Of a DNA stretch of 64,000 nt, positions 1-64,000 are shown piece after piece. Below the pieces are notes generated by a model. That model was not told the origin of the DNA. It saw only the letters and a program-made list of their open reading frames with translations, and did not search any database. Made by a program: the position numbers and the translations under genes. This stretch comes from Bacteroidota bacterium (GTDB lineage: Bacteria > Bacteroidota > Bacteroidia > AKYH767-A > OLB10): positions 3,071 through 67,070 of the forward strand of contig JANOAX010000059.1 in NCBI GenBank assembly GCA_031411335.1, read 5' to 3'. Each line of letters opens with the position of its first letter. The first letter of the stretch is position 1.

Positions 1-1
1 G

Positions 2-541
2 AATCGATCTGAAAAATTTAACTCTGCTATGTTCGAAGCTTTTCAGTCGCCTAATTGTCCACCCTTAGCCAATGTTGGAGTGAACGTTGACTACAATCAC
101 GACATCATCGCTAAGCCCAACAAGAAAAAATTAATTGTCCACACTCAACTTGAAACGAGCATTGGTCTGTTCCGACTTTTCCCAGGCATTACTGATGTGT
201 GGTTAAAAAATATTGTAAACATGCCTTCGCTAAAAGCGATTGTGATGGCTACTTATGGAAGTGGCAATGCCCCTAATGATGCTGCATTTATTAAAACACT
301 TTCGGAAGCAATCAAAAAAGGATTGATCGTTATCAATGTTTCACAATGTTCGGGTGGAAGCGTTACTCAAGGAAAATATGCAACGAGCAAACACCTAGAA
401 GAGATGGGTGTTTTAGATGGCGCCGATTTAAATGCAGAAGCAGCGTTAACGAAGTTGATGGTATTGTTGGGACAATATCCGAATGATGCTAAGAAAGTGA
501 AAAAGTTGATGGTGACGAGTCTTTGTGGGGAGATGAGTTAA
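2..541 (+). CDS. ansA: L-asparaginase, type I, C-terminal part (5' end off-window)
   Basis: The frame is open from position 2 to the window edge. The translation (AFQSPNCPPLA ... YGSGNAPNDAAFIKTL ... IVINVSQCSGGSV ... EAALTKLMVLLG) matches the conserved C-terminal half of cytoplasmic-type asparaginases. Confidence 0.8.
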   Translation, partial: NRSEKFNSAMFEAFQSPNCPPLANVGVNVDYNHDIIAKPNKKKLIVHTQLETSIGLFRLFPGITDVWLKNIVNMPSLKAIVMATYGSGNAPNDAAFIKTLSEAIKKGLIVINVSQCSGGSVTQGKYATSKHLEEMGVLDGADLNAEAALTKLMVLLGQYPNDAKKVKKLMVTSLCGEMS

Positions 542-580
542 TTGGTGAATTGGCAAATTGGCGAGTTGGTGAATTGCTGC
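541..580 (+). repeat. Array of five degenerate octamers (A/G)TTGG(T/C)(G/A)A that begins within the ansA stop codon
   Basis: Read directly: ATTGGTGA ATTGGCAA ATTGGCGA GTTGGTGA ATTGCTGC. The same octamer family in the same orientation recurs at 1239-1322, on the other side of osmC. Confidence 0.8.
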
Positions 581-720
581 GCCAAGAAGTCTGTACGGAG
601 TACTGTACTTCTTGGGTAAATTGATATCGTTGTGCTCCCGATGCTTCGGGACGCTGCGTTCGTTGCAAAAACGTTGCGACCGTTGCGTTTAAATTTTTGA
701 TTGAATAGTTTCATATAACA

Positions 721-770
721 AATTAAAAAGGGCAGCAAGTTATTTACTCACTGCCCAATTATTATTTTTC
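721..770. terminator. Bidirectional intrinsic-terminator-like hairpin between convergent ansA and osmC
   Basis: Stem GGGCAG (730-735) pairs with CTGCCC (751-756). It is flanked by an A-run on the left (a T-run on the minus strand) and by TTATTATTTTT on the right. Confidence 0.5.
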
Positions 771-777
771 TGAATAA

Positions 778-1194
778 CTATGCTTCCAACGTTGCATTCA
801 ATGTAATGTCTGCATTTAAAGATTTTGAGATGGGACAATTTTCTTTTGCATTTTGTGCGGCAGCTTCGAATTGCTCGGCTGACATACCAGGAACTTTAGC
901 ATTCACGGTAAGATCCACGGTAGTGATTTTTCCTTGATCTAAAGTCACTTTTGCAGAAGTGTTAATTGATTCAGCAACGAATCCATCAGCTACGATTAAG
1001 AAGCTAAGTTTCATACTAAAGCAACCAGCATGAGCTGCTCCTACGAGTTCTTCCGGATTCGTTCCAACACCTTCTTCAAAGCGTGATCCATAAGAAAATT
1101 GAATATTATTTAATGCAGTACTTTGAGTGCTTACGGTTCCAGTACCTTCTTTTCCAGTACCTTTCCAAGTTGCGGATGCGCGTCTAACGTTCAT
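778..1194 (-). CDS. osmC: OsmC family peroxiredoxin / organic hydroperoxide reductase-like protein
   Basis: 138 aa. N-terminal ASATWKGTGKEGTG and central NPEELVGAAHAGCFSM are typical OsmC-subfamily signatures, including both conserved Cys regions (GCF ... ENCPISK). Confidence 0.85.
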   Translation of the reverse strand: MNVRRASATWKGTGKEGTGTVSTQSTALNNIQFSYGSRFEEGVGTNPEELVGAAHAGCFSMKLSFLIVADGFVAESINTSAKVTLDQGKITTVDLTVNAKVPGMSAEQFEAAAQNAKENCPISKSLNADITLNATLEA

Positions 1195-1237
1195 AATAAA
1201 TTTAGTTTAAATTGTTTTTAGAGATGCAAAGATAGGG

Positions 1238-1360
1238 CAATTGGTGGATTGGTGGTCGCGAAGCCTCGCGAGGTGGATTGGCGAGTTGGTGAGTTGGTGA
1301 GTTGGTAGATTGGTAGGTTGGTGTCGCGAGGCTTCGCGAATGGTGGATTGATGTCGCGAG
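1238..1360. repeat. Composite intergenic repeat made of TTGGTG octamer arrays interrupted by 16-bp palindromic units TCGCGAAGCCTCGCGA / TCGCGAGGCTTCGCGA
   Basis: Octamers AATTGGTG and GATTGGTG span 1239-1254. Palindromic unit at 1256-1271. GGATTGGC, GAGTTGGT x3, AGATTGGT and AGGTTGGT span 1275-1322. The reverse-complement unit is at 1324-1339, followed by a degenerate third unit from 1354. Confidence 0.85.
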
Positions 1361-1646
1361 GGTGCCGTGAGGTTTTACGATGGTTGGCTTTTTGGTCTCA
1401 AGCCCAAGTAGAATGACCAATTCAACTAAAACATCATACCTTGACTTTTGTTGATCAATGATTTACATGTTAGATTTGAAATGTAGTACTTTATGAATTC
1501 AATAAATAGAACGCGGACCCCGCAGTGTTGCGGGACAGGTGACTCGGATTTTTCGGATAAAAGCGGATTTACTAGCGATGATGTAATTTCTATGAAATAC
1601 ACTACCTTCGCACTCCAATTCACGTTTTTTGGACTAAAATATACCC

Positions 1647-1732
<86 letters not shown>

Positions 1733-1734
1733 AA

Positions 1735-1993
1735 CCCAGAAGCAGATCCCGCTAGTCGCGTGCACGCTCCTGGGTTTTGTCGTTTAATAAATAGTAGATC
1801 GAATCGATTGAATTCCCAGAAGCAGATCACGCTATTCGCGTGCACGCTTCTGGGTTTTCCTCCGAAGCAGATCCCACTAGTCGCGTGCACGCTTCTGGGT
1901 TTTTCTCCGAAGCAGAACACGCTAATCGCGGGCACGCTTCTGGGTTTATCTCCGAAGCAGATCCCGCTAGTCGCGGGCACGCTTCTGGGTTTT
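1735..1993 (+). repeat. Five copies of a ~44-bp hairpin repeat (CCCAGAAGC-N24-GCTTCTGGGTTTT); four are exactly tandem with a 45-bp period
   Basis: Copies start at 1735, 1815, 1860, 1905 and 1950. Each has a 9-bp stem (weaker in copies 3-5, whose left arm is CCGAAGC) followed by a T-run. Several loops contain the palindrome GCGTGCACGC. ORFs predicted across this region are translation artefacts of the repeat. Confidence 0.85.
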
Positions 1994-2009
1994 GATTTTT
2001 AAGGCCAAG

Positions 2010-2041
2010 GCGTAGGATCAAGGCATGCCTTGATCCTACGC
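2010..2041. repeat. Perfect 32-bp palindrome (GCGTAGGATCAAGGCA|TGCCTTGATCCTACGC)
   Basis: Read directly. Every base of 2010-2025 pairs with 2026-2041. It lies between the repeat array and the next gene and may act as a terminator or insulator. Confidence 0.8.
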
Positions 2042-2140
2042 TTTCAATGCCTACAAATTGGGAGCATTCACCAAAATCTTTGTCGTATGTTGCTATTTCC
2101 TTACTAAAACTTATTACTTTTCCATTTCAATACAACAACC

Positions 2141-4762
2141 ATGAATTACTTTTACAAACTTGTCACGCCGCATTGCAGGAATCTCAAACCTCTTTTGCTT
2201 TTAATTACAGCAGTATTTTTTCTAACTCATACGGTCAAAGCACAACCTTGTGGTGTAGAAGCTAAAATTAATATTCAAGGTGGTTCTGCTACCTGTGTGT
2301 ATTTTGCTGATACGTCAGGTTTTCAACCAGGATGGATCGGATATAAATATGTATGGAAAATTAATGACTCTTCACCTATCACTCAATATTCAAATCCAGC
2401 CATTTTTTATGATCAATTGGGTGCAGGATTCAACCGAATACAGTTAATTGTTTATGGAACGAATCCATCTACCAATGATAGTTGTATTGATGAATACACA
2501 AATATATTTCAGGCTACCGGTGATGCCATCTATCCGGAGTTTAATGTATCGGTAAATGGAAATACAGTGACTTTCAGCGGGGTTTATAAAGGCGGTCCTT
2601 ACCTCTCATCTCCTTCCCTTGTTATGTACGATTTTGGAGACGGAACTCAATCTACTTCCAACTCTTTTAGTGAATCTCATACTTATGCGAATGCCGGCTC
2701 AAAAACGGTTTATCTGTATGTTCAATCTTACAACGCTGCCACCTTTGCAATAGTAAATGGGCAAACTTTTAAAGATATTAATATTGGTACGGGAGCTTCC
2801 AATTTAGTATTTACCAACGTTCAAAACAACACGATTTGTGATTCGGTAAGCATTTATTCATCAAGTTCTCCGGCTTACACTTTTGGAGAATTTCAAGAAA
2901 ATTTTGGTGTGATTGGAAACACTCCTGTCCATGGTAGTTATGTACATGCTAATATGATCGATGTGCCAGGTCATGATTTTGTTGGAATCGAAGCAGGAGC
3001 TGCAGGATCAGCTTATGACAAAGTATTTCATTTGGTTAATTTAAACGATTGTGGCATCATACCCGACACCGTGAGCGGTTATGTTTTTGATGATTTAAAT
3101 TACAATGGAATCAAAGAACCCGGCGAACCCGGAATAGAAGGTATCAGCTTGCGGATTGAATCCTATTGTAATGCGGTCAGTTCTTCAACCCAATTTGCAG
3201 TATATAGTACGGAAACCGATACCGGAGGATATTACAGCATTCTTGTTCCACACCACGATGTACAATTGGTCTTGTTACAATCCTCCGGTTATACGCTTAC
3301 TTATCCAGCCGCCTCTTATTATAGCGTGAATTATACTTCCGGCACAATGCATACCGGACATGATTTTGGATTGTCAGCTTTATCACTACATATTTGCGGA
3401 AACACCTATCTTGACTATAATAACGATAGTTTAAATAACACGGGCGATCTTCCTTTGCAAAGCGTAATGTTAACTGCCACTAATACGATCACAGGATTAG
3501 TTTACCATACCTATTCAAGTCAAAATGGAACGTATTGCTTCGACCTCCCCCCCGGAAATTTTGTAGTGAGACCCGTTTCTTCTCCCCTTGACAGCGCTAC
3601 ATTTACTCCGGATAGTTTAATCGTTAATGGTGGCACAGGCGGAAACTACAACAGTCGTAATTTCGGCTATCGAAGTCCAGTGCCTACTGATTTTAATCTC
3701 CGCTTAGTCACTGCTGATGATGCAAGACCAGGATTCGATTTTAATTTATCGTGTGGATTAATTAACTCCGGTTATATCAAAGGAAAAGGGATTCTCGTAT
3801 TAAATTATGATCCGCTGTTAACGCCATTAATTGTTACTCCAGCGAATGGAATCATCAATACCGTTGCATACACTGTGACGTGGACAACAGATTCCATTTC
3901 TCCAGGTTCATCAAGGAATTATAATGCATTGTTTAATCTGCCTGCATCTACACCGTTGGGAACTATTTTAATTAACAGCGCAACTATTACAGGAACTCCT
4001 GGAACGTTGGAGTATGATTTCACCGATAACACAAGCAATCTTATTAAAACTGTTATTGGTTCTTTCGATCCGAACGACAAAAAAGTAACACCAGAAGGTC
4101 TTGGTGCAACTGGAGATGTTTTACATAATACGCATTTCGACTATCGAATTCGTTTTCAAAATACAGGTACTGCATCTGCCATTAATGTTTTTGTAATGGA
4201 TACTATTGATAGTAACCTTGATCTTAACACACTCGTGATTCACCGCACTAGTCATAATTATGATTTGGTGATCAATGGAAATATTCTCACATGGCGTTTC
4301 TTTAACATCAACCTTCCTGATAGCAACACGAACGAACCTGCAAGTCATGGATTCATTGAGTATAGCATCTTACCAAAACCCGGACTTGCAGATGGAACGA
4401 CCATCGAAAATGTAGCTGCTATTTATTTCGATTTCAACGCACCTGTGATTACGAATACTACTCTCAATACCATGCAATCATCGTTGGCGAGTATTGAAAA
4501 TATTGATGCAAATGATCAGTTGTTGGTTTTTCCGAATCCTGCCACACAAGACATAACCATTCTACCTCGATTTGAAATTTCAGGTAGGGTTGATGTGTCT
4601 GTGCTTGACATTTTAGGTAAACACATTCAAACCGTTTATCATGGAGAGTTTGTAAAATCATCTTCCTTTAAAGCAGATGTTAGCAAACTCAGCAAAGGAA
4701 TGTATCTGTTGCGTATACAACATAAAGGTGGTATTTCGCAGGTAAAATGGATTAAAAAATAG
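2141..4762 (+). CDS. Secreted multidomain surface protein (PKD-like, SdrD/Cna B-type, conserved repeat domain) with T9SS type A C-terminal sorting domain
   Basis: Signal peptide ends in VKAQ. GYVFDDLNYNGIKEPGEPGIEGISL is an SdrD B-like motif. FDPNDKKVTPEG ... RFQNTGTASAINVFVMDTID ... ASHGFIEYSILPK is the common Bacteroidota conserved repeat domain. The C-terminus LLVFPNPATQDITIL ... GMYLLRIQHKGGISQVKWIKK is a type A sorting domain. Confidence 0.8.
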   Translation: MNYFYKLVTPHCRNLKPLLLLITAVFFLTHTVKAQPCGVEAKINIQGGSATCVYFADTSGFQPGWIGYKYVWKINDSSPITQYSNPAIFYDQLGAGFNRIQLIVYGTNPSTNDSCIDEYTNIFQATGDAIYPEFNVSVNGNTVTFSGVYKGGPYLSSPSLVMYDFGDGTQSTSNSFSESHTYANAGSKTVYLYVQSYNAATFAIVNGQTFKDINIGTGASNLVFTNVQNNTICDSVSIYSSSSPAYTFGEFQENFGVIGNTPVHGSYVHANMIDVPGHDFVGIEAGAAGSAYDKVFHLVNLNDCGIIPDTVSGYVFDDLNYNGIKEPGEPGIEGISLRIESYCNAVSSSTQFAVYSTETDTGGYYSILVPHHDVQLVLLQSSGYTLTYPAASYYSVNYTSGTMHTGHDFGLSALSLHICGNTYLDYNNDSLNNTGDLPLQSVMLTATNTITGLVYHTYSSQNGTYCFDLPPGNFVVRPVSSPLDSATFTPDSLIVNGGTGGNYNSRNFGYRSPVPTDFNLRLVTADDARPGFDFNLSCGLINSGYIKGKGILVLNYDPLLTPLIVTPANGIINTVAYTVTWTTDSISPGSSRNYNALFNLPASTPLGTILINSATITGTPGTLEYDFTDNTSNLIKTVIGSFDPNDKKVTPEGLGATGDVLHNTHFDYRIRFQNTGTASAINVFVMDTIDSNLDLNTLVIHRTSHNYDLVINGNILTWRFFNINLPDSNTNEPASHGFIEYSILPKPGLADGTTIENVAAIYFDFNAPVITNTTLNTMQSSLASIENIDANDQLLVFPNPATQDITILPRFEISGRVDVSVLDILGKHIQTVYHGEFVKSSSFKADVSKLSKGMYLLRIQHKGGISQVKWIKK

Positions 4763-4774
4763 TTAAAAATCCTC

Positions 4775-4824
4775 CCCCAGAAGCGTTCCCGCTTTTTAGC
4801 GGGATCTGCTTCTGGGGTTTTTTT
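4775..4824 (+). terminator. Intrinsic terminator; an inverted-orientation member of the tRNA-adjacent hairpin repeat family
   Basis: CCCCAGAAGC (4775-4784) pairs with GCTTCTGGGG (4808-4817) and is followed by T7. Its reverse complement shares CCCAGAAGCAGATCCCGCTA and ACGCTTCTGGG with the 1735-1993 repeats. Confidence 0.75.
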
Positions 4825-4867
4825 AATAATTGATGGGTTCGGTTTATAGATTTTAATATCTTTCCCC

Positions 4868-7800
4868 ATGCTTAAACGTTACCTCCTACTTATACTGTTT
4901 TTCCATTCTTTACTGAATCTCAACGCTCAACAAATTACTATTTCTGGAACTGTCGTCGCTGTTGATGATGGGTCGGCGCTTCCTGGAGTTAGTATTGTGG
5001 TAAAAGGTTCAACCCTGGGAACTATTACTGACTTGGATGGAAAATATTCCATTGTGATTTCGTCAGGAAAAGATTCGTTGCAGTTCTCCTATCTCGGAAT
5101 GATGACACAGTTAATCGCTATTAATAATCAAGTGGTGATTAATGTGAAGATGGTGGCGAATCAAAAAAACATGAATGAAGTAGTGGTAACTGCCTTAGGA
5201 ATAAAACGCGAAAAGAAAGCACTTGGCTATTCCGTGCAGGAGATAAAAGGAATGGAGATGCAGACGGCCAGAGATGCGAGTTTTATTAATCAACTATCTG
5301 GAAAAGTAGCGGGACTTAATATTACTTCTACAACCGGTGGACCTGGATCTTCGAGTCGGATTGTTTTACGTGGCGTAACATCACTCAGTGGAAGTAATCA
5401 AGCACTGATTGTGATTGATGGAGTACCGATGGAAAATAATACATCCAATAATACGACACAATGGGGAGGACGCGATTATGGAAATGGATTGAGTGATATA
5501 AATCCAGATGATATTGAATCGGTGAGTGTATTAAAAGGAGCCAACGCTGCTGCACTTTATGGTTCACTCGCAGCAAATGGTGTGATCGTAATCACCACTA
5601 AAAAAGGAACTGTGTCAAAAGGAATTGGTGTTACTTTTAATAGTTCAACTACGGTGGAACTTCCTTACATCCACATAAAATTTCAAGATGTTTATGGTGC
5701 AGGACGCAATGGAAAATTTGAAGGTCCGTGGACCACGGTGAATGGAATTCCTACTTACAATACCGCAAGTGCAAATGCATTTGGAAGTTGGGGTCCGAAG
5801 ATGGAAGGACAAACCATTCGCGATTGGGATGGGCAAGTGCGTGCATTCAATCCTGAGCCTGACAACTACAAATCCTATTTCCAAACGGGAGTGACGGGAG
5901 TAAATAATATTTCGTTGCAAGGTGGCAGTGACAAAGTAACGTACCGCCTATCCGCAGGAAATTTTACTACGAAAGATATTGTTCCAAACACGACATTAAA
6001 TCGTACCAATGTAACAGCAAGAACCGCCGCAGCCATCTCCGAAAAATTAAGCATTGATGTGTCGGTCACGTACAGCAATCAAGTTGCCGAAAACCGACTT
6101 GGACTTGCTAATAGTTTTAGTGCACCAAGAAATTATGTGATGATGCCGCGCAACATTAGTGCTGCTTCTCTTGAAAATTACATGATGGATGCGAGTGGAA
6201 AAGAAAAAACCTGGTTTACCAATTGGAACTGGATGACCAATCCGTATTGGCAAAGAAAATATGAGTTAAATTCGGATAGCCGCGACCGTTTGATTGGAAT
6301 TGTATCGGCCAGTTATCAAATTCTTCCTCGACTTAGAGGGATGATTCGTTCGAATGCTGATTTTAATTTCCGCAGAAACGATGAGCGCGAAGCTTATAAT
6401 GGAATTTCGAATTCAATGGGATCTTTTTCCAATGGATGGTCGACGTATAAACAATATCAAAGTGATTTTCTTTTTACTTATGATAATCAAATTACAGATG
6501 ATTTAACGTATGTATTAAACTTAGGCGGAAGTACATTGCAAAAACGCGACGAGACCACTACAGAACGCACGGATGGAGGATTAGCCATTCCTTATTTCTA
6601 TAGTATTGAAAACAGCGTAAATCGTCCGACAGTGAGCCATCGCTTAACCGAAAGTAGGACTAACGGATTGTATTCCTTCGTGCAGTTTTCATACAAGACC
6701 TGGCTTTTCTTAGATGTGACTGCGCGCAACGATTGGAGTAGCACTTTACCAAAATCCAGCCGCTCCTATTTTTATCCCTCGGTGAGTTCTGGATTTGTTT
6801 TTACCGAAGCCTTGGATTGGAAACAAAATATATTATCCTTCGGAAAGCTACGCGCGTCGTGGGCACAAGTGGGTAGAGATACCGATCCCTATCGCACCAA
6901 CTACTCTTATCCTGCTGCAGGATCCTTCAATGGTGCACCCATGTATCAATTGGATCCATCCATTCCTTTACTTAATTTAAAACCAGAAATTACATCAAAT
7001 ATAGAATTCGGAACAGAACTTATTTTTTTCAATAATCGAATTGGTATTGATGTTACCTATTATCGTTCCAATACCAAAAATCAAATTTTACCGGCCAGTG
7101 TTTCTGCTTCCAGTGGATTTGTGAATGCCATTATCAACAGCGGTGAAATCATGAACAAGGGAATTGAAATACAATTAAAAACCAAACCCATCGAAACCAA
7201 AAATTTCCGCTGGAATTTAGATTTCAACTTTGCACATAACAAAAACGAGGTCGTAGCCTTGACCAATGGTTTAGAAACCTACCAACTTTTTTATCAATGG
7301 AATCTTACGATTGAAGCACGTCCCGGACATGCTTACGGTGATATTGTAGGATATGGAATCAAGCGTGATGCCAATGGAAACAAATTGGTAGATGAAAACG
7401 GATTATACATTCGCGATTCAAAACCGAAAGTATTGGGCAACTATAATCCTAAATTTACGGGTGGAGTACAAAATGGATTTAATTATAAAAATTTCTCCAT
7501 GGCTTTCTTAGTTGATTATCGCGTAGGTGGCGATATGTTTAGTGGAACCAATATGTATGCGAGTGGCTATTCTGGAAATTTAGAAAGCACATTAGAAGGA
7601 CGCGATGCATGGTATGCTTCCGAAGCAGATCGAATTGCAGCGGGAGTTTCACCTGAGAATTGGGTTGCTACTGGAGGATATCTTGCAGATGGTGTTACTG
7701 AAAGTGGTGCTGTGAATTCAATTTATGTAAATCCAGAATTATATTGGGGACAATTTTCTGAATGGACCAATGAGATTCACGAAGAATTTATTTACGACGC

Positions 7801-8041
7801 CAGCTTCGTAAAATTACGTGAAGTAACAATAGGATATCAGTTCCCATCACGCATCAGTGATCGCATGCATCTCCGAGGACTCAGTGTCGCATTAACAGCT
7901 CGCAATCTCTGGCTCATTTACAGCGGCGCACCTAACATTGATCCTGAATCATCTTATTCGAATGGTAACGGTCAGGGCTATGAGATTTATTCATGGCCTA
8001 CTCGCAGAAGCATTGGTGTTAACATTAAAATTACTCTTTGA
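4868..8041 (+). CDS. SusC/RagA family TonB-linked outer membrane protein
   Basis: 1057 aa with a signal peptide. CarboxypepD_reg-like start ITISGTVVAVDDGSALPGVSIVVKGSTLGTITDLDGKYSI. Plug region NEVVVTALGIKREKKALGYSVQEIKG. It is followed immediately by a SusD-like gene. Confidence 0.9.
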   Translation: MLKRYLLLILFFHSLLNLNAQQITISGTVVAVDDGSALPGVSIVVKGSTLGTITDLDGKYSIVISSGKDSLQFSYLGMMTQLIAINNQVVINVKMVANQKNMNEVVVTALGIKREKKALGYSVQEIKGMEMQTARDASFINQLSGKVAGLNITSTTGGPGSSSRIVLRGVTSLSGSNQALIVIDGVPMENNTSNNTTQWGGRDYGNGLSDINPDDIESVSVLKGANAAALYGSLAANGVIVITTKKGTVSKGIGVTFNSSTTVELPYIHIKFQDVYGAGRNGKFEGPWTTVNGIPTYNTASANAFGSWGPKMEGQTIRDWDGQVRAFNPEPDNYKSYFQTGVTGVNNISLQGGSDKVTYRLSAGNFTTKDIVPNTTLNRTNVTARTAAAISEKLSIDVSVTYSNQVAENRLGLANSFSAPRNYVMMPRNISAASLENYMMDASGKEKTWFTNWNWMTNPYWQRKYELNSDSRDRLIGIVSASYQILPRLRGMIRSNADFNFRRNDEREAYNGISNSMGSFSNGWSTYKQYQSDFLFTYDNQITDDLTYVLNLGGSTLQKRDETTTERTDGGLAIPYFYSIENSVNRPTVSHRLTESRTNGLYSFVQFSYKTWLFLDVTARNDWSSTLPKSSRSYFYPSVSSGFVFTEALDWKQNILSFGKLRASWAQVGRDTDPYRTNYSYPAAGSFNGAPMYQLDPSIPLLNLKPEITSNIEFGTELIFFNNRIGIDVTYYRSNTKNQILPASVSASSGFVNAIINSGEIMNKGIEIQLKTKPIETKNFRWNLDFNFAHNKNEVVALTNGLETYQLFYQWNLTIEARPGHAYGDIVGYGIKRDANGNKLVDENGLYIRDSKPKVLGNYNPKFTGGVQNGFNYKNFSMAFLVDYRVGGDMFSGTNMYASGYSGNLESTLEGRDAWYASEADRIAAGVSPENWVATGGYLADGVTESGAVNSIYVNPELYWGQFSEWTNEIHEEFIYDASFVKLREVTIGYQFPSRISDRMHLRGLSVALTARNLWLIYSGAPNIDPESSYSNGNGQGYEIYSWPTRRSIGVNIKITL

Positions 8042-8051
8042 TCCCATCCAC

Positions 8052-9536
8052 ATGAAAAATAAATTCACTCCTTCCCTCCTATTCATTGTTCTCTTTTTAT
8101 TGATGGCTCCGTCAGCTTGCAAGAAAAGCATGGACGAATTAAATGTAAATCCGAACTCGCCAACGACTACTAATCCTGATTATCTCTTTACTTATTCTTT
8201 AGTGAAGGGAATGAATAGTTACATCACCAATGCCAATGTTCATTATTGGTTGATGATGAATTGGAATATGTACTTTGCCAATTTAGGAGGAGTGGATGCT
8301 GGAAAGGAATACGATAGTAACGATGGCAAAGATGCTTTTTGGACAGAGCATTATGCTCAAGCTTTGATGAATGCGCGCGAAGTACAACGTCTCACAGCTG
8401 GCAACACCTATCTCATCAACAAAAATAGCATCGCTAGAATTTGGCAAGTGTATTTATTTTCACAACTAACAGATTTATTTGGCGACATTCCGTATTCACA
8501 AGCACTACAAGGTGCAACGGGATTAAACTTCACTCCGGCTTATGATCGACAACTAACTATTTATCCTGCGCTTATCAATGAATTAAAACAAGCTACGGCA
8601 GCGATGGATCCAACGCAAGCCTTATTTCCAACGAATGTAGATCCGATTTATCAGGGCAATCTTTCTAAATGGACGAAACTTGCCAATTCCCTTCGTCTTC
8701 GTTTAGCGATGCGTATGAGTGTAGTAGATCCCACCAAAGCACAACAAGAAATTGCAGATTTACAAAATGTCTCGTTCATTTCTACAAACAGTGAGAACGC
8801 CATCTTTCGTTACAATGGAGAAATTCGCAATCCTTTATATGATTTAATACAAAGTGGACAAAGTGGTGGCAGAACGTATCCGAGCAAATTTTTAATTGAC
8901 AAATTAAAATCAACGAACGATCCGCGCATCGGAGTATTTGCACAAGTTACCACAGAATCCATTATCATCGGAATTCCCGATTATGAAGGAGTACCAAATT
9001 TAGTTCCTTCCAACTCATCCATATGGGGGAACTACAATACCGATGCATCCGATGTTTCCAAAATAGGAACTTGGTTTTTAAAACAAGATGCGCCTGGGGT
9101 CTTGATGAGTTTAGCAGAAGTAAACTTCCTTAAAGCCGAAGCTGCATTGAACGGATGGTGGAGCGGTAATGCGCAACAGTTATACGAAGATGGGGTGACG
9201 GCTAGTATTCAATCTTACACTGGTTCGGGCATTACAGCAGGCCAAATAACAAATTACGTTGCCTCACTTCCGCCTGTCAATCAAGAAAACATCATTACGC
9301 AAAAATGGATTTCCTTTACTTTTCAAAACGGGTACGAAGCCTATGCAGAATATCGCCGGACTGGATTTCCAACTTATACTGATTACTCAGGAAATCCCAT
9401 CAACACAAATGTATTTCCTAACCGACTTACCTATCCTCCAACAGAAAGTAACTTAAATTCGGCGAACTATAATGCAGCAATATCCAATCAAGGAGCGGAT
9501 GTGGCAGGGACGAAGGTTTGGTGGGACGGGAATTAA
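8052..9536 (+). CDS. SusD/RagB family nutrient-binding outer membrane lipoprotein
   Basis: The start was moved to the ATG at 8052 (MKNKFTPSLLFIVLFLLMAPSAC, with a lipoprotein Cys). Typical SusD features are present (NPDYLF ... LRLRLAMR ... AEAYAEYRRTGFP). The position is directly after SusC. Confidence 0.85.
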   Translation: MKNKFTPSLLFIVLFLLMAPSACKKSMDELNVNPNSPTTTNPDYLFTYSLVKGMNSYITNANVHYWLMMNWNMYFANLGGVDAGKEYDSNDGKDAFWTEHYAQALMNAREVQRLTAGNTYLINKNSIARIWQVYLFSQLTDLFGDIPYSQALQGATGLNFTPAYDRQLTIYPALINELKQATAAMDPTQALFPTNVDPIYQGNLSKWTKLANSLRLRLAMRMSVVDPTKAQQEIADLQNVSFISTNSENAIFRYNGEIRNPLYDLIQSGQSGGRTYPSKFLIDKLKSTNDPRIGVFAQVTTESIIIGIPDYEGVPNLVPSNSSIWGNYNTDASDVSKIGTWFLKQDAPGVLMSLAEVNFLKAEAALNGWWSGNAQQLYEDGVTASIQSYTGSGITAGQITNYVASLPPVNQENIITQKWISFTFQNGYEAYAEYRRTGFPTYTDYSGNPINTNVFPNRLTYPPTESNLNSANYNAAISNQGADVAGTKVWWDGN

Positions 9537-9665
9537 TTCAGAATTCAGAATTCAGAATTAGTAATTCTGAATGTAGAGTTTAGAATGCGAAATTTGGAAT
9601 GTCGAATGAAAAATTTGGAATTAGGGTAGTTTGAGGCTGGATAATTGATATTTGATATTTGATAT
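9537..9665 (+). repeat. Degenerate heptamer array (12 x TnnnGAA-type, 9537-9620) plus three perfect TTGATAT heptamers (9645-9665) that run into the ytxJ start codon
   Basis: Read directly: TTCAGAA x3, TTAGTAA, TTCTGAA, TGTAGAG, TTTAGAA, TGCGAAA, TTTGGAA, TGTCGAA, TGAAAAA, TTTGGAA, then TTGATAT x3. Confidence 0.8.
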
Positions 9666-9999
9666 GAAAAACTGGAAAACGATTACGAGTGAAGAGGATG
9701 TTCGAAAAATAATTGATGCTTCTGTACTCAAAACACAAATTATTTTCAAAGATAGTCTGAGTTGCGGCATTAGTGCATATGCAAAAGAAAGGTTAGCAGA
9801 TGGCTCGAGTTTGCTTGCCCAAAAATCCGAATTCAATTATTTGGATTTATTACAATATCGCGCTATATCTAATTTTATATCCAATGAATTCGGCATTACT
9901 CATCAATCCCCACAAATCATTGTCATCAAAGATAAAAAAGTAGTTTATCGCGATTCACATCATTCGATTCAGCCAGAGAAGATACTGAAATATTTATAA
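9664..9999 (+). CDS. ytxJ: YtxJ-like monothiol thioredoxin-fold protein (bacillithiol-system redox protein family)
   Basis: About 111 aa from the ATG at 9664. W..I.SEEDV start, single-Cys motif SCGIS (compare TCPIS in YtxJ), and HQSPQIIVIKDKKVVY near the C-terminus. Confidence 0.65.
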   Translation: MKNWKTITSEEDVRKIIDASVLKTQIIFKDSLSCGISAYAKERLADGSSLLAQKSEFNYLDLLQYRAISNFISNEFGITHQSPQIIVIKDKKVVYRDSHHSIQPEKILKYL

Positions 10000-10001
10000 A
10001 A

Positions 10002-11258
10002 ATGAAACCCATTTTACTACTCATCTTTTTTTTGCTTCAACTTCAGCTTAGTTATTCTCAACTTAATACTAAAATTAATTGGGGAGAGGACATAGCTTTC
10101 CTTGCCAAAGAATTACCAAATAGACATTTTGATTTTTTTACTAAGAAATCAAAAAAAGTATTTGATGCTGGACTTGAAAACATTAAAAAAAATAAAGATT
10201 CGTTATCTGACTTAGCAATTGCGATCAAGTTGCAACAATTCATTGCCAGTTTTGGTGATTCACATACAAATCTCAATTTTTATCAACTTCTGGAGAAAGA
10301 TAAAATACTGCCTGTTAAAGCTAATTGGTTTAAAAATGGGTTTTACATTTTGCACACCACAGCCGAGAACAGCGCAATTTTAGGGAAACAAATAGTAAAC
10401 ATGAATGGAATTCCTTTCGCTACTATTGCAGATAGTTTAAGTACATTGTTTACCATCGATAACCAAGCAATGTTAAAAAACAATATTCCTAAACTATTTA
10501 CTAGCATTCAACTTCTACAGCATTTTGGTTTTGCACAAGGGAATGAAATTGTATTGGGATTAAGAAACAAAAAAGATGAAATTGAAAATCACATCATTCA
10601 TCCAGGAGAATTGACTCGTGAAAACAGAAAGCAAATCATTCCAGATCAAATTCCGCTTTGTTACTTAAATGAAAAATCCTTATTTATTGAGACTTATCAA
10701 GAGAAGGAATCACTTTATTATATTCAATATAATAAATGCTGGAGCAAAGAATTGGAATTACAATATGGAAAAGCAGAAAATGCAGAAAAGATGCCAACTA
10801 TTGCTTCATTTGAAGAAAAGATTTTTCGAACTTTATCTTATGAGTATGTCAAAAAGATAGTGTTTGATATTCGATTTAACGCAGGTGGGAGTTCACCTCA
10901 AGGAACAGCGCTAATAGAAAAATTGGCTGCTCATCTTCAAAAAAATCCAGACATAAAATTATACGTTATTATTGGCCGAAACACTTTTTCATCTGCAATT
11001 TTAAACGCTATGGATTTTAAAAGATTGACCAATGCAATATTTATTGGTGAAGAAACGTCAGGAAAGCCAAATCATTTTGGCGAAGTGCAAAAATTTAAAC
11101 TGCCGAGTTCTGGAATCGCTGTCACTTATTCAACAAAATTTTTTAAAAGAACGGATGATGAATCCAAATCACTGAAGCCAGATGTATTATTTGAAACCAG
11201 TTTTTCAGACTTTGTAAATGGAATTGACCCCGCCTATGAGTGGGTAAAAAAGAAATGA
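10002..11258 (+). CDS. Secreted peptidase S41 family protein (tail-specific protease-like)
   Basis: Signal peptide present. DIRFNAGGSSPQG resembles the DLRxNxGG motif. IIGRNTFSSAILNA contains the candidate nucleophile Ser. IGEETSGKPNHFGE is also present. Confidence 0.6.
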   Translation: MKPILLLIFFLLQLQLSYSQLNTKINWGEDIAFLAKELPNRHFDFFTKKSKKVFDAGLENIKKNKDSLSDLAIAIKLQQFIASFGDSHTNLNFYQLLEKDKILPVKANWFKNGFYILHTTAENSAILGKQIVNMNGIPFATIADSLSTLFTIDNQAMLKNNIPKLFTSIQLLQHFGFAQGNEIVLGLRNKKDEIENHIIHPGELTRENRKQIIPDQIPLCYLNEKSLFIETYQEKESLYYIQYNKCWSKELELQYGKAENAEKMPTIASFEEKIFRTLSYEYVKKIVFDIRFNAGGSSPQGTALIEKLAAHLQKNPDIKLYVIIGRNTFSSAILNAMDFKRLTNAIFIGEETSGKPNHFGEVQKFKLPSSGIAVTYSTKFFKRTDDESKSLKPDVLFETSFSDFVNGIDPAYEWVKKK

Positions 11259-11496
11259 TGAATATGTTTTTTTGTCAATCCATTTAATTATTAATTTACC
11301 TTGCTAGTAGTAAATGACTAACAAAATGCTCGAAATAAACTTTTCAATGATTTAAATAATGCATTATCAAGTGGGTAGTTAAATAATAAACTTTTCAAAT
11401 TGGCTTATTTTCACTACTTTCGAGGTTCGACTCCAACACTAAAAATTGGAGTAAGCGCTTAGCCCATCTTCCAAAAACCAGCCTCTACTAAAGTTC

Positions 11497-12984
11497 ATGA
11501 AACACAAACACAACCTACTTCTCATTTTATCTGTATTATTTTTAACCAATAGCAAAGCTCAAACACCTGCCGGAAACAGCTTTGAAATTGATTATCCGAG
11601 TTGGAATGCCGGAACACAACCTCCAGTTTACTGGAATTGCGGCACTAATAATATATTGAATACAGGCAATGAACTAACGATGGAGGTGTGGGTGCGATTG
11701 TATAATTCCACTTGGAATCAGAAAGTAATGGGTAAAGTTACTCCCTCTTTCGACAATGGTTATTTGATGGGTGTGCAACTCGGACAAAATTATTCGGAGA
11801 TTTGGAATCCGGGATTAAATACAATTCAGGCGGGAAGTACTCCTGTTGATTCGGCATGGGTTCATTATGCAACAACATTTGGATCAGGCGGACAAATGCT
11901 TTGTTATGTAAACGGAGAACAAGTTGGTGGACTTCCTCTTACCAGTAGTGCGATTGCTACAAGTAGTAATCCTTTTATCATAGGAGTTGCTCCTTGGGAT
12001 TTGAGCAATTTCCAAACGTTCGGACAAATTGATGAAGTTCGATTATGGAGCGTAGTTCGTACACAATCAGAAATTAAATCAACCATGCATAAACAGCTCT
12101 TGGGCAGTGAGCAAAACTTAGTAGCATATTACGATTTTAACCAAAATACTGGCGGACTTCTTCCTGATGAAACTGGCAATGGAAATAACGGAACGATTAG
12201 TCCAGCTGCAGCATATTGGTCGTGGTCGTCTTCCTTTGCAGCGGTAGGAAATGATTTGATGTATGATAAGTCTGATGTTAACGGAGTATGGTTTGGAAAA
12301 GATGCAACATTGTACAATTACGTTACTGCTACCCACGGATTAAATATTATCGCTAATATTCAACCCAAAGCATTTGATTATGCTGTTTATGGGCATAATG
12401 ATTCAGTAGGTGTATCCACCTCTTGGTTGCCCGCAACAGCACCCTTTGATTTTAAACGCACAAGCAGAGAATGGTATTTTAACAAAGGCGGAAACATTGC
12501 TGCTGATTTATTTTTTAATCTTTCTACTGCAGCAGGAGGAAGTGATTCACTTGATAAAAATTTACCTCTTCAAAATTATACTTTGTTAGTTCGCGATTCT
12601 TCTACACAAGCGTTCACGCCAGCTGCAGCTGCATCTTCGCTTCTTGCTAATGGAACAATTGTAAAGTTCACGGGAGTGAATTTGCAAAATAAATATTATT
12701 GCATCGGTGTAGGAAGTACGGCTATTGCATCCATCTCACCTGAACCAATTTGGAGTAAATCAATTTCTCTACAACCGAATCCTGCTCAACAAAATTTCAC
12801 TCTTACAAGTATTTCCGATGCTAACGTTCAACTTTTTGATTTGTCAGGGAAACTTATTGCACAATGGAATGGAACCAATGAACAACAAATTTTTGCAATT
12901 CCATCCGTTGAAAACGGAAGCTATTTTGTACGCATTGCCAAAGGAACAGAATCGACCACTAAAAAATTAATTATTCAAAAATAA
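11497..12984 (+). CDS. LamG (concanavalin A-like lectin) domain protein with T9SS type A sorting domain
   Basis: Signal peptide present. LamG hallmark GQIDEVRLWSVVRTQSEIKSTM. C-terminus ISLQPNPAQQNFTL ... GSYFVRIAKGTESTTKKLIIQK. Confidence 0.75.
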   Translation: MKHKHNLLLILSVLFLTNSKAQTPAGNSFEIDYPSWNAGTQPPVYWNCGTNNILNTGNELTMEVWVRLYNSTWNQKVMGKVTPSFDNGYLMGVQLGQNYSEIWNPGLNTIQAGSTPVDSAWVHYATTFGSGGQMLCYVNGEQVGGLPLTSSAIATSSNPFIIGVAPWDLSNFQTFGQIDEVRLWSVVRTQSEIKSTMHKQLLGSEQNLVAYYDFNQNTGGLLPDETGNGNNGTISPAAAYWSWSSSFAAVGNDLMYDKSDVNGVWFGKDATLYNYVTATHGLNIIANIQPKAFDYAVYGHNDSVGVSTSWLPATAPFDFKRTSREWYFNKGGNIAADLFFNLSTAAGGSDSLDKNLPLQNYTLLVRDSSTQAFTPAAAASSLLANGTIVKFTGVNLQNKYYCIGVGSTAIASISPEPIWSKSISLQPNPAQQNFTLTSISDANVQLFDLSGKLIAQWNGTNEQQIFAIPSVENGSYFVRIAKGTESTTKKLIIQK

Positions 12985-13014
12985 TTTCAACTTACAATAC
13001 CATCTTCACAGACC

Positions 13015-16000
13015 ATGAAAACAATCTACATAAAAACCATTGCTATCTTCTTGCTATTTCTCTATTGCCAGCAAGCAAATTCTCAAAACCATCTCCACCT
13101 CGATGGAGCGAACGACTACGTACGTGTTACTTCTTATGCAGCGTTGCAAAGTGCTACCGCCGTTACTGTTGAAGCGTGGATCAACGCCGACACATGGAAA
13201 ACACCCATCTACAAAGGATCGGTGATTAGCACTGGAAATAACGTTGGACAAAATAACGGTTTCGATTTACGAGCTGCAGAAAACGGAACTGCTGAATTTA
13301 ATTTAAGCATTGCAGGTACTTGGGTAACGGCAACGTCTGCGCCCATTATGCAAACAGGTACATGGTATCATGTTGCAGGTGTATACTCCGGCGACTCCGT
13401 GATGATTTACATCAATGGTGTTTTGCGTGGACTCACTATTTATGCAGGAGGCATGGTGTCTTCACAAGGCTTATTAGACATTGGTGAATCACCGGGTTGG
13501 AATGGAAGATCTTTTGATGGACAAATTGATGAAGTTCGTTTTTGGAATTATGGACGATCGCAAAGTGAAATTACAAGTACCATTTGTTCTTCATTGACAG
13601 GTACAGAGCCAGGGCTAGTAGGGTATTGGAAATTGGATGCCACCACTGGAACTACGGCTGCAATAAATTCAGTAGTTGGAGGAAACAATGGACTAATAAT
13701 AAACGCTTCGATTCCCAATGTTTGGATTTCTGGTGATTATACATGCACCTTAAGCAGTCCTGACGTAGGTGCGTCAACGTTAGTTTCTCCTGTTTCAAAT
13801 TTTAATTTAACGAATGCAGAACAAGTAAGTGTCTCTATTAGCAATTACAGTACTAACCCCATCAGTGGATTTCCAGTAAGCTATAAGATTGGAAACAATC
13901 CATCAATAACTGAAACTGTTTCCGCCTCGGTACCTCCATTTGGTACATACACCTATAGTTTTACACAAACTGCCAACCTTTCCACATATCAGAATTACTC
14001 TGTAAAAACGTATACTGGATTAGTGGGTGATGTGACACCAACCAATGATACTATAGTTAAAACAGTAAGCAACTTCGCTGTAGGAACTAATTTCGGAATT
14101 AATTTCGATGGAGTTGATGATAAAATAATTATTTCCAATGCGACTGCGTTGAATCCCACATCAGCAATTACTGTTGAAGCTTGGATAAATGCAACCACTT
14201 GGGAAAACAATATTTCGGGTGGTTCCATTTTAGCAAAAGATGTTGATGCTCCCAACCGTGGCTATGTTTTACGCTGTGGAAACAATGGAAGTATTGAATT
14301 CATGATTTCGGATAACGGCTCTTGGAAATCGGCATCGTCTGCATCGGTGATGTTGACGGGAAGATGGTATCATATTGCCGGAGTCTTTGACGGAAGCAAT
14401 GTGTTATTATACATCAATGGAGAATTAATTGCTCGTACGCCTGCTACTTCAATTTTACCATCGCCTGTTAATTTAATCATAGGAGACAATCCTACTTGGA
14501 GCGGAAGATCGTTTAATGGTGCTATTGATGAAGTTCGCATTTGGAATATTGCTCGTTCGCAAAACGATATTATCACCAACATGTCTACTTCTTTTACAGG
14601 TTCGGAGACCGGTTTAGCCACTTATTATAAAATGGATGAAGGTTTAGGAATTTCAACTATCAACGATGCAACAGCGAATACAAATAACGGAACGCTTACG
14701 AATTTTGTTTTGTCAAATGCTTGGGTAAGTGGTTTTGAGAAAATGTTAAATGATGTAACTGTAATAGGAATTGAATCTCCCAACAATTTAATTGCTTTTG
14801 CAGGGGCAAGTCGATTAAAAGCGAAAATAAAAAATACTGGATTCAATACGCTTTCACTTATTCCGGTATCTTATGCAATCAACAATGGTCCCGTGTTTAC
14901 GGATACGATTACAGCAACATTACAACCGAATGAAACCTACACGCTGAGTTTTAATAAAGTGGAAGATTTATCAGCAATAACAACTGCGAATTATTCAATT
15001 ACTACTTTGCTCACTAACGATGCGGACCTACGAAATGACAATGCAGTTTCCATCTTAACTAAACCTACCAATGGAAATGTTTTAGTTGCAGTCAACGGTG
15101 TACAGCATGATTTTGCAGGAAATGGACAAACTAAGTTCGCAGAGGTAATCTTCCCTGAAGGGCCTGAAAAATGGAGTCAGATCATCATGCACATCTCGGT
15201 AAATTGTCCAACCACGGGTTGCGACCCTTGGGATCAAGCTGGAAAAATATCTCTATTCAAAGATGGAGCAGAATATGAACTGGGACGTTTTGTTACTCCG
15301 TATGGAAAAGCATGTGGGCCGTGGAATGTTGACGTAACTGATTTTAAATCTTTACTCGTAGGAAAACAAAAACTTCAAACCTTCATTCAAGTATGGGGTC
15401 CATCGGGTTGGTTATTGAATGTGAGTTTTGAATTCATTGCTTCTACCACTGCAAATCCATTTAATAAAATTACACCATTATGGAGTTCAGATTATCATAT
15501 CTATGGTGATCCAGGCATTCCGTATACACTTCCTAACTTCAGTGTTCCCATTGATGCAAAAAGTAATTCAGTTGCTACACGCATGACGATTTCTGGTCAT
15601 GGTCAAGGAAACACCAATAATGCGGCAGAATTTAGTCAGATGACACATCAATTAAATATTAATGGCGCTGCTACTTTCCCTCACTTCTTATGGAAATCAA
15701 ATTGTGGAACTAATACTTGCGCTAATCAAAGCGGCACATGGACATTAAGCCGTGCAGGATGGTGTCCGGGGCAAGAAGTAATTCCCATCATCAACAACAT
15801 CACCGGAAATATTACACCAGGATCGAATGCAACTATTGCGTATACACTTCAGCCTTATACCAATTTATTAAATACGGGATACAATGGAGGAAGTCATACA
15901 GAACCTTACTACCGCATTCATTCTTATTTAGTACAGAGTAGTGATTCGGCACAGGGCTTTACGGATTATTCGGATGCTAGTGCAACAAAAATTACGGCGC

Positions 16001-16560
16001 CAATTGGTTCGCCTACGTTGAGTGCTGCAGAAATTGTAAAAGCGATGGTTAGAAATACAGGATCAGTTCCTTTGACAAATCCACGCTTTAGTTATTTCCT
16101 AAATGGTGTTCGAATTGTGACGGATACATTGTTCATCACATTAAATCCAGGAGATAGTGTGGAACATACATTCTCACAAACAGCGGACATGTCTGTACAA
16201 AATGATTATACATTACATGCATTAATTACTTCCACTGAAGATGCCAATGCATCTAACGATGTTGCCACCAAAACTATTTTTCAAATTTCAAGTATTCAAG
16301 AAAATAACAATGAAATTGGATTACTCGTGATGCCCAACCCGAGCACAGGTAAATTCAACATATCTGTTTCAAGAGTAAGTGGAAAAATAAAAATTGAAGT
16401 ATATGACATCCAAGGAAAAGTTGTTTATCATAAGGATGAAAATGCTATTGGCAATCAACATCAAAGTGAAATCGATCTTACCAATTCACCAAAGCAGATG
16501 TATTTCATTCGTGTCATCAATGAGAAAGGAACACGTGTAGAAAAAATTGGAATTCAGTAA
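13015..16560 (+). CDS. Large secreted protein: 2 x LamG, CARDB-like modules, PNGase F-like core, T9SS type A sorting domain
   Basis: DEVRFWNYGRSQSEI and DEVRIWNIARSQNDI mark two LamG domains. CDPWD (15220-15234), GRFVTPYG, DVTDFKSLL (15331-15357), ISGHGQG..AAEF and RAGWCPGQ (15751-15771) resemble peptide-N-glycosidase F. C-terminus LLVMPNPSTGKFNISV ... MYFIRVINEKG. Confidence 0.75.
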   Translation: MKTIYIKTIAIFLLFLYCQQANSQNHLHLDGANDYVRVTSYAALQSATAVTVEAWINADTWKTPIYKGSVISTGNNVGQNNGFDLRAAENGTAEFNLSIAGTWVTATSAPIMQTGTWYHVAGVYSGDSVMIYINGVLRGLTIYAGGMVSSQGLLDIGESPGWNGRSFDGQIDEVRFWNYGRSQSEITSTICSSLTGTEPGLVGYWKLDATTGTTAAINSVVGGNNGLIINASIPNVWISGDYTCTLSSPDVGASTLVSPVSNFNLTNAEQVSVSISNYSTNPISGFPVSYKIGNNPSITETVSASVPPFGTYTYSFTQTANLSTYQNYSVKTYTGLVGDVTPTNDTIVKTVSNFAVGTNFGINFDGVDDKIIISNATALNPTSAITVEAWINATTWENNISGGSILAKDVDAPNRGYVLRCGNNGSIEFMISDNGSWKSASSASVMLTGRWYHIAGVFDGSNVLLYINGELIARTPATSILPSPVNLIIGDNPTWSGRSFNGAIDEVRIWNIARSQNDIITNMSTSFTGSETGLATYYKMDEGLGISTINDATANTNNGTLTNFVLSNAWVSGFEKMLNDVTVIGIESPNNLIAFAGASRLKAKIKNTGFNTLSLIPVSYAINNGPVFTDTITATLQPNETYTLSFNKVEDLSAITTANYSITTLLTNDADLRNDNAVSILTKPTNGNVLVAVNGVQHDFAGNGQTKFAEVIFPEGPEKWSQIIMHISVNCPTTGCDPWDQAGKISLFKDGAEYELGRFVTPYGKACGPWNVDVTDFKSLLVGKQKLQTFIQVWGPSGWLLNVSFEFIASTTANPFNKITPLWSSDYHIYGDPGIPYTLPNFSVPIDAKSNSVATRMTISGHGQGNTNNAAEFSQMTHQLNINGAATFPHFLWKSNCGTNTCANQSGTWTLSRAGWCPGQEVIPIINNITGNITPGSNATIAYTLQPYTNLLNTGYNGGSHTEPYYRIHSYLVQSSDSAQGFTDYSDASATKITAPIGSPTLSAAEIVKAMVRNTGSVPLTNPRFSYFLNGVRIVTDTLFITLNPGDSVEHTFSQTADMSVQNDYTLHALITSTEDANASNDVATKTIFQISSIQENNNEIGLLVMPNPSTGKFNISVSRVSGKIKIEVYDIQGKVVYHKDENAIGNQHQSEIDLTNSPKQMYFIRVINEKGTRVEKIGIQ

Positions 16561-16583
16561 TACTTAGTACATCTTATTATTTC

Positions 16584-16616
16584 AAACCCTCGACTGTAAC
16601 GTCGAGGGTTTATTAT
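16584..16616 (+). terminator. Intrinsic terminator after the LamG/PNGase F-like gene
   Basis: AAACCCTCGAC (16584-16594) pairs with GTCGAGGGTTT (16601-16611) and is followed by ATTATT. Confidence 0.6.
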
Positions 16617-16805
16617 TCTTGCTCATTCGAAAGAAAATCGCCTCCATTTCAACATAAAAAAGATCCTAATATTCAAGTCGAAAGCAGGCAAAAATAGACA
16701 ACAATTTCACATAAACATTACGCTATCAACAGATTACTTCATTTAAAATAACTGAGGTGTCTAACGGAAAAAATTCACGTACTTTGTAGTACATCCCTAA
16801 ACAAA

Positions 16806-18362
16806 ATGAAAAAACAATTAAACCACGCTCTGACACTTATTGTCATTCTCTTTGGAAGCCTACAATTAAAGGCACAAACTTATAATTATGTTGCCGATTC
16901 CACTTTTGATGGAAACGGATTGAAGAGTTTTATTTTCTTCAATAATATTGATCGCATGTACGGCTGCGACTTACAGGCTGACGAAAAAGTAGTGATGGCC
17001 GGATTAAGTAAAAACACAAACAATGGATCTTTCGAATTATGCATCGTACGATTAAATGTGGACGGTGCATTTGATAGCACATTCAGTGGAGATGGTATTG
17101 CATTTATCTCCATGGGGAATCAAAATTCTATTGGAGGCCAAACTCCAAAAGTAAAAATTGCTCCCAACGGTAAAATTGTAATTGCCAATACAGGATTCGG
17201 CACAGGCAGTCAGGATATTTTACTCTGCATGCTAGACACAAATGGTGTATTAGATCTAACATTTAATGGAACAGGAAGGTTGTTTGTTGATATGCTTGGC
17301 ACCAATACACAGCCGGATGTTGCAAATGCTTTAGACATCGATGCCCAAGGAAATATTTATGCAATTGGGGCAACACGCACCGCAGGTTCTCCTCTCGACA
17401 ATGATTTTGCAATTATAAAAGTAAATCAAAGTGGACAGTTAGTTACTACGTTTAGTGGAGATGGGAAACTCTTGATTAATCCAAACAACTTAGCTGATTT
17501 TGGTAGAGGGATTAAAGTACAAGCCGATGGTAAAATTGTTTTTGGAGGAAGTTCAGGCAGCAACATGATGATTGGTCGGATAGATACTACCGGCACTTTA
17601 GATAATACATTTAATACAGTAGGTTATGCCACTATTACTTTCCAACTAGCATCCGACATGGGCGCATTAACTTTAGATCAGAACGAAAGAATTGTTATAG
17701 CTGGAAAACTTTTAACTAGCAATAGCAATATAGCTACCGCACGTTATCGAAGCAATGGAACATTCGATCCTAACTATGGATTTAATGGAAAGTACGTTTA
17801 CAATATAGGTGGATTTGCAAATCACGTGAATGACATTCATATTCAATCAGACAATAAAATAGTACTTGCAGGATATGCAAACGATTCAGTTGGCATTAGC
17901 AAATTTGTATTATCAAGAGTAGATACAGCAGGTAGCATTGACATTTCATTTGGAGGCTTAGGATTTGCGATACAACCTGTTATTTCAGGAAATGTAGATG
18001 AAGTATGTAATGGAATGGCAGTGATGGCAGATGGAAGAATTATATTAACTGGAACTACCATCTACGTAGCAAATGTTGATGAAGAAGTTGCTGTATGTCG
18101 ACTAAAACCGGTATTAGTAACTGCATTAAATGAAATTGGAGAGGAAAATATTCTCAATGCATTCCCTAATCCATTTTCTAATGAAATTCAAATTCTCAGT
18201 AAAGAAAAAGGGATGGCGAGTTTAGTAGACTTATGTGGCAAAACCATCCAAACATTCCCAATATTAATTGGCATCAACAATATCTTTACTTCTGAAATTC
18301 CAACAGGCATGTACTTCATTCAAGTGGATGGAAAGCGTGCAGTAAAAGTGATAAAACAATAA
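16806..18362 (+). CDS. Delta-60-type repeat (beta-propeller-like) secreted protein with T9SS type A sorting domain
   Basis: A D..F.G.G unit recurs about every 55-60 aa (DSTFSGDGIAFI, DLTFNGTGRLFV, VTTFSGDGKLLI, DNTFNTVGYATI, DPNYGFNGKYVY, DISFGGLGFAI). C-terminus LNAFPNPFSNEIQIL ... GMYFIQVDGKRAVKVIKQ. Confidence 0.55.
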   Translation: MKKQLNHALTLIVILFGSLQLKAQTYNYVADSTFDGNGLKSFIFFNNIDRMYGCDLQADEKVVMAGLSKNTNNGSFELCIVRLNVDGAFDSTFSGDGIAFISMGNQNSIGGQTPKVKIAPNGKIVIANTGFGTGSQDILLCMLDTNGVLDLTFNGTGRLFVDMLGTNTQPDVANALDIDAQGNIYAIGATRTAGSPLDNDFAIIKVNQSGQLVTTFSGDGKLLINPNNLADFGRGIKVQADGKIVFGGSSGSNMMIGRIDTTGTLDNTFNTVGYATITFQLASDMGALTLDQNERIVIAGKLLTSNSNIATARYRSNGTFDPNYGFNGKYVYNIGGFANHVNDIHIQSDNKIVLAGYANDSVGISKFVLSRVDTAGSIDISFGGLGFAIQPVISGNVDEVCNGMAVMADGRIILTGTTIYVANVDEEVAVCRLKPVLVTALNEIGEENILNAFPNPFSNEIQILSKEKGMASLVDLCGKTIQTFPILIGINNIFTSEIPTGMYFIQVDGKRAVKVIKQ

Positions 18363-18483
18363 TGAGAGCATTATATTTATCGGTTTTTTCGAAAGAAAAT
18401 AACACAAATCGCGTAGTGACAAAATAAGAACGAATACATTACTTCTTCTTTATAAAATTTAAGAAGTAAAATGAAATGAAAAA

Positions 18484-19551
18484 ATGAACGTAAATACAAA
18501 AATCTCATTTACACAAAATACAAACAGTACTTTATCTGAAGTTAATTTCAATGAACTAGATTTTGGAAAACACATGTCGGATCATATGCTCCTTGCTCGC
18601 TATAAAAACGGGGCATGGCAGGAACCCAGCATTGTGCCTTTTGGTCCCATTCCCATGATGCCTACCATATTGGCATTGCATTATGGACAAAGTGTTTTTG
18701 AAGGAATGAAAGCTTTCAAAATGGCAGATGGAAACATTTCAATCTTTCGAATTAAAAAACATTTCGACCGATTACAACGTACTCTGGCAAGGATGTGCAT
18801 GCCACCACTTTCTTTTGAATTATTTGAAGAAAGTATTAAAGCAATAGTTGAAGTTGATAAAGGCTGGGTACCTGAACAAGACGGCAGTTCACTTTATATT
18901 CGTCCGCTCATCTATGCAACAGAAGAAAAATTTGGTGTAAAAATATCAGAAGAGTATTTGATGATCATCATGACGGGACCTGTTCCTCCTTTTTATCCAA
19001 AGCCATTACGTGTAAAGATTGAAGATCGATATGGGCGTGCTTCAATTGGCGGAACAGGTGCAGCAAAATGTGCTGGAAATTATGGAGGCGCATTCTTTGC
19101 GACTCAACTTGCTAAAGAAAGTGGATTTGATCAAGTTCTTTGGACCGACCTTAGCGAAGATTTAAATATAGAAGAGTCGGGTACCATGAATGTTTTCTTT
19201 TTAATAGATGGTAAACTTATCACCCCTCCACTATCCGAAACTATTTTAGAAGGTGTCACACGCGACTCTGTCATCATTATGGCTCGAGAGATGGGCATCA
19301 CAGTAGAAGAAAGAAAAATCAGTGCTAAAGAAATTCTAGCAGCTCACGAAAATGGAATTCTACAAGAAGCTTTTGGAGCGGGTACGGCTGCAGTAACAGC
19401 ACCCATCTGTGCCATTGGTCTCAAAGAAAAAACGATTGATCTTCCTCCTTACGACAGCAATAGTGTTTGCATGAAGTTGCAACAATTGTTAACCGCGATG
19501 CGCAATGGAGCTCTTCCGGATAAGTTTGGATGGAATACTGTGGTGGGATAA
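18484..19551 (+). CDS. ilvE: Branched-chain amino acid aminotransferase (class IV PLP enzyme)
   Basis: 355 aa. LHYGQSVFEGMKAF, SLYIRPL, AKCAGNYGG, EESGTMNVFF and ILEGVTRDSV are all typical of the IlvE type II subfamily. Confidence 0.9.
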   Translation: MNVNTKISFTQNTNSTLSEVNFNELDFGKHMSDHMLLARYKNGAWQEPSIVPFGPIPMMPTILALHYGQSVFEGMKAFKMADGNISIFRIKKHFDRLQRTLARMCMPPLSFELFEESIKAIVEVDKGWVPEQDGSSLYIRPLIYATEEKFGVKISEEYLMIIMTGPVPPFYPKPLRVKIEDRYGRASIGGTGAAKCAGNYGGAFFATQLAKESGFDQVLWTDLSEDLNIEESGTMNVFFLIDGKLITPPLSETILEGVTRDSVIIMAREMGITVEERKISAKEILAAHENGILQEAFGAGTAAVTAPICAIGLKEKTIDLPPYDSNSVCMKLQQLLTAMRNGALPDKFGWNTVVG

Positions 19552-19557
19552 AAAATC

Positions 19558-22305
19558 TCAATTCGAAAAATCGTAAAACACGCTCTTTCCATCAAACACG
19601 ATTGGATTTTTACTCCATGTTTCGATTCCATTTCGAGATTTAACAACAATAAAATAGGTTCCACTACTAGGATAAAAAGGAATTATAGCTAAACCATTTC
19701 GATACAATACTACTTGACTGGATTGTACTAAAGTATATGGATTAGTACCTGCATGCAATTCTACATTGATGGAATCACTTGAATTGGGATCAGGATGTAT
19801 TCCATTATTAAAAAGCGTTGGGGTCATGAATCCTCCTCCTTGATAATACCCCTCTACTAATATTTTTAATTGAAAACCACCCATACCGCATCCTTCATCA
19901 AAAATATTGTTGCAATTGTCATCGATGCTATTAAAACAATTTTCATTGGTATTGGGATGAACATAATTCAAAGTGTCATTACAATCTTTGGCATTAGAAA
20001 CATATCCTATGGGTTGAAAACAATATAACGAATCAACGCTATCATTTCCGAATCCATCTCCATCAGCATCCGCATACCAATTTACTTTTGGATTATTATT
20101 GACTGTAATAACTACTGGCGCACTATTCACCGTGCATGCATTGCTGCTCACTATACTTACTGAATAGGATCCCGCATTCTTTACATAAATACTTTGAGAA
20201 GTTGATCCTGTACTCCACAAATAGGAAGCATAAGCATCTGGAAAACGAATATCAGAAATAGTGATAGTTGCTGCGTTACCTAGGTTGTTGGTTGTGTTCA
20301 TTCGAAAACAAAAATTCTGACCCTTTAAAACAGGAATGCTAGCAATTCCATTTTGTGTGATGGGTCCACCAGAACCATATGTAAAATTAGGTAGCGAAGA
20401 AGACGTTCCATTGATGTTGATTTCAGGGAAATCATGTTGAGGTCCATCCACACTCGTGTACGACCAATTAAACTCCAATGCTCCATCTCCATTCATGGCA
20501 TGACAAAAATCGATATAAGATGACGGAGAGCCACCCCCGTTAGTATTGCTTGAGGTTATCGAAATAGAACTTGGCACATTGTTGCTGTTTACACTTCCAT
20601 TATCATTTGCACTGTGTATGATGTTCCAGTTGTCGATATCGAACAATTCAGAGAAACCAAAAATTGGATTCGTTTTTACACCAGCATCTAACTTTAATGA
20701 ATCTCCATTACAAATAGTCACCGCACCGTTTGGTATCACATTTACTATATTTATCGATACAGGAGGACTCGTAGCCCAACAACCTAAATAATCTTCTACA
20801 GAAACAGAATAAGTGCCTGCATTATTAACTGTTATAGTAGAGGCAGTGTTTCCCGAAGGCGACCATAAATAAGAAAATGCTTCTACTCGTTGCGGTGTAT
20901 TTACAAAAGATCCATTCGCTAAATTATTACTCGCATTCAATACCGTGCTCCCGTTTGTTTCATTGAATTTAAAATAGCTTAACAAGCCGGCTTCATTTGT
21001 ATTCACTGTATTTACCATTCCTGACCGAATATCGAATCCTGATCGAGGAACATTCCAAACACGCACTTCATCAATATCTCCATCAAAAAAATTAAGTGCT
21101 TCGGAACTCGAATAATTGGGTCGACCAATTTTAAATGTACCGATATTAGCACTAGCACTTGCTGTGTAATTCATCGAAACGGTACGATCAAATCCATCCA
21201 CATAAATTTTACCTATGCCAGGAGGAATTGAATAATCCCACACAACCGCAATATGATGCCAATTCCCATCATCAACTTCTACAGAGCTAGATATGCTTCC
21301 ATTATCAAATCCAGAAAATGCAGGTTGACCAATATCATTAATAAAAAATACGCGTTCACCTGCTTCCCAACTCGTATTGGAATTATTACTCACAATAATT
21401 CCTTCTGAACCTGAAGTCGTTTTAATCCATGCTTCCAAGGTAAAGCTTGCATTATTTAAGTTCGTAACGTTTGTATTTAGATTGATCCATTGATTCGTTC
21501 CGTTCATTGAAATGGCATTATTAAATGCAGTTGTAGATAATTCAACAGGTTCAAACGGACAGTTGATCAAAGATGAATTCGTGACAATATTTACTGAACG
21601 ACTACTTTCTATCACTTGTGTTGCACACGTTAACGTATCGATGAAATTCGCTAACACCGTCACCACATAATTTCCTGCTTTCAATCCAGTAACTTGAGGA
21701 GTAGTTGCCCCGCAACTCCACTGATAAGTATATTGCGGTGTTGAACCATGCACGACGACAGGTTGCGCTAATAAATTTTTTATAATTAATCCATCGCTCT
21801 GACTTATCATCACGGCTGGTATTGTAACGCCCAAGATATTATTTCCTCCTAAAACAAAAGCAGCTCCTGGTGTATTGTTCACAATGATTACACCTAAAGC
21901 TCCTGCATTTTGCGCATTCAACACTTTCGATTCAAAAGAACAAACGCCTCTGTCGATCACTGCGATTTTTCCTGCGAAAGTACTTGGAGCATATGCGGAA
22001 CATCCTAAATCAGGATTCGATACATATTTTAAATTTCCTGAAAGCGCGGTGATGTAAATATCTGCACCAAACAATGCGGGGGCATAAATAAAATTGTAAT
22101 TCGTAGTGCTTGAAATCGACAACAGACGCTGATTTTCCATGATGGAAACCGCCACAGCTCCTCCACTATTACCATTGCAAGAAAACCCACCCGAACAATT
22201 TAAGGAATAATTAATTTGACCCTGTGTTGAATAATTGAAAAATATAATCATCATTCCAATAATCAAATAGCATTTTATTTTTTGAAGCATTACGTTCATA
22301 TTCAT
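19558..22305 (-). CDS. Secreted multidomain protein: PA domain, LamG domain, Ig-like modules, Cys-rich metal-binding-type motif, unassigned C-terminal module
   Basis: PA domain: GKIAVIDRGVCSFESKVLNAQNAGALGVIIVNN. LamG: DGDIDEVRVWNVPRSGFDI. DADGDGFGN ... CNDT ... ENCFNSIDDNCNNIFDEGC is a MopE-type motif. The last 107 aa are 67% identical to the C-terminus of the next gene. No PNP...type A or NAFSPNGD type B signature is present. Confidence 0.7.
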   Translation of the reverse strand: MNMNVMLQKIKCYLIIGMMIIFFNYSTQGQINYSLNCSGGFSCNGNSGGAVAVSIMENQRLLSISSTTNYNFIYAPALFGADIYITALSGNLKYVSNPDLGCSAYAPSTFAGKIAVIDRGVCSFESKVLNAQNAGALGVIIVNNTPGAAFVLGGNNILGVTIPAVMISQSDGLIIKNLLAQPVVVHGSTPQYTYQWSCGATTPQVTGLKAGNYVVTVLANFIDTLTCATQVIESSRSVNIVTNSSLINCPFEPVELSTTAFNNAISMNGTNQWINLNTNVTNLNNASFTLEAWIKTTSGSEGIIVSNNSNTSWEAGERVFFINDIGQPAFSGFDNGSISSSVEVDDGNWHHIAVVWDYSIPPGIGKIYVDGFDRTVSMNYTASASANIGTFKIGRPNYSSSEALNFFDGDIDEVRVWNVPRSGFDIRSGMVNTVNTNEAGLLSYFKFNETNGSTVLNASNNLANGSFVNTPQRVEAFSYLWSPSGNTASTITVNNAGTYSVSVEDYLGCWATSPPVSINIVNVIPNGAVTICNGDSLKLDAGVKTNPIFGFSELFDIDNWNIIHSANDNGSVNSNNVPSSISITSSNTNGGGSPSSYIDFCHAMNGDGALEFNWSYTSVDGPQHDFPEININGTSSSLPNFTYGSGGPITQNGIASIPVLKGQNFCFRMNTTNNLGNAATITISDIRFPDAYASYLWSTGSTSQSIYVKNAGSYSVSIVSSNACTVNSAPVVITVNNNPKVNWYADADGDGFGNDSVDSLYCFQPIGYVSNAKDCNDTLNYVHPNTNENCFNSIDDNCNNIFDEGCGMGGFQLKILVEGYYQGGGFMTPTLFNNGIHPDPNSSDSINVELHAGTNPYTLVQSSQVVLYRNGLAIIPFYPSSGTYFIVVKSRNGIETWSKNPIVFDGKSVFYDFSN

Positions 22306-22796
22306 TCCAACTGTTAACTGATACCATTTATAAGTATTTAATAGTCCAAATAAACATAATTATATTTTTAACAAGCTTAGCACTAACACTGACTTGTACT
22401 GAATACATATTACATAAATTAGGACAATTTAGTTCTTCGGATATCTGTTAAATAAATTTTAGTTTTAAATTAAGATTCTAGTTCTATTTTACTTGTTACT
22501 TTCTTTTACGTGAAAAGAAAGTAACCAAAGAAAGCACGCCACCCAACACCAACCCATTTTTGCGGTTTCTACTTTCTACTTTCTTTCGCAACCACTGAAC
22601 ATTCTTTTGTGCTATCTCTTTACTTCATCGGTACAGCAAAAATCGGTTCGCGCTGTTGCGTGGACGACCTCCGCACCGTTCAGAATGATATTACTGTTAC
22701 TTAAAATAAATTGCTTGAATCATGCTTCCATTTTTGTTTAAATAATCGGACTACACACTATGTATAAACGATATGACAGTATACGATTTTTCAAAA

Positions 22797-25700
22797 TTAA
22801 GGTTTCGAAAAATCATAGAAGACAGATGGCCCGCTGAAAGAGACTGGATTTTTACTCCATATTTCTATTCCATTTCTATGTTTTACAACAATATAATAAG
22901 AGCCCACGGCAGGATAGTATGGGATAGAAGCAAATCCATTTCTGTAAAGTAATACTTGTTGATTATGCACCAAAGCATAGGGACTTGTAGCAGTACGTAA
23001 TTCAACGAATACCGAATCACTTGAATTCGGATCAGGATGCATTCCATTATCAAATAATGTGCTGATCATAAATCCACCCGATTGATATAATCCTTCAATC
23101 AACATCTTTAAATGAAAGGCACCACTTCCACAACCCTCATCTATAATATTATTACAATTATCATCAATGGTATTCACACAAAATTCGGTAGCATTGGGAT
23201 TAACTGTAGCTATGGAATCATTACAATCCTTATTATTTGAAACATATCCGCTAAGTGAAATACAAGCAGCAGAATCAATAGTAAAATCTCCAAAACCATC
23301 TCCATCAAAATCTTTAAAATAAATAGGTGGCAAAATACAAGATCCATTATTTTGAGTTGCCAACGAACTATAATTACAAGCCAACGGATTCATGCATCCC
23401 GGAACATCAAAAATTCCATCATTAGGTGTATTAATAAAATAGGTTTCTGCTTTTACAAAAACATCTGTTGCTACTTCCTGTGCAATTTTACGTCCGGGAA
23501 TATCATCAAAGGGAGGATGAATTCCGCCCCAGATACGAGACAAAGAACTTTCATCGGCTGCATCCTGATACGTGGCCCATTGGAGATCGATGTCAGTGCT
23601 TGGACCATTTTCAAATAACAAGTAAGCGTTTTGTGCACAATGAAACACTCCCATTCCACCCGGAAAATATTTAGTACCGGTAAAATCAGTGAGTAATTCT
23701 GCAGCGGCTCTTGAGTAAGTGGAGTGACCAGAAAGATAACCTGGGAAGGGTGGAGAAGCAAACGAAGCGCGTTGATACGGATGCCATTTTTCGGCTAGTG
23801 TCCAACCAACACCTGCTACATCGGTATCTACATTATTGATGGCATCATGCCCTTTCCAAGCTTTCAACTTAATTTTTCCTACATTGGTAGAACCATTTGC
23901 TAATGGATCACCGGGGTGTATCACTTCAATGTATCCGGGCACAAGCGGCAATCCTGCAGGATGGAAATTTGAATCGAGCGGATTGGAACTTTGTCCCAAA
24001 TCGGCCATAGCACGAATAGCTGAAATAGGACGAGAGGTATCATACCAGCCTTTAATTCCCCAAATAGAAATAGCGACGTCATGCATCGCACCACCTAATG
24101 CAAAATATCCTTTCACGCTCCATTCCAAATCATCTAATGGTGTACCGTTGCCCTTATATTGTTTTGTTTCTAGTGGATGGTCGGATACGTAATTAAAAAT
24201 ACTATACCAGTGTCCGGGTGGTGTTTCCGAATTTGGACCATCAGCCCAGAATTCTGAAAGCACACGAGCAAAATCGCCGCGCTTCACTAAATTAGTAGCA
24301 TAGGGCAATCCGGTCACCGGATTCAAAGTATGTCCTACGTTAGTTGTACCTCCATTCAAAAAATTATAAAAATTCGGATAGTCGGCAACGTTAGCAGGTA
24401 ACACATTTCTGTTACCTTGCGTTTTTGGAGAAATATCCCACATCGTAGTATCGGCAGGATCTAAATGAGAAGACCATACTGCAACCATCGCATGTCCCCA
24501 TTGAAATTGTGAAGAGGTTCCACTTCCATCCATTTGCAAAATGGGTGGGGCGCCGGGATCATGATACACTTTATAATTAAAACCGTTTCGTTGGTTCACG
24601 GTTAAATCGGCTGGTGACAAAGCAAACGGAACCACCTGACCCCACTCCGGACTCAATGCTGGCGGAGTGGCGCCAGGAATAGCATTTCCACTTTGATCAA
24701 TAAAAAGATCCAGTGTAAGCGGTTGCCAACGATTCAGATTTGTCATGTTTGGATTTCCTGGAAGATCAACGATCATGGGTGGATTTACTGGTGTATAACT
24801 CGTATTCGCATAACTTCCTTGCTCGTTGGATCCATCCTGCAAGCCAAAAGCGATATACTTTGCTGCGATATAATTTCCGAGTGCGCGTGCGTCACCGTTC
24901 GTATAATTTGTATCGGTAAAGTTTTTATCGTAACCTAATGAATCCATCTCCACGTTATAAGCCGTTATCAACAATGCAGCTTGCGGTGAATTAGTAAAAC
25001 GATGTTTCAGTAAACGATAAGAAGCATAGGAGATGGCTTTACGACGATCTTGTGCAATATTGGAAGAAGTGGGAATACCCGTGAATGCGCAAGTGAAAGT
25101 GCCCACCGTTTTTCCAAGCAAGAATTCAATAGAATTATTATCATAGGCTGCCCATGCATCCCACATGGCAGACGAATGATGAAATAAATTTCGTGCGTGA
25201 ACAGTTGGTCGTGCAAAATCTCGTCTGATAGATGCCAACAATAATTCGTTCCATTGCCTTGCAATATTATCGTTCAAATCAGCAGTAGGATAAGTCACAT
25301 TGGGTGCGCAATTAGGATCTGGGTTGGTAGGACAAGGATCGCAGCCATCGGCTAATCCATCTAGATCGTAATCGGCATTTATGGGAGCGAGCTCACAACT
25401 GTCATTCATAAATACGCCATAGCCATTACAAAAGCCTGTCACAAAATCTTGCAATCCATCATTATTGATATCCATCCATGTAAAGTCATATACATTTTTT
25501 GCCCATGGTAACGTTGTTGTTCCGTACACATTCACCATCACACCGTTATCATTGCGATAAATAGCCATACGCCGACCGCTTGCGCAAGGAGGAATATCCA
25601 CATCCACGTCGGCTATACCAACATCCATATCCCCATCCAAATCCAAATCGGCCACATGAACATTTCCGCCAAATCCATTGGTTGTACTAAAATTTAAATT

Positions 25701-26750
25701 CGTTTTTACTACAGTTAAACTCGAATCGGGAATAATCGTAGTTACCCGTAAAATATAATCGCTACCATCATCCACAACAAAAAAATCTTTTTTACCATCC
25801 AAATTAAAATCGGCTATGTCGAACATATAGGGAGAACTTGTAGGAACCAGGTTTTGCCATTTGGTGAATGTTCCGGTTCCATTATTAAAAAGAACAATCA
25901 CACCACGCGCATTCCACGGAGCAACGTTATAAAGCGTAGAATTTTTTATGATATCGTTATCGCCGTCATTATCGATATCTACTATTTGACATGCTGTACC
26001 AAATGCAGAGTTTCGCAAAGTACCTAAACGTGCTGTACTTTCATTGGTAAAATATCCGGATCCATTATTAATTAAAAGATAATCTTTAGCGATGCCGCCA
26101 GATCCATTCGCACGATAATTCACGAAATAAATATCCAATGCACCATCGCCGGTAACATCACCGGCCCACACGGCACAAAAGCGAACTGGATCTTCTGAAA
26201 GGAACGGAAGTCGCAAACTTGTTTCTTCTATAAATCCTTTCCAATTTCCTAATGAATCATTTCCTTCGTTTCGGAAATATTGTGGTTGCTGCAAAAATGT
26301 ATTTGCGATAATCACATCCTTCCAATTATCCCCGTCAAAATCACCTACGAATACATCGCGTGCAAAACTTATTGAATCGATGAATTGAGGAGCGTGTAAC
26401 AACGTTTGATCTGTCAGTACTCCATTCACATTCATTAATAAAAGCGTTGATTTTCCGGGTTGCGTAGGACTAGAAAACGGCTGCTTTCGGACCACGATCA
26501 GATCTTGTTTGCCGTCATTATTAAAATCTGCTGACCACATGTCCTTTTCTTCCGGATCGCTATTCGCTACAGAGGAAACCACCAAGCGCGTAGATGTAGC
26601 ATCTAGCCAATTGAACCATTGAGCTGAACAAAAATTTTGGGTAGATGAAAGAAATGAAAAAACAAAAATCAGTGTTAGCGAAATCAGTTGAAAAGAGGAA
26701 CACTTGGTACTTGTTACATTATTCATTTGAGCAATGTAGAATTTAAGCAT
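22797..26750 (-). CDS. Secreted fusion protein: FG-GAP/VCBS repeats, thrombospondin-type Asp motif, PAP2/vanadium-haloperoxidase-like core, Cys-rich motif, unassigned C-terminal module
   Basis: At least seven FG-GAP-like units (DFNNDGKQDLIVV, GDFDGDNWKDVIIAN, GDVTGDGALDIYFVN, VDIDNDGDNDII, ADFNLDGKKDFFVV, ADLDLDGDMDVGIAD, MDINNDGLQDFV). PAP2 tripartite motif: K-x6-RP (24026-24052), SGH (23724-23732), SR-x5-H-x3-D (from 23540 downward on the minus strand). DFDGDGFGD ... DDNCNNIIDEGC is followed by the shared C-terminal module. Confidence 0.7.
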   Translation of the reverse strand: MLKFYIAQMNNVTSTKCSSFQLISLTLIFVFSFLSSTQNFCSAQWFNWLDATSTRLVVSSVANSDPEEKDMWSADFNNDGKQDLIVVRKQPFSSPTQPGKSTLLLMNVNGVLTDQTLLHAPQFIDSISFARDVFVGDFDGDNWKDVIIANTFLQQPQYFRNEGNDSLGNWKGFIEETSLRLPFLSEDPVRFCAVWAGDVTGDGALDIYFVNYRANGSGGIAKDYLLINNGSGYFTNESTARLGTLRNSAFGTACQIVDIDNDGDNDIIKNSTLYNVAPWNARGVIVLFNNGTGTFTKWQNLVPTSSPYMFDIADFNLDGKKDFFVVDDGSDYILRVTTIIPDSSLTVVKTNLNFSTTNGFGGNVHVADLDLDGDMDVGIADVDVDIPPCASGRRMAIYRNDNGVMVNVYGTTTLPWAKNVYDFTWMDINNDGLQDFVTGFCNGYGVFMNDSCELAPINADYDLDGLADGCDPCPTNPDPNCAPNVTYPTADLNDNIARQWNELLLASIRRDFARPTVHARNLFHHSSAMWDAWAAYDNNSIEFLLGKTVGTFTCAFTGIPTSSNIAQDRRKAISYASYRLLKHRFTNSPQAALLITAYNVEMDSLGYDKNFTDTNYTNGDARALGNYIAAKYIAFGLQDGSNEQGSYANTSYTPVNPPMIVDLPGNPNMTNLNRWQPLTLDLFIDQSGNAIPGATPPALSPEWGQVVPFALSPADLTVNQRNGFNYKVYHDPGAPPILQMDGSGTSSQFQWGHAMVAVWSSHLDPADTTMWDISPKTQGNRNVLPANVADYPNFYNFLNGGTTNVGHTLNPVTGLPYATNLVKRGDFARVLSEFWADGPNSETPPGHWYSIFNYVSDHPLETKQYKGNGTPLDDLEWSVKGYFALGGAMHDVAISIWGIKGWYDTSRPISAIRAMADLGQSSNPLDSNFHPAGLPLVPGYIEVIHPGDPLANGSTNVGKIKLKAWKGHDAINNVDTDVAGVGWTLAEKWHPYQRASFASPPFPGYLSGHSTYSRAAAELLTDFTGTKYFPGGMGVFHCAQNAYLLFENGPSTDIDLQWATYQDAADESSLSRIWGGIHPPFDDIPGRKIAQEVATDVFVKAETYFINTPNDGIFDVPGCMNPLACNYSSLATQNNGSCILPPIYFKDFDGDGFGDFTIDSAACISLSGYVSNNKDCNDSIATVNPNATEFCVNTIDDNCNNIIDEGCGSGAFHLKMLIEGLYQSGGFMISTLFDNGMHPDPNSSDSVFVELRTATSPYALVHNQQVLLYRNGFASIPYYPAVGSYYIVVKHRNGIEIWSKNPVSFSGPSVFYDFSKP

Positions 26751-26884
26751 ATGAAGATTAATTAGAGACTCGGTCTATTTTCAAATTTATGAATATATCT
26801 GGAATCTGCAATACTTTATATCCCTTGTACAATACGTTTCACCAACAAAAAAGAATGAAAATCCTTATAAAACGCAGAAAAATA

Positions 26885-27298
26885 CTAGTACACCTTCATT
26901 TTTCGCTTTGATAGGTATCGCATCAGTTGCCACCCTAACACCGATCCGATACAATTGGCAATGAAATCAACATAATCGCAGGTTCGGTTAGAAAGAACAT
27001 GTCCTTGATATAATTCAATTAACCCACCATAAATTATCCCGCCAATTAAGGGAATACTAAATTGATTTCTCGACCATCTATTTCCAGAAGGCATTTTACT
27101 AAATCCATTAGTGAAAAGGATAACGAAGACCCCATAAAAAATAAAGTGCGCTATCTTATCGGGAGCTAATAAATCGAAAAGATCAGGAATCTCAATGGCA
27201 GGTGGTGTAATTGTGCTCAGGATCAGAATCAACAAAGCCCAGCTTATGCCGGGCCAGTTGTGATGAAAGAATCTAATACTAGTAGTATCAACCACCAA
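26885..27298 (-). CDS. VanZ family membrane protein
   Basis: 137 aa with four hydrophobic segments. The [10 protein letters not shown] motif is typical of VanZ-like proteins. It overlaps gcvH by 11 bp, which suggests an operon. Confidence 0.6.
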
Positions 27299-27668
27299 TC
27301 AAAGACTTATAAGTGTCGGCACTTAGCAAATGGGAGAGTTGAGAAATATCTGAAATTTTTACTTTAACCATCCATCCTTCGTTGTAAGGGTCTTTATTTA
27401 CTAATTCAGGTGCGCCTTCTAGTTTTGAATTCAGTTCAAGTACCTCACCAGTAACAGGCATAAACAAATCAGAAACTGTTTTAACCGCTTCTACGGTTCC
27501 GAAAACTTCATCCTTATCAACGGTTTCTCCCACCGACTCAATTTCGATATAAACGATATCACCCAATTCGCTTTGTGCGAAATCAGTAATGCCGATGGTG
27601 GCCACATCACCCTCCACGCGAATCCACTCGTGGTCTTTGGTATATTTTAGTTCTGCTGGAATATTCAT
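27288..27668 (-). CDS. gcvH: Glycine cleavage system protein H
   Basis: 126 aa. [32 protein letters not shown] and the lipoyl-lysine motif [10 protein letters not shown]. Confidence 0.95.
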
Positions 27669-27703
27669 AATACTATTTTGTACAAAAATAATATTATTTT
27701 CGA

Positions 27704-30700
27704 TTACTGGGATAGAGAAAAGCGAACTTCAATACCCGTCAACACATTTGAGGTTGGAAATGACGTTGAAATGACTGGTGTGTTTATGGTTTGTTCATAA
27801 AATAAACGGACATTCAATCGCTCATTTACTGTATAATCTGCAGCTCCTTTTATAGAATAAACATTTAATCCAGCGGTAGGCTGATTAACACCTTCCAGCA
27901 ATCGACGAATCACAGTAATATTACGTCGTGCTGAAAAATCGGCTGTGAGGTTCAAACTATTTCCAGCAACTTTCTTTTTTCCGCCAAGTCCAAAAGGCAA
28001 ACGGAACTTGGGCATGCGATAACCAAATCCTAAAACAATTTCATTTCCCTTTACTTCGGTGATTTGAACGCCAGCATAAGTCAATGATACATTTCGGTCG
28101 CGGCGGAACTCAGCACGTGTTTGCATATTATTTTTCCACGTAACATCCACTCCTATCAATGGACCAAATTGTTCGCTCATCGAAACCTGAGCAAGCTCAC
28201 GCTTGGGTACAAAATTACCAGAGATATCTTTTACAGAAGGGAATTCAGAATCTACATAACTTGCATTTCGCTGGAAAGAGTTTACATTATAGGTGGCGCG
28301 ATAACTATGCGTAATGTTTACCGATGTGAATATTTTTTTCAATAAGGGTAATTTTCCTAACCCATCGTAAGTGATTCTCCAGTTCGGCAAAGGTATACGA
28401 GGAAAAACGTTGAGGTCAATTCCGGTAGGAGACTTGCCTGTATAGGCTGATAAGAAAGCCAAAGCCAACACTTCTTGTTGTGTACCGCTGTATCCATCAT
28501 TGTAAACAACACCGAATGTATCTGCTGGAGCTAGTCCTATTGAGTTAGGGTTTTGAGATGCTAATCGCTCAGAAAGTATTTTCCTGTTTTGATTGAACTT
28601 ATCAAAAGTTGCACTTTCATAAGTTTTCGAATCGTCTTTCACAAAAGCGGTTCCCCATCCAATAACGGAGATACTGAAATTTCCAGTTTCGGTGACACCT
28701 TGCGATTCAAAACCAGTTCCATTATATCTAAAGAATTCAGAATTGTTTCTGCTGAATTGTCGTGTTGCTGTTAATTCGATTTTCATTCCTTCAAAGGGTT
28801 CGATGGAAGCACGACCCGAAAAATTAGATGAATACGTTCTTGTTAATGGATTGTTTAGAGTAGAATCCGCTGTGATCCACCCGCCACGTACTGCACGCTC
28901 ACGAATATCTCTTTGTGATCCCACCGTGAATCCGATTCCGGGAGAGTTATTATTAAGATCTTGTCCGAACACATCCGAATAATTTACATAACCTGGCAAT
29001 GATGTTCCATTGGTTTCACTGTAGGTAAATCCAACAGTTTTGAGTCCCATAATCATTCTAGCTACAAATCGAACAGCGTCAGGTGTTGTACGTGGTTTCT
29101 TTTCAGCAGGAATTGGAATTTTAGGTTTCAAACTGTCTGAAGGTGTCGTAGCTGGATCAGGAGGCTTTACTTTTGGTTTCGGCGGAGTCTTTGGCTTTGG
29201 AGAATTCATCTTCTTCAACCAAGGAACTTTATTATAAAGCGTGGTCATGGTAAAGTTACCATTGAGCTGCTTTGTATTTGAATTCTGAATGGTATTACCT
29301 GTTCGCGGATCGGTGGTGAAGAGCCCCTCTGTGTTTCGTAAGTATTGCCCTGCTGTCCAACTGTAGTTAAACCCGTATCGAGCATTCAACGAAATCCAAT
29401 TTGTAAATGGGAACTTATTCAACGGCACTTGATAACTTACATTACCTGTTTGCTGATAGTTTTTATTTCTTCCAAGCAAGAAATTTTTTCCAAAAATATT
29501 GCTACGAATCGAATCCCGATCATCCTTCGAATCAATTCTTCCTTCGGGCTCATCGACTACCGAAAAGTTATTTGCGTTGAAATCAATTTTAATACTTCTA
29601 GTAAGATCTAATTTGAAATCATACAATCGACGCATCTCAAAATTTTTGTTGAAGAAAGTATCGCGAATGATGTCGTTGAAACCCGTATTATTTCTAAATA
29701 ATTTTTCACCATACATCCTCGTCACATCAGCTCGGAAATTCAAGCTGGTAGGAATCAAATTGAGATTAATATCTTTAATAGGCTTCAGATACTTTGATTT
29801 CATGATGTTGGCCTTTTCAAAAGGAGCGATGTACTTCGGTGTAGTATTGTAATTATAACCAACCGCACCTCGATGTGTTTTGACTACATCGTACTCTATA
29901 TTTATATCACGGTGAAATACTTCATCATACCCATAGGTAAAATTGAAATTTTCCACATCGTACACACGTGCCTTTGCACCCGCATTACGATTCTTTTTTA
30001 CATTGGTAAAGTTGATCCCTTTCGTTTGCGTATAATCTTGTGAACGCTTTTTGATTTCTCTCTTCTCACTTTTACTATCCGCTTCACCCAATGACTTCGT
30101 AAATAATACGTCTTGATCTAAAGGATCATAAACTGGATTACGAACTACGGTACCGTAATTCACATACATTGGGATGTCTAAGTTTGCTTTTTGAGGAAGA
30201 AATTTTCCAAGATAAATCGAAGAGGTGACATTGAAAGTAGTTTCTGAATTCACGGGACGCTCGCTTACTTTTTGATCCAATGGACCAAAGTTCGCCGACT
30301 TATGTTGTCCAGCTACAGTAACATTTCCTATATCTGCTAATTTAGCATTGACGCGACCGTTAGCTGCCCATCCTCCTTTCTTACTGAAGTCGGTAAGCCG
30401 AAGTTCGTTTACCCAAACCTCTCCGCATTTCTTCTGACCGTCGTCACTTCCGGGAAGGAGCGGATCCAACTTTGGATTTCGTATTCCAATCATAATAGAA
30501 CGAATAGAACTGAGCGATGGATTTCCTCGAACACTAAATGTTCGATTAGTGCCTGATTCTCGTTCGGAATACAGACTTGTTATATTTAATGCGCCACCTG
30601 AATTATCAACCGCTTTATTTCGCCGCAACTTCATGTCCACAAACTTCTCGAGTTCTAATTCAATGTTATTTGCTGTGGGCCAAATAGCATCGGGAGATGT

Positions 30701-33700
30701 GGTTCCCCATGCTGTCACACTTAATGGTACTTCGTATTCATAATAGTTTTCGCTAAAGTCATTACCCATACGGATAAACACATTCATGTCGCCGCTTTTC
30801 AAAGCATCAGGATCACCAGAACTCTCTGCATGAATAAACATTTTTATTTTTTCATACAATCGTAAATCCAATTCCAAATTCTTAAATGCTCCTCTTGCAT
30901 CACCATCTTCCAAATCACAAACTTTCAATGATAAACTTTGCTCATTCAATCTTTGAAGAACGGTTGAACCAATATTGATCTCACGTAAAATTCCTGGAGG
31001 AATCGCATAATTGATGGGAGTACGTTTTCCATTCTCTTCAATGTTCACCACAGAAATATCAAAGGTGGCATTGTTTGGATCCGTTCCAATCACATCACCT
31101 ATTGCACGTAAATCGTAATTGTATTTTCTCCACTCTCCTCTCAAAAGTTCTAATCGGGCAAAACGCAATGTCATCGGCTCATCAAAAGTAGTCATGAACA
31201 TACGGATAAAAGAAATAGTGTTGAATCCTTCGATATCACCAATGCGGGTAATATTTGGATTCGTTCCATTGATTTCACGGATCGGAATTTTAAACTGATA
31301 CCAAGTTACCTGATCGGATGTTCCATTCGGTAAGTTTACAGTTCGTGTGATTTTATCAACGATAAAATTTTGCCCTACTTCCATTTCACCTGGACGCAAC
31401 GACACGCGGTATTGATAATATTGCTCGCTACTTTCTTGATTAAAATCTTTATTTACGTCAGCTACATCAGGAATTGTTGTTGCCGCAGTAGGATAACTCT
31501 CCGGCGATTGCGCATCCGTTGGCGAATTACCCTCAGGATTACTAAATCTTTTGTAACGATCTAAAATTCCTAAGCCTTGGTTATCGTAATCCGTTCCGCG
31601 GTAGTAATGGTAGTTATCGGAAGATGGATCTATTGCTGCTTCTGCATACGCTTGAGCATTTACATTGGCTTGTAAGTCGTTCAAGTACGTTTGAAAGAAA
31701 GAAGTTTCTAAATTATTTCTGAGACCATCAAACCCTACGTCTTGAAATTGACGCGCATCGGGACTATTATCAAAAGCGTAAATAATGGGCGGTTGTGTTT
31801 TCGGTGTAAATCCCCAAATGGTATTACTTGCAACACTGGTATCGCCATCAATAGGCAATCCATTTTCATATTCCAGTTTTCCATCTTTCAATACATCCTC
31901 TGAAATATTTCCCAAGTTGAAATATAAATCTCCTCCACCTTGATTAACATTTTGTGTATTGCTATTAAAAGGATCCATCATCCAAAACTGAATGAATTCA
32001 ATATTGGCTACATCAAAATCAGTAGTTTCAATTCTACGCATGATACCGCCCCAACGTGAACCTGGATTATTTAATTTACCTGCAGAGTTAACACCTGCGC
32101 TCAGTGCACTTGGTACTACATCATAATTATAAGGTCCGCGCTCTTCTGGAAAATAACTGATGTTGAAGACAGGAAGTACAACAGTTTGCCCTTGCTGTGC
32201 TTCACGATTTGGAAAAATTTCTTTCTCTGGAACTTGACGTACTAAGTGATTGGAAATGGCATTGTCATCGATATTTGGAGGTGTTACTCCTGAAAGATTA
32301 CGATAAAATAATGGATCGATGATATACCATGAAAATTTTGCGCGATTCTTTCCGTACTCTAAACTAACGCTATCTGCTTCTGGTAATAATCTCGTTGGTG
32401 CCGAAGCAAGAATCCAAGAACCCACATTTCGCAAATCAATGGTACTTTGACTTCCTTCAAAATCGTCGATATAAGCAGTACCATTTTTTCCGATGGCTTT
32501 ATTATTTCCTGGAACTAAGTTTGCAAATTCTCCAGCTACCGTAATCGTAGAAACTTCTTTGGTTGATATTCCAGGAAGCTTATCAATCATTCGAGTTAAC
32601 CAACGTGATTCAGTTCGCCAAGTTCCATCCACACCCCAAATAGTATTTGCAATGGGCTCATCACCAATATTTACTTTTTGTGTGATGGGACGTTCATTCA
32701 ATCGTAAAATAGTACCTCCTAAAACAAGATCCTTATTCACGGTATAATCAAATCGAGAACCGAATAACGTTTTGGATTGAATACTAAAAAGTGAATTACT
32801 CTCTAAAGAAATATTGATTGCCGTTCCTGAATTTAAAATACTTTGATTGATGATTTTTACACGACCTAAATTATAATCCACTGTATAATCTACGTTCTCC
32901 GTTAACGGAGCACCACCGGCAGTCACCTTTACCGATCCTTGTGGAATGTTGATAGCATTCAGTGGAATGTCAGATCCATATTTACTGATGTAACTTCCTT
33001 TTAAACTAAACTTATTTTTGGAAGCTTGTTGAATCGCGAAAATCCGCGTTGAATCATACAATGCTTCGTACACATACGGTGCTGCTGCAGCTGAATCATT
33101 AAACTTGCTTTCCAAAAACGATCCAAAAGGTTCGCGAACCGGGAAAATAATTCGACCGTTATTACTATTGATCGTAACGCCTTCAATAAAATCGAATTCT
33201 CCATCGGGACGCGGATCATTGTTACTATTTAATTTATCTAAATTGAAAAGTCGATTTAACGGCTTGGCGTAAACGTTAGTTTGTGCAGAAGATGTTGGAA
33301 TGTAGTTTAGTCGATTACCAATGGTATCTACATAATACAATACATCCATTTTAAAATCTTTTCTATCCAACTGAAATCCGCCCAACGCATAAACGTTCTT
33401 CATCATCAAATCCCAGGTTGGTAACTTTGTATTGTTTACACGACCTTTCAAAAGTTTCATGAATAATACTTTCGGTGGTTCAATTCCCGTGTTGGTCAAA
33501 TCTCCTACACGATATACTTTACCACCGATGGTGTATTCGTAAGCCACTGCTAAAACTTCATTCCCATTGAGCGCTTGGTTTAATGAGATATAACCTAAAC
33601 GTGGATTGAAAGTATACTCTGTAGTAGCTAATCGACGAGCGTTTTGAACTACTTCATAGTCACGAGATGGACTTAATGCCGTTATACCCGCAATGGAATT

Positions 33701-34954
33701 TTGCACCAAAGTAACATCTCTCAGGTCTGGATTCTGGAGGAATTGATCATACAAACTATTAGCTGAGTCTTGTGGAAACGGGACAGTGACATTCCATGCA
33801 TTTGTGATATATCCTGTGGGCTCAAAATAATTTCGCTCTCCCAAATCCATCGCCGCCAAAACGGTACGCGTATTATCAGTACTATTATTCCGATTAGTCA
33901 CCCATACTTCGATACGAGTAATGGATGCTAATGAATTGATGAAAGGAAGATCGGCCAATGAAACATCATACTGATCTTTGAAATATTGTCCAATGAAATA
34001 ATGTTTGTTTACCTCATACTGATCGCAGGGAATATCAAACTTCGTGGTAGTTGCTCCGCCTTTCACTTCAATGTTGGAAGCTTGTCCGCGCTGTTGTGAA
34101 AGCAATGTGGTTACCATCAGTCGACCAAACTTCAACTGTGTTTTCAATCCGAACAAACTCTGGCTACCTTGAATCAATTGAGAATTGAGCGGTAAACTTA
34201 CGTTACCTGCTTCTATCTTTTGAATAATCTCATCTTCATAACCTGTGTACTCCAATTTCATTTGATTCTCAAAATCGAAACTGGCTTGCGTATTATAGTT
34301 GGTGGTAATCTTCAATTTCTCTCCGATATTACCAATCACATTCATTTGAATCTGCTCACGGAAATCGAAAGTGGTAATTCGACGTTGGCGCTCTGGTAAG
34401 GTTGGATTATCGTAACGCGAAATATTTAATCCGAAAGCCAGTGATGCCGATCCTTGCGGACGAATGTCGATGGTGTTACCACCAAAAATTCGGTTGAACG
34501 CTTCGCCACCTACGTAAATACGAGGAGAACCACTTTTACGTGCGGCCGCATTCTCTGCGTTTGCTTTTTGTTTCCAATAGTTTTTTGTGCTTTTTTCAAA
34601 CTCCGACTCTTTAAACTCTTCAAAGGTCATGTAGCTTGGACTTCTAAAAAAATTACTCCCAATATTTTCGTTGATATCGTACTGACGCTCTTCCGGATTA
34701 TATTCAATCGTTGTTTGAATATTGCTTGGGTTGCCCATATAAAGTGGACTACTGGGTGCATTGCTGTTATACGGATCGGCATAACGATCATCAAAAGGAT
34801 AAGGCAAATGCACAGCGGCAGTATCCGAGTCACCTGCAGCAAAGGGCATGGAATCGAATGGACTAAAAACGATTTCTGATCCAGATGCCCATACCAAAGA
34901 TATTAGCAACGTGAAGCAAAAAATGATAAGTGAGTACGAACGGATCTGCTTCAA
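27704..34954 (-). CDS. sprA: T9SS outer-membrane translocon SprA/Sov
   Basis: 2416 aa with a signal peptide. Size, beta-rich composition and the conserved ruvA-sprA-gcvH neighbourhood match Flavobacterium-type SprA. All internal antisense ORFs are treated as spurious. Confidence 0.85.
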
Positions 34955-35077
34955 ACGGGTAATTTCAAGGTTAGGAGGTCAACTACGAGGCGCGCCAAAA
35001 ATAGCATAATTCTTTTTGGTAACGATCCTTACAGGGAACGTTTATATTAAGTTCTACGCTAAACCATTCTATTAGTT

Positions 35078-35665
35078 TCACAGATGGCTTAGTGCTACTT
35101 TAATCAACTCCTCTACTTTGGAATTAGATCCCAATGATTTAGAGGCTTGTAGAATTGCTTTTTCGGCGCTCGCACGTGCAAAACCGAGGGTTAGGAGAGC
35201 ACTTAACGCTTCATTACTTTCCGTATTGTATGTGGGAGATGTATTTATTTCGTTTAAAACCATGCCCTTTTTCATCTTATCTTGCAAGTCAATCACGATC
35301 CGTTGGGCGGTTTTGGCTCCAATTCCCTTCACTTTTTGCAGGCTTGTTACATCTCCCGTGGCAATAACCTGGCGGAGATGGGATGCCGACATGGAAGACA
35401 GTACAATCCTACTTGTAGAAGCACCTACTCCACTGACGCTCAATAATTCACGAAACATAAAACGCTCTTCTTGATCGAAAAATCCGAATAAAATTTGGGC
35501 ATCTTCACGAACTACATGATGTGCAAAAAGGCGAACACTTGACTTATCCTTCAATTGCCCGAATGTGTAAAGTGAAATTTGAAGGTGGTAACCCACTCCT
35601 CCACAATCGATAGTGACGTCGGTGGGTGAGAGGCCAGCAATTTTACCGTTAAAATAATCAAACAT
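35078..35665 (-). CDS. ruvA: Holliday junction branch migration complex subunit RuvA
   Basis: 195 aa. MFDYFNGKI ... VGYHLQISL, the helix-hairpin-helix region LLSVSGVGASTSRIVLS ... LQKVKGIGAKTAQRIV, and the C-terminal domain EALSALLTLGF. Confidence 0.9.
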   Translation of the reverse strand: MFDYFNGKIAGLSPTDVTIDCGGVGYHLQISLYTFGQLKDKSSVRLFAHHVVREDAQILFGFFDQEERFMFRELLSVSGVGASTSRIVLSSMSASHLRQVIATGDVTSLQKVKGIGAKTAQRIVIDLQDKMKKGMVLNEINTSPTYNTESNEALSALLTLGFARASAEKAILQASKSLGSNSKVEELIKVALSHL

Positions 35666-35696
35666 GGAGCAAATGTATCTTTTTTAGCCGTTTTAA

Positions 35697-35873
35697 TACC
35701 AATTCCAAGTATATTTTAGTTTAAAGCTGCGACGTATTTTTTTGCCAAGACGATTTAAAAAAATTGTTGCATAGCCTTAGTCTACGGAACTATTTTTTTA
35801 AGAAGTATTGGTGAAAAAGAGTCCCGATAGCTATCGGGAAGCAGATAGGACTAAAATATACTTGGAGTTGGTA
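35697..35873. repeat. 177-bp element bounded by 24-bp inverted repeats (23/24 match); MITE-like or long hairpin
   Basis: TACCAATTCCAAGTATATTTTAGT (35697-35720) against the reverse complement of ACTAAAATATACTTGGAGTTGGTA (35850-35873). It contains the 18-bp palindrome TCCCGATAGCTATCGGGA (35822-35839). Confidence 0.7.
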
Positions 35874-36089
35874 TATAATGGGATAACGGAAAAATCTAGA
35901 CAAAATTTTGACATAATATTTCCAATAAAAGGTAATCTTTGTGGATCATGAAAAAATGAACTGCGATAGATGAACGCATCTGTGTTCAAGAATAAAATAC
36001 AAATCGCGTCAAAATTATTGTTCAAGCCTCTCCCCGGCCCTCTCCATAGGAGAGGGAGTTGTGGAAAAAATTAAATTATTATACTATCA

Positions 36090-37544
36090 ATGAGAAATTG
36101 GTTTTACATTTCTATTTTAATAACCACACTCCTATCTTTCTTTTCGACAGAGGGAAGGGCGCAAAATCTATTTAAAAATCCAGGCTTTGAATCCTATACT
36201 CAATGTCCAAATTATACATCTCAAATTGATCGCTGTACGGATTGGGATTCTGCCATTGGCACTGCTGATTTTTACCATTGCGGATATTATTCCCCTTCTA
36301 CCACGGGCACTTACGGAAATCCGAGAAACGGGAATGGCGTTATTGGGCTGGTGAATTCTCCGCCCAGCGTTTGGAATCCGGGAATGGGTTGGTATGGGGA
36401 AACATTTAAAGGTTCTTTAACACAAACATTAATTCCCGGAGCTACTTATCAGGTAGAATCACATTGGCTTTACACAACCACCAATTTGCCAGTACCTACG
36501 ATGAATTGTTTTTCGGTCGGATTTTATTTTTTCAAAAGCATCCATCCTCCATCAGCACCGTTGCGTGGCTGTGCATCATTTCGCCCGCAAATACAAATAG
36601 ATCCTACCTTGATTCAAGTGAGTTCATACACCTCGTTTACTATAAATTTTGTTGCCGACAGTTGTTACGATGCAGTGATGGTGGGTTTCTTTTGTAACGA
36701 CAGCACCGAAACTCCTACTTGTATGCAGGTTGCTGAAAGCGATTATGCAAATGTGGATGATATCAGTTTAACTAAAATAAGTGATGCTCCTTTAACAAGT
36801 AGCGGATTTTTAAGTAACGAACTTTCAATTTGTGTAGATGATTGCATCGCATTTCAAGATACCTCCGATGCCAATAGAATTTCCAGAATCTGGTATTTTG
36901 AAAATGGGAATCCAGCAATATCTACTGATAAAAATCCGAGTTCTGTTTGTTACGATGCACCGGGCGATTATGATGTGACCTTGGTAACCGTGTACGAATG
37001 CGGAAGCGATTCCATTGTAAAAAACGATTATATTCATGTAGATGAAATACCAACGGTAGAAATTTCTGCAGATACTACTATTGTTTGCGTTGGACAAGAA
37101 AAAACAATTACCGCAACAGGTGTAGAACCCTTTTATTGGTCGACAGGGGAGATGGGAACTTCCATTGTAGTGAAACAAGCTGGAATTTATTTTGCATCGG
37201 CATCCAATACTTGCGGCGTGGCGGGAGATACTATCGGCATCGCCTATGAGAAGTGCCCGTGCAATGTTTGGATTCCAAATGCATTTAGTCCGAACACCGA
37301 CACCAAAAATGAAAATTATAAAATTGTGAGCGATTGCATTTTAGAAGAATTCAATTTGCATATTTATAATCGTTGGGGACAAGAAGTTTTTGCAGGAAAT
37401 GATATCGATTCTTTTTGGGATGGCTTTTATAAAAACAACGTTGCACCCGAAGGAATTTATGTCGCTAAAGTAAATTACAAAGGTCATGCTGATGGAAGGT
37501 TGAAAGATGAGCAAGTGGTAAGGACGATTATGTTACTACGGTAG
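36090..37544 (+). CDS. PKD-domain secreted protein with T9SS type B (gliding-motility-associated) C-terminal domain
   Basis: Signal peptide present. PKD-like segment CYDAPGDYDVTLVTVYECGSDS. C-terminus VWIPNAFSPNTDTKNENYKI ... LHIYNRWGQEVF ... FWDG ... EGIYVAKVNY is the type B sorting-domain signature. Confidence 0.8.
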   Translation: MRNWFYISILITTLLSFFSTEGRAQNLFKNPGFESYTQCPNYTSQIDRCTDWDSAIGTADFYHCGYYSPSTTGTYGNPRNGNGVIGLVNSPPSVWNPGMGWYGETFKGSLTQTLIPGATYQVESHWLYTTTNLPVPTMNCFSVGFYFFKSIHPPSAPLRGCASFRPQIQIDPTLIQVSSYTSFTINFVADSCYDAVMVGFFCNDSTETPTCMQVAESDYANVDDISLTKISDAPLTSSGFLSNELSICVDDCIAFQDTSDANRISRIWYFENGNPAISTDKNPSSVCYDAPGDYDVTLVTVYECGSDSIVKNDYIHVDEIPTVEISADTTIVCVGQEKTITATGVEPFYWSTGEMGTSIVVKQAGIYFASASNTCGVAGDTIGIAYEKCPCNVWIPNAFSPNTDTKNENYKIVSDCILEEFNLHIYNRWGQEVFAGNDIDSFWDGFYKNNVAPEGIYVAKVNYKGHADGRLKDEQVVRTIMLLR

Positions 37545-37743
37545 GAATTAGCATCGCGAGGCTTCTCGATGGCAAATCCTTATACTATTAAATTATCTAT
37601 GATTGTAAAATATAGTCAACTGAAAATCTGGCTACCAACATTAGCTGTTCTATTACGGGCGTACTTATGCTTATCAAAAGATAATCAACCTAAAAAGTCA
37701 ATAGAAAGCACTATAGTTCATGTTTCAGTATTAAATTAAATTA

Positions 37744-37774
37744 ATGAGCCCGACAATGTGTCGGGCTCATTTTA
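37744..37774. terminator. Bidirectional intrinsic terminator between convergent genes
   Basis: ATGAGCCCGACA (37744-37755) pairs perfectly with TGTCGGGCTCAT (37759-37770) around a 3-nt loop. It is flanked by A/T runs on both sides. Confidence 0.7.
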
Positions 37775-37845
37775 TTATCAGAATTACTATTAATACCCAA
37801 CCTTTTGGGCAAAACTTATTAGGGAATTCTTTTGTTTTTTAAAAT

Positions 37846-39681
37846 TTATTGCAAAATGATTTTTTTAGTTACAAATTGATTTTTATTTAAAACCTTCAGA
37901 ATATAACTTCCCTTTGATAAAGCACTCAAATCTATCTGCAAGTCTGACGCCCCAATATTTAAATATTCTTCACTTAAAGTGTTGCGTCCTAATAAATCAA
38001 AAATTTCAATTTTACATTTCGAATGCTCAAGTTCGGGTATGGATATCGTTATTTTTCCTGTGGATGGATTAGGAGTAATCAACACATCAAAATTCAAAAG
38101 TTCTTCGTTTATTCCTACAGCATAAGTAATAAAACCATCATTAACCTGGCCTCTGATTTCACCGTTTGGAAAAGCGCTATTGTGAATATCTAAGTATACA
38201 CTATCGGAAGAAAACTGAGCCGAATTGAGAGCTAGAAAAGGAATAATGTCAGAGCTTGTCCAAAAACTATTTGCTGAAGCATTGTTTCCCACAACAGTCA
38301 TTGCCGATGACATATTATATATTACAGATCCATTTTGTCCACTAATATTGTTTTTGAAATAACTATCAATAGGGGGAGCGCTCAAATTTCCTACAACCCA
38401 GTTATAATGGGCATTCTCTTCATCCCGGCTTATTGACACGATCCCAGAGCCATATGCTGCGCTTGAAATCGCAGGTACTACTTGTTGTCCTTCAAGATTC
38501 ACTGTAAAACCTTCGCGTGCATATCTTACAACTTGTGACCTTATTTCACCTTGAGGATGGCTGGATGTATGTATCAGGAGTGCTAAATTACTTTTCAAAA
38601 GCCTGTCTTTGTTTAATGCACTTATATTTGTTTTAGTCCCGCTGATTCTATTGCCATTTATACTTGACGTAAAGTCTACTTGAAACGACGAACTGTTATA
38701 AGGTTGGCCAAAATCTCCTATATGTAAATGGCTATAATCAATTGATGATGCCACACCGTCAATAACAATATCATAATACATGGTTGTTAAGTCCGGACTA
38801 AAACGAATTACACATACTCCCTGAGCCGGAGTTGAAACTGGTGGAACCATTTGTGACCCATCCAATATACCATCAAACGTAAGCCCTTTGTAATTTACCA
38901 ATTGAGATCTAAGCTCACCGGTTGTATGCTGAGTGGTTGTAATATTTAAATAAATCTCGCCGGCGAGTAAATTACTCAGTACAGAAGCCGTTGGATTTAT
39001 AGTTCCTGTAATTACATTGCCATTAATGAAAGAAGATATATCAGCTACCTGTACACCAACCATTCCAATCGTCCCAGCATATAATTTTGCACTGGTAATG
39101 GGTCCCGTCAAACCTTGACAAATAATTTTGAAATTTAGATTACTATTATCCATTGACAAGCCAAATGATCCTAAACCATAAGCTGTACTTGACATTATCA
39201 TAGGAATAGTTTCCATACTATTTAAATTGGAAACAAAATTTAAATCCGTTTCAAGTTTTATTTGGCCACGAATTTCTCCAAATGGATTGGCAGCAGTTGT
39301 GACAAGAACATAAAGATCATCATTAAAATATTTTGCCATGTTGGCGGTAACATTTGTTCCTGAGATTGTAGTAGCAAGTCTATTACCTGTCAGAAAGGGT
39401 GTCAAATCAAGAAACAATGTGCCATTAGTCCCAACGGCTCCCTGATATATACTCACGTTCACTGGAGCACCACTTAACATCGCGAAACTGATATTAACTG
39501 CAATTGCGTCTCTGTTTTTGTTGAGCATAAAACTTCCAATTCCTTTAGCGGAAGTTGAAACCGCCGGAATTGCTTGCGCTCCATCCATGGTGGAGGTAAA
39601 TAATAAATTTTCTTTAAATGTTATGGCATACGCTTGCGAACATGCAATTATTGATATTGCTATAAGTAGTAATTTTTTCAT
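37846..39681 (-). CDS. Four-CHRD-domain secreted protein with T9SS type A sorting domain
   Basis: Four repeats each end in a CHRD hallmark (PFGEIRGQI, TTGELRSQL, PQGEIRSQV, PNGEIRGQV) and start with G.Q.VP.VS..A.G. C-terminus VLITPNPSTGKITISI ... GSYILKVLNKNQFVTKKIILQ. Confidence 0.75.
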   Translation of the reverse strand: MKKLLLIAISIIACSQAYAITFKENLLFTSTMDGAQAIPAVSTSAKGIGSFMLNKNRDAIAVNISFAMLSGAPVNVSIYQGAVGTNGTLFLDLTPFLTGNRLATTISGTNVTANMAKYFNDDLYVLVTTAANPFGEIRGQIKLETDLNFVSNLNSMETIPMIMSSTAYGLGSFGLSMDNSNLNFKIICQGLTGPITSAKLYAGTIGMVGVQVADISSFINGNVITGTINPTASVLSNLLAGEIYLNITTTQHTTGELRSQLVNYKGLTFDGILDGSQMVPPVSTPAQGVCVIRFSPDLTTMYYDIVIDGVASSIDYSHLHIGDFGQPYNSSSFQVDFTSSINGNRISGTKTNISALNKDRLLKSNLALLIHTSSHPQGEIRSQVVRYAREGFTVNLEGQQVVPAISSAAYGSGIVSISRDEENAHYNWVVGNLSAPPIDSYFKNNISGQNGSVIYNMSSAMTVVGNNASANSFWTSSDIIPFLALNSAQFSSDSVYLDIHNSAFPNGEIRGQVNDGFITYAVGINEELLNFDVLITPNPSTGKITISIPELEHSKCKIEIFDLLGRNTLSEEYLNIGASDLQIDLSALSKGSYILKVLNKNQFVTKKIILQ

Positions 39682-39789
39682 GATCTTTAATTTTAATTGG
39701 TTATGAACTTCGAATTTATGCTATATAATTGTTTTAAAAACTGTCTCAGTTCGGATACAATTCTTTTGAAGTTAGATTGTAAAAAAAGT

Positions 39790-39839
39790 GGACGAACTCT
39801 ATAATACTGAGTTTCGTCATCAAAATTGTTTGTTCGTCC
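39790..39839 (+). promoter_or_regulatory. Candidate LytTR operator: TTCGTC direct repeats 20 bp apart plus an inverted GGACGAAC/GTTCGTCC pair
   Basis: GGACGAAC at 39790-39797. TTCGTC at 39813-39818 and 39833-39838. GTTCGTCC at 39832-39839. The site lies 55-100 bp upstream of the kinase start, in the divergent region shared with the CHRD gene. Confidence 0.3.
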
Positions 39840-39891
39840 CGAAATTTGATTTATACATAAATAATCATCATTTTTGGTATATTAAGTAACT

Positions 39892-40944
39892 ATGAAAGCA
39901 GAAAAATTTAATATTAGCAAAATCCTTATTGAAAACCGTTGGGTATGGCATTGCTGTTTTTGGATCTTTTATGTTTTATATGTTTTTAGAAATTATTATA
40001 TAACTTTTTCGGAGTTTAGGGACCGTTTAAATTTTATGCTGGTTGCGGATTTGATATTCGTTGTATTTGTCTATGCAACGTTGTTTTTATACAGGCAATT
40101 GGTTCAAAGGAAAAAATATTTCCTGTTTTTATTCACAGGTACTTTACTTTGGTTATCGTTCGTGGTTTTAAGAAGCTATCTGATGAAGGGAATGATGCAA
40201 ACAATACCCTCTGTTGCGAATTTGAAAATAGACCAGATTATTCTGAGTAGTCTTACACCATTCTTTTTGTTTTATATTCTAGTGGTGGTTTTTAAATATC
40301 TGAAAGACCTTTTTTTCATCCAGTACCGTCAAAATCAACAACAAAAACTACAAATGCATTTTGAATTAGAAAATTTGAAGGCACAAATCTCTCCACATTT
40401 TTTATTCAATACTATGAATAACTTTTATGGATTAGCAGTAGAGAATTCAAGAAAATTACCCGATCTAATGATTCGTCTTTCAGACTTATTACGATACTCC
40501 CTATATGAAACAAAGCAAGAGAAAGTGCCATTGAAAGACGAGATAGACTATTTGAAGAATTATATTGAATTAGAAAAAATCCGCTTAGAATCAAATTTAG
40601 ATATTGTATTTAATGTCAATGTAGATAACCCAGAAAAGTATCAAATCGCTCCTTTAATGTTTATCGTCTTTATTGAAAATGCATTTAAGCACGCCCGAAA
40701 CATAATAAATGAACCGGTTTATATCGCGATTAACATCGCAGTTTCTGGAGATGGAATTTTAAATCTTGTCGTAAAAAATAATTTCAATGCAAATGCTAAA
40801 AATGATCTCGTCACTGAAAAGGGGATTGGATTAGAGAATGTTAAAAAAAGATTGAGCGTAATTTATCCGAATGAAAATCATCTTTTGAGAATTGATCATA
40901 ATGAACGGCTCTACAATGTTGACCTAACAATTCAATTACAGTAA
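39892..40944 (+). CDS. LytS/YehU-type sensor histidine kinase (His_kinase internal region family)
   Basis: N-terminal multi-TM region. LENLKAQISPHFLFNTMNNFYGLA is the signature H-box of this family. C-terminal ATPase motifs IENAFKHA and KGIGLENVKKRL. Confidence 0.85.
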   Translation: MKAEKFNISKILIENRWVWHCCFWIFYVLYVFRNYYITFSEFRDRLNFMLVADLIFVVFVYATLFLYRQLVQRKKYFLFLFTGTLLWLSFVVLRSYLMKGMMQTIPSVANLKIDQIILSSLTPFFLFYILVVVFKYLKDLFFIQYRQNQQQKLQMHFELENLKAQISPHFLFNTMNNFYGLAVENSRKLPDLMIRLSDLLRYSLYETKQEKVPLKDEIDYLKNYIELEKIRLESNLDIVFNVNVDNPEKYQIAPLMFIVFIENAFKHARNIINEPVYIAINIAVSGDGILNLVVKNNFNANAKNDLVTEKGIGLENVKKRLSVIYPNENHLLRIDHNERLYNVDLTIQLQ

Positions 40945-41672
40945 TGGAAAATTCTCAAAAATATAGATCTCTTATCGTGGACGATGAGCCTATAGCCAGG
41001 AAAATAATTGTTGGTTATGTTGCACAAATTGACCTACTAGAAAATGCCGGTGAATGTAAAAATGCAATCGAAGCTTTAGAGTTTATTTCAAGAGATAGCT
41101 CGATTCAAATTGTTTTTTTAGATATCAATATGCCTAATCTGACAGGTTTAGCGATGGCCAAAATTGTTAAAACGAATATAAAAATAATTTTTACTACGGC
41201 ATATTCCGAGTTTGCCGTTGCCAGCTATGAGGTGAGTGCGGTAGATTATTTGGTAAAACCATTTCCGTTTGAGCGTTTTGCAATTTCTGTATTTAAAGCA
41301 ATTGAAAGTATTAGATTAACAGCGAATTCTTTTAATGAAATTTTGCCACTAGATAAAACGATCTATATTAAATCCGAGGGAATGAGTTATCCAGTTGTGT
41401 TGAGTGATATCCAATATTGTGAAGCTATGAAAAATTATACGAAAATTATATTAAGTAATGGAAAAATTCTTAAACCATTGGTTGCCTTCTCCAAAATGGA
41501 ACAAGATTTGATAAAAGAGAGTGGTGATTTTTTACGAGTGCATCGCTCCTTTCTGATTTCCAAAAAACATATTACAGCTGTAAAAAGCACTTCGGTAAAA
41601 ATTGGCAAATTTGAAGTGCCGGTTGGCCAGCAATTCAGAGACGCCTTTCTAAAGTCAATAGGTAAAAAATAA
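40944..41672 (+). CDS. LytR/AlgR family response regulator (receiver + LytTR DNA-binding domain)
   Basis: Receiver domain: LIVDDEPIARK ... VFLDINMPNLTG ... DYLVKPF. LytTR domain: IQYCEAMKNYTKI ... FLRVHRSFLISKKHI. Its start overlaps the kinase stop. Confidence 0.85.
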   Translation: MENSQKYRSLIVDDEPIARKIIVGYVAQIDLLENAGECKNAIEALEFISRDSSIQIVFLDINMPNLTGLAMAKIVKTNIKIIFTTAYSEFAVASYEVSAVDYLVKPFPFERFAISVFKAIESIRLTANSFNEILPLDKTIYIKSEGMSYPVVLSDIQYCEAMKNYTKIILSNGKILKPLVAFSKMEQDLIKESGDFLRVHRSFLISKKHITAVKSTSVKIGKFEVPVGQQFRDAFLKSIGKK

Positions 41673-41809
41673 ATGTTCAGTTACCATAATATTTCCAGCA
41701 GCATGACAAGAATGAGTTAATAATTGTTTCCAAGATTATTACATAACTCACCGCTAAAAGCTTACTTGATGTTAAAGGTAATTTGAACACCAATTCAAAT
41801 TATTCATTT

Positions 41810-44242
41810 TTAAAATTCAAAAATCAAACCTAACGTCGGGACAATACTTGCTTCCTTGTTTGATAAAATCACAGGAATTGCATTAAAGCCGTCCTGCTGA
41901 ATTTGGTTATTGTCTGTTGTTTGAAAGTCTTTATTGTCGGCGGTTCTTTTAAAAGTATAATCTGGATTGCTCTGAGTTTTAAAACCAAGGACATTTTGTA
42001 CATCAAGATAAATATCCAGTGTTGTTTTCTTGAAATTTATTTTTTTATCAACTCTTAAATCAAGTTGATTAAAAGCCATTAGTCTTTTGGAATTTAGTTT
42101 AGTGTTGTCAAGCGTTCCTTGCCCTAACAGTAAATACGTTTGTTGAGAAACGGTCATGTCATACGGGGTATATGGCGACCCACCTGCAAACCTATATTTT
42201 AAACCCATCTCCCAGTCTTTTTTAAACTTTTTACCAAGTGTTGCAGAAATTAAATGCTGGTTGTCCCACGATGAAGGAATGAGAATTCCGTTGTCACCTG
42301 AAAATTTACTTCTTACAAAAGTGTAACTAACTACATAAAAAATAGTTTTGATTAATTTCTGTTGAACAAATATTTCAAAGCCATACGTATCACCTTTTCC
42401 TGTGCTTTTAATTTCTTCGCTTCCAATGGAACCATAACTTGCCCCTTGATTCGCTAATGAAACTCCTGTAGATGTTGATACGGGATAGTTGTCATATAGT
42501 TTATAAAAGCCTTCAACCGTTACTCTAAAGGCTTCATTCGGCATAAACTGCGTTCCCAAAACATAGTGTGTGGACTGAATATATTTCATATCCTTATTGA
42601 CCAAAACACCGTTGTCATCTTTATAGCCAAGTGTAGTGTAAGTTGGAATTTTATAATAAGTTCCGATGGAGCCGGTCAAGTCAAATTTGGAATTGATATG
42701 ATAAGACAATGAAAAACGAGGTGAGAACGTTTTTAAAGGGTTGTTTCCATCCTTCATAAAACTATTCATATCGGATCTAAAACCTAAAGAGACCAATAAT
42801 TTTTCATCAAAAATATTTTTAGCAATCTGTCCAAACAAACCGTATTTAAAGAAATCAATATCACTTTTGAATTTTACAAATTTTGCCGGAGTCGTTTCAT
42901 TTCCTAAGCTGTCCGTAATGCTGTTCGTTACTTTACTGTATAAATCAGTGTTGTATTTCACAAACTGAGTCATTGCCCCAAAAGTTATTTTCCAACCATT
43001 TACAAATTTATTGTAATCGAACTTTAGTTTGTTTTCAATTTCTTGTGATTTTAGTTCGAACGTTCTTTTTGATTCAATTTGGTTTTCATCTTCAAACTTA
43101 TCCAATCTGTTTTCAAACATATTCCGGCTGGCAATAATATTAATAAAACCTTTTTCAATTTTTCGATTAAAAATAAATCCTGTTGTGTAATTCCATTGAT
43201 TAATATACGGCAATGAGCGGGAAATATAAATATTTTCAGGGGTGCTATTAGTAGTTTGTGCAAATTTGAATCGATCTATTGCACCTAATCCAATTGCAGA
43301 AAATGATGTTCTCGCATTGAATTTATGCGTCACCTTATATTGAAAATCATAAAAATTTGGTCGGATGGCTAAATCAATCGCTTTAAAAAGTAAATCCAAA
43401 TAGGACTTTCTTACGGAAGTTAAAAAAGTTGTTTTAGAATTTATGGGCCCTTCTAATGTTGCTACAGCTTCTGTTAAACTTACCCGAACATTTCCGGAAA
43501 TCCTTTCTCTGTTTCCATCGCGTTGTTTAATTATAAACGTTGAAGCCAATGCATTATCATACCTTGCATCAAAGGCAGAGGATGATAGTTTTAAGTCTTC
43601 GATAAAAGAAACATTAAGTATGCCTTGCGCACCACCCGAACTACCTTGTGTTTGAAAATGATTTAACACCGGAATCTCAACACCATCTAAATAATATACA
43701 TTTTCATTTGGAGCACCACCTCGGATAATTATATCATTTCTTCCAGCACCACCACTGCTGGTTCCAACACCTGGAAGTGTTTGAATAACTCTGGAAACGT
43801 CAAAATTTCCTCCGGGATTGGCCTTTATTTCTTCCGTAGTAAGTTGCTGAACGGATAATGGAGTTATTAAATCCGTGGCTACCGCTGATCTTCCCTTATC
43901 ATAAGTTACTGTTACTTCGGATAAACTGGTTGCACTCGGCTCCAATTCAAAGTTTACAACCTGCGCATTTCCTGTCGTAACAACAATATTGAATTTTAGT
44001 TGGGTTTGATACCCCAGAGCAGAAATTTTTAAGTTGCAATTACCTACCGGAACAATAAACTTATAGTTGCCATCTATATCCGTAGCTGCGCCATTTGTAG
44101 TTTGTTCAACAACTACCGCCGCACCTATTATTGTTTCTGCGGTGTTCTTATCTCTTACGTTACCCATGATCACCCCCGTAGTTTGTGTGAAAGCAACTTC
44201 TACACTAAACAAGATAAAAATGAGAATTAGTTTTAAATGCAT
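41810..44242 (-). CDS. TonB-dependent receptor with N-terminal carboxypeptidase-regulatory-like domain
   Basis: 810 aa with a signal peptide. GVIMGNVRDKNTAETIIGAAVVV ... TDIDGNYKF. Plug region ITPLSVQQLTTEEIKANPGG ... RVIQTLPGV. The protein ends in a C-terminal Phe (LIFEF). Confidence 0.8.
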   Translation of the reverse strand: MHLKLILIFILFSVEVAFTQTTGVIMGNVRDKNTAETIIGAAVVVEQTTNGAATDIDGNYKFIVPVGNCNLKISALGYQTQLKFNIVVTTGNAQVVNFELEPSATSLSEVTVTYDKGRSAVATDLITPLSVQQLTTEEIKANPGGNFDVSRVIQTLPGVGTSSGGAGRNDIIIRGGAPNENVYYLDGVEIPVLNHFQTQGSSGGAQGILNVSFIEDLKLSSSAFDARYDNALASTFIIKQRDGNRERISGNVRVSLTEAVATLEGPINSKTTFLTSVRKSYLDLLFKAIDLAIRPNFYDFQYKVTHKFNARTSFSAIGLGAIDRFKFAQTTNSTPENIYISRSLPYINQWNYTTGFIFNRKIEKGFINIIASRNMFENRLDKFEDENQIESKRTFELKSQEIENKLKFDYNKFVNGWKITFGAMTQFVKYNTDLYSKVTNSITDSLGNETTPAKFVKFKSDIDFFKYGLFGQIAKNIFDEKLLVSLGFRSDMNSFMKDGNNPLKTFSPRFSLSYHINSKFDLTGSIGTYYKIPTYTTLGYKDDNGVLVNKDMKYIQSTHYVLGTQFMPNEAFRVTVEGFYKLYDNYPVSTSTGVSLANQGASYGSIGSEEIKSTGKGDTYGFEIFVQQKLIKTIFYVVSYTFVRSKFSGDNGILIPSSWDNQHLISATLGKKFKKDWEMGLKYRFAGGSPYTPYDMTVSQQTYLLLGQGTLDNTKLNSKRLMAFNQLDLRVDKKINFKKTTLDIYLDVQNVLGFKTQSNPDYTFKRTADNKDFQTTDNNQIQQDGFNAIPVILSNKEASIVPTLGLIFEF

Positions 44243-44510
44243 TTAATTGAATAGTTGAAATTTGTGGAGTCAGTTAGGATGCTGGGAACGTTTCGCAGAT
44301 TGGCGATGGACTAAAGTTAATCCATTATTGCCTGTTAAAAAGAGATAACATCGTTAACCCACAAAAGTTTAGAGAAATCAAAACAATTCTTGCTTGTGTG
44401 TCAATGCCTTTGTCAGTTGACGCCAATGACCGAGTTAAAATTTCTTCCCAATGAAATTACGTTCAAGCTACTGCACTTATTTACTCAAATGTTCCAACCA
44501 GAAATTTATT

Positions 44511-45701
44511 TCATTGCTTTACTATTTTTCTTAAACTATGTTGGCCGTCCATGGTCACTTTCAGCAAATAGATTCCAGCAGTCAAATTTTCCTTTAAATT
44601 TAATTTAAGTTTTTCATTGGCTTTGATAGTTGAAAAATTCTGAGAAAATATTTTGGCTCCATTCATTGCATACACATCAATAACAACGTTACTTTTTTCC
44701 CCTTGGTCAGTTTGAATAAATAGCTCTTCATGGAAAGGATTCGGAAATACTTCCATATTTAAAGTTGAAGTGTTTTCAATAGAAGTAGCGGTATTACAAA
44801 GCACACATGTTTTTTGAAAAACAATACTTGTATCTGTGGTGATCAGCGAATCAAATAGTGCACCTGAAAAGCAATCCCCTTTCAATTCATATTTTAACCA
44901 GGGAAGTAAATAGCTGCTAATAACTAGATGCTGTTCCGTACGTGTAATGGTGGGTTGAGGTGTGCATGTTGCTTCGCCAATATTGCAAAAGAAATTATTA
45001 TCAGCCATCTGGCAATGACTTCCTCCATTAATACTCATAAAAGTCTTGCAAGTGCTTTGCAAAGAGTCATACATCGGTACTTGATTAGCCGAAGGAGGTG
45101 TAACACAATCATTACCTCCGGCAATGATCAAGGATGGAATACTAAGACTTGCCCCAGCTTGTATAGCCGATGGATTTGTTTCGGCCGCCGCCAGCGTCGC
45201 CATTGTTTTTATTGAAGGATCAAACTGCGCAGCAAGAAAAGCAGAACCGCCTCCCATGCTATGTCCCATGACACAATTCATCGTGTCAACGCGATTATAA
45301 AATAATGAAGAAGTGTCTTGTCCAAGAGTTGTTAATTCAGAAATCACGAAAGCTAGGTCCTTTCCAAATTCAGCATGTGAGGGTGCCAAACCGCCTTCGG
45401 TTTTCGGAAATGCAATAATAAATCCTTCTTGTACCACGGCATCCAAAATATTCTGATAAGCATTCCATGTCATCACAAACCCGTGACCGAAACTAATTAC
45501 AGGAAATTTATCAGTGGTAGCAATGGTCACTGGCCCATTATCTCCTGCAACATCTGCGGGATAATAAACTTCCGTAGGGATAGAGCGGTTGTTTCGACTG
45601 GAATCAATAAAGGTAATAGTAGTATGTCCGACTTGAAAAGGCTGTGCAATTAGATTGTTGCAAAATAAAATTGATAAGAGAAGAGTTAAAATATTTCTCA
45701 T
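44511..45701 (-). CDS. Secreted alpha/beta hydrolase of the dienelactone-hydrolase/cutinase (PETase-like) type with T9SS type A sorting domain
   Basis: Candidate triad: nucleophile elbow GHSMGGG, IIAGGNDCVTPP (Asp), INGGSHCQM (His). C-terminus MEVFPNPFHEELFIQ ... GIYLLKVTMDGQHSLRKIVKQ. Confidence 0.7.
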   Translation of the reverse strand: MRNILTLLLSILFCNNLIAQPFQVGHTTITFIDSSRNNRSIPTEVYYPADVAGDNGPVTIATTDKFPVISFGHGFVMTWNAYQNILDAVVQEGFIIAFPKTEGGLAPSHAEFGKDLAFVISELTTLGQDTSSLFYNRVDTMNCVMGHSMGGGSAFLAAQFDPSIKTMATLAAAETNPSAIQAGASLSIPSLIIAGGNDCVTPPSANQVPMYDSLQSTCKTFMSINGGSHCQMADNNFFCNIGEATCTPQPTITRTEQHLVISSYLLPWLKYELKGDCFSGALFDSLITTDTSIVFQKTCVLCNTATSIENTSTLNMEVFPNPFHEELFIQTDQGEKSNVVIDVYAMNGAKIFSQNFSTIKANEKLKLNLKENLTAGIYLLKVTMDGQHSLRKIVKQ

Positions 45702-45820
45702 TTTTCTAGTGGTTAGTTGATTAATTTTTTTTTAATTTTACTTAATTTTTCGGTTTTCGATGTCCCGATTATTAGATTAACAACGTTTTTCCTTGCTATT
45801 AGTTTATCTCCATCGACATT

Positions 45821-46294
45821 TTATTTCTCACACATTTCCTTCAACTTGTCAAGTGCTTTTGGGTAGGCATTATTCATATAATCTACAAAATCCTCTGTAG
45901 TGTCTAAGTCAACAGTAACGAGAGTACCCCGATAGCTATCGGGGCCGTTAGCTTCTTCGAAGGTATAATTTTCCAATCCGTTTGCCCATTTGTCCACTTC
46001 TGGCCCTTCCGTAATTTCCTTATCCCCTTTTACAAGACCATAATGTTGAATGGAAACAAATTGGTTGGGGATGTTTTCAACTATTTTGGAAACCATACCT
46101 CCCTTTTCTCCCTTGTCATCCACTCCAACAAATAGAATTTTACTTCCCTTGTCCCAACTTCCTTCAAAGGTAGATGTTGGATTGAACAATGCTGTCCATT
46201 GCTCATAAGTCGATTTACTTTCCACACCTAGCATCGCATTGTAGACTTTGCTTGCGGGTGCATTTACGCTTACTTTGAATTGAATTTTTTTCAT
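45821..46294 (-). CDS. SRPBCC (AHSA1/START-like) family protein
   Basis: 157 aa. MKKIQFKVSVNAPASKVYNAM ... and the size fit Aha1-like SRPBCC proteins. It contains an in-frame 18-bp palindrome at 45927-45944 that encodes PDSYRG. Confidence 0.6.
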   Translation of the reverse strand: MKKIQFKVSVNAPASKVYNAMLGVESKSTYEQWTALFNPTSTFEGSWDKGSKILFVGVDDKGEKGGMVSKIVENIPNQFVSIQHYGLVKGDKEITEGPEVDKWANGLENYTFEEANGPDSYRGTLVTVDLDTTEDFVDYMNNAYPKALDKLKEMCEK

Positions 46295-46488
46295 GATTGC
46301 AGCGTTTAGTAATTTTTAAATCTCAATATAAAACTATCGAATTGTACATTGTAAAACTTAATTCGAAGATACAAATTCTAATACGAACCACAATCTTCGG
46401 AGTTTGAAATAACGTAAAGTGCAAACCATTTGCCATATAGGATGGTGTACAAAACGCTCTAGGGTGTTTTGTTTCATCAAGTATTACG

Positions 46489-46977
46489 CTATAACGATTT
46501 GTATTCATTCTTAAATACCTTCCTTGGTTTATCTACATATCGATAAGTTAACGTCTTGATTAAATTATCGATCTTAGAAATTTCCAACTCTGTTTGAATA
46601 TGGTATTTCGATAAGTATTTATCTTCGGATAATTTTTTCCAACCACAATACTTTAAATTTAATATTTCGTTAGCCTGTTTAATGGCACAACTATCACAGC
46701 AAAATTCAACGGTTTGGAAATCACAATAGCCAAGTTCCAATTTAAAAGTGAGCTTAACAGTAATTGATTCTTGTCCTTCAATTTTAAGAATTAATGTATC
46801 TCCATTTTTAAAGTCCGAAACTTTGTAATTGAGAGCAATATTACTTTTCAATTGACTGTTTTTGTAAAACTCTTTCAATACTTCCTTTTCAGTATAAAAT
46901 TTAATCATCGGCGTGTTTTGACCGAATGAACAACTCACTGTTATTATCCCTAAAAAAGTAAGAATCCAATGTTTCAT
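46489..46977 (-). CDS. Hypothetical secreted protein
   Basis: The start was trimmed to the ATG at 46977, giving MKHWILTFLGIITVSCSFGQ (signal peptide). No recognisable domain. The longer ORF extension runs through hairpin-rich intergenic DNA. Confidence 0.5.
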   Translation of the reverse strand: MKHWILTFLGIITVSCSFGQNTPMIKFYTEKEVLKEFYKNSQLKSNIALNYKVSDFKNGDTLILKIEGQESITVKLTFKLELGYCDFQTVEFCCDSCAIKQANEILNLKYCGWKKLSEDKYLSKYHIQTELEISKIDNLIKTLTYRYVDKPRKVFKNEYKSL

Positions 46978-47238
46978 TTTTTGCGAATTTCTTTGAGAAT
47001 CATCTAGAACAAATTTAAAATAAAACGAAATACAATAATTCCGCCCTTCCGATAAGGGATAGCAGCTACAATTTGATGGTTGCCTTAAGCTTCGAGAAAA
47101 GAGCCAGATGCTTTCTGCCATCATTGATGCTGCTAGCTATAGGGATGAGCCGGATGAAAGTTTGACCCGCTTTCATCGGGAAAGCCCCGCCAATTGCAAT
47201 CCTGCTTGTGCTGCAGGCAGGTATGTGATTTTAACTAA

Positions 47239-48138
47239 CTATTGAATATGATATTCTTTTTTAAAATCGTTCATCAGTTCCTTTGCCATTTCTTCAGCCT
47301 GCGGCCAGTCACTCTCAATATTTTTCTGCAAATTTCTTTGTTGAACAACAACCATATTTAACAGCTCTCTAATTTCCCCTCTTTTACTTTCCAGTGATTC
47401 CGGATTGGCAGGGAATAGACTTTCAATGGTATCTCTTGAAATTGTGTCATAGGAATACAAAAAATATTTTGACAATTTCTGATGATATGCTGGTTCAATA
47501 ATTTGATTGATATGATTCACTAACAAATTCCCGCGCACTTGATGATTAAAGGCTTCCATTTCGATTTTATTGATAATCCCATCGTATTTCATTAACTTTT
47601 CCAGCAACTGTTGATTCTTAAAATACCGAAGACCGCCTGAATTTTTAATTTGTTCAAACGTAGCCCTGTTCCATATGATAGGACCCGTCCAATACATAAA
47701 CCTTGTATAAAAAGAAAATTGGGCTGCGGCACGCCCTTCTAGCTTGGTTGGGCTCAAATTTATCAAGCTATCAGCAAGTGCTATATACTTGGTTGCGGTT
47801 TTAGTCTGCCCTTGAATGGCAGTGATGTCATTCTGCAAATCCTGTATCAAAGATTTTGAAAACTCCTTAGCCCTAAGATTTTCTATGTAATGCTCTCGTT
47901 GATTTTCAAAAAAGAAGCCAAGCGTAACAGCGAGAAACAACATGATAAATTCCCAAAAATAACTCTTCCAATTTTTCTTTCCGTTGTGATGGGCATGATG
48001 ATGTACTTCCATATTTTCTGTTTCCTGACTTGGGTTTATCCCTTCTGGATTTTTCTTAGTAAGAATTTCGTTTACGTTATTTTCAGAATGAGTGCTTGTC
48101 GGCTCATCTAAATGTTCTTTCTCTGTATTATCTGTCAT
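47239..48138 (-). CDS. Hypothetical single-pass membrane protein, His-rich N-terminus (paralog 1)
   Basis: 299 aa. MEVHHHAHHNGKKNWKSYFWEFIMLFLAVTLGFFFE (one TM segment) is followed by a helical C-terminal domain. The N-terminal ~75 aa are nearly identical to those of the next gene. Confidence 0.65.
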   Translation of the reverse strand: MTDNTEKEHLDEPTSTHSENNVNEILTKKNPEGINPSQETENMEVHHHAHHNGKKNWKSYFWEFIMLFLAVTLGFFFENQREHYIENLRAKEFSKSLIQDLQNDITAIQGQTKTATKYIALADSLINLSPTKLEGRAAAQFSFYTRFMYWTGPIIWNRATFEQIKNSGGLRYFKNQQLLEKLMKYDGIINKIEMEAFNHQVRGNLLVNHINQIIEPAYHQKLSKYFLYSYDTISRDTIESLFPANPESLESKRGEIRELLNMVVVQQRNLQKNIESDWPQAEEMAKELMNDFKKEYHIQ

Positions 48139-48278
48139 TTATTCGAATCTGAGTTACAATTAGCTGAATTTTTTATTTCGAGCCCAACATACATAAACCC
48201 AGTTGTGTGCCTACCTGCTGCCAGCAGGTGCGTGCTATTGTGCCTTCGAAGATTTGATTTTCGATATTAGAAAACTGG

Positions 48279-49145
48279 TTATTTAAAGTTATATTCTTTT
48301 CTCATCAGTTCCAATATCCGTTGTGCGCGTTTACCTCTTTCGATACAAGCCTCTTGTTGTAGCTTGCGTGCCCCATAATAGTATTGGGCATTTGTCAGAA
48401 ACATATTAATTTCCTGTGCGTTGTTTGTAATCAATTTTAATGAATCAATATTGGGCGCTTGTTTTGTTTTGAAAATTTGAAATAATATTTGTGCATCAAA
48501 CACTTTTCCTGCTCCCTGCATATATTCTGCTATCCTGTCTTTGATAATGTTGTTTTGCAAGTCAAGTGCTTGTAATGAAAAATAGTAAGCTGAAATACTA
48601 TCAGCCACTTGTTGATTTCTTAGTAACCGCAAATGCCCGGAGTGTTTCATTTGTTCGTAGGTGCGCGCATTATAGCTAAGGAAATTTTTCACGTTCATCG
48701 TTGCCGCTCTTTCCAAATAGTAAATTCTGTTAAGATGCTTATCTCTGTCGGCACTTTTCATTAGCATCATCAGAGAATCTATGACGGAAAAATATTGAAA
48801 AGAAATGCTGTCATATTCATTATAATGATATACGTCATCTTCTAAATCTTCAAATAGGTTCTTTAGGTAAACCACTTCCCTGTCTCTTTCAATTTTATGC
48901 TCCAACTGGTACTCTGCTAAAAACCCGCAAAAAACAGCCAGAAATAGCATCAAAAATTCCCAGAAATAAGACTTCCAATTTTTCTTTCCGTTATGATGAG
49001 CATGATGATGTACTTCCATATTTTCTGTTTCCTGACTTGGGGTTATCCCTTCTGGATTTTTCTTAGTAAGAATTTCGTTTGATGTATTTTCTGAAGGAGC
49101 GTTTGTCGGCTCTTCTAAATGTTCATTTTCTGTATTCTCTGTCAT
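48279..49145 (-). CDS. Hypothetical single-pass membrane protein, His-rich N-terminus (paralog 2)
   Basis: 288 aa with the same N-terminal and TM region as paralog 1. The C-terminal domain has diverged but has similar length and helical character. Confidence 0.65.
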   Translation of the reverse strand: MTENTENEHLEEPTNAPSENTSNEILTKKNPEGITPSQETENMEVHHHAHHNGKKNWKSYFWEFLMLFLAVFCGFLAEYQLEHKIERDREVVYLKNLFEDLEDDVYHYNEYDSISFQYFSVIDSLMMLMKSADRDKHLNRIYYLERAATMNVKNFLSYNARTYEQMKHSGHLRLLRNQQVADSISAYYFSLQALDLQNNIIKDRIAEYMQGAGKVFDAQILFQIFKTKQAPNIDSLKLITNNAQEINMFLTNAQYYYGARKLQQEACIERGKRAQRILELMRKEYNFK

Positions 49146-49200
49146 TTATTAGATAGTCAAATTATAATCGATTGCTTTCGCATGAGTATTACGTTTCTAG

Positions 49201-49382
49201 CTTGGCGTAGTTGAATTTTGCAATTGAGCGAGCCACAGAAGGTAAAACTAAATAATTGCCATGAATGAAACAACAGTTTACCTTAACTTATGTTGCAATT
49301 ATTTAGTGCTTTCACAGGTGAAATAGTAGAGAATGGAAGTTTGGTAGCCGAAAAAGTATTGCAAAATTACATTGCGACCAAG
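49201..49382. repeat. 182-bp nested inverted-repeat element (5-, 11- and 13-bp perfect arms)
   Basis: CTTGG 49201-05 pairs with CCAAG 49378-82. AATTTTGCAAT 49214-24 pairs with ATTGCAAAATT 49358-68. ACTAAATAATTGC 49247-59 pairs with GCAATTATTTAGT 49295-307. It lies in the leader of paralog 2. Confidence 0.7.
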
Positions 49383-49414
49383 CTGCTGTTAGCAGTCGCT
49401 ATATTTTACTCAAG

Positions 49415-50218
49415 TTAGAAGTAAACATCAAAATAGCATTCTTTGTTTTCAAAAGATGGTTTTACAAATACAATGGAGTCCTTCAATATGCTTTTAAATT
49501 TCCAATAGGAATCATATCCATCTATGCAAGAAAAATATCTAATATTATCCTTATTATTCTGAAGATTATTAATCATCTTTTGCAGGCTAATGATTGTTTT
49601 GTTTCGACATGAATCCGTCTCATGATAACGAGATTTGGCAGAATTTAATTTAGCATTTAAATCGCTTATAGTGTTTAGGGTGATTTCACTGGACCCAAGT
49701 AATGAGTCCATAAGAAGTGAAATAAATTTATCTAATTCTCCAGTTTTGGAAACTTTATTTAACTTAAGATTTTGTATAGCAAAATTCAATTGCCAATCGA
49801 ACATAAATTTCCACTGATATTCATCAATTAATTGCTCATCTTCTGAAGAGCTGACATAAATACAATAATAATAGTACTCATCTAAAAACGGAAACGCATA
49901 TTGAAATCCTTTTTTATCTGAAATGTAGACAATTGTTTTAGGAGGTGTTTGCCCATCATAGGACCATTTGTGTAGCCTGAGAGTTATTCCAAGTTTGTTA
50001 TCTATAACTTCTTTTGAAACCTTTAGTATTTGATTACTAAACGAATCTAAAGAGTGTTCAGGTACTTTATAGGGCGGGAGTAAGTCAGGATTACTTAAAA
50101 CAACATTGAGAATAAGATTATTATAATCAGACGCATTTGAATGGATTAAAATTGATTTATTTTCATTACAAGATATTATAATTAGAAGAAAAATTATATA
50201 TAACAATGATAGTTTCAT
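49415..50218 (-). CDS. Hypothetical lipoprotein
   Basis: 267 aa. MKLSLLYIIFLLIIISC is a lipobox-like signal. The gene is very AT-rich and has no recognisable domain. Confidence 0.5.
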   Translation of the reverse strand: MKLSLLYIIFLLIIISCNENKSILIHSNASDYNNLILNVVLSNPDLLPPYKVPEHSLDSFSNQILKVSKEVIDNKLGITLRLHKWSYDGQTPPKTIVYISDKKGFQYAFPFLDEYYYYCIYVSSSEDEQLIDEYQWKFMFDWQLNFAIQNLKLNKVSKTGELDKFISLLMDSLLGSSEITLNTISDLNAKLNSAKSRYHETDSCRNKTIISLQKMINNLQNNKDNIRYFSCIDGYDSYWKFKSILKDSIVFVKPSFENKECYFDVYF

Positions 50219-50406
50219 TTGATTGGTGCTAACTTACTTATTAACGCAAAAACCTATCAGAAACACTCCCCAACTAATAGAGTCCCTGTTAAAGTTCTGC
50301 AATATATTCATCTTCAAATATAATTAATTAGCAACAAATGGTCTTCAATTAGCCAATTAATGCTTTGTAACCTAAAAGCACTTTTAAATGACTTTAAATT
50401 CCAAAA

Positions 50407-50976
50407 TCATTCCTTCGGCACTGAATATTCCATACCGAAAAGTTTAGCATATTCTTCAAGCGTAGACATTCCAATTTTTGCGCGGCGGATATTTACATTT
50501 ATTTCGTCTTCGATAGGATAGAATTCAGGGGCGCCTGTGACTTTGTTGAAGACTACCTGACTCCCATAAATTTGTTTTTTTTCTTGTCGCATCAAGATAC
50601 GATCTTGCATTAAGGCTACGTTGCTAAATTTTGATTCGCCTATTTCTGCTGATTTTTGAAGTAAAGGAAAATACATTAACTGCGTTTCTAAATTAGCGTG
50701 TTGGATGACTAAAAACAAGGCGCTATTCGCCTTGTCACCAATCATGCTTCTGCCCATCCATCCGTATTTGTCCAGTAACATTTTTACTTGAACTAAATTG
50801 CAGCTGTCGATGTAGTGTACAAATGAAGCAGAATCGGCGCCAGTACGTGTTTTTTGATCACGCTCATAAATGGCGTGTAATTCAGTTTGGATTGCTAAAG
50901 TGTCGATGGGAGTTTGTGCTGAAGAATTACTCCAACCAAAAAAGCTTAGCACGAAGATTAATTTTAGCTTTTTCAT
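50407..50976 (-). CDS. Hypothetical secreted protein (resembles the DUF6624 family from memory)
   Basis: 189 aa. Signal peptide ends in SSAQ. Helical motifs IYERDQKTR, LFLVIQHA and QIYGSQV are present. Confidence 0.5.
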   Translation of the reverse strand: MKKLKLIFVLSFFGWSNSSAQTPIDTLAIQTELHAIYERDQKTRTGADSASFVHYIDSCNLVQVKMLLDKYGWMGRSMIGDKANSALFLVIQHANLETQLMYFPLLQKSAEIGESKFSNVALMQDRILMRQEKKQIYGSQVVFNKVTGAPEFYPIEDEINVNIRRAKIGMSTLEEYAKLFGMEYSVPKE

Positions 50977-51021
50977 AATTATTATTTAGTAATTAATCAA
51001 TTTATTTTTATTTCAATAATC

Positions 51022-51603
51022 TCATCTAAACCGATACTGCAATCCCACATTTAAAAGAGGTACAAATTGGTCGATAATTAAGAAAAACCCATTCGCCGAA
51101 CCAATTCCTGCACCCAATTGAATTTCGAAGTTTTTTACTGCTTTAATCTTCACACCAAAACCAGCAGCATTTTCAATTACCAAGCGAGTATGATTTGCAG
51201 TATATCCAAGTGCATGCTCTACAGTAAAAACTTCATACCCGTAAAAGTAAGTTTGAAAAAAGGGTACTACTGGGCCTTTCACTTGATTATAAGTATACAT
51301 ATATCCAAACATTGCACCTCTACTTTCTTGCTCTAAAGGAGAAACTGAATATACTAATGTATTACTCTTAATTTGTGTTAAGCACGGACCCATTATAAAT
51401 GCGCTGTTTTTGTAAGTAAAAACTATCGCAGGAATACTATGAACATTAGGATAGTTGTAATGATAACTTATATTCAATCCAATCCCCATTTTTTTTGAAA
51501 CGGGAACAGAATCGAGCGATATTTCATCACCATTAAAATTTGAACATGATATCGCAGGCACACCAAGTAAAAACAGGAAGAAAATAATAATTCCTTTTAA
51601 CAT
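51022..51603 (-). CDS. Hypothetical small outer-membrane beta-barrel-like lipoprotein
   Basis: 193 aa. The signal peptide carries a Cys (AISCS). Alternating aromatic and Gly-rich strands run to the C-terminus, which ends GLQYRFR. Confidence 0.45.
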   Translation of the reverse strand: MLKGIIIFFLFLLGVPAISCSNFNGDEISLDSVPVSKKMGIGLNISYHYNYPNVHSIPAIVFTYKNSAFIMGPCLTQIKSNTLVYSVSPLEQESRGAMFGYMYTYNQVKGPVVPFFQTYFYGYEVFTVEHALGYTANHTRLVIENAAGFGVKIKAVKNFEIQLGAGIGSANGFFLIIDQFVPLLNVGLQYRFR

Positions 51604-51633
51604 TTTCGTTCATGAAAAGGTTAAGTTCACGTC

Positions 51634-53943
51634 TTACGTTTTCGCAGTTCGACTATCGGATTTAACATCCGACTTGATACTGGACTTTTGCTCCGCTTCT
51701 CTTGATTGTGCATCCACCACCGCAATGGTTACCATGTTTACAATTTCACGCACAGAGGAACCGAGTTGTAAAATATGTACTGGCTTTTTTAATCCGAGAA
51801 TGATGGGTCCGATGGCTTCGGCGCCTCCACGTGTTTGCATCAATTTGTAAGCAATGTTACCAGCATCTAAACTTGGAAAGATAAGTGTATTGGCTCCCTG
51901 CTCTGCTAAATCGCTAAATGGGTAATTGTCTTTTAACATCTGCGGATTAAAAGCAATGTTCGCTTGGATTTCTCCATCCACTAATAAATCAGGATACTTT
52001 GCATGTAAAATTTCTACGGCTCTGCGCATCTTCAATGCACTTGGGGTATTGGATGAACCGAAGTTAGAATACGACAACAACGCAATGCGTGGCTTAATAT
52101 TAAATTGACGTACAGCCCTCGCCGTTAGTAAAGTGATTTCTACAATGTCTTCGGAGGTAGGATCGATGTTGATGGTGGTATCGGCAAAGAAAATGGGACC
52201 ATCTTTCGTAATCAAAATATACATCCCCGCTACTTTACCTACATGCGCTTCGGTTCCAATGATGCGAAGTGCAGGTTTAATGGTATCCACATAATTACGT
52301 GTAAGACCAGAAATAAGCGCATCGGCTTGTCCGGTTTCTACCATCATGGCGCCATAGTAATTGCGCTCTTGCATCATCTTCTTCGCTTCATACATCGTAA
52401 AACCACGACGCATTCTCTTCTCGAAAAACAATTTACCAAACTCTTCTAAGGTCTGACTCTCTTCGCGCGGATCAATGACTTGAATATTGTCTAAACGCAA
52501 TTGATGTTCGTCAATAAGCGCTTGAATTTTCTTTTTATTTCCAAGTAAGATAGGCTGAGCGATTCCTTCCTCTTTTACAATTTGAGCCGTCTTTAAAATT
52601 TTGTACGTATCAGCATCAGCAAAAACTACACGCTTTGGATTCTGTTTCGCTTTATTCGTAATTACACGAATTAATTTATTGTCGAGACCTAATCGCTTCT
52701 TCAAATCATTCTCATACTTATCCCAATCGGTGATGGGCTTTTGTGCTACACCCGATTCGATAGCTGCTCGAGCTACCGCAGGCGCCACAGTATGAATTAA
52801 ACGAGGATCTAAAGGCTTTGGAATAATATAATCTTTTCCGAAAGTAATATTCTTTTTGTTGTACGCTAAGTTCACCAATTCGGGAACAGGCTCCTTTGCT
52901 AATTGTGCAATAGCATGCACAGCCGCCAACTTCATCGCTTCGTTAATTTGTGTAGCTCGCACATCTAAAGCCCCTCTGAAGATGAAAGGGAAGCCGATTA
53001 CATTATTCACCTGGTTGGGATAATCACTGCGCCCTGTGGCCATGATAATATCGGGACGAGCAGCAATGGCATCGTCGTACATGATTTCCGGATCCGGATT
53101 CGCCATCGCAAAAACGATGGGATCAGCAGCCATGCTTCTCAAGTGATTTCCGTTGATGATATTTCCCTTTGACAAACCGATGAACACATCCGCATTTACA
53201 AATGCTTCCTCCAATGTGTTAATATCGCGATGAGTAGCAAAACGAATTTTGTGTACATCCAAATTATCACGGTCATGACGAATCACTCCCGTGCTATCGA
53301 GCATAATAATATTTTCAAGTTTAGCACCTAAAGAAACAAATAACGATGTACACGAAATAGCAGAAGCTCCGGCACCGTTCACTACGATTTGGACTTCTTC
53401 AATTTTCTTTCCTGAAATTTCAAGTGCGTTAATTAATGCAGCTCCCGAAATGATAGCCGTTCCATGCTGATCATCGTGCATCACTGGAATTTTCAATTCC
53501 TCTTTTAGTCGGCGTTCAATTTCAAAACACTCAGGCGCTTTAATATCTTCTAAATTGATTCCGCCAAAAGTGGGTGAAATCGCTTTCACTGTTTTTACAA
53601 AATCATCCACATTCGTTTGATCAATTTCAATGTCGAACACATCGATATCCGCAAAAATTTTGAAAAGTAAACCCTTCCCTTCCATTACGGGCTTCGACGC
53701 TTCGGGTCCAATATTTCCGAGACCCAATACTGCGGTTCCATTCGAAATTACCGCTACTAAATTTCCTTTTGCAGTGTATTTATAAACGTCTTCTGGATTC
53801 TTTTCAATTTCCAAACAAGGCTCCGCAACGCCGGGTGAATAGGCTAATGCTAAATCGCGTTGAGTGCTGTATGGTTTACTTGGAATTACTTCAATCTTCC
53901 CTGGTCGACCTGACGAATGATAATCTAATGCTTCTTGATTCAT
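51634..53943 (-). CDS. maeB: NADP-dependent malic enzyme (malic enzyme + phosphotransacetylase-like C-terminal domain)
   Basis: 769 aa. [49 protein letters not shown] and the PTA-like C-terminal half are present. Confidence 0.92.
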
Positions 53944-54057
53944 TGCTTTATTTTAACGAATTAAACTCTCTGAAATTATGTTGAGTCGAATTACTTACGG
54001 CTCACATAAATTCAATCCTTGTACACTATCTAAAATCAATAAATAAAAATTCCTATA

Positions 54058-54082
54058 AAATAGAAAAGGGACAAACGTCCCT
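54058..54082 (-). terminator. Intrinsic terminator downstream of the 54107-54835 gene
   Basis: On the minus strand, AGGGAC-gttt-GTCCCT is followed by TTTTCTATTTT. Confidence 0.6.
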
Positions 54083-54106
54083 CTTCTCATCATTTATTTC
54101 AAGTGA

Positions 54107-54835
54107 TTAACGGTGATTCACCACTAAACGACTTGTATCTTTTACTTTTCCGTTCGAAATATAGGAAACCATATACATGCCCGACTTCAAATCGGAAGTA
54201 GTTAAAACCAAGGCTCCAGATTTTCCTGGGATATCCATCGTTTTCATTTTAGTACCCAACATATTAAATACAATTAAGCGATCCGAATTGTCTGTTGATT
54301 TCAAGTTGTAATTAAATACGGTAAATGCATCAGCAGGATTTTGCAATGGCTTTGACAAACCAAATGCCTCATCATTTTCACCTAGTGAAGTAGTAATATC
54401 CCAAGCTAAATCTACACCGATAGAATCAGAAATATTATCTGTATCAAAAATACGATAGTGAATCGAAGCTGATCCAAAAACTCCCGTAGGATTTAAAGAT
54501 GCTTTAAATGAATTATCAACTGAATTAGCCAAGATGGTATCAAGGCCATTAGACATTGCTGTTCCTGGAGGGTAACATAATCCTGTAGTTGCACCGTAGC
54601 AGAAAAACTCAAATTGCCCAGACTGGATGTAATTAATAATTCTTTCAATACGTACTCTTTTGAGAGAGTTTGAAGTATTGGAGATAGCCACATGAGATTC
54701 AACAGGTGTCCAAGGATCAGAACTCACTGATACTGGGGTAATGTTGCTTAAAGTAAAAGTTTGTGCAACGGCACTACTTAAACTTCCCAACACGACTGCT
54801 GATAATAAGACAAGAGTAAATTTTTTCATACGCAT
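54107..54835 (-). CDS. Hypothetical secreted protein with T9SS type A-like sorting domain
   Basis: The start was trimmed to MRMKKFTLVLLSAVVLGSLSSAVAQ. C-terminus LIVFNMLGTKMKTMDI ... GMYMVSYISNGKVKDTSRLVVNHR. Confidence 0.6.
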   Translation of the reverse strand: MRMKKFTLVLLSAVVLGSLSSAVAQTFTLSNITPVSVSSDPWTPVESHVAISNTSNSLKRVRIERIINYIQSGQFEFFCYGATTGLCYPPGTAMSNGLDTILANSVDNSFKASLNPTGVFGSASIHYRIFDTDNISDSIGVDLAWDITTSLGENDEAFGLSKPLQNPADAFTVFNYNLKSTDNSDRLIVFNMLGTKMKTMDIPGKSGALVLTTSDLKSGMYMVSYISNGKVKDTSRLVVNHR

Positions 54836-54926
54836 TTTATATTGTTTGCTTTGGAGGGTTAAAGATAATAAAATCTTCTCAATACCTAGCAATACCCATC
54901 TTGAAATCTGACAATTCGATTGCAAA

Positions 54927-56366
54927 TCAGTTCATTTTATACACTTTAGATGTTTTCTGGCTTGTCTCACCTTGTGCATATAAAAAGTAAATTCCATCAC
55001 TCAACTTACTGATATCAAATGATTTGATATAATTTTTATCGCCATCTTCATGAAAGATCAATTGACCAGTAACATCAAACAAATTCCATGATTTCACCAA
55101 AAAATTAGTTTTCACAGAAAACTTTCCGTGCGTAGGGTTTGGAAGCACGACCACCTCCTCTTCAGGAAAACCATCACTTTCAGGCAGTGAAGTAAGTCCA
55201 GCATCATCGATATGCAGTAAGTAAAAATCTTCGTCTGCATTTGTTCGACGACCTGCCACATAATATCCTCCACCCAAGGCGGGAGTTATGTTATAACCAA
55301 TATCGATTCCATTGCCGCCATACTCTTTCACAAACTGTAAATTTCCTAATGAATCGGTGCGCACCACGGCTAAATTCAGCGGTTGAGTTCCATTCGAAAA
55401 ACTATTCGAATAACCGCAACCTATCAAATCGCCATTGGGTGTTTCAACCACATCAAAAAGGGCATCTGTACCTACTCCACCAAATACATTTTCTCTCAAA
55501 AAATCACCCATCTCATCAAACATATAATAGAAGAAATCGAATGGTGAAAATGTTGCAATTTCCGTTTCACCATAAACAACATACACTCCTGAACTAGCTT
55601 GCATCAACCCTTGGCAACCATTCTGAAATAAGTCACCGTGAACGTTTGCAAAATTCAATCCTCCAGAATTATTCAATCCGAAAAGTTGGACATCATAACC
55701 TCCATTTCCGACACTTCTTGTATCGGATGATAATACATAATTTAGGTTTCCCGATTCAATAATTTTCATTCCATAATCGTTATCCAAGGCGGCATAAGCC
55801 GTGTCCCAAACCTGATCACCATTAGCATCCAATTTCAAAACATACACATCATTTGTTCCTGAAGCATCCGTAGTTGAACCGCACAGCATGTACATACCAT
55901 CGCTTGTTTTCTCCACATATCTACAACTTTGATTTCCGGGACCGCCATAATTTTTTCTCCACAATTCTTGCCCAGCACTATCCACCTTAATCACTAAAAT
56001 TTCCTGTTCTAAAGGACCAGTTGTGGCGGTTAATCCAACCAAAATCAGATCAAAAGAATCAGCCAAATTCATATAAAGACCAAAATCTACATCAGGAGTA
56101 CCGTAATATTTCGTCCAAAGGAGGTCACCATGAGGGCTTAACTTAGAAAGGGCGAAATCCTCAGCTTGTGTACTTGTATTAGTTGAATAACCAAATAGAT
56201 AGACACTACTGTCGGGATTTTGTTTAACGGCAAAAGCGATATCTACTCCAGTTTGTCCAAACGATTTTTCAAAAAAAGGAACTTGTGAAAATGCAGAATG
56301 ATAGCTCATCAGCAAAAAAAACAATAGAAAGCCCAGGAAATGGTTTTTGAATTCAATCTTTTTCAT
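54927..56366 (-). CDS. Secreted beta-propeller-like repeat protein with T9SS type A sorting domain
   Basis: Repeating G.T.S....D..L.KL...G...W unit (DFALSKLSPHGDLLWTKYYG, ILVIKVDSAGQELWRKNYGG, VYVLKLDANGDQVWDTAY). C-terminus VVVLPNPTHGKFSVKT ... GIYFLYAQGETSQKTSKVYKMN. Confidence 0.65.
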   Translation of the reverse strand: MKKIEFKNHFLGFLLFFLLMSYHSAFSQVPFFEKSFGQTGVDIAFAVKQNPDSSVYLFGYSTNTSTQAEDFALSKLSPHGDLLWTKYYGTPDVDFGLYMNLADSFDLILVGLTATTGPLEQEILVIKVDSAGQELWRKNYGGPGNQSCRYVEKTSDGMYMLCGSTTDASGTNDVYVLKLDANGDQVWDTAYAALDNDYGMKIIESGNLNYVLSSDTRSVGNGGYDVQLFGLNNSGGLNFANVHGDLFQNGCQGLMQASSGVYVVYGETEIATFSPFDFFYYMFDEMGDFLRENVFGGVGTDALFDVVETPNGDLIGCGYSNSFSNGTQPLNLAVVRTDSLGNLQFVKEYGGNGIDIGYNITPALGGGYYVAGRRTNADEDFYLLHIDDAGLTSLPESDGFPEEEVVVLPNPTHGKFSVKTNFLVKSWNLFDVTGQLIFHEDGDKNYIKSFDISKLSDGIYFLYAQGETSQKTSKVYKMN

Positions 56367-56507
56367 AATATTGTACTATTATTATAAGAATTGTCATTAT
56401 TCTTAGTGCTCCTTGTAAAAAGCATTGATTCAATGATTAATTCCTTACTTTTATTCATTCATTAAAATTAATTCTCAAAATTAACTAAAACATATTAAAA
56501 CCGAACA

Positions 56508-58370
56508 ATGAAAAAACTTTACACACTTGCTCTAGCAATGTTGGTTGGTGCTGCAGTAAATGCACAATCGCAACGTTTAACATTATTAGAAGAATTCACT
56601 CAAGCATCTTGTGGGCCTTGTGCTTCTCAAAATCCTGCTTTGAATACATTGCTTTCTGGCAATGAATCTAAAACCGTTTCTATTAAATATCAAACCAACT
56701 GGCCAGGTGTTGACCCAATGAACACACAAACTCAAACATGGGTAGGTCCACGTGTCACTTATTATGCGGTTGGTGGTGTTCCAAATATTCAATTTGATGG
56801 TTTAGTAGTTTCAGGAGCTCCTAATGCATTAAGTCAAACATCAATTAACAATCGTTATGCGGTATCTTCACCGTTTGATGTAGTAGTTACTCATGCTTAC
56901 AATGCTACTTACGACTCAATCAATATCAGTGTTGAAGTTACCTGCACGCAAGCAGCATCTGGAGCTTTAGTTCTACATACTGTATTAGTAGAAAAAGAAA
57001 TTACTTTCTGTGTAGCTCCAGGTTCTAACGGCGAAACAGAATTCTATTCTATAATGCGCAAAATGCTTCCTTCTGCTACTGGAACTACGCTCCCTACTGC
57101 TTGGACTGTTGGACAAACACAAAATTTCCAATTCACAACATCTGTACCTACCTATGTTTATGATAAAAAGGAGTTAGCTATCATTGCTTTCATCCAAAAC
57201 AACACGAACAAAGATGTACTACAAACAGGAATCAGTCAGCCTTTGGCCATTCCTTTAGATGGATCCATCATTGCCTGTGGAAACTCTTCACTTACTTGTG
57301 TGGGTACTTATTCTCCAACGGTTGAATTGACAAACTATGGAACTTCTACATTAACTACTGCTGATCTGTCTTATACTATAGCTGGAAACACGTTAACATA
57401 TACTTGGAATGGTTCTTTAGCTAGTGGCGCATCAACTACAATTTCTCTTCCTTCAGTTACTTTAAATGGCGGAACAAATACATTCACTTGCAACTTAACT
57501 AGTGTTAACGGATCAACAGATTTTGTAGCAAACAATAACACTTACTCTGCTACTATTATTTACAACAACACTGCTGGTGTTGCTGCTCCTGTTACAGAAG
57601 GTTTTGTTGCTGCGACATTCCCGCCAACAAACTGGTTAAGAATTAACGGTGGAAACGCTGCAGCAACTTGGACAAGAAATGCAGTGGGTACCACTGCCAA
57701 TAACGGTTCTAGCAAGATGGATTATTACAATAGTCCTAATGCTGACGTAGATGATTTAATGACTCCAAAGTTTGATTTAAGTACTGCTATTTCTCCAACT
57801 TTCTCTTTCTCATTAGCGAAAGCTGGTTATACAGGATATACTGACTTACTTGAAGTGATGGTATCAGCAGATTGTGGAGCAACTTGGACAACGGAGTGGA
57901 CCCAATCGGATCCAACACTTTTAACTGCTGGATACTTGACAACAGCATTCACTCCAATCTCTGGTAGTACTACACAATGGCGCACTGAAACTTTCAGTCT
58001 CAATGCTTATGTTGGTCAACCAGAAGTTTTAGTAAAGTTCAAAGCAACTTCAGGATTCGGAAACAACCTTTATATTGATGATGTAAATTTATCAGTTGCC
58101 GTTGGGGTGAATGAGAATTCTCTTGATCAACAAATCAGTCTATTCCCAATCCCAAGTACTGGTGATGTATTCTTAAACTTAAGTGCAGTAAAAGATAATA
58201 TGGTTCGCATTTCTATTAACGATGTTACTGGAAAAACCATTGAGACTTACACAACTGCAAAGAGCAATCAACATAAGGTTGTAATGAACACGTTACAAGA
58301 TGGAACTTACTTCATTCAAATTGATGCGGATTCACAACGCATCATTAAGAAAGTAGTTTTAACCAAATAA
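56508..58370 (+). CDS. Omp28-related thioredoxin-fold (CGPC) + choice-of-anchor-J-like protein with T9SS type A sorting domain
   Basis: Signal peptide present. LLEEFTQASCGPCASQNP carries the canonical CGPC motif. The middle region EGF..ATFPPTNW ... DLMTPKFDL ... DCGATWT ... FGNNLYIDDVNL is choice-of-anchor J-like. C-terminus ISLFPIPSTGDVFLNL ... GTYFIQIDADSQRIIKKVVLTK. Confidence 0.7.
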   Translation: MKKLYTLALAMLVGAAVNAQSQRLTLLEEFTQASCGPCASQNPALNTLLSGNESKTVSIKYQTNWPGVDPMNTQTQTWVGPRVTYYAVGGVPNIQFDGLVVSGAPNALSQTSINNRYAVSSPFDVVVTHAYNATYDSINISVEVTCTQAASGALVLHTVLVEKEITFCVAPGSNGETEFYSIMRKMLPSATGTTLPTAWTVGQTQNFQFTTSVPTYVYDKKELAIIAFIQNNTNKDVLQTGISQPLAIPLDGSIIACGNSSLTCVGTYSPTVELTNYGTSTLTTADLSYTIAGNTLTYTWNGSLASGASTTISLPSVTLNGGTNTFTCNLTSVNGSTDFVANNNTYSATIIYNNTAGVAAPVTEGFVAATFPPTNWLRINGGNAAATWTRNAVGTTANNGSSKMDYYNSPNADVDDLMTPKFDLSTAISPTFSFSLAKAGYTGYTDLLEVMVSADCGATWTTEWTQSDPTLLTAGYLTTAFTPISGSTTQWRTETFSLNAYVGQPEVLVKFKATSGFGNNLYIDDVNLSVAVGVNENSLDQQISLFPIPSTGDVFLNLSAVKDNMVRISINDVTGKTIETYTTAKSNQHKVVMNTLQDGTYFIQIDADSQRIIKKVVLTK

Positions 58371-58393
58371 AAATATCTAATCAATCAATGCTA

Positions 58394-58422
58394 GGGAATC
58401 GGTACTACCGGTTCCCTTTTTT
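58394..58422 (+). terminator. Intrinsic terminator
   Basis: GGGAATCGGT (58394-58403) pairs with ACCGGTTCCC (58407-58416) with one mismatch, followed by T6. Confidence 0.65.
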
Positions 58423-58589
58423 ATTTGGGTATCACTAAAAACCTCGGCACTTCGTTTTACAAAATTTTCAAATCCTCATTTACTCTTGGTAATCTCCGGT
58501 GTTGCCTCGTCTGCGAGATTTTTAGAGATACCTATTTTCCTTAGTGACGCTTCCATGAAGCCCAAAAATTATGTTTTCTTTCCCTCCAA

Positions 58590-58605
58590 TAATTTTGTAC
58601 TTTTG
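58590..58605 (+). promoter_or_regulatory. Candidate Bacteroidota -7 promoter boxes (TAATTTTG and TACTTTTG)
   Basis: Two adjacent matches to TAnnTTTG lie 26-35 nt upstream of the tlpA-like start. Confidence 0.35.
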
Positions 58606-58631
58606 ATATTCTAAAAATCTAAACATACAGT

Positions 58632-59132
58632 ATGAAAAATTTATGGCTCGTTGTCGCTTCCCTTTTTATTTTCAATTTCAGTATTGCACAAGACAACAAA
58701 ACAGATATTGCTTCTGTCACCATTAAAGACATTGATGGCAAACCTTTCAACACGGCAGATATTAAAAATGAAGGCAAACCCATCATCATTGATTTTTGGG
58801 CTACTTGGTGCAAGCCTTGTATTGCTTCGTTAAAAGATATGAATGAGTCGTACGTCGATTGGCAGAAAGAAACGGGAGTAAAAATTTATGCTATTTCAAT
58901 TGATGATTCCAGAACGATGAGTTCGGTAGCACCATTTGTCGCTGGTAAAGGTTGGGAATTTGATGTTTTATTAGATCCTAATTCTGATTTTAGAAGAGCG
59001 ATGAACGTAAATAATGTACCGCACACCTTTTTAATTGATGGATCAGGAAAAATTGTGATGCAAAGAAATACCTATTCTCCTGGAGACGACGAAAAGATGT
59101 ACGAAGAAATTAAAAAGTTAACTGCAAAATAA
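58632..59132 (+). CDS. TlpA/ResA-family periplasmic thiol:disulfide oxidoreductase
   Basis: 166 aa with a signal peptide. IIIDFWATWCKPC carries a CxxC motif. VKIYAISIDD and NVPHTFLIDGSGKIV are also present. Confidence 0.85.
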   Translation: MKNLWLVVASLFIFNFSIAQDNKTDIASVTIKDIDGKPFNTADIKNEGKPIIIDFWATWCKPCIASLKDMNESYVDWQKETGVKIYAISIDDSRTMSSVAPFVAGKGWEFDVLLDPNSDFRRAMNVNNVPHTFLIDGSGKIVMQRNTYSPGDDEKMYEEIKKLTAK

Positions 59133-59416
59133 TAAAGTATTTATATTGTATAAGGGGGCCTAAAGCTCCCTTTTTTTATGACTAAACCTAGTGGTTGACT
59201 CTACCCAAACATTCCATTAAACCCATATATAAATTGTCAATAACCCATATAATGCAATAGAAAAAATCTATTGCATTATTGATGTAGAAATCGCAAAAAG
59301 CGATTACACAACAGGATTATCCCTGACAAAAACTTCGTATTCGTCAGCCCAAAGGGCAAATTATGCTATTGCATAATTTGGGATAAAGATATTTGCCCTA
59401 TTTTAGCTCCTCCAAT

Positions 59417-61063
59417 ATGAAATCAATGTCAATACTGCCCATCCGCAAAGTAATCGGAACTGCAATCTTACTCTTCATCAGTTATCATGCACAATCTCAA
59501 CAGGGGCTAGCTCCAAGTAATTTTTCGGGATACTTTGAAGCCAACGGACAGTATTATCAAGCAGACTCTGCTATTGATGCTCCTGAAGTTCGCGAGAAAT
59601 ATCTCAACAACGGCTTTATGGTTTTAAATTACAATAACGGGAATCTTTCTGCAGGAATTCGTTACGAGAGTTACTTGAATACACTCTTGGGTTTTGATCC
59701 TAGCTATAAAGGAAATGGTATTACGAATCGTTATGTAAGTTATTCCAATGATTTTATTACTGTAACTGCAGGTAATTTTTACGAGCAGTTTGGAAGCGGA
59801 TTAGTTTTTCGCTCCTATTGGGAACCCAATCTGGGATTAGATAATTCCTTAGATGGATTGAAAGTAGTTTTGCGCCCCAGAAATGGAATTACTTTTAAAG
59901 GAGTGATTGGTCGACAAAGAGATTTCTTCACCTATCCTGAAAATGTGGTGAGAGGTATTGATGGCGAAATTCAAATTAACGATGCGCTAGAACAATTTGC
60001 GAATTCAAAACTTCGTATAGGCGTGGGCGGTAGTTTCGTAAGTAAGTATCAAAAAGACGACAAACCTTCATTAATCCTTCCTGAAAATGTGGGTGCCTAT
60101 GGAGGAAGAATCAATCTGCGCTATGGAAAGCTTGCCTTTGATGCTGAATATGCTTACAAAATTAATGATCCATCTCAAGCCAATTTATTTACCTACAATA
60201 CAGGTGAAGCTTTATTCACAAATCTAACTTACACGCAAAAAGGGTTAGGAATTCGTTTAAGTGGAAAGCGCGTTTCCAATATGGATTACCGCAGCGACCG
60301 TAGTGTGACAGGAACACGTTTACAAATAAATTATTTACCAGCGGTTAATCGTCAACAAACGTATCGTTTAGCGACGTTGTATCCATTTGCAACACAGTCG
60401 TTGGGTGAGATGGGTGGATCGTCTGAGATTTATTACAACTTCAAACCGAAGTCGACGCTGGGGGGAGAATACGGAACTACCCTCATGATGAACTATGCCG
60501 CGGTGAGCGATATAGATCGTAAAAATTTAGATGATACCTTAGGATACACTTCTGAGTTTTTCTCAGTAGGCGATGATCGTTATTATCAGGAAGTAACTTT
60601 TGAAGTGACTAAAAAAATATCCAAGAAAAGCAAAGTAATTGTAAGCTACCTCTATCAAATTTACGACCGCGAAAAAATCGAAGGAAAAGTAAATGAGAAA
60701 CAAGTTACCTCCCATCTCGGCGTGATTGAATACACCTACAAGTTTAGTTCTACTAATAGCATTCGATTTGATGTTGAGCATTTGTCAACGGAGCAAGATC
60801 GAGGTAATTGGGCTATGTTTTTGGTGGAATTTAATATGGCTCCTCACTGGACCCTCACCGCTTTCGACGAATGGAACTATGGCAATAAAGACAGCAAAAA
60901 GCAGTTTCATTATTACAATGGAAGTATCAATTATGTAAAAGATGGAACACGCATTAGTCTGTCATGGGCACGTCAACGCGCGGGACTCCTTTGTGTAGGT
61001 GGTGTGTGTCGATTTGTTCCCGCGAGCAACGGACTATCCCTTACTGTTTCCAGTAGATTCTAA
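59417..61063 (+). CDS. Predicted outer-membrane beta-barrel protein (DUF6029-like from memory)
   Basis: The start was trimmed to the ATG at 59417 (MKSMSILPIRKVIGTAILLFISYHAQSQ). About 548 aa with an alternating-strand pattern. The C-terminus ends LSLTVSSRF, with a terminal Phe. Confidence 0.6.
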   Translation: MKSMSILPIRKVIGTAILLFISYHAQSQQGLAPSNFSGYFEANGQYYQADSAIDAPEVREKYLNNGFMVLNYNNGNLSAGIRYESYLNTLLGFDPSYKGNGITNRYVSYSNDFITVTAGNFYEQFGSGLVFRSYWEPNLGLDNSLDGLKVVLRPRNGITFKGVIGRQRDFFTYPENVVRGIDGEIQINDALEQFANSKLRIGVGGSFVSKYQKDDKPSLILPENVGAYGGRINLRYGKLAFDAEYAYKINDPSQANLFTYNTGEALFTNLTYTQKGLGIRLSGKRVSNMDYRSDRSVTGTRLQINYLPAVNRQQTYRLATLYPFATQSLGEMGGSSEIYYNFKPKSTLGGEYGTTLMMNYAAVSDIDRKNLDDTLGYTSEFFSVGDDRYYQEVTFEVTKKISKKSKVIVSYLYQIYDREKIEGKVNEKQVTSHLGVIEYTYKFSSTNSIRFDVEHLSTEQDRGNWAMFLVEFNMAPHWTLTAFDEWNYGNKDSKKQFHYYNGSINYVKDGTRISLSWARQRAGLLCVGGVCRFVPASNGLSLTVSSRF

Positions 61064-61087
61064 TTGCATATCCCAAAAAATTATCCT

Positions 61088-61095
61088 TACCTTTG
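61088..61095 (+). promoter_or_regulatory. Candidate -7 box TACCTTTG, with TTG at 61064-61066
   Basis: It matches TAnnTTTG 19 nt upstream of the ATG at 61114. A TTG lies 21 bp upstream of the box, consistent with Bacteroidota sigma-A-type promoters. Confidence 0.35.
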
Positions 61096-61113
61096 AGTTA
61101 ACAGCATATCAAC

Positions 61114-61959
61114 ATGAAAAAAATACAATTCACACTACTTCTTTTTGTAATCACGATTCTAACAGCTTGTGATAAAATAGAAGGACCTTACGGTGTTACA
61201 AATACAGGTGGACCTATTGGAGGAGACACCATCGTACAAAAAGTTTTATTAGAAGACTTCACTGGACATACCTGTCAAGCTTGTCCAAATGCACATAGAG
61301 AAGGAAAGCGTTTACATGATATTTATGATGAACGATTAGTGGTGCTGGCAGTACATGCCGATTTTTGGGCAGCTCCTTATCCTCCAAACGCTCCTTTCTA
61401 CACTTATGATTTTAGAAATGCTGTTTCCACTCAAATTGCAACCGACTTCAATGTTATTGGTCAACCATTCCCAAAAGGAATGGTTCAACGCATGTTAAAT
61501 CCGGGCACAAGCGATCAATTAGTGCTGGATTGGGCTGGTTGGGAAAGTAAAATCGATCAGTGGATCAACACGGCTGCTAAAGCGGGACTTGAAATTACTC
61601 CTGGTTACAATAGCGGAAGTAATACCATGAGTGCTGAAGTAAAAGTGAAAGTGGTAAGTGATATCACCGATGGAGCTTATTTAGCCGTTTATTTCTCCGA
61701 AGACAGCATTGTGAAATGGCAAAAAGATGGAAGTATTAATGACTCTACCTACGTTCACAATCACGTATTACGCGGATCATTCAACGGAATGTTAGGCGAA
61801 GATTTAGGCGTAATTTCTGCCGGCGATGAAATCATAAAAAATTATTCGACAGCGCTAGTCCCTTCGGATGTAGCGGTGAATCACGTTTACTTAGTTGCTA
61901 TCTTAACAAACAGTCTTACGAAAGAAGTTATACAAGTTGAGGAAGTGAAGTTGCAGTAA
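61114..61959 (+). CDS. Omp28-related outer-membrane lipoprotein, thioredoxin-like with CxxC
   Basis: 281 aa. The lipobox is ILTAC. LLEDFTGHTCQACPNAH parallels the N-terminus of the 56508 gene. Confidence 0.65.
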   Translation: MKKIQFTLLLFVITILTACDKIEGPYGVTNTGGPIGGDTIVQKVLLEDFTGHTCQACPNAHREGKRLHDIYDERLVVLAVHADFWAAPYPPNAPFYTYDFRNAVSTQIATDFNVIGQPFPKGMVQRMLNPGTSDQLVLDWAGWESKIDQWINTAAKAGLEITPGYNSGSNTMSAEVKVKVVSDITDGAYLAVYFSEDSIVKWQKDGSINDSTYVHNHVLRGSFNGMLGEDLGVISAGDEIIKNYSTALVPSDVAVNHVYLVAILTNSLTKEVIQVEEVKLQ

Positions 61960-61960
61960 T

Positions 61961-62135
61961 TAGATGTTGGTTGTTGGATACTGGATTTTAGTTATTATTT
62001 TTAAAAATATTGGTTGCACGGCTTCGCGACTTGTGGTTAGACTATATTCGAAAGGTTTCGCAATTTGACATTTGTTGCAAGGCTTGGCGATTTGATCAGA
62101 ACCACCAACATCCAAAGTCTAAAATCCAACATCTA
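61961..62135. repeat. ~175-bp element bounded by GTTGG-rich inverted repeats that begins right after the stop codon
   Basis: TAGATGTTGG ... GGATTTTAG (61961-61991) against the reverse complement of CTAAAATCCAACATCTA (62119-62135), and GATGTTGGT against ACCAACATC (62104-62112). Inside are degenerate copies of the GGCTTCGCGA unit (62020-62029, 62080-62089). Confidence 0.65.
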
Positions 62136-62145
62136 TTAAATTTAA

Positions 62146-62574
62146 TTGAAACATCTATACTCTATAAATATCAACGCTAAATCAAACTTCTTGAAGCTTG
62201 TAGCTTGCGGCTTGCATCTTATTTTCCTTTCGACGGGCTTAGCGGCACAAACTCAAGTTGACAGTTTACGGATGGCTACAAACGCAATGAAAATTCCAGC
62301 GTCTTCTATTTTAGGAAGATGGAATCCTGTTGACACAAGTTTTAAAATGGTGGAATTTATAAAGCAAGATCCGTATGTAATGATAAAAGTAGATAGTCAA
62401 CATGCAGGCTATACGTTCAACATAGAGAATGACAGTGTTTTTGTGAATGGGGTTTTACCAAACTGGCCACCTTACGATTGTATTTTGAATTTAAAAGATG
62501 CGACTACACTTGAAATAAATTATTTCCAATACTTTTCTAAAGTACCACAAGTTGTAAAGTACAAAAAGGAATAA
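62146..62574 (+). CDS. Hypothetical small secreted protein (start uncertain: TTG at 62146 or TTG at 62191)
   Basis: The only ORF in this region. LKLVACGLHLIFLSTGLAAQ looks like a signal peptide. No recognisable domain. Confidence 0.4.
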   Translation: MKHLYSININAKSNFLKLVACGLHLIFLSTGLAAQTQVDSLRMATNAMKIPASSILGRWNPVDTSFKMVEFIKQDPYVMIKVDSQHAGYTFNIENDSVFVNGVLPNWPPYDCILNLKDATTLEINYFQYFSKVPQVVKYKKE

Positions 62575-62621
62575 GTTCATATCTTTATTTCCAAATTCAT
62601 CCATTGTAAAATTCGTTCACT

Positions 62622-63254
62622 ATGAATCCGCACCAAGAAACGATTACCACTTGGAATAAAGTTGCACAACTTTATCAGGAAAAATTTATGGACTTGGAAA
62701 TGTATAATGAAAGCTATGTTTTATTTTGTGCTGCCATTGAAAAGTCGAAGGCCTCCGTTTTAGAGATAGGCTGTGGTCCGGGAAATATTACCAAACAACT
62801 TTTGTCAATACGGAATGACTTTTCAATTCATGGAATTGATTTTTCTTCCAACATGATCGAGTTAGCTCAGAAAAATAATCCGACGGTACAATTTGAAGTG
62901 ATGGATGCCCGCAACATTTTAAAACTAAACATAACCTTTGATGGGATTATTGCTGGATTCTGTTTGCCTTATTTATCGGAGGAAGAAAGTCTAAAGTTGA
63001 TTGCAGATGCATCGACTCTTTTAAACAACAACGGAATTCTTTATATAAGTTTTGTAGAAGGGGATCCGACGCGATCAGGATTTCATGCTAGTAGCACAGG
63101 AGATCGAACGTATTTTTATTATCATAAATTGACTAACATAACAAATGGTTTTATAGATGCGGGATTTGAAAACCCTCGAGTGATTCATGTCAATTATGTA
63201 AATGCGAATTCAAAACAAGAAGTGCATACTATACTTATAGCAAAGAAATTGTAG
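62622..63254 (+). CDS. Class I SAM-dependent methyltransferase
   Basis: 210 aa. Motif I is VLEIGCGPGNIT. Acidic post-I residue in GIDFS. Motif II-like FDGIIAGFCLPY. Confidence 0.8.
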   Translation: MNPHQETITTWNKVAQLYQEKFMDLEMYNESYVLFCAAIEKSKASVLEIGCGPGNITKQLLSIRNDFSIHGIDFSSNMIELAQKNNPTVQFEVMDARNILKLNITFDGIIAGFCLPYLSEEESLKLIADASTLLNNNGILYISFVEGDPTRSGFHASSTGDRTYFYYHKLTNITNGFIDAGFENPRVIHVNYVNANSKQEVHTILIAKKL

Positions 63255-63735
63255 TTGATATTAATGAGATCAATAATTAGAACTGACTTTTTTAACACTT
63301 GAGAAACTAGAGGACACAAGAGTTCACAAGAGAAAAACTGTATTTCAAAACTTCAACTCCTTTGAATAAAACGAAAAAAAATATTCGCCTCAAATTTCAA
63401 TTAACAATTACATGTTCATTTCTTTGATGAAAATAATTTGGAAATTCCAATACATGGTTTACATTTGTTTTCGAATTAAGCATTTTGTGAAGAGAGAATT
63501 TTTATAGAGAGCGAATAGCGACAACGGCAGGGACAACTAAACCCTTATGTAAAAACTGCCAACGATGCTCAAAAAAATGAATACGGTATTAACAAGAAGG
63601 AATTAGGTGCCCTGCACCTATTCCCTCTTTATGGCTTTATAATCTGTCAGGACAGCATTATGAATCGGCTCCGACGTGCCTAAACGTTTCACAATAAATT
63701 TTTCTATAAAAACCTTTAAAAAATAAAAAACACTT

Positions 63736-64000
63736 ATGAAAACATTTATATCCATCAACTTCAAAAAAATAATTTTCATCCTTGGAATCTTTGCCTTCCT
63801 CTCACTTGAATCTTACGCTCAAAATGCGGAACGAATTAAATTCGTATTTGGTACACGATCAAAACCTGCAGCCATTGGAGACGGATGTGATGGAGAAAAA
63901 GGATTATGCATTCGATTATTCAGCAGTTCAAAAACTGTTGGAACTGGAGAAGGAATCGCTGAAGTGCAAACTGTCCGAGGTCAACTTCAACTGAATATCA
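63736..64000 (+). CDS. Hypothetical secreted protein, N-terminal fragment (runs off the window)
   Basis: The ATG at 63736 opens a frame with no stop to the window end. It reads MKTFISINFKKIIFILGIFAFLSLESYAQ, a clear signal peptide, then NAERIKFVFGTRSKPAAIGDGCDGEKGLCI. The listed ORF 63782-63994 is in another frame and looks spurious. Confidence 0.5.
   Translation, partial: MKTFISINFKKIIFILGIFAFLSLESYAQNAERIKFVFGTRSKPAAIGDGCDGEKGLCIRLFSSSKTVGTGEGIAEVQTVRGQLQLNI

Follow-up and report, generated by a model that had tools for sequence, protein, structure and literature searches.

Two neighbouring genes in the 64,000-nucleotide stretch of Bacteroidota DNA analysed here (the window) encode large secreted proteins that differ in their N-terminal parts and share a C-terminal cassette, and the question raised by this locus is what the common end is for. 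An earlier sequence-only reading had offered two answers, a third, undescribed class of sorting or anchoring signal, or a surface-attachment module exchanged between cargo genes. This interpretation is partly supported, and the second alternative is the better half of it. Judged from sequence and predicted structure, the last ~105 residues of the cassette are a candidate new address or anchor domain.

Two unrelated passengers with a common C-terminal cassette

The two genes, defined from the list of open reading frames, the translations and Pfam, lie in tandem on the minus strand at 19558..22305 (915 aa) and 22797..26750 (1317 aa), and all features described for them are on that strand. The 915-aa protein begins with a predicted type I signal peptide (residues 1–29, 22219..22305, cleaved between ..TQG and Q), read from the translation, in which no lipobox is seen, and this N-terminus is shared by the orthologue P0003. 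Next come a PA domain (residues 91–174, 21784..22035; PF02225, E 8.7e-21), a Laminin_G_3 domain (residues 268–426, 21028..21504; PF13385, E 7.5e-22), an Ig-like region, a MopE-type motif and the terminal module. In the 1317-aa protein, the translation likewise predicts a type I signal peptide (residues 1–43, 26622..26750, cleaved between ..CSA and Q), and the true start may be Met9. Here, the signal peptide precedes FG-GAP_3 repeats, DUF6851 (residues 527–677, 24720..25172; PF21167, E 2.1e-10) and the second helical-bundle domain of VCPO (VCPO_2nd, residues 1002–1078, 23517..23747; PF22778, E 1.4e-05), after which the same MopE-type motif and terminal module are found. The VCPO_2nd score of 25.7 bits is slightly under the cut-off of 27, and the domain is listed in the precomputed Pfam annotation of close homologues. 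These Pfam assignments bear out the claim that the N-terminal parts are unrelated.

BLASTP comparison of the two proteins returns one significant segment, residues 756–915 against 1157–1316, with 104 of 160 positions identical (65%, E 3e-65), and no other similarity outside the C-terminal cassette. Together with the open reading frames, this confirms the common cassette of ~176 residues. In ungapped comparison, residues 740–915 of the 915-aa protein are 63% identical to the 1317-aa protein, and the last 109 residues are 67% identical (73/109), close to the 72 of 107 previously counted by hand. The sharing appears to be old and not the product of recent conversion, since the DNA identity of the terminal region is 68% and no more than 40 of the 73 residues in common are encoded by the same codon. 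These many synonymous differences rule out a recent conversion between the neighbours, as does the orthology grouping in three other genomes, where the cassette is kept in both tandem genes; across genomes, the copies cluster by orthology, with 72–93% identity, as against 61–65% between paralogues.

The cassette is not a single unit. To judge from profile matches, its first half is an ordinary, known MopE-type Cys-rich metal-binding motif (PF11617), located at residues 740–806 of the 915-aa protein (19888..20088, where it includes D-x-DGDGFG) and at residues 1142–1207 of the 1317-aa protein (23130..23327). Relative to a gathering score of 27 bits, the motif scores 34.4 bits in the 1317-aa protein (E 2.7e-08, matched span 23136–23228), and in the 915-aa protein 27.2 bits when the cassette is scanned alone and 23.2 bits when the full sequence is (matched span 19894–19986). 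The motif is separable from the module, and is also common before ordinary type A sorting domains, as seen in dozens of proteins homologous to the 1317-aa passenger. It was detected directly before the module in at least 20 of the 100 terminal-type family members whose upstream sequence was long enough, and a narrow purpose-built HMM found it in no dockerin-linked member. The second half is the terminal module (residues 807–915, 19561..19887, family profile E 3.6e-42; and residues 1208–1317, 22800..23129, family profile E 5.9e-41). This unit, predicted to form a ~105-aa beta-sandwich domain, is by all appearances the true recurring one.

Both window modules terminate at a genuine stop codon (19558–19560 and 22797–22799), with no cryptic dockerin or sorting domain behind it. 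According to six-frame HMM scans and translation, the 491-bp spacer between the genes (22306..22796) has stops in all frames and holds no remnant of a dockerin or sorting domain, and no dockerin is present in any of the six frames of the whole window. That the terminal position reflects assembly truncation or a hidden dockerin is ruled out by stop codons directly after the module in 43 independent genome ORFs. A dockerin lying behind the stop or a frameshift is ruled out by the empty spacer, and the residue that marks the subfamilies (Lys versus Ala or Ser, see below) concurs.

A large family from uncultured Bacteroidota

The module matches no Pfam or NCBIfam family, either in the window copies or in 44 diverse members, and a PDB sequence search with the family profile gave noise only (best E 0.47). 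It had looked like a rare local feature in a word-indexed search that recovered two orthologue fragments only, a view overturned by an exhaustive profile search, with 3,658 clusters at E≤1e-3 and 1,229 at E≤1e-10. The named sources are entries for a "hypothetical protein" from Bacteroidetes/Bacteroidota metagenome bins, nearly all uncultured. At least 573 module loci are found in GTDB species genomes, of which the best 80 are all from metagenome bins, mostly Bacteroidota. No cultured, studied organism is a source of family members in the sets examined, and literature searches covering type IX secretion, cohesins and dockerins of this phylum brought up no description of the domain. As for the restriction to type IX-positive lineages, which had been put forward for checking, it is upheld by named sources that comprise Bacteroidota and one Ignavibacterium, and by type A cargo genes in 31 of the best 80 related loci.

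Within the module, a polar motif, HRN..ETWS, is strongly kept and aromatic residues are conserved, with R85, N86, T90, W91, S92, Y78 and Y79 making up an invariant polar/aromatic patch. A hydrophobic N-terminus resembling a signal peptide, typically ending in ..A before Q, is seen in 66 of the 83 full-length members tested, and only five of these 66 show a lipobox pattern.

The module in the sorting-tag slot

The assertion that the module belongs to neither type A nor type B stands. The whole proteins give no match to PF18962, PF13585, TIGR04183 or TIGR04131 at E≤1, and the isolated cassette none to PF18962 or TIGR04183 at the same limit. Among the 44 diverse modules, PF18962 and the type B models match none, and TIGR04183 matches one at a sub-threshold level (E 0.067, 13.2 bits versus a cut-off of 23). 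In the same kind of scan the type B protein of the window (36090–37544) is found at E 7.8e-16. Comparison of the module with the window's eight type A domains in hhalign gives a probability of 1.8%, which amounts to no detectable homology. Membership of type A or type B is thus ruled out by Pfam, by NCBIfam (window proteins and 44 members) and by hhalign. The count of ten other type A or type B proteins in the window is corrected to eight of type A and one of type B. The notion of a "third class" is outdated, since type C (ChiA type, cl41395) has already been described as the third sorting-domain class (PMC10202324). The marginal TIGR04183 match is the only type IX sorting model returned by the NCBIfam scans, and the ChiA type is taken from its published description.

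Similarities with the type A, B and C domains are noted in setting and general form. Like them, the module as found in the window is a C-terminal, predicted beta-sandwich within the range of ~70–110 aa on Sec-exported multidomain non-lipoproteins of Bacteroidota, it is likewise attached to unrelated passengers, and in same-passenger homologues it stands in exactly the slot of the type A domain, including directly after MopE. Among the best 120 homologues of the DUF6851-VCPO passenger, ~87 carry PF18962 in precomputed Pfam annotation, many as MopE followed by PF18962; our own HMMs assign a type A domain to 84 of the same 120, 40 of these with MopE, and module plus dockerin to two. Because most passenger homologues end in a type A domain at this point, often after MopE, the module can be said to occupy the sorting-tag slot. 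None of the 359 members examined combines the module with a type A domain.

A genuine new type IX export signal, one that the SprA translocon or a PorV/PorP-like shuttle would recognise and that would be both necessary and sufficient for passage across the outer membrane, would explain this pattern. Confinement to type IX-positive lineages, the C-terminal ~105-aa sandwich, the mutual exclusion with type A domains, the substitution for them behind MopE, and the non-lipoprotein character of the module proteins are all consistent with such a signal. So are the cargo-like partners that must leave the cell (M4 protease with propeptide, SprB repeats, GEVED, CHU_C-associated Ig), and the ChiA-type domain shows that sequence-unrelated signals are possible (PMC10202324). 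We nevertheless consider an export signal rather unlikely. The module differs from type IX sorting domains in lacking significant sequence or profile similarity to the type A and type B models, in its conserved HRN..ETWS motif, and in that it is linked to type IX only through sequence and genomic setting. Type B partners are often adjacent, but no PorP/SprF-like gene was found flanking the window genes, and no dedicated shuttle gene lies nearby in 80 loci. Furthermore, a dockerin-like tail alone stands at the end of the FG-GAP proteins most closely related to the 1317-aa passenger, so that the slot takes in domains which can hardly all be type IX signals.

Dockerin-linked relatives and a proposed retained docking unit

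The expectation that the module is always C-terminal holds in part. It is terminal in 181 of the 359 members and recurs across the family as the last part of proteins that otherwise begin with unrelated domains, as had been noted for the two window proteins, but in 164 members it is followed by a dockerin and in 11 by something else. When 30 C-terminal tails after the module were inspected, 27 matched Dockerin_1 (PF00404). Rare N-terminal copies stand directly behind the signal peptide (P0004, P0028, P0088), and P0004 consists of two units of module plus dockerin. A thermolysin-type (M4) protease with propeptide (P0022) has the module at its end, a protein with GEVED and CHU_C-associated Ig domains ends in module plus dockerin, and SprB repeats are also among the partner domains. 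In a large group of ~184-aa proteins, the signal peptide is followed only by a conserved 50-aa segment and the module. The subfamilies can be told apart by the residue next to ETWS, which is K in 94 of 112 terminal copies and A or S in 95 of the 132 that are linked to a dockerin. The window modules belong to the terminal ETWSK subfamily, as distinct from the dockerin-linked one marked by ETWS[A/S].

That about half of the members have a dockerin behind the module, that some copies are N-terminal or duplicated, and that the ~184-aa proteins are almost only module, counts against an export signal, and suggests a domain retained for docking or anchoring, which fits these features better than a classical cleaved export signal. 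We tentatively propose, with confidence somewhat short of an even chance, that the module is an undescribed domain in the C-terminal "address" slot of Sec-exported non-lipoproteins, where it is kept as a docking or anchoring unit. Both window proteins have a predicted type I signal peptide and no canonical sorting domain, and across the family the module stands last, or just before a terminal type I dockerin, and replaces the type A domain of same-passenger homologues. In the proposed scheme, the module would remain on the mature protein and fix its location at the cell surface, with the invariant patch binding a protein or glycan partner, perhaps in the manner of an X-module-dockerin dyad or of a type B sorting domain bound to a PorP-like partner. 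Several points count against the proposal. The window and its orthologues have no dockerin, a docking or anchoring role alone leaves unexplained how the outer membrane is crossed without a known sorting signal, and no conserved neighbour, cohesin or PorP/SprF-like gene is present in the 12-kb flanks of 80 loci.

A predicted type I signal peptide without a known outer-membrane export signal could also mean that these are tagless paralogues kept in the periplasm, with the module binding, for example, peptidoglycan or the periplasmic side of the outer membrane. The phosphatase-/haloperoxidase-like passenger could in principle act there. Retention in the periplasm is, however, highly improbable in view of the extracellular-type architectures (FG-GAP/VCBS, PA, SprB repeats, M4 protease with propeptide), protein sizes that reach 3,486 aa, and the association with dockerins, which to our knowledge have proved to be modules for extracellular assembly wherever they were studied.

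Predicted fold and comparison with X-modules

The AlphaFold2 model of the module is a confident beta-sandwich (pLDDT 92.7) of prealbumin- or Ig-like type. Foldseek searches of the PDB with two module models gave no specific match (best E 7.7e-3, TM ≤0.53), and no known sorting-domain structure is among the 50 matches listed for either model. One of the closest known systems is the X-module-dockerin dyad of cellulosomal scaffoldins, such as Clostridium thermocellum CipA (X-DocII, PDB codes 2B59 and 5G5D). As in that dyad, a sandwich domain directly precedes a C-terminal calcium-binding dockerin in the 164 dockerin-linked relatives, and the two are duplicated as a pair in P0004. The fold similarity to the X-modules of type II dyads (TM ~0.5; 2b59_B, 5g5d_B and 4u3s_B at TM 0.45–0.51, E 0.05–0.07) agrees with the docking or anchoring proposal; it is weak and no better than that to Ole e 1, transthyretin-like and CueP folds, which counts against it. 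Differences are also evident in that the window proteins and the whole ETWSK subfamily lack a dockerin, the hosts are Gram-negative Bacteroidota instead of Firmicutes, the dockerin of the relatives matches the type I model, and no cohesin partner is found.

Other weak fold matches, to 4iyk (a putative carbohydrate-binding protein), CBM41 (2j71) and DUF3823 proteins, raise the possibility of an ordinary ligand-binding domain, such as a substrate carbohydrate-binding module, with an incidental C-terminal place and no role in sorting or anchoring. The predicted prealbumin- or Ig-like sandwich, the conserved aromatic residues and the existence of stand-alone and N-terminal copies would agree with such a function. 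In cellulosomal enzymes, binding modules often lie next to dockerins. We judge this explanation unlikely all the same. In these genomes, proteins with LamG, PKD, MopE, DUF5122, DUF7619 or GEVED routinely go on to a type A domain, whereas the module is followed by one in none of the 359 members. Its partner domains are mostly not carbohydrate-active enzymes, and no Pfam binding-module family is matched.

Consequences for secretome prediction

Bacteroidota secretomes are predicted by looking for sorting domains of type A, B or C. The present family, with at least 3,658 clusters, stands in the sorting-tag slot on the same kinds of cargo, and because no Pfam or NCBIfam model covers it, its proteins are invisible to current predictions where environmental and wastewater Bacteroidota are concerned. 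Should the module prove to be an export or anchoring signal, the repertoire of type IX or surface-display signals would grow, and there would be a practical way to study how proteins that lack a recognised tag get to the surface. Its close pairing with dockerins makes cohesin-dockerin-type assemblies conceivable in Bacteroidota. In the most far-reaching version, the module would be a fourth sequence-unrelated type IX targeting class in thousands of proteins from uncultured Bacteroidota, with a dockerin-linked sister subfamily that reveals a Gram-negative, cohesin-dockerin-like surface assembly, both missed because no cultured model carries them; this combination we hold to be doubtful. Even as a binding domain only, the module would be a new domain family deserving a database entry.

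Genomic setting

The two module genes follow sprA, the type IX translocon gene (27704..34954; SprA_N, E 7.5e-200), gcvH (27288–27668; GCV_H) and a vanZ-like gene (26885–27298; VanZ) on the same minus strand. The previously given distance of ~1–5 kb from sprA agrees with the measured 0.95 kb for the 1317-aa gene and 5.4 kb for the 915-aa gene, each taken to the gene start. The same order is kept in L081, a related genome, a point in favour of an export signal; this proximity is shared synteny and not functional evidence. All-against-all clustering of neighbours in 80 loci, Pfam annotation of the top clusters and inspection of four contigs yielded nothing consistent as a conserved partner gene. 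In a scan of 19400–27800 for sigma-70 promoters and terminators, with a model that may not suit this organism, sites were no commoner than in shuffled sequence. The bin labels "Bifidobacterium" and "Saccharibacteria" on five of the related loci are probably wrong. The GC content is 36–44%, GEVED and CHU_C-associated Ig domains are present in L004, and L059 encodes a homologue of a protein with DUF7619 and a type A sorting domain.

Two adjacent genes share a C-terminal cassette

The genes for the 915-aa (19558..22305) and 1317-aa (22797..26750) proteins both lie on the minus strand, and a BLASTP comparison of their products confirms that these neighbours carry the same C-terminal cassette. The single significant segment pairs residues 756–915 with 1157–1316 (104 of 160 identical, gapless, E 3e-65), and outside it only noise is seen. 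In an ungapped comparison the 176-residue cassette is 63% identical between the proteins, and the final 109 residues have 73 identical positions (67%), in agreement with the hand count of the sequence-only reading. Nucleotide identity over these 109 residues is 68%, and just 40 of the 73 identical residues use the same codon, which argues that the similarity is old and kept by selection and does not reflect a recent copy. As had been stated, the N-terminal parts are unrelated, with PA and Laminin_G_3 upstream of the cassette in the 915-aa protein, and six FG-GAP_3 repeats, DUF6851 and VCPO_2nd in the 1317-aa protein. Judged from sequence, both N-termini are probably type I signal peptides without a lipobox, ending ..G|Q and ..A|Q, respectively. 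Stop codons close every frame of the 491-bp spacer that follows the 1317-aa gene, and no dockerin is present in any frame of the window.

The translocon gene sprA (27704..34954), followed on the same strand by gcvH and a vanZ-like gene, is placed as described earlier. Type A and type B sorting-domain proteins both occur in the window, their number being nine (eight type A and one type B) and not the ten counted by eye. A SusC/SusD-like pair (4868–9536), a LytS-type histidine kinase gene (in 39892–41672, with a downstream neighbour at 40944–41672) and a second TonB-dependent receptor (41810–44242) are usual Bacteroidota content and unrelated to the finding.

The tandem pair, each gene ending in the cassette, is found in three related loci, L001 (JANOPQ010000025.1), L002 (JADJPB010000014.1) and L081, a JGI metagenome contig with modules ~71% identical to those of the window. 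The cassettes cluster by orthology (72–84% identity among 915-type copies, 76–93% among 1317-type copies and 61–65% between the types), which indicates that the cassette was shared before these genomes diverged, without homogenisation since. Orthologues diverge slightly more in the module than in the passenger (identities of 83 vs 90%, 92 vs 99%, 66 vs 71% and 78 vs 84%). The order sprA, gcvH, vanZ, 1317-aa gene, 915-aa gene is conserved in L081 (L081:1-12748 vs window 19558-34954), but this is within-clade synteny and no evidence of function. Further downstream, L081 has a >3,600-aa protein (Gly_rich_2, LamG, MopE) in place of the aminotransferase. L001 comes from almost the same organism as the window (99% identity for the 1317-aa passenger, 90% for the 915-aa passenger). 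On the opposite strand, a further pair of homologous ORFs (~360 and ~574 aa) is common to L001 and L002, and their sizes suggest possible counterparts of the aminotransferase IV and DUF5122 plus type A sorting-domain genes of the window.

The terminal module is an undescribed domain

The two halves of the cassette are separable in relatives. The first is a MopE-type metal-binding motif (PF11617): the 1317-aa protein scores 34.4 bits, and the cassette of the 915-aa protein, taken in isolation, 27.2 bits. A narrow HMM finds it directly upstream of the module in at least 20 of the 100 terminal-type relatives with enough upstream sequence, a lower bound since some divergent MopE copies are missed, and in none of the 117 dockerin-linked relatives. 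Where no MopE is detected, the module is preceded by Ig-like, IPT/TIG or SprB-type repeats.

For the last ~107 residues, a scan of both whole proteins gives no Pfam or NCBIfam match at E<=1, and the family profile has no match among PDB sequences. Scanned singly, 44 diverse members hit no consistent Pfam family (the best being Filamin, 4 of 44, E>=0.03), and the sole match to a type IX model is one sub-threshold TIGR04183 hit (13 bits, cut-off 23). Comparison of the family profile with the eight type A domains of the window by hhalign yields a probability of 1.8%, the aligned piece being a G-x-Y-hydrophobic hairpin alone. The module is thus neither type A nor type B, as the sequence-only reading held. 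The hairpin GTYFIVVK (window 19630–19704, module residues 62–90) aligns with the type A motif in hhalign and TIGR04183 far below significance, a likeness that is probably a common beta-sandwich feature and not homology.

AlphaFold2, run on a 44-sequence alignment, predicts a confident all-beta sandwich (pLDDT 92.7, pTM 0.83), of the prealbumin- or Ig-like fold class according to the model. Foldseek searches of the PDB return weak matches only (best E 7.7e-3, TM <=0.53), including Ole e 1-type, transthyretin-like, CueP and DUF3823 proteins. Also among them, at TM 0.45–0.51, are structures of the X-module from type II X-dockerin dyads (2b59_B, 5g5d_B and 4u3s_B), a resemblance that fits the dockerin association described below but is non-specific. 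The invariant or nearly invariant positions (G13, D38, G65, R85, N86, T90, W91, S92, Y78, Y79, P95 and F107) look like a putative binding patch.

A word-indexed search with one module returned two orthologue fragments and nothing more; when HMMER was run exhaustively with a profile of four sequences, the yield rose to 3,658 cluster representatives at E<=1e-3, of which 1,229 reach E<=1e-10. A second profile, built from 44 sequences, retrieved 321 proteins, for which all source-given names are 'hypothetical protein', all named organisms are Bacteroidetes, Bacteroidota or Bacteroidales metagenome bins, and in no case does the precomputed Pfam column extend over the module. With each GTDB species represented by a single genome, at least 573 loci contain the module; every one of the 80 best comes from a metagenome-assembled genome (Chitinophagaceae, Flavobacteriales, Crocinitomicaceae, Bacteroidia and one Ignavibacterium). 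The feature is real, and the module is a widespread domain outside current domain databases. Five loci (L004, L017, L039, L059 and L079; GC 36–44%) stem from automated bins that bear the label Candidatus Saccharibacteria or Bifidobacterium. These labels look wrong: two of the loci have Bacteroidota-type content, L004 with GEVED and CHU_C-associated Ig domains, and L059 with a homologue of a protein that combines DUF7619 and a type A sorting domain.

The module replaces the type A sorting domain in position

The length of sequence behind the module follows a bimodal distribution in the 150 best representatives, with 0–5 residues in 69 proteins and 71–95 in 74. A sorting-domain identity of the ~82-residue tails is ruled out, as 27 of 30 match Dockerin_1 (PF00404). 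In stop-to-stop ORFs from the 80 genome loci, 43 modules meet a stop within five codons, and another 52 have a dockerin between module and stop. The 359 pooled sequences divide into 181 with a terminal module, 164 with module then dockerin, and 14 fragments or rare other cases; none combines the module with a type A sorting domain. The residue following ETWS is Lys in 94/112 terminal copies and Ala or Ser in 95/132 dockerin-linked copies, a signature by which the two architectures are distinct subfamilies. Rare copies lie directly behind the signal peptide (P0004, P0028 and P0088), and P0004 is built of two consecutive module-dockerin units. The rare other cases include P0044 and P0088, in which the module is non-terminal and the C-terminal domain is Fib_succ_major (PF09603).

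With residues 450–1110 of the 1317-aa protein (DUF6851 and VCPO_2nd) as query, thousands of passenger homologues are found at ~60% identity. PF18962 is present in ~87 of the best 120, many ordered passenger, MopE, PF18962; our own HMMs assign a type A domain to 84, preceded by MopE in 40, and module plus dockerin to two homologues. The module of the 1317-aa protein thus sits exactly at the type A slot of most relatives. Another alternative occupant of this slot is a Cys-bracketed dockerin-like tail, which stands alone at the end of ~17 close FG-GAP-bearing homologues. Those closest to the 1317-aa protein (P0265, P0269, P0271–P0280, P0282 and P0301) have a ~55-aa tail of this kind (..CPADLDNDGF.VIGD.L.FLGDFGC..C.ADINGDG.V.VQDLL.GIL..FG.PCP), and neither module nor type A sorting domain.

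Other members agree with such a swap: a thermolysin-type protease, complete with propeptide and P-domain, has the module at its C-terminus, and a protein with GEVED and 'CHU_C-associated Ig' domains has module and dockerin there. Of the 83 full-length members tested, 66 begin with a hydrophobic stretch resembling a signal peptide, usually ending ..A|Q, and only five of these 66 match a lipobox pattern. Retention of the module proteins in the periplasm is very improbable, being a poor fit with such extracellular-type architectures and with the dockerins. Ordinary type A domain genes are present in 31/80 loci, so the same genomes use the canonical signal too.

The module is confined to the C-terminal end of exported multidomain proteins of type IX-positive lineages, apart from the rare N-terminal copies, and is mutually exclusive with the type A sorting domain, which it replaces in position. 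This upholds part of the earlier interpretation; a "third" sorting class is outdated, since the ChiA type has already been described (PMC10202324), and the module could at best define a fourth. That it is itself a new type IX signal, the main alternative, would best explain how module proteins exit the cell and why none retains a canonical sorting domain, but half of the family ends in a dockerin, and we consider this rather unlikely. The dockerin-coupled sister subfamily, the duplicated module-dockerin unit, the N-terminal copies and the stand-alone small proteins all fit poorly with a cleaved, terminal export signal of the classical kind. An ordinary substrate-binding module is unlikely as well, because it leaves the total absence of architectures with both module and sorting domain unexplained. 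We tentatively favour a docking or anchor domain that would be retained in the protein and set its final location, and the module is best filed, as a candidate, among the C-terminal address domains of Bacteroidota secreted proteins.

A further large group is formed by proteins of ~184 aa (P0153, P0155, P0157–P0161 and others), which are built from a type I signal peptide, a conserved ~50-aa segment (SLSP.V...GGY...GG.SLSWT.GE.....L..G...LTQG.QQPY), the module and, in a few cases, a dockerin after it. Proteins of this type are encoded directly downstream of 900–1270-aa proteins (one with a Peptidase_S74 chaperone domain) in L056 (5689-6324 and 9897-10514), L009 (5758-6324) and L037 (5740-6564), and could be adaptor subunits; P0157 is solitary.
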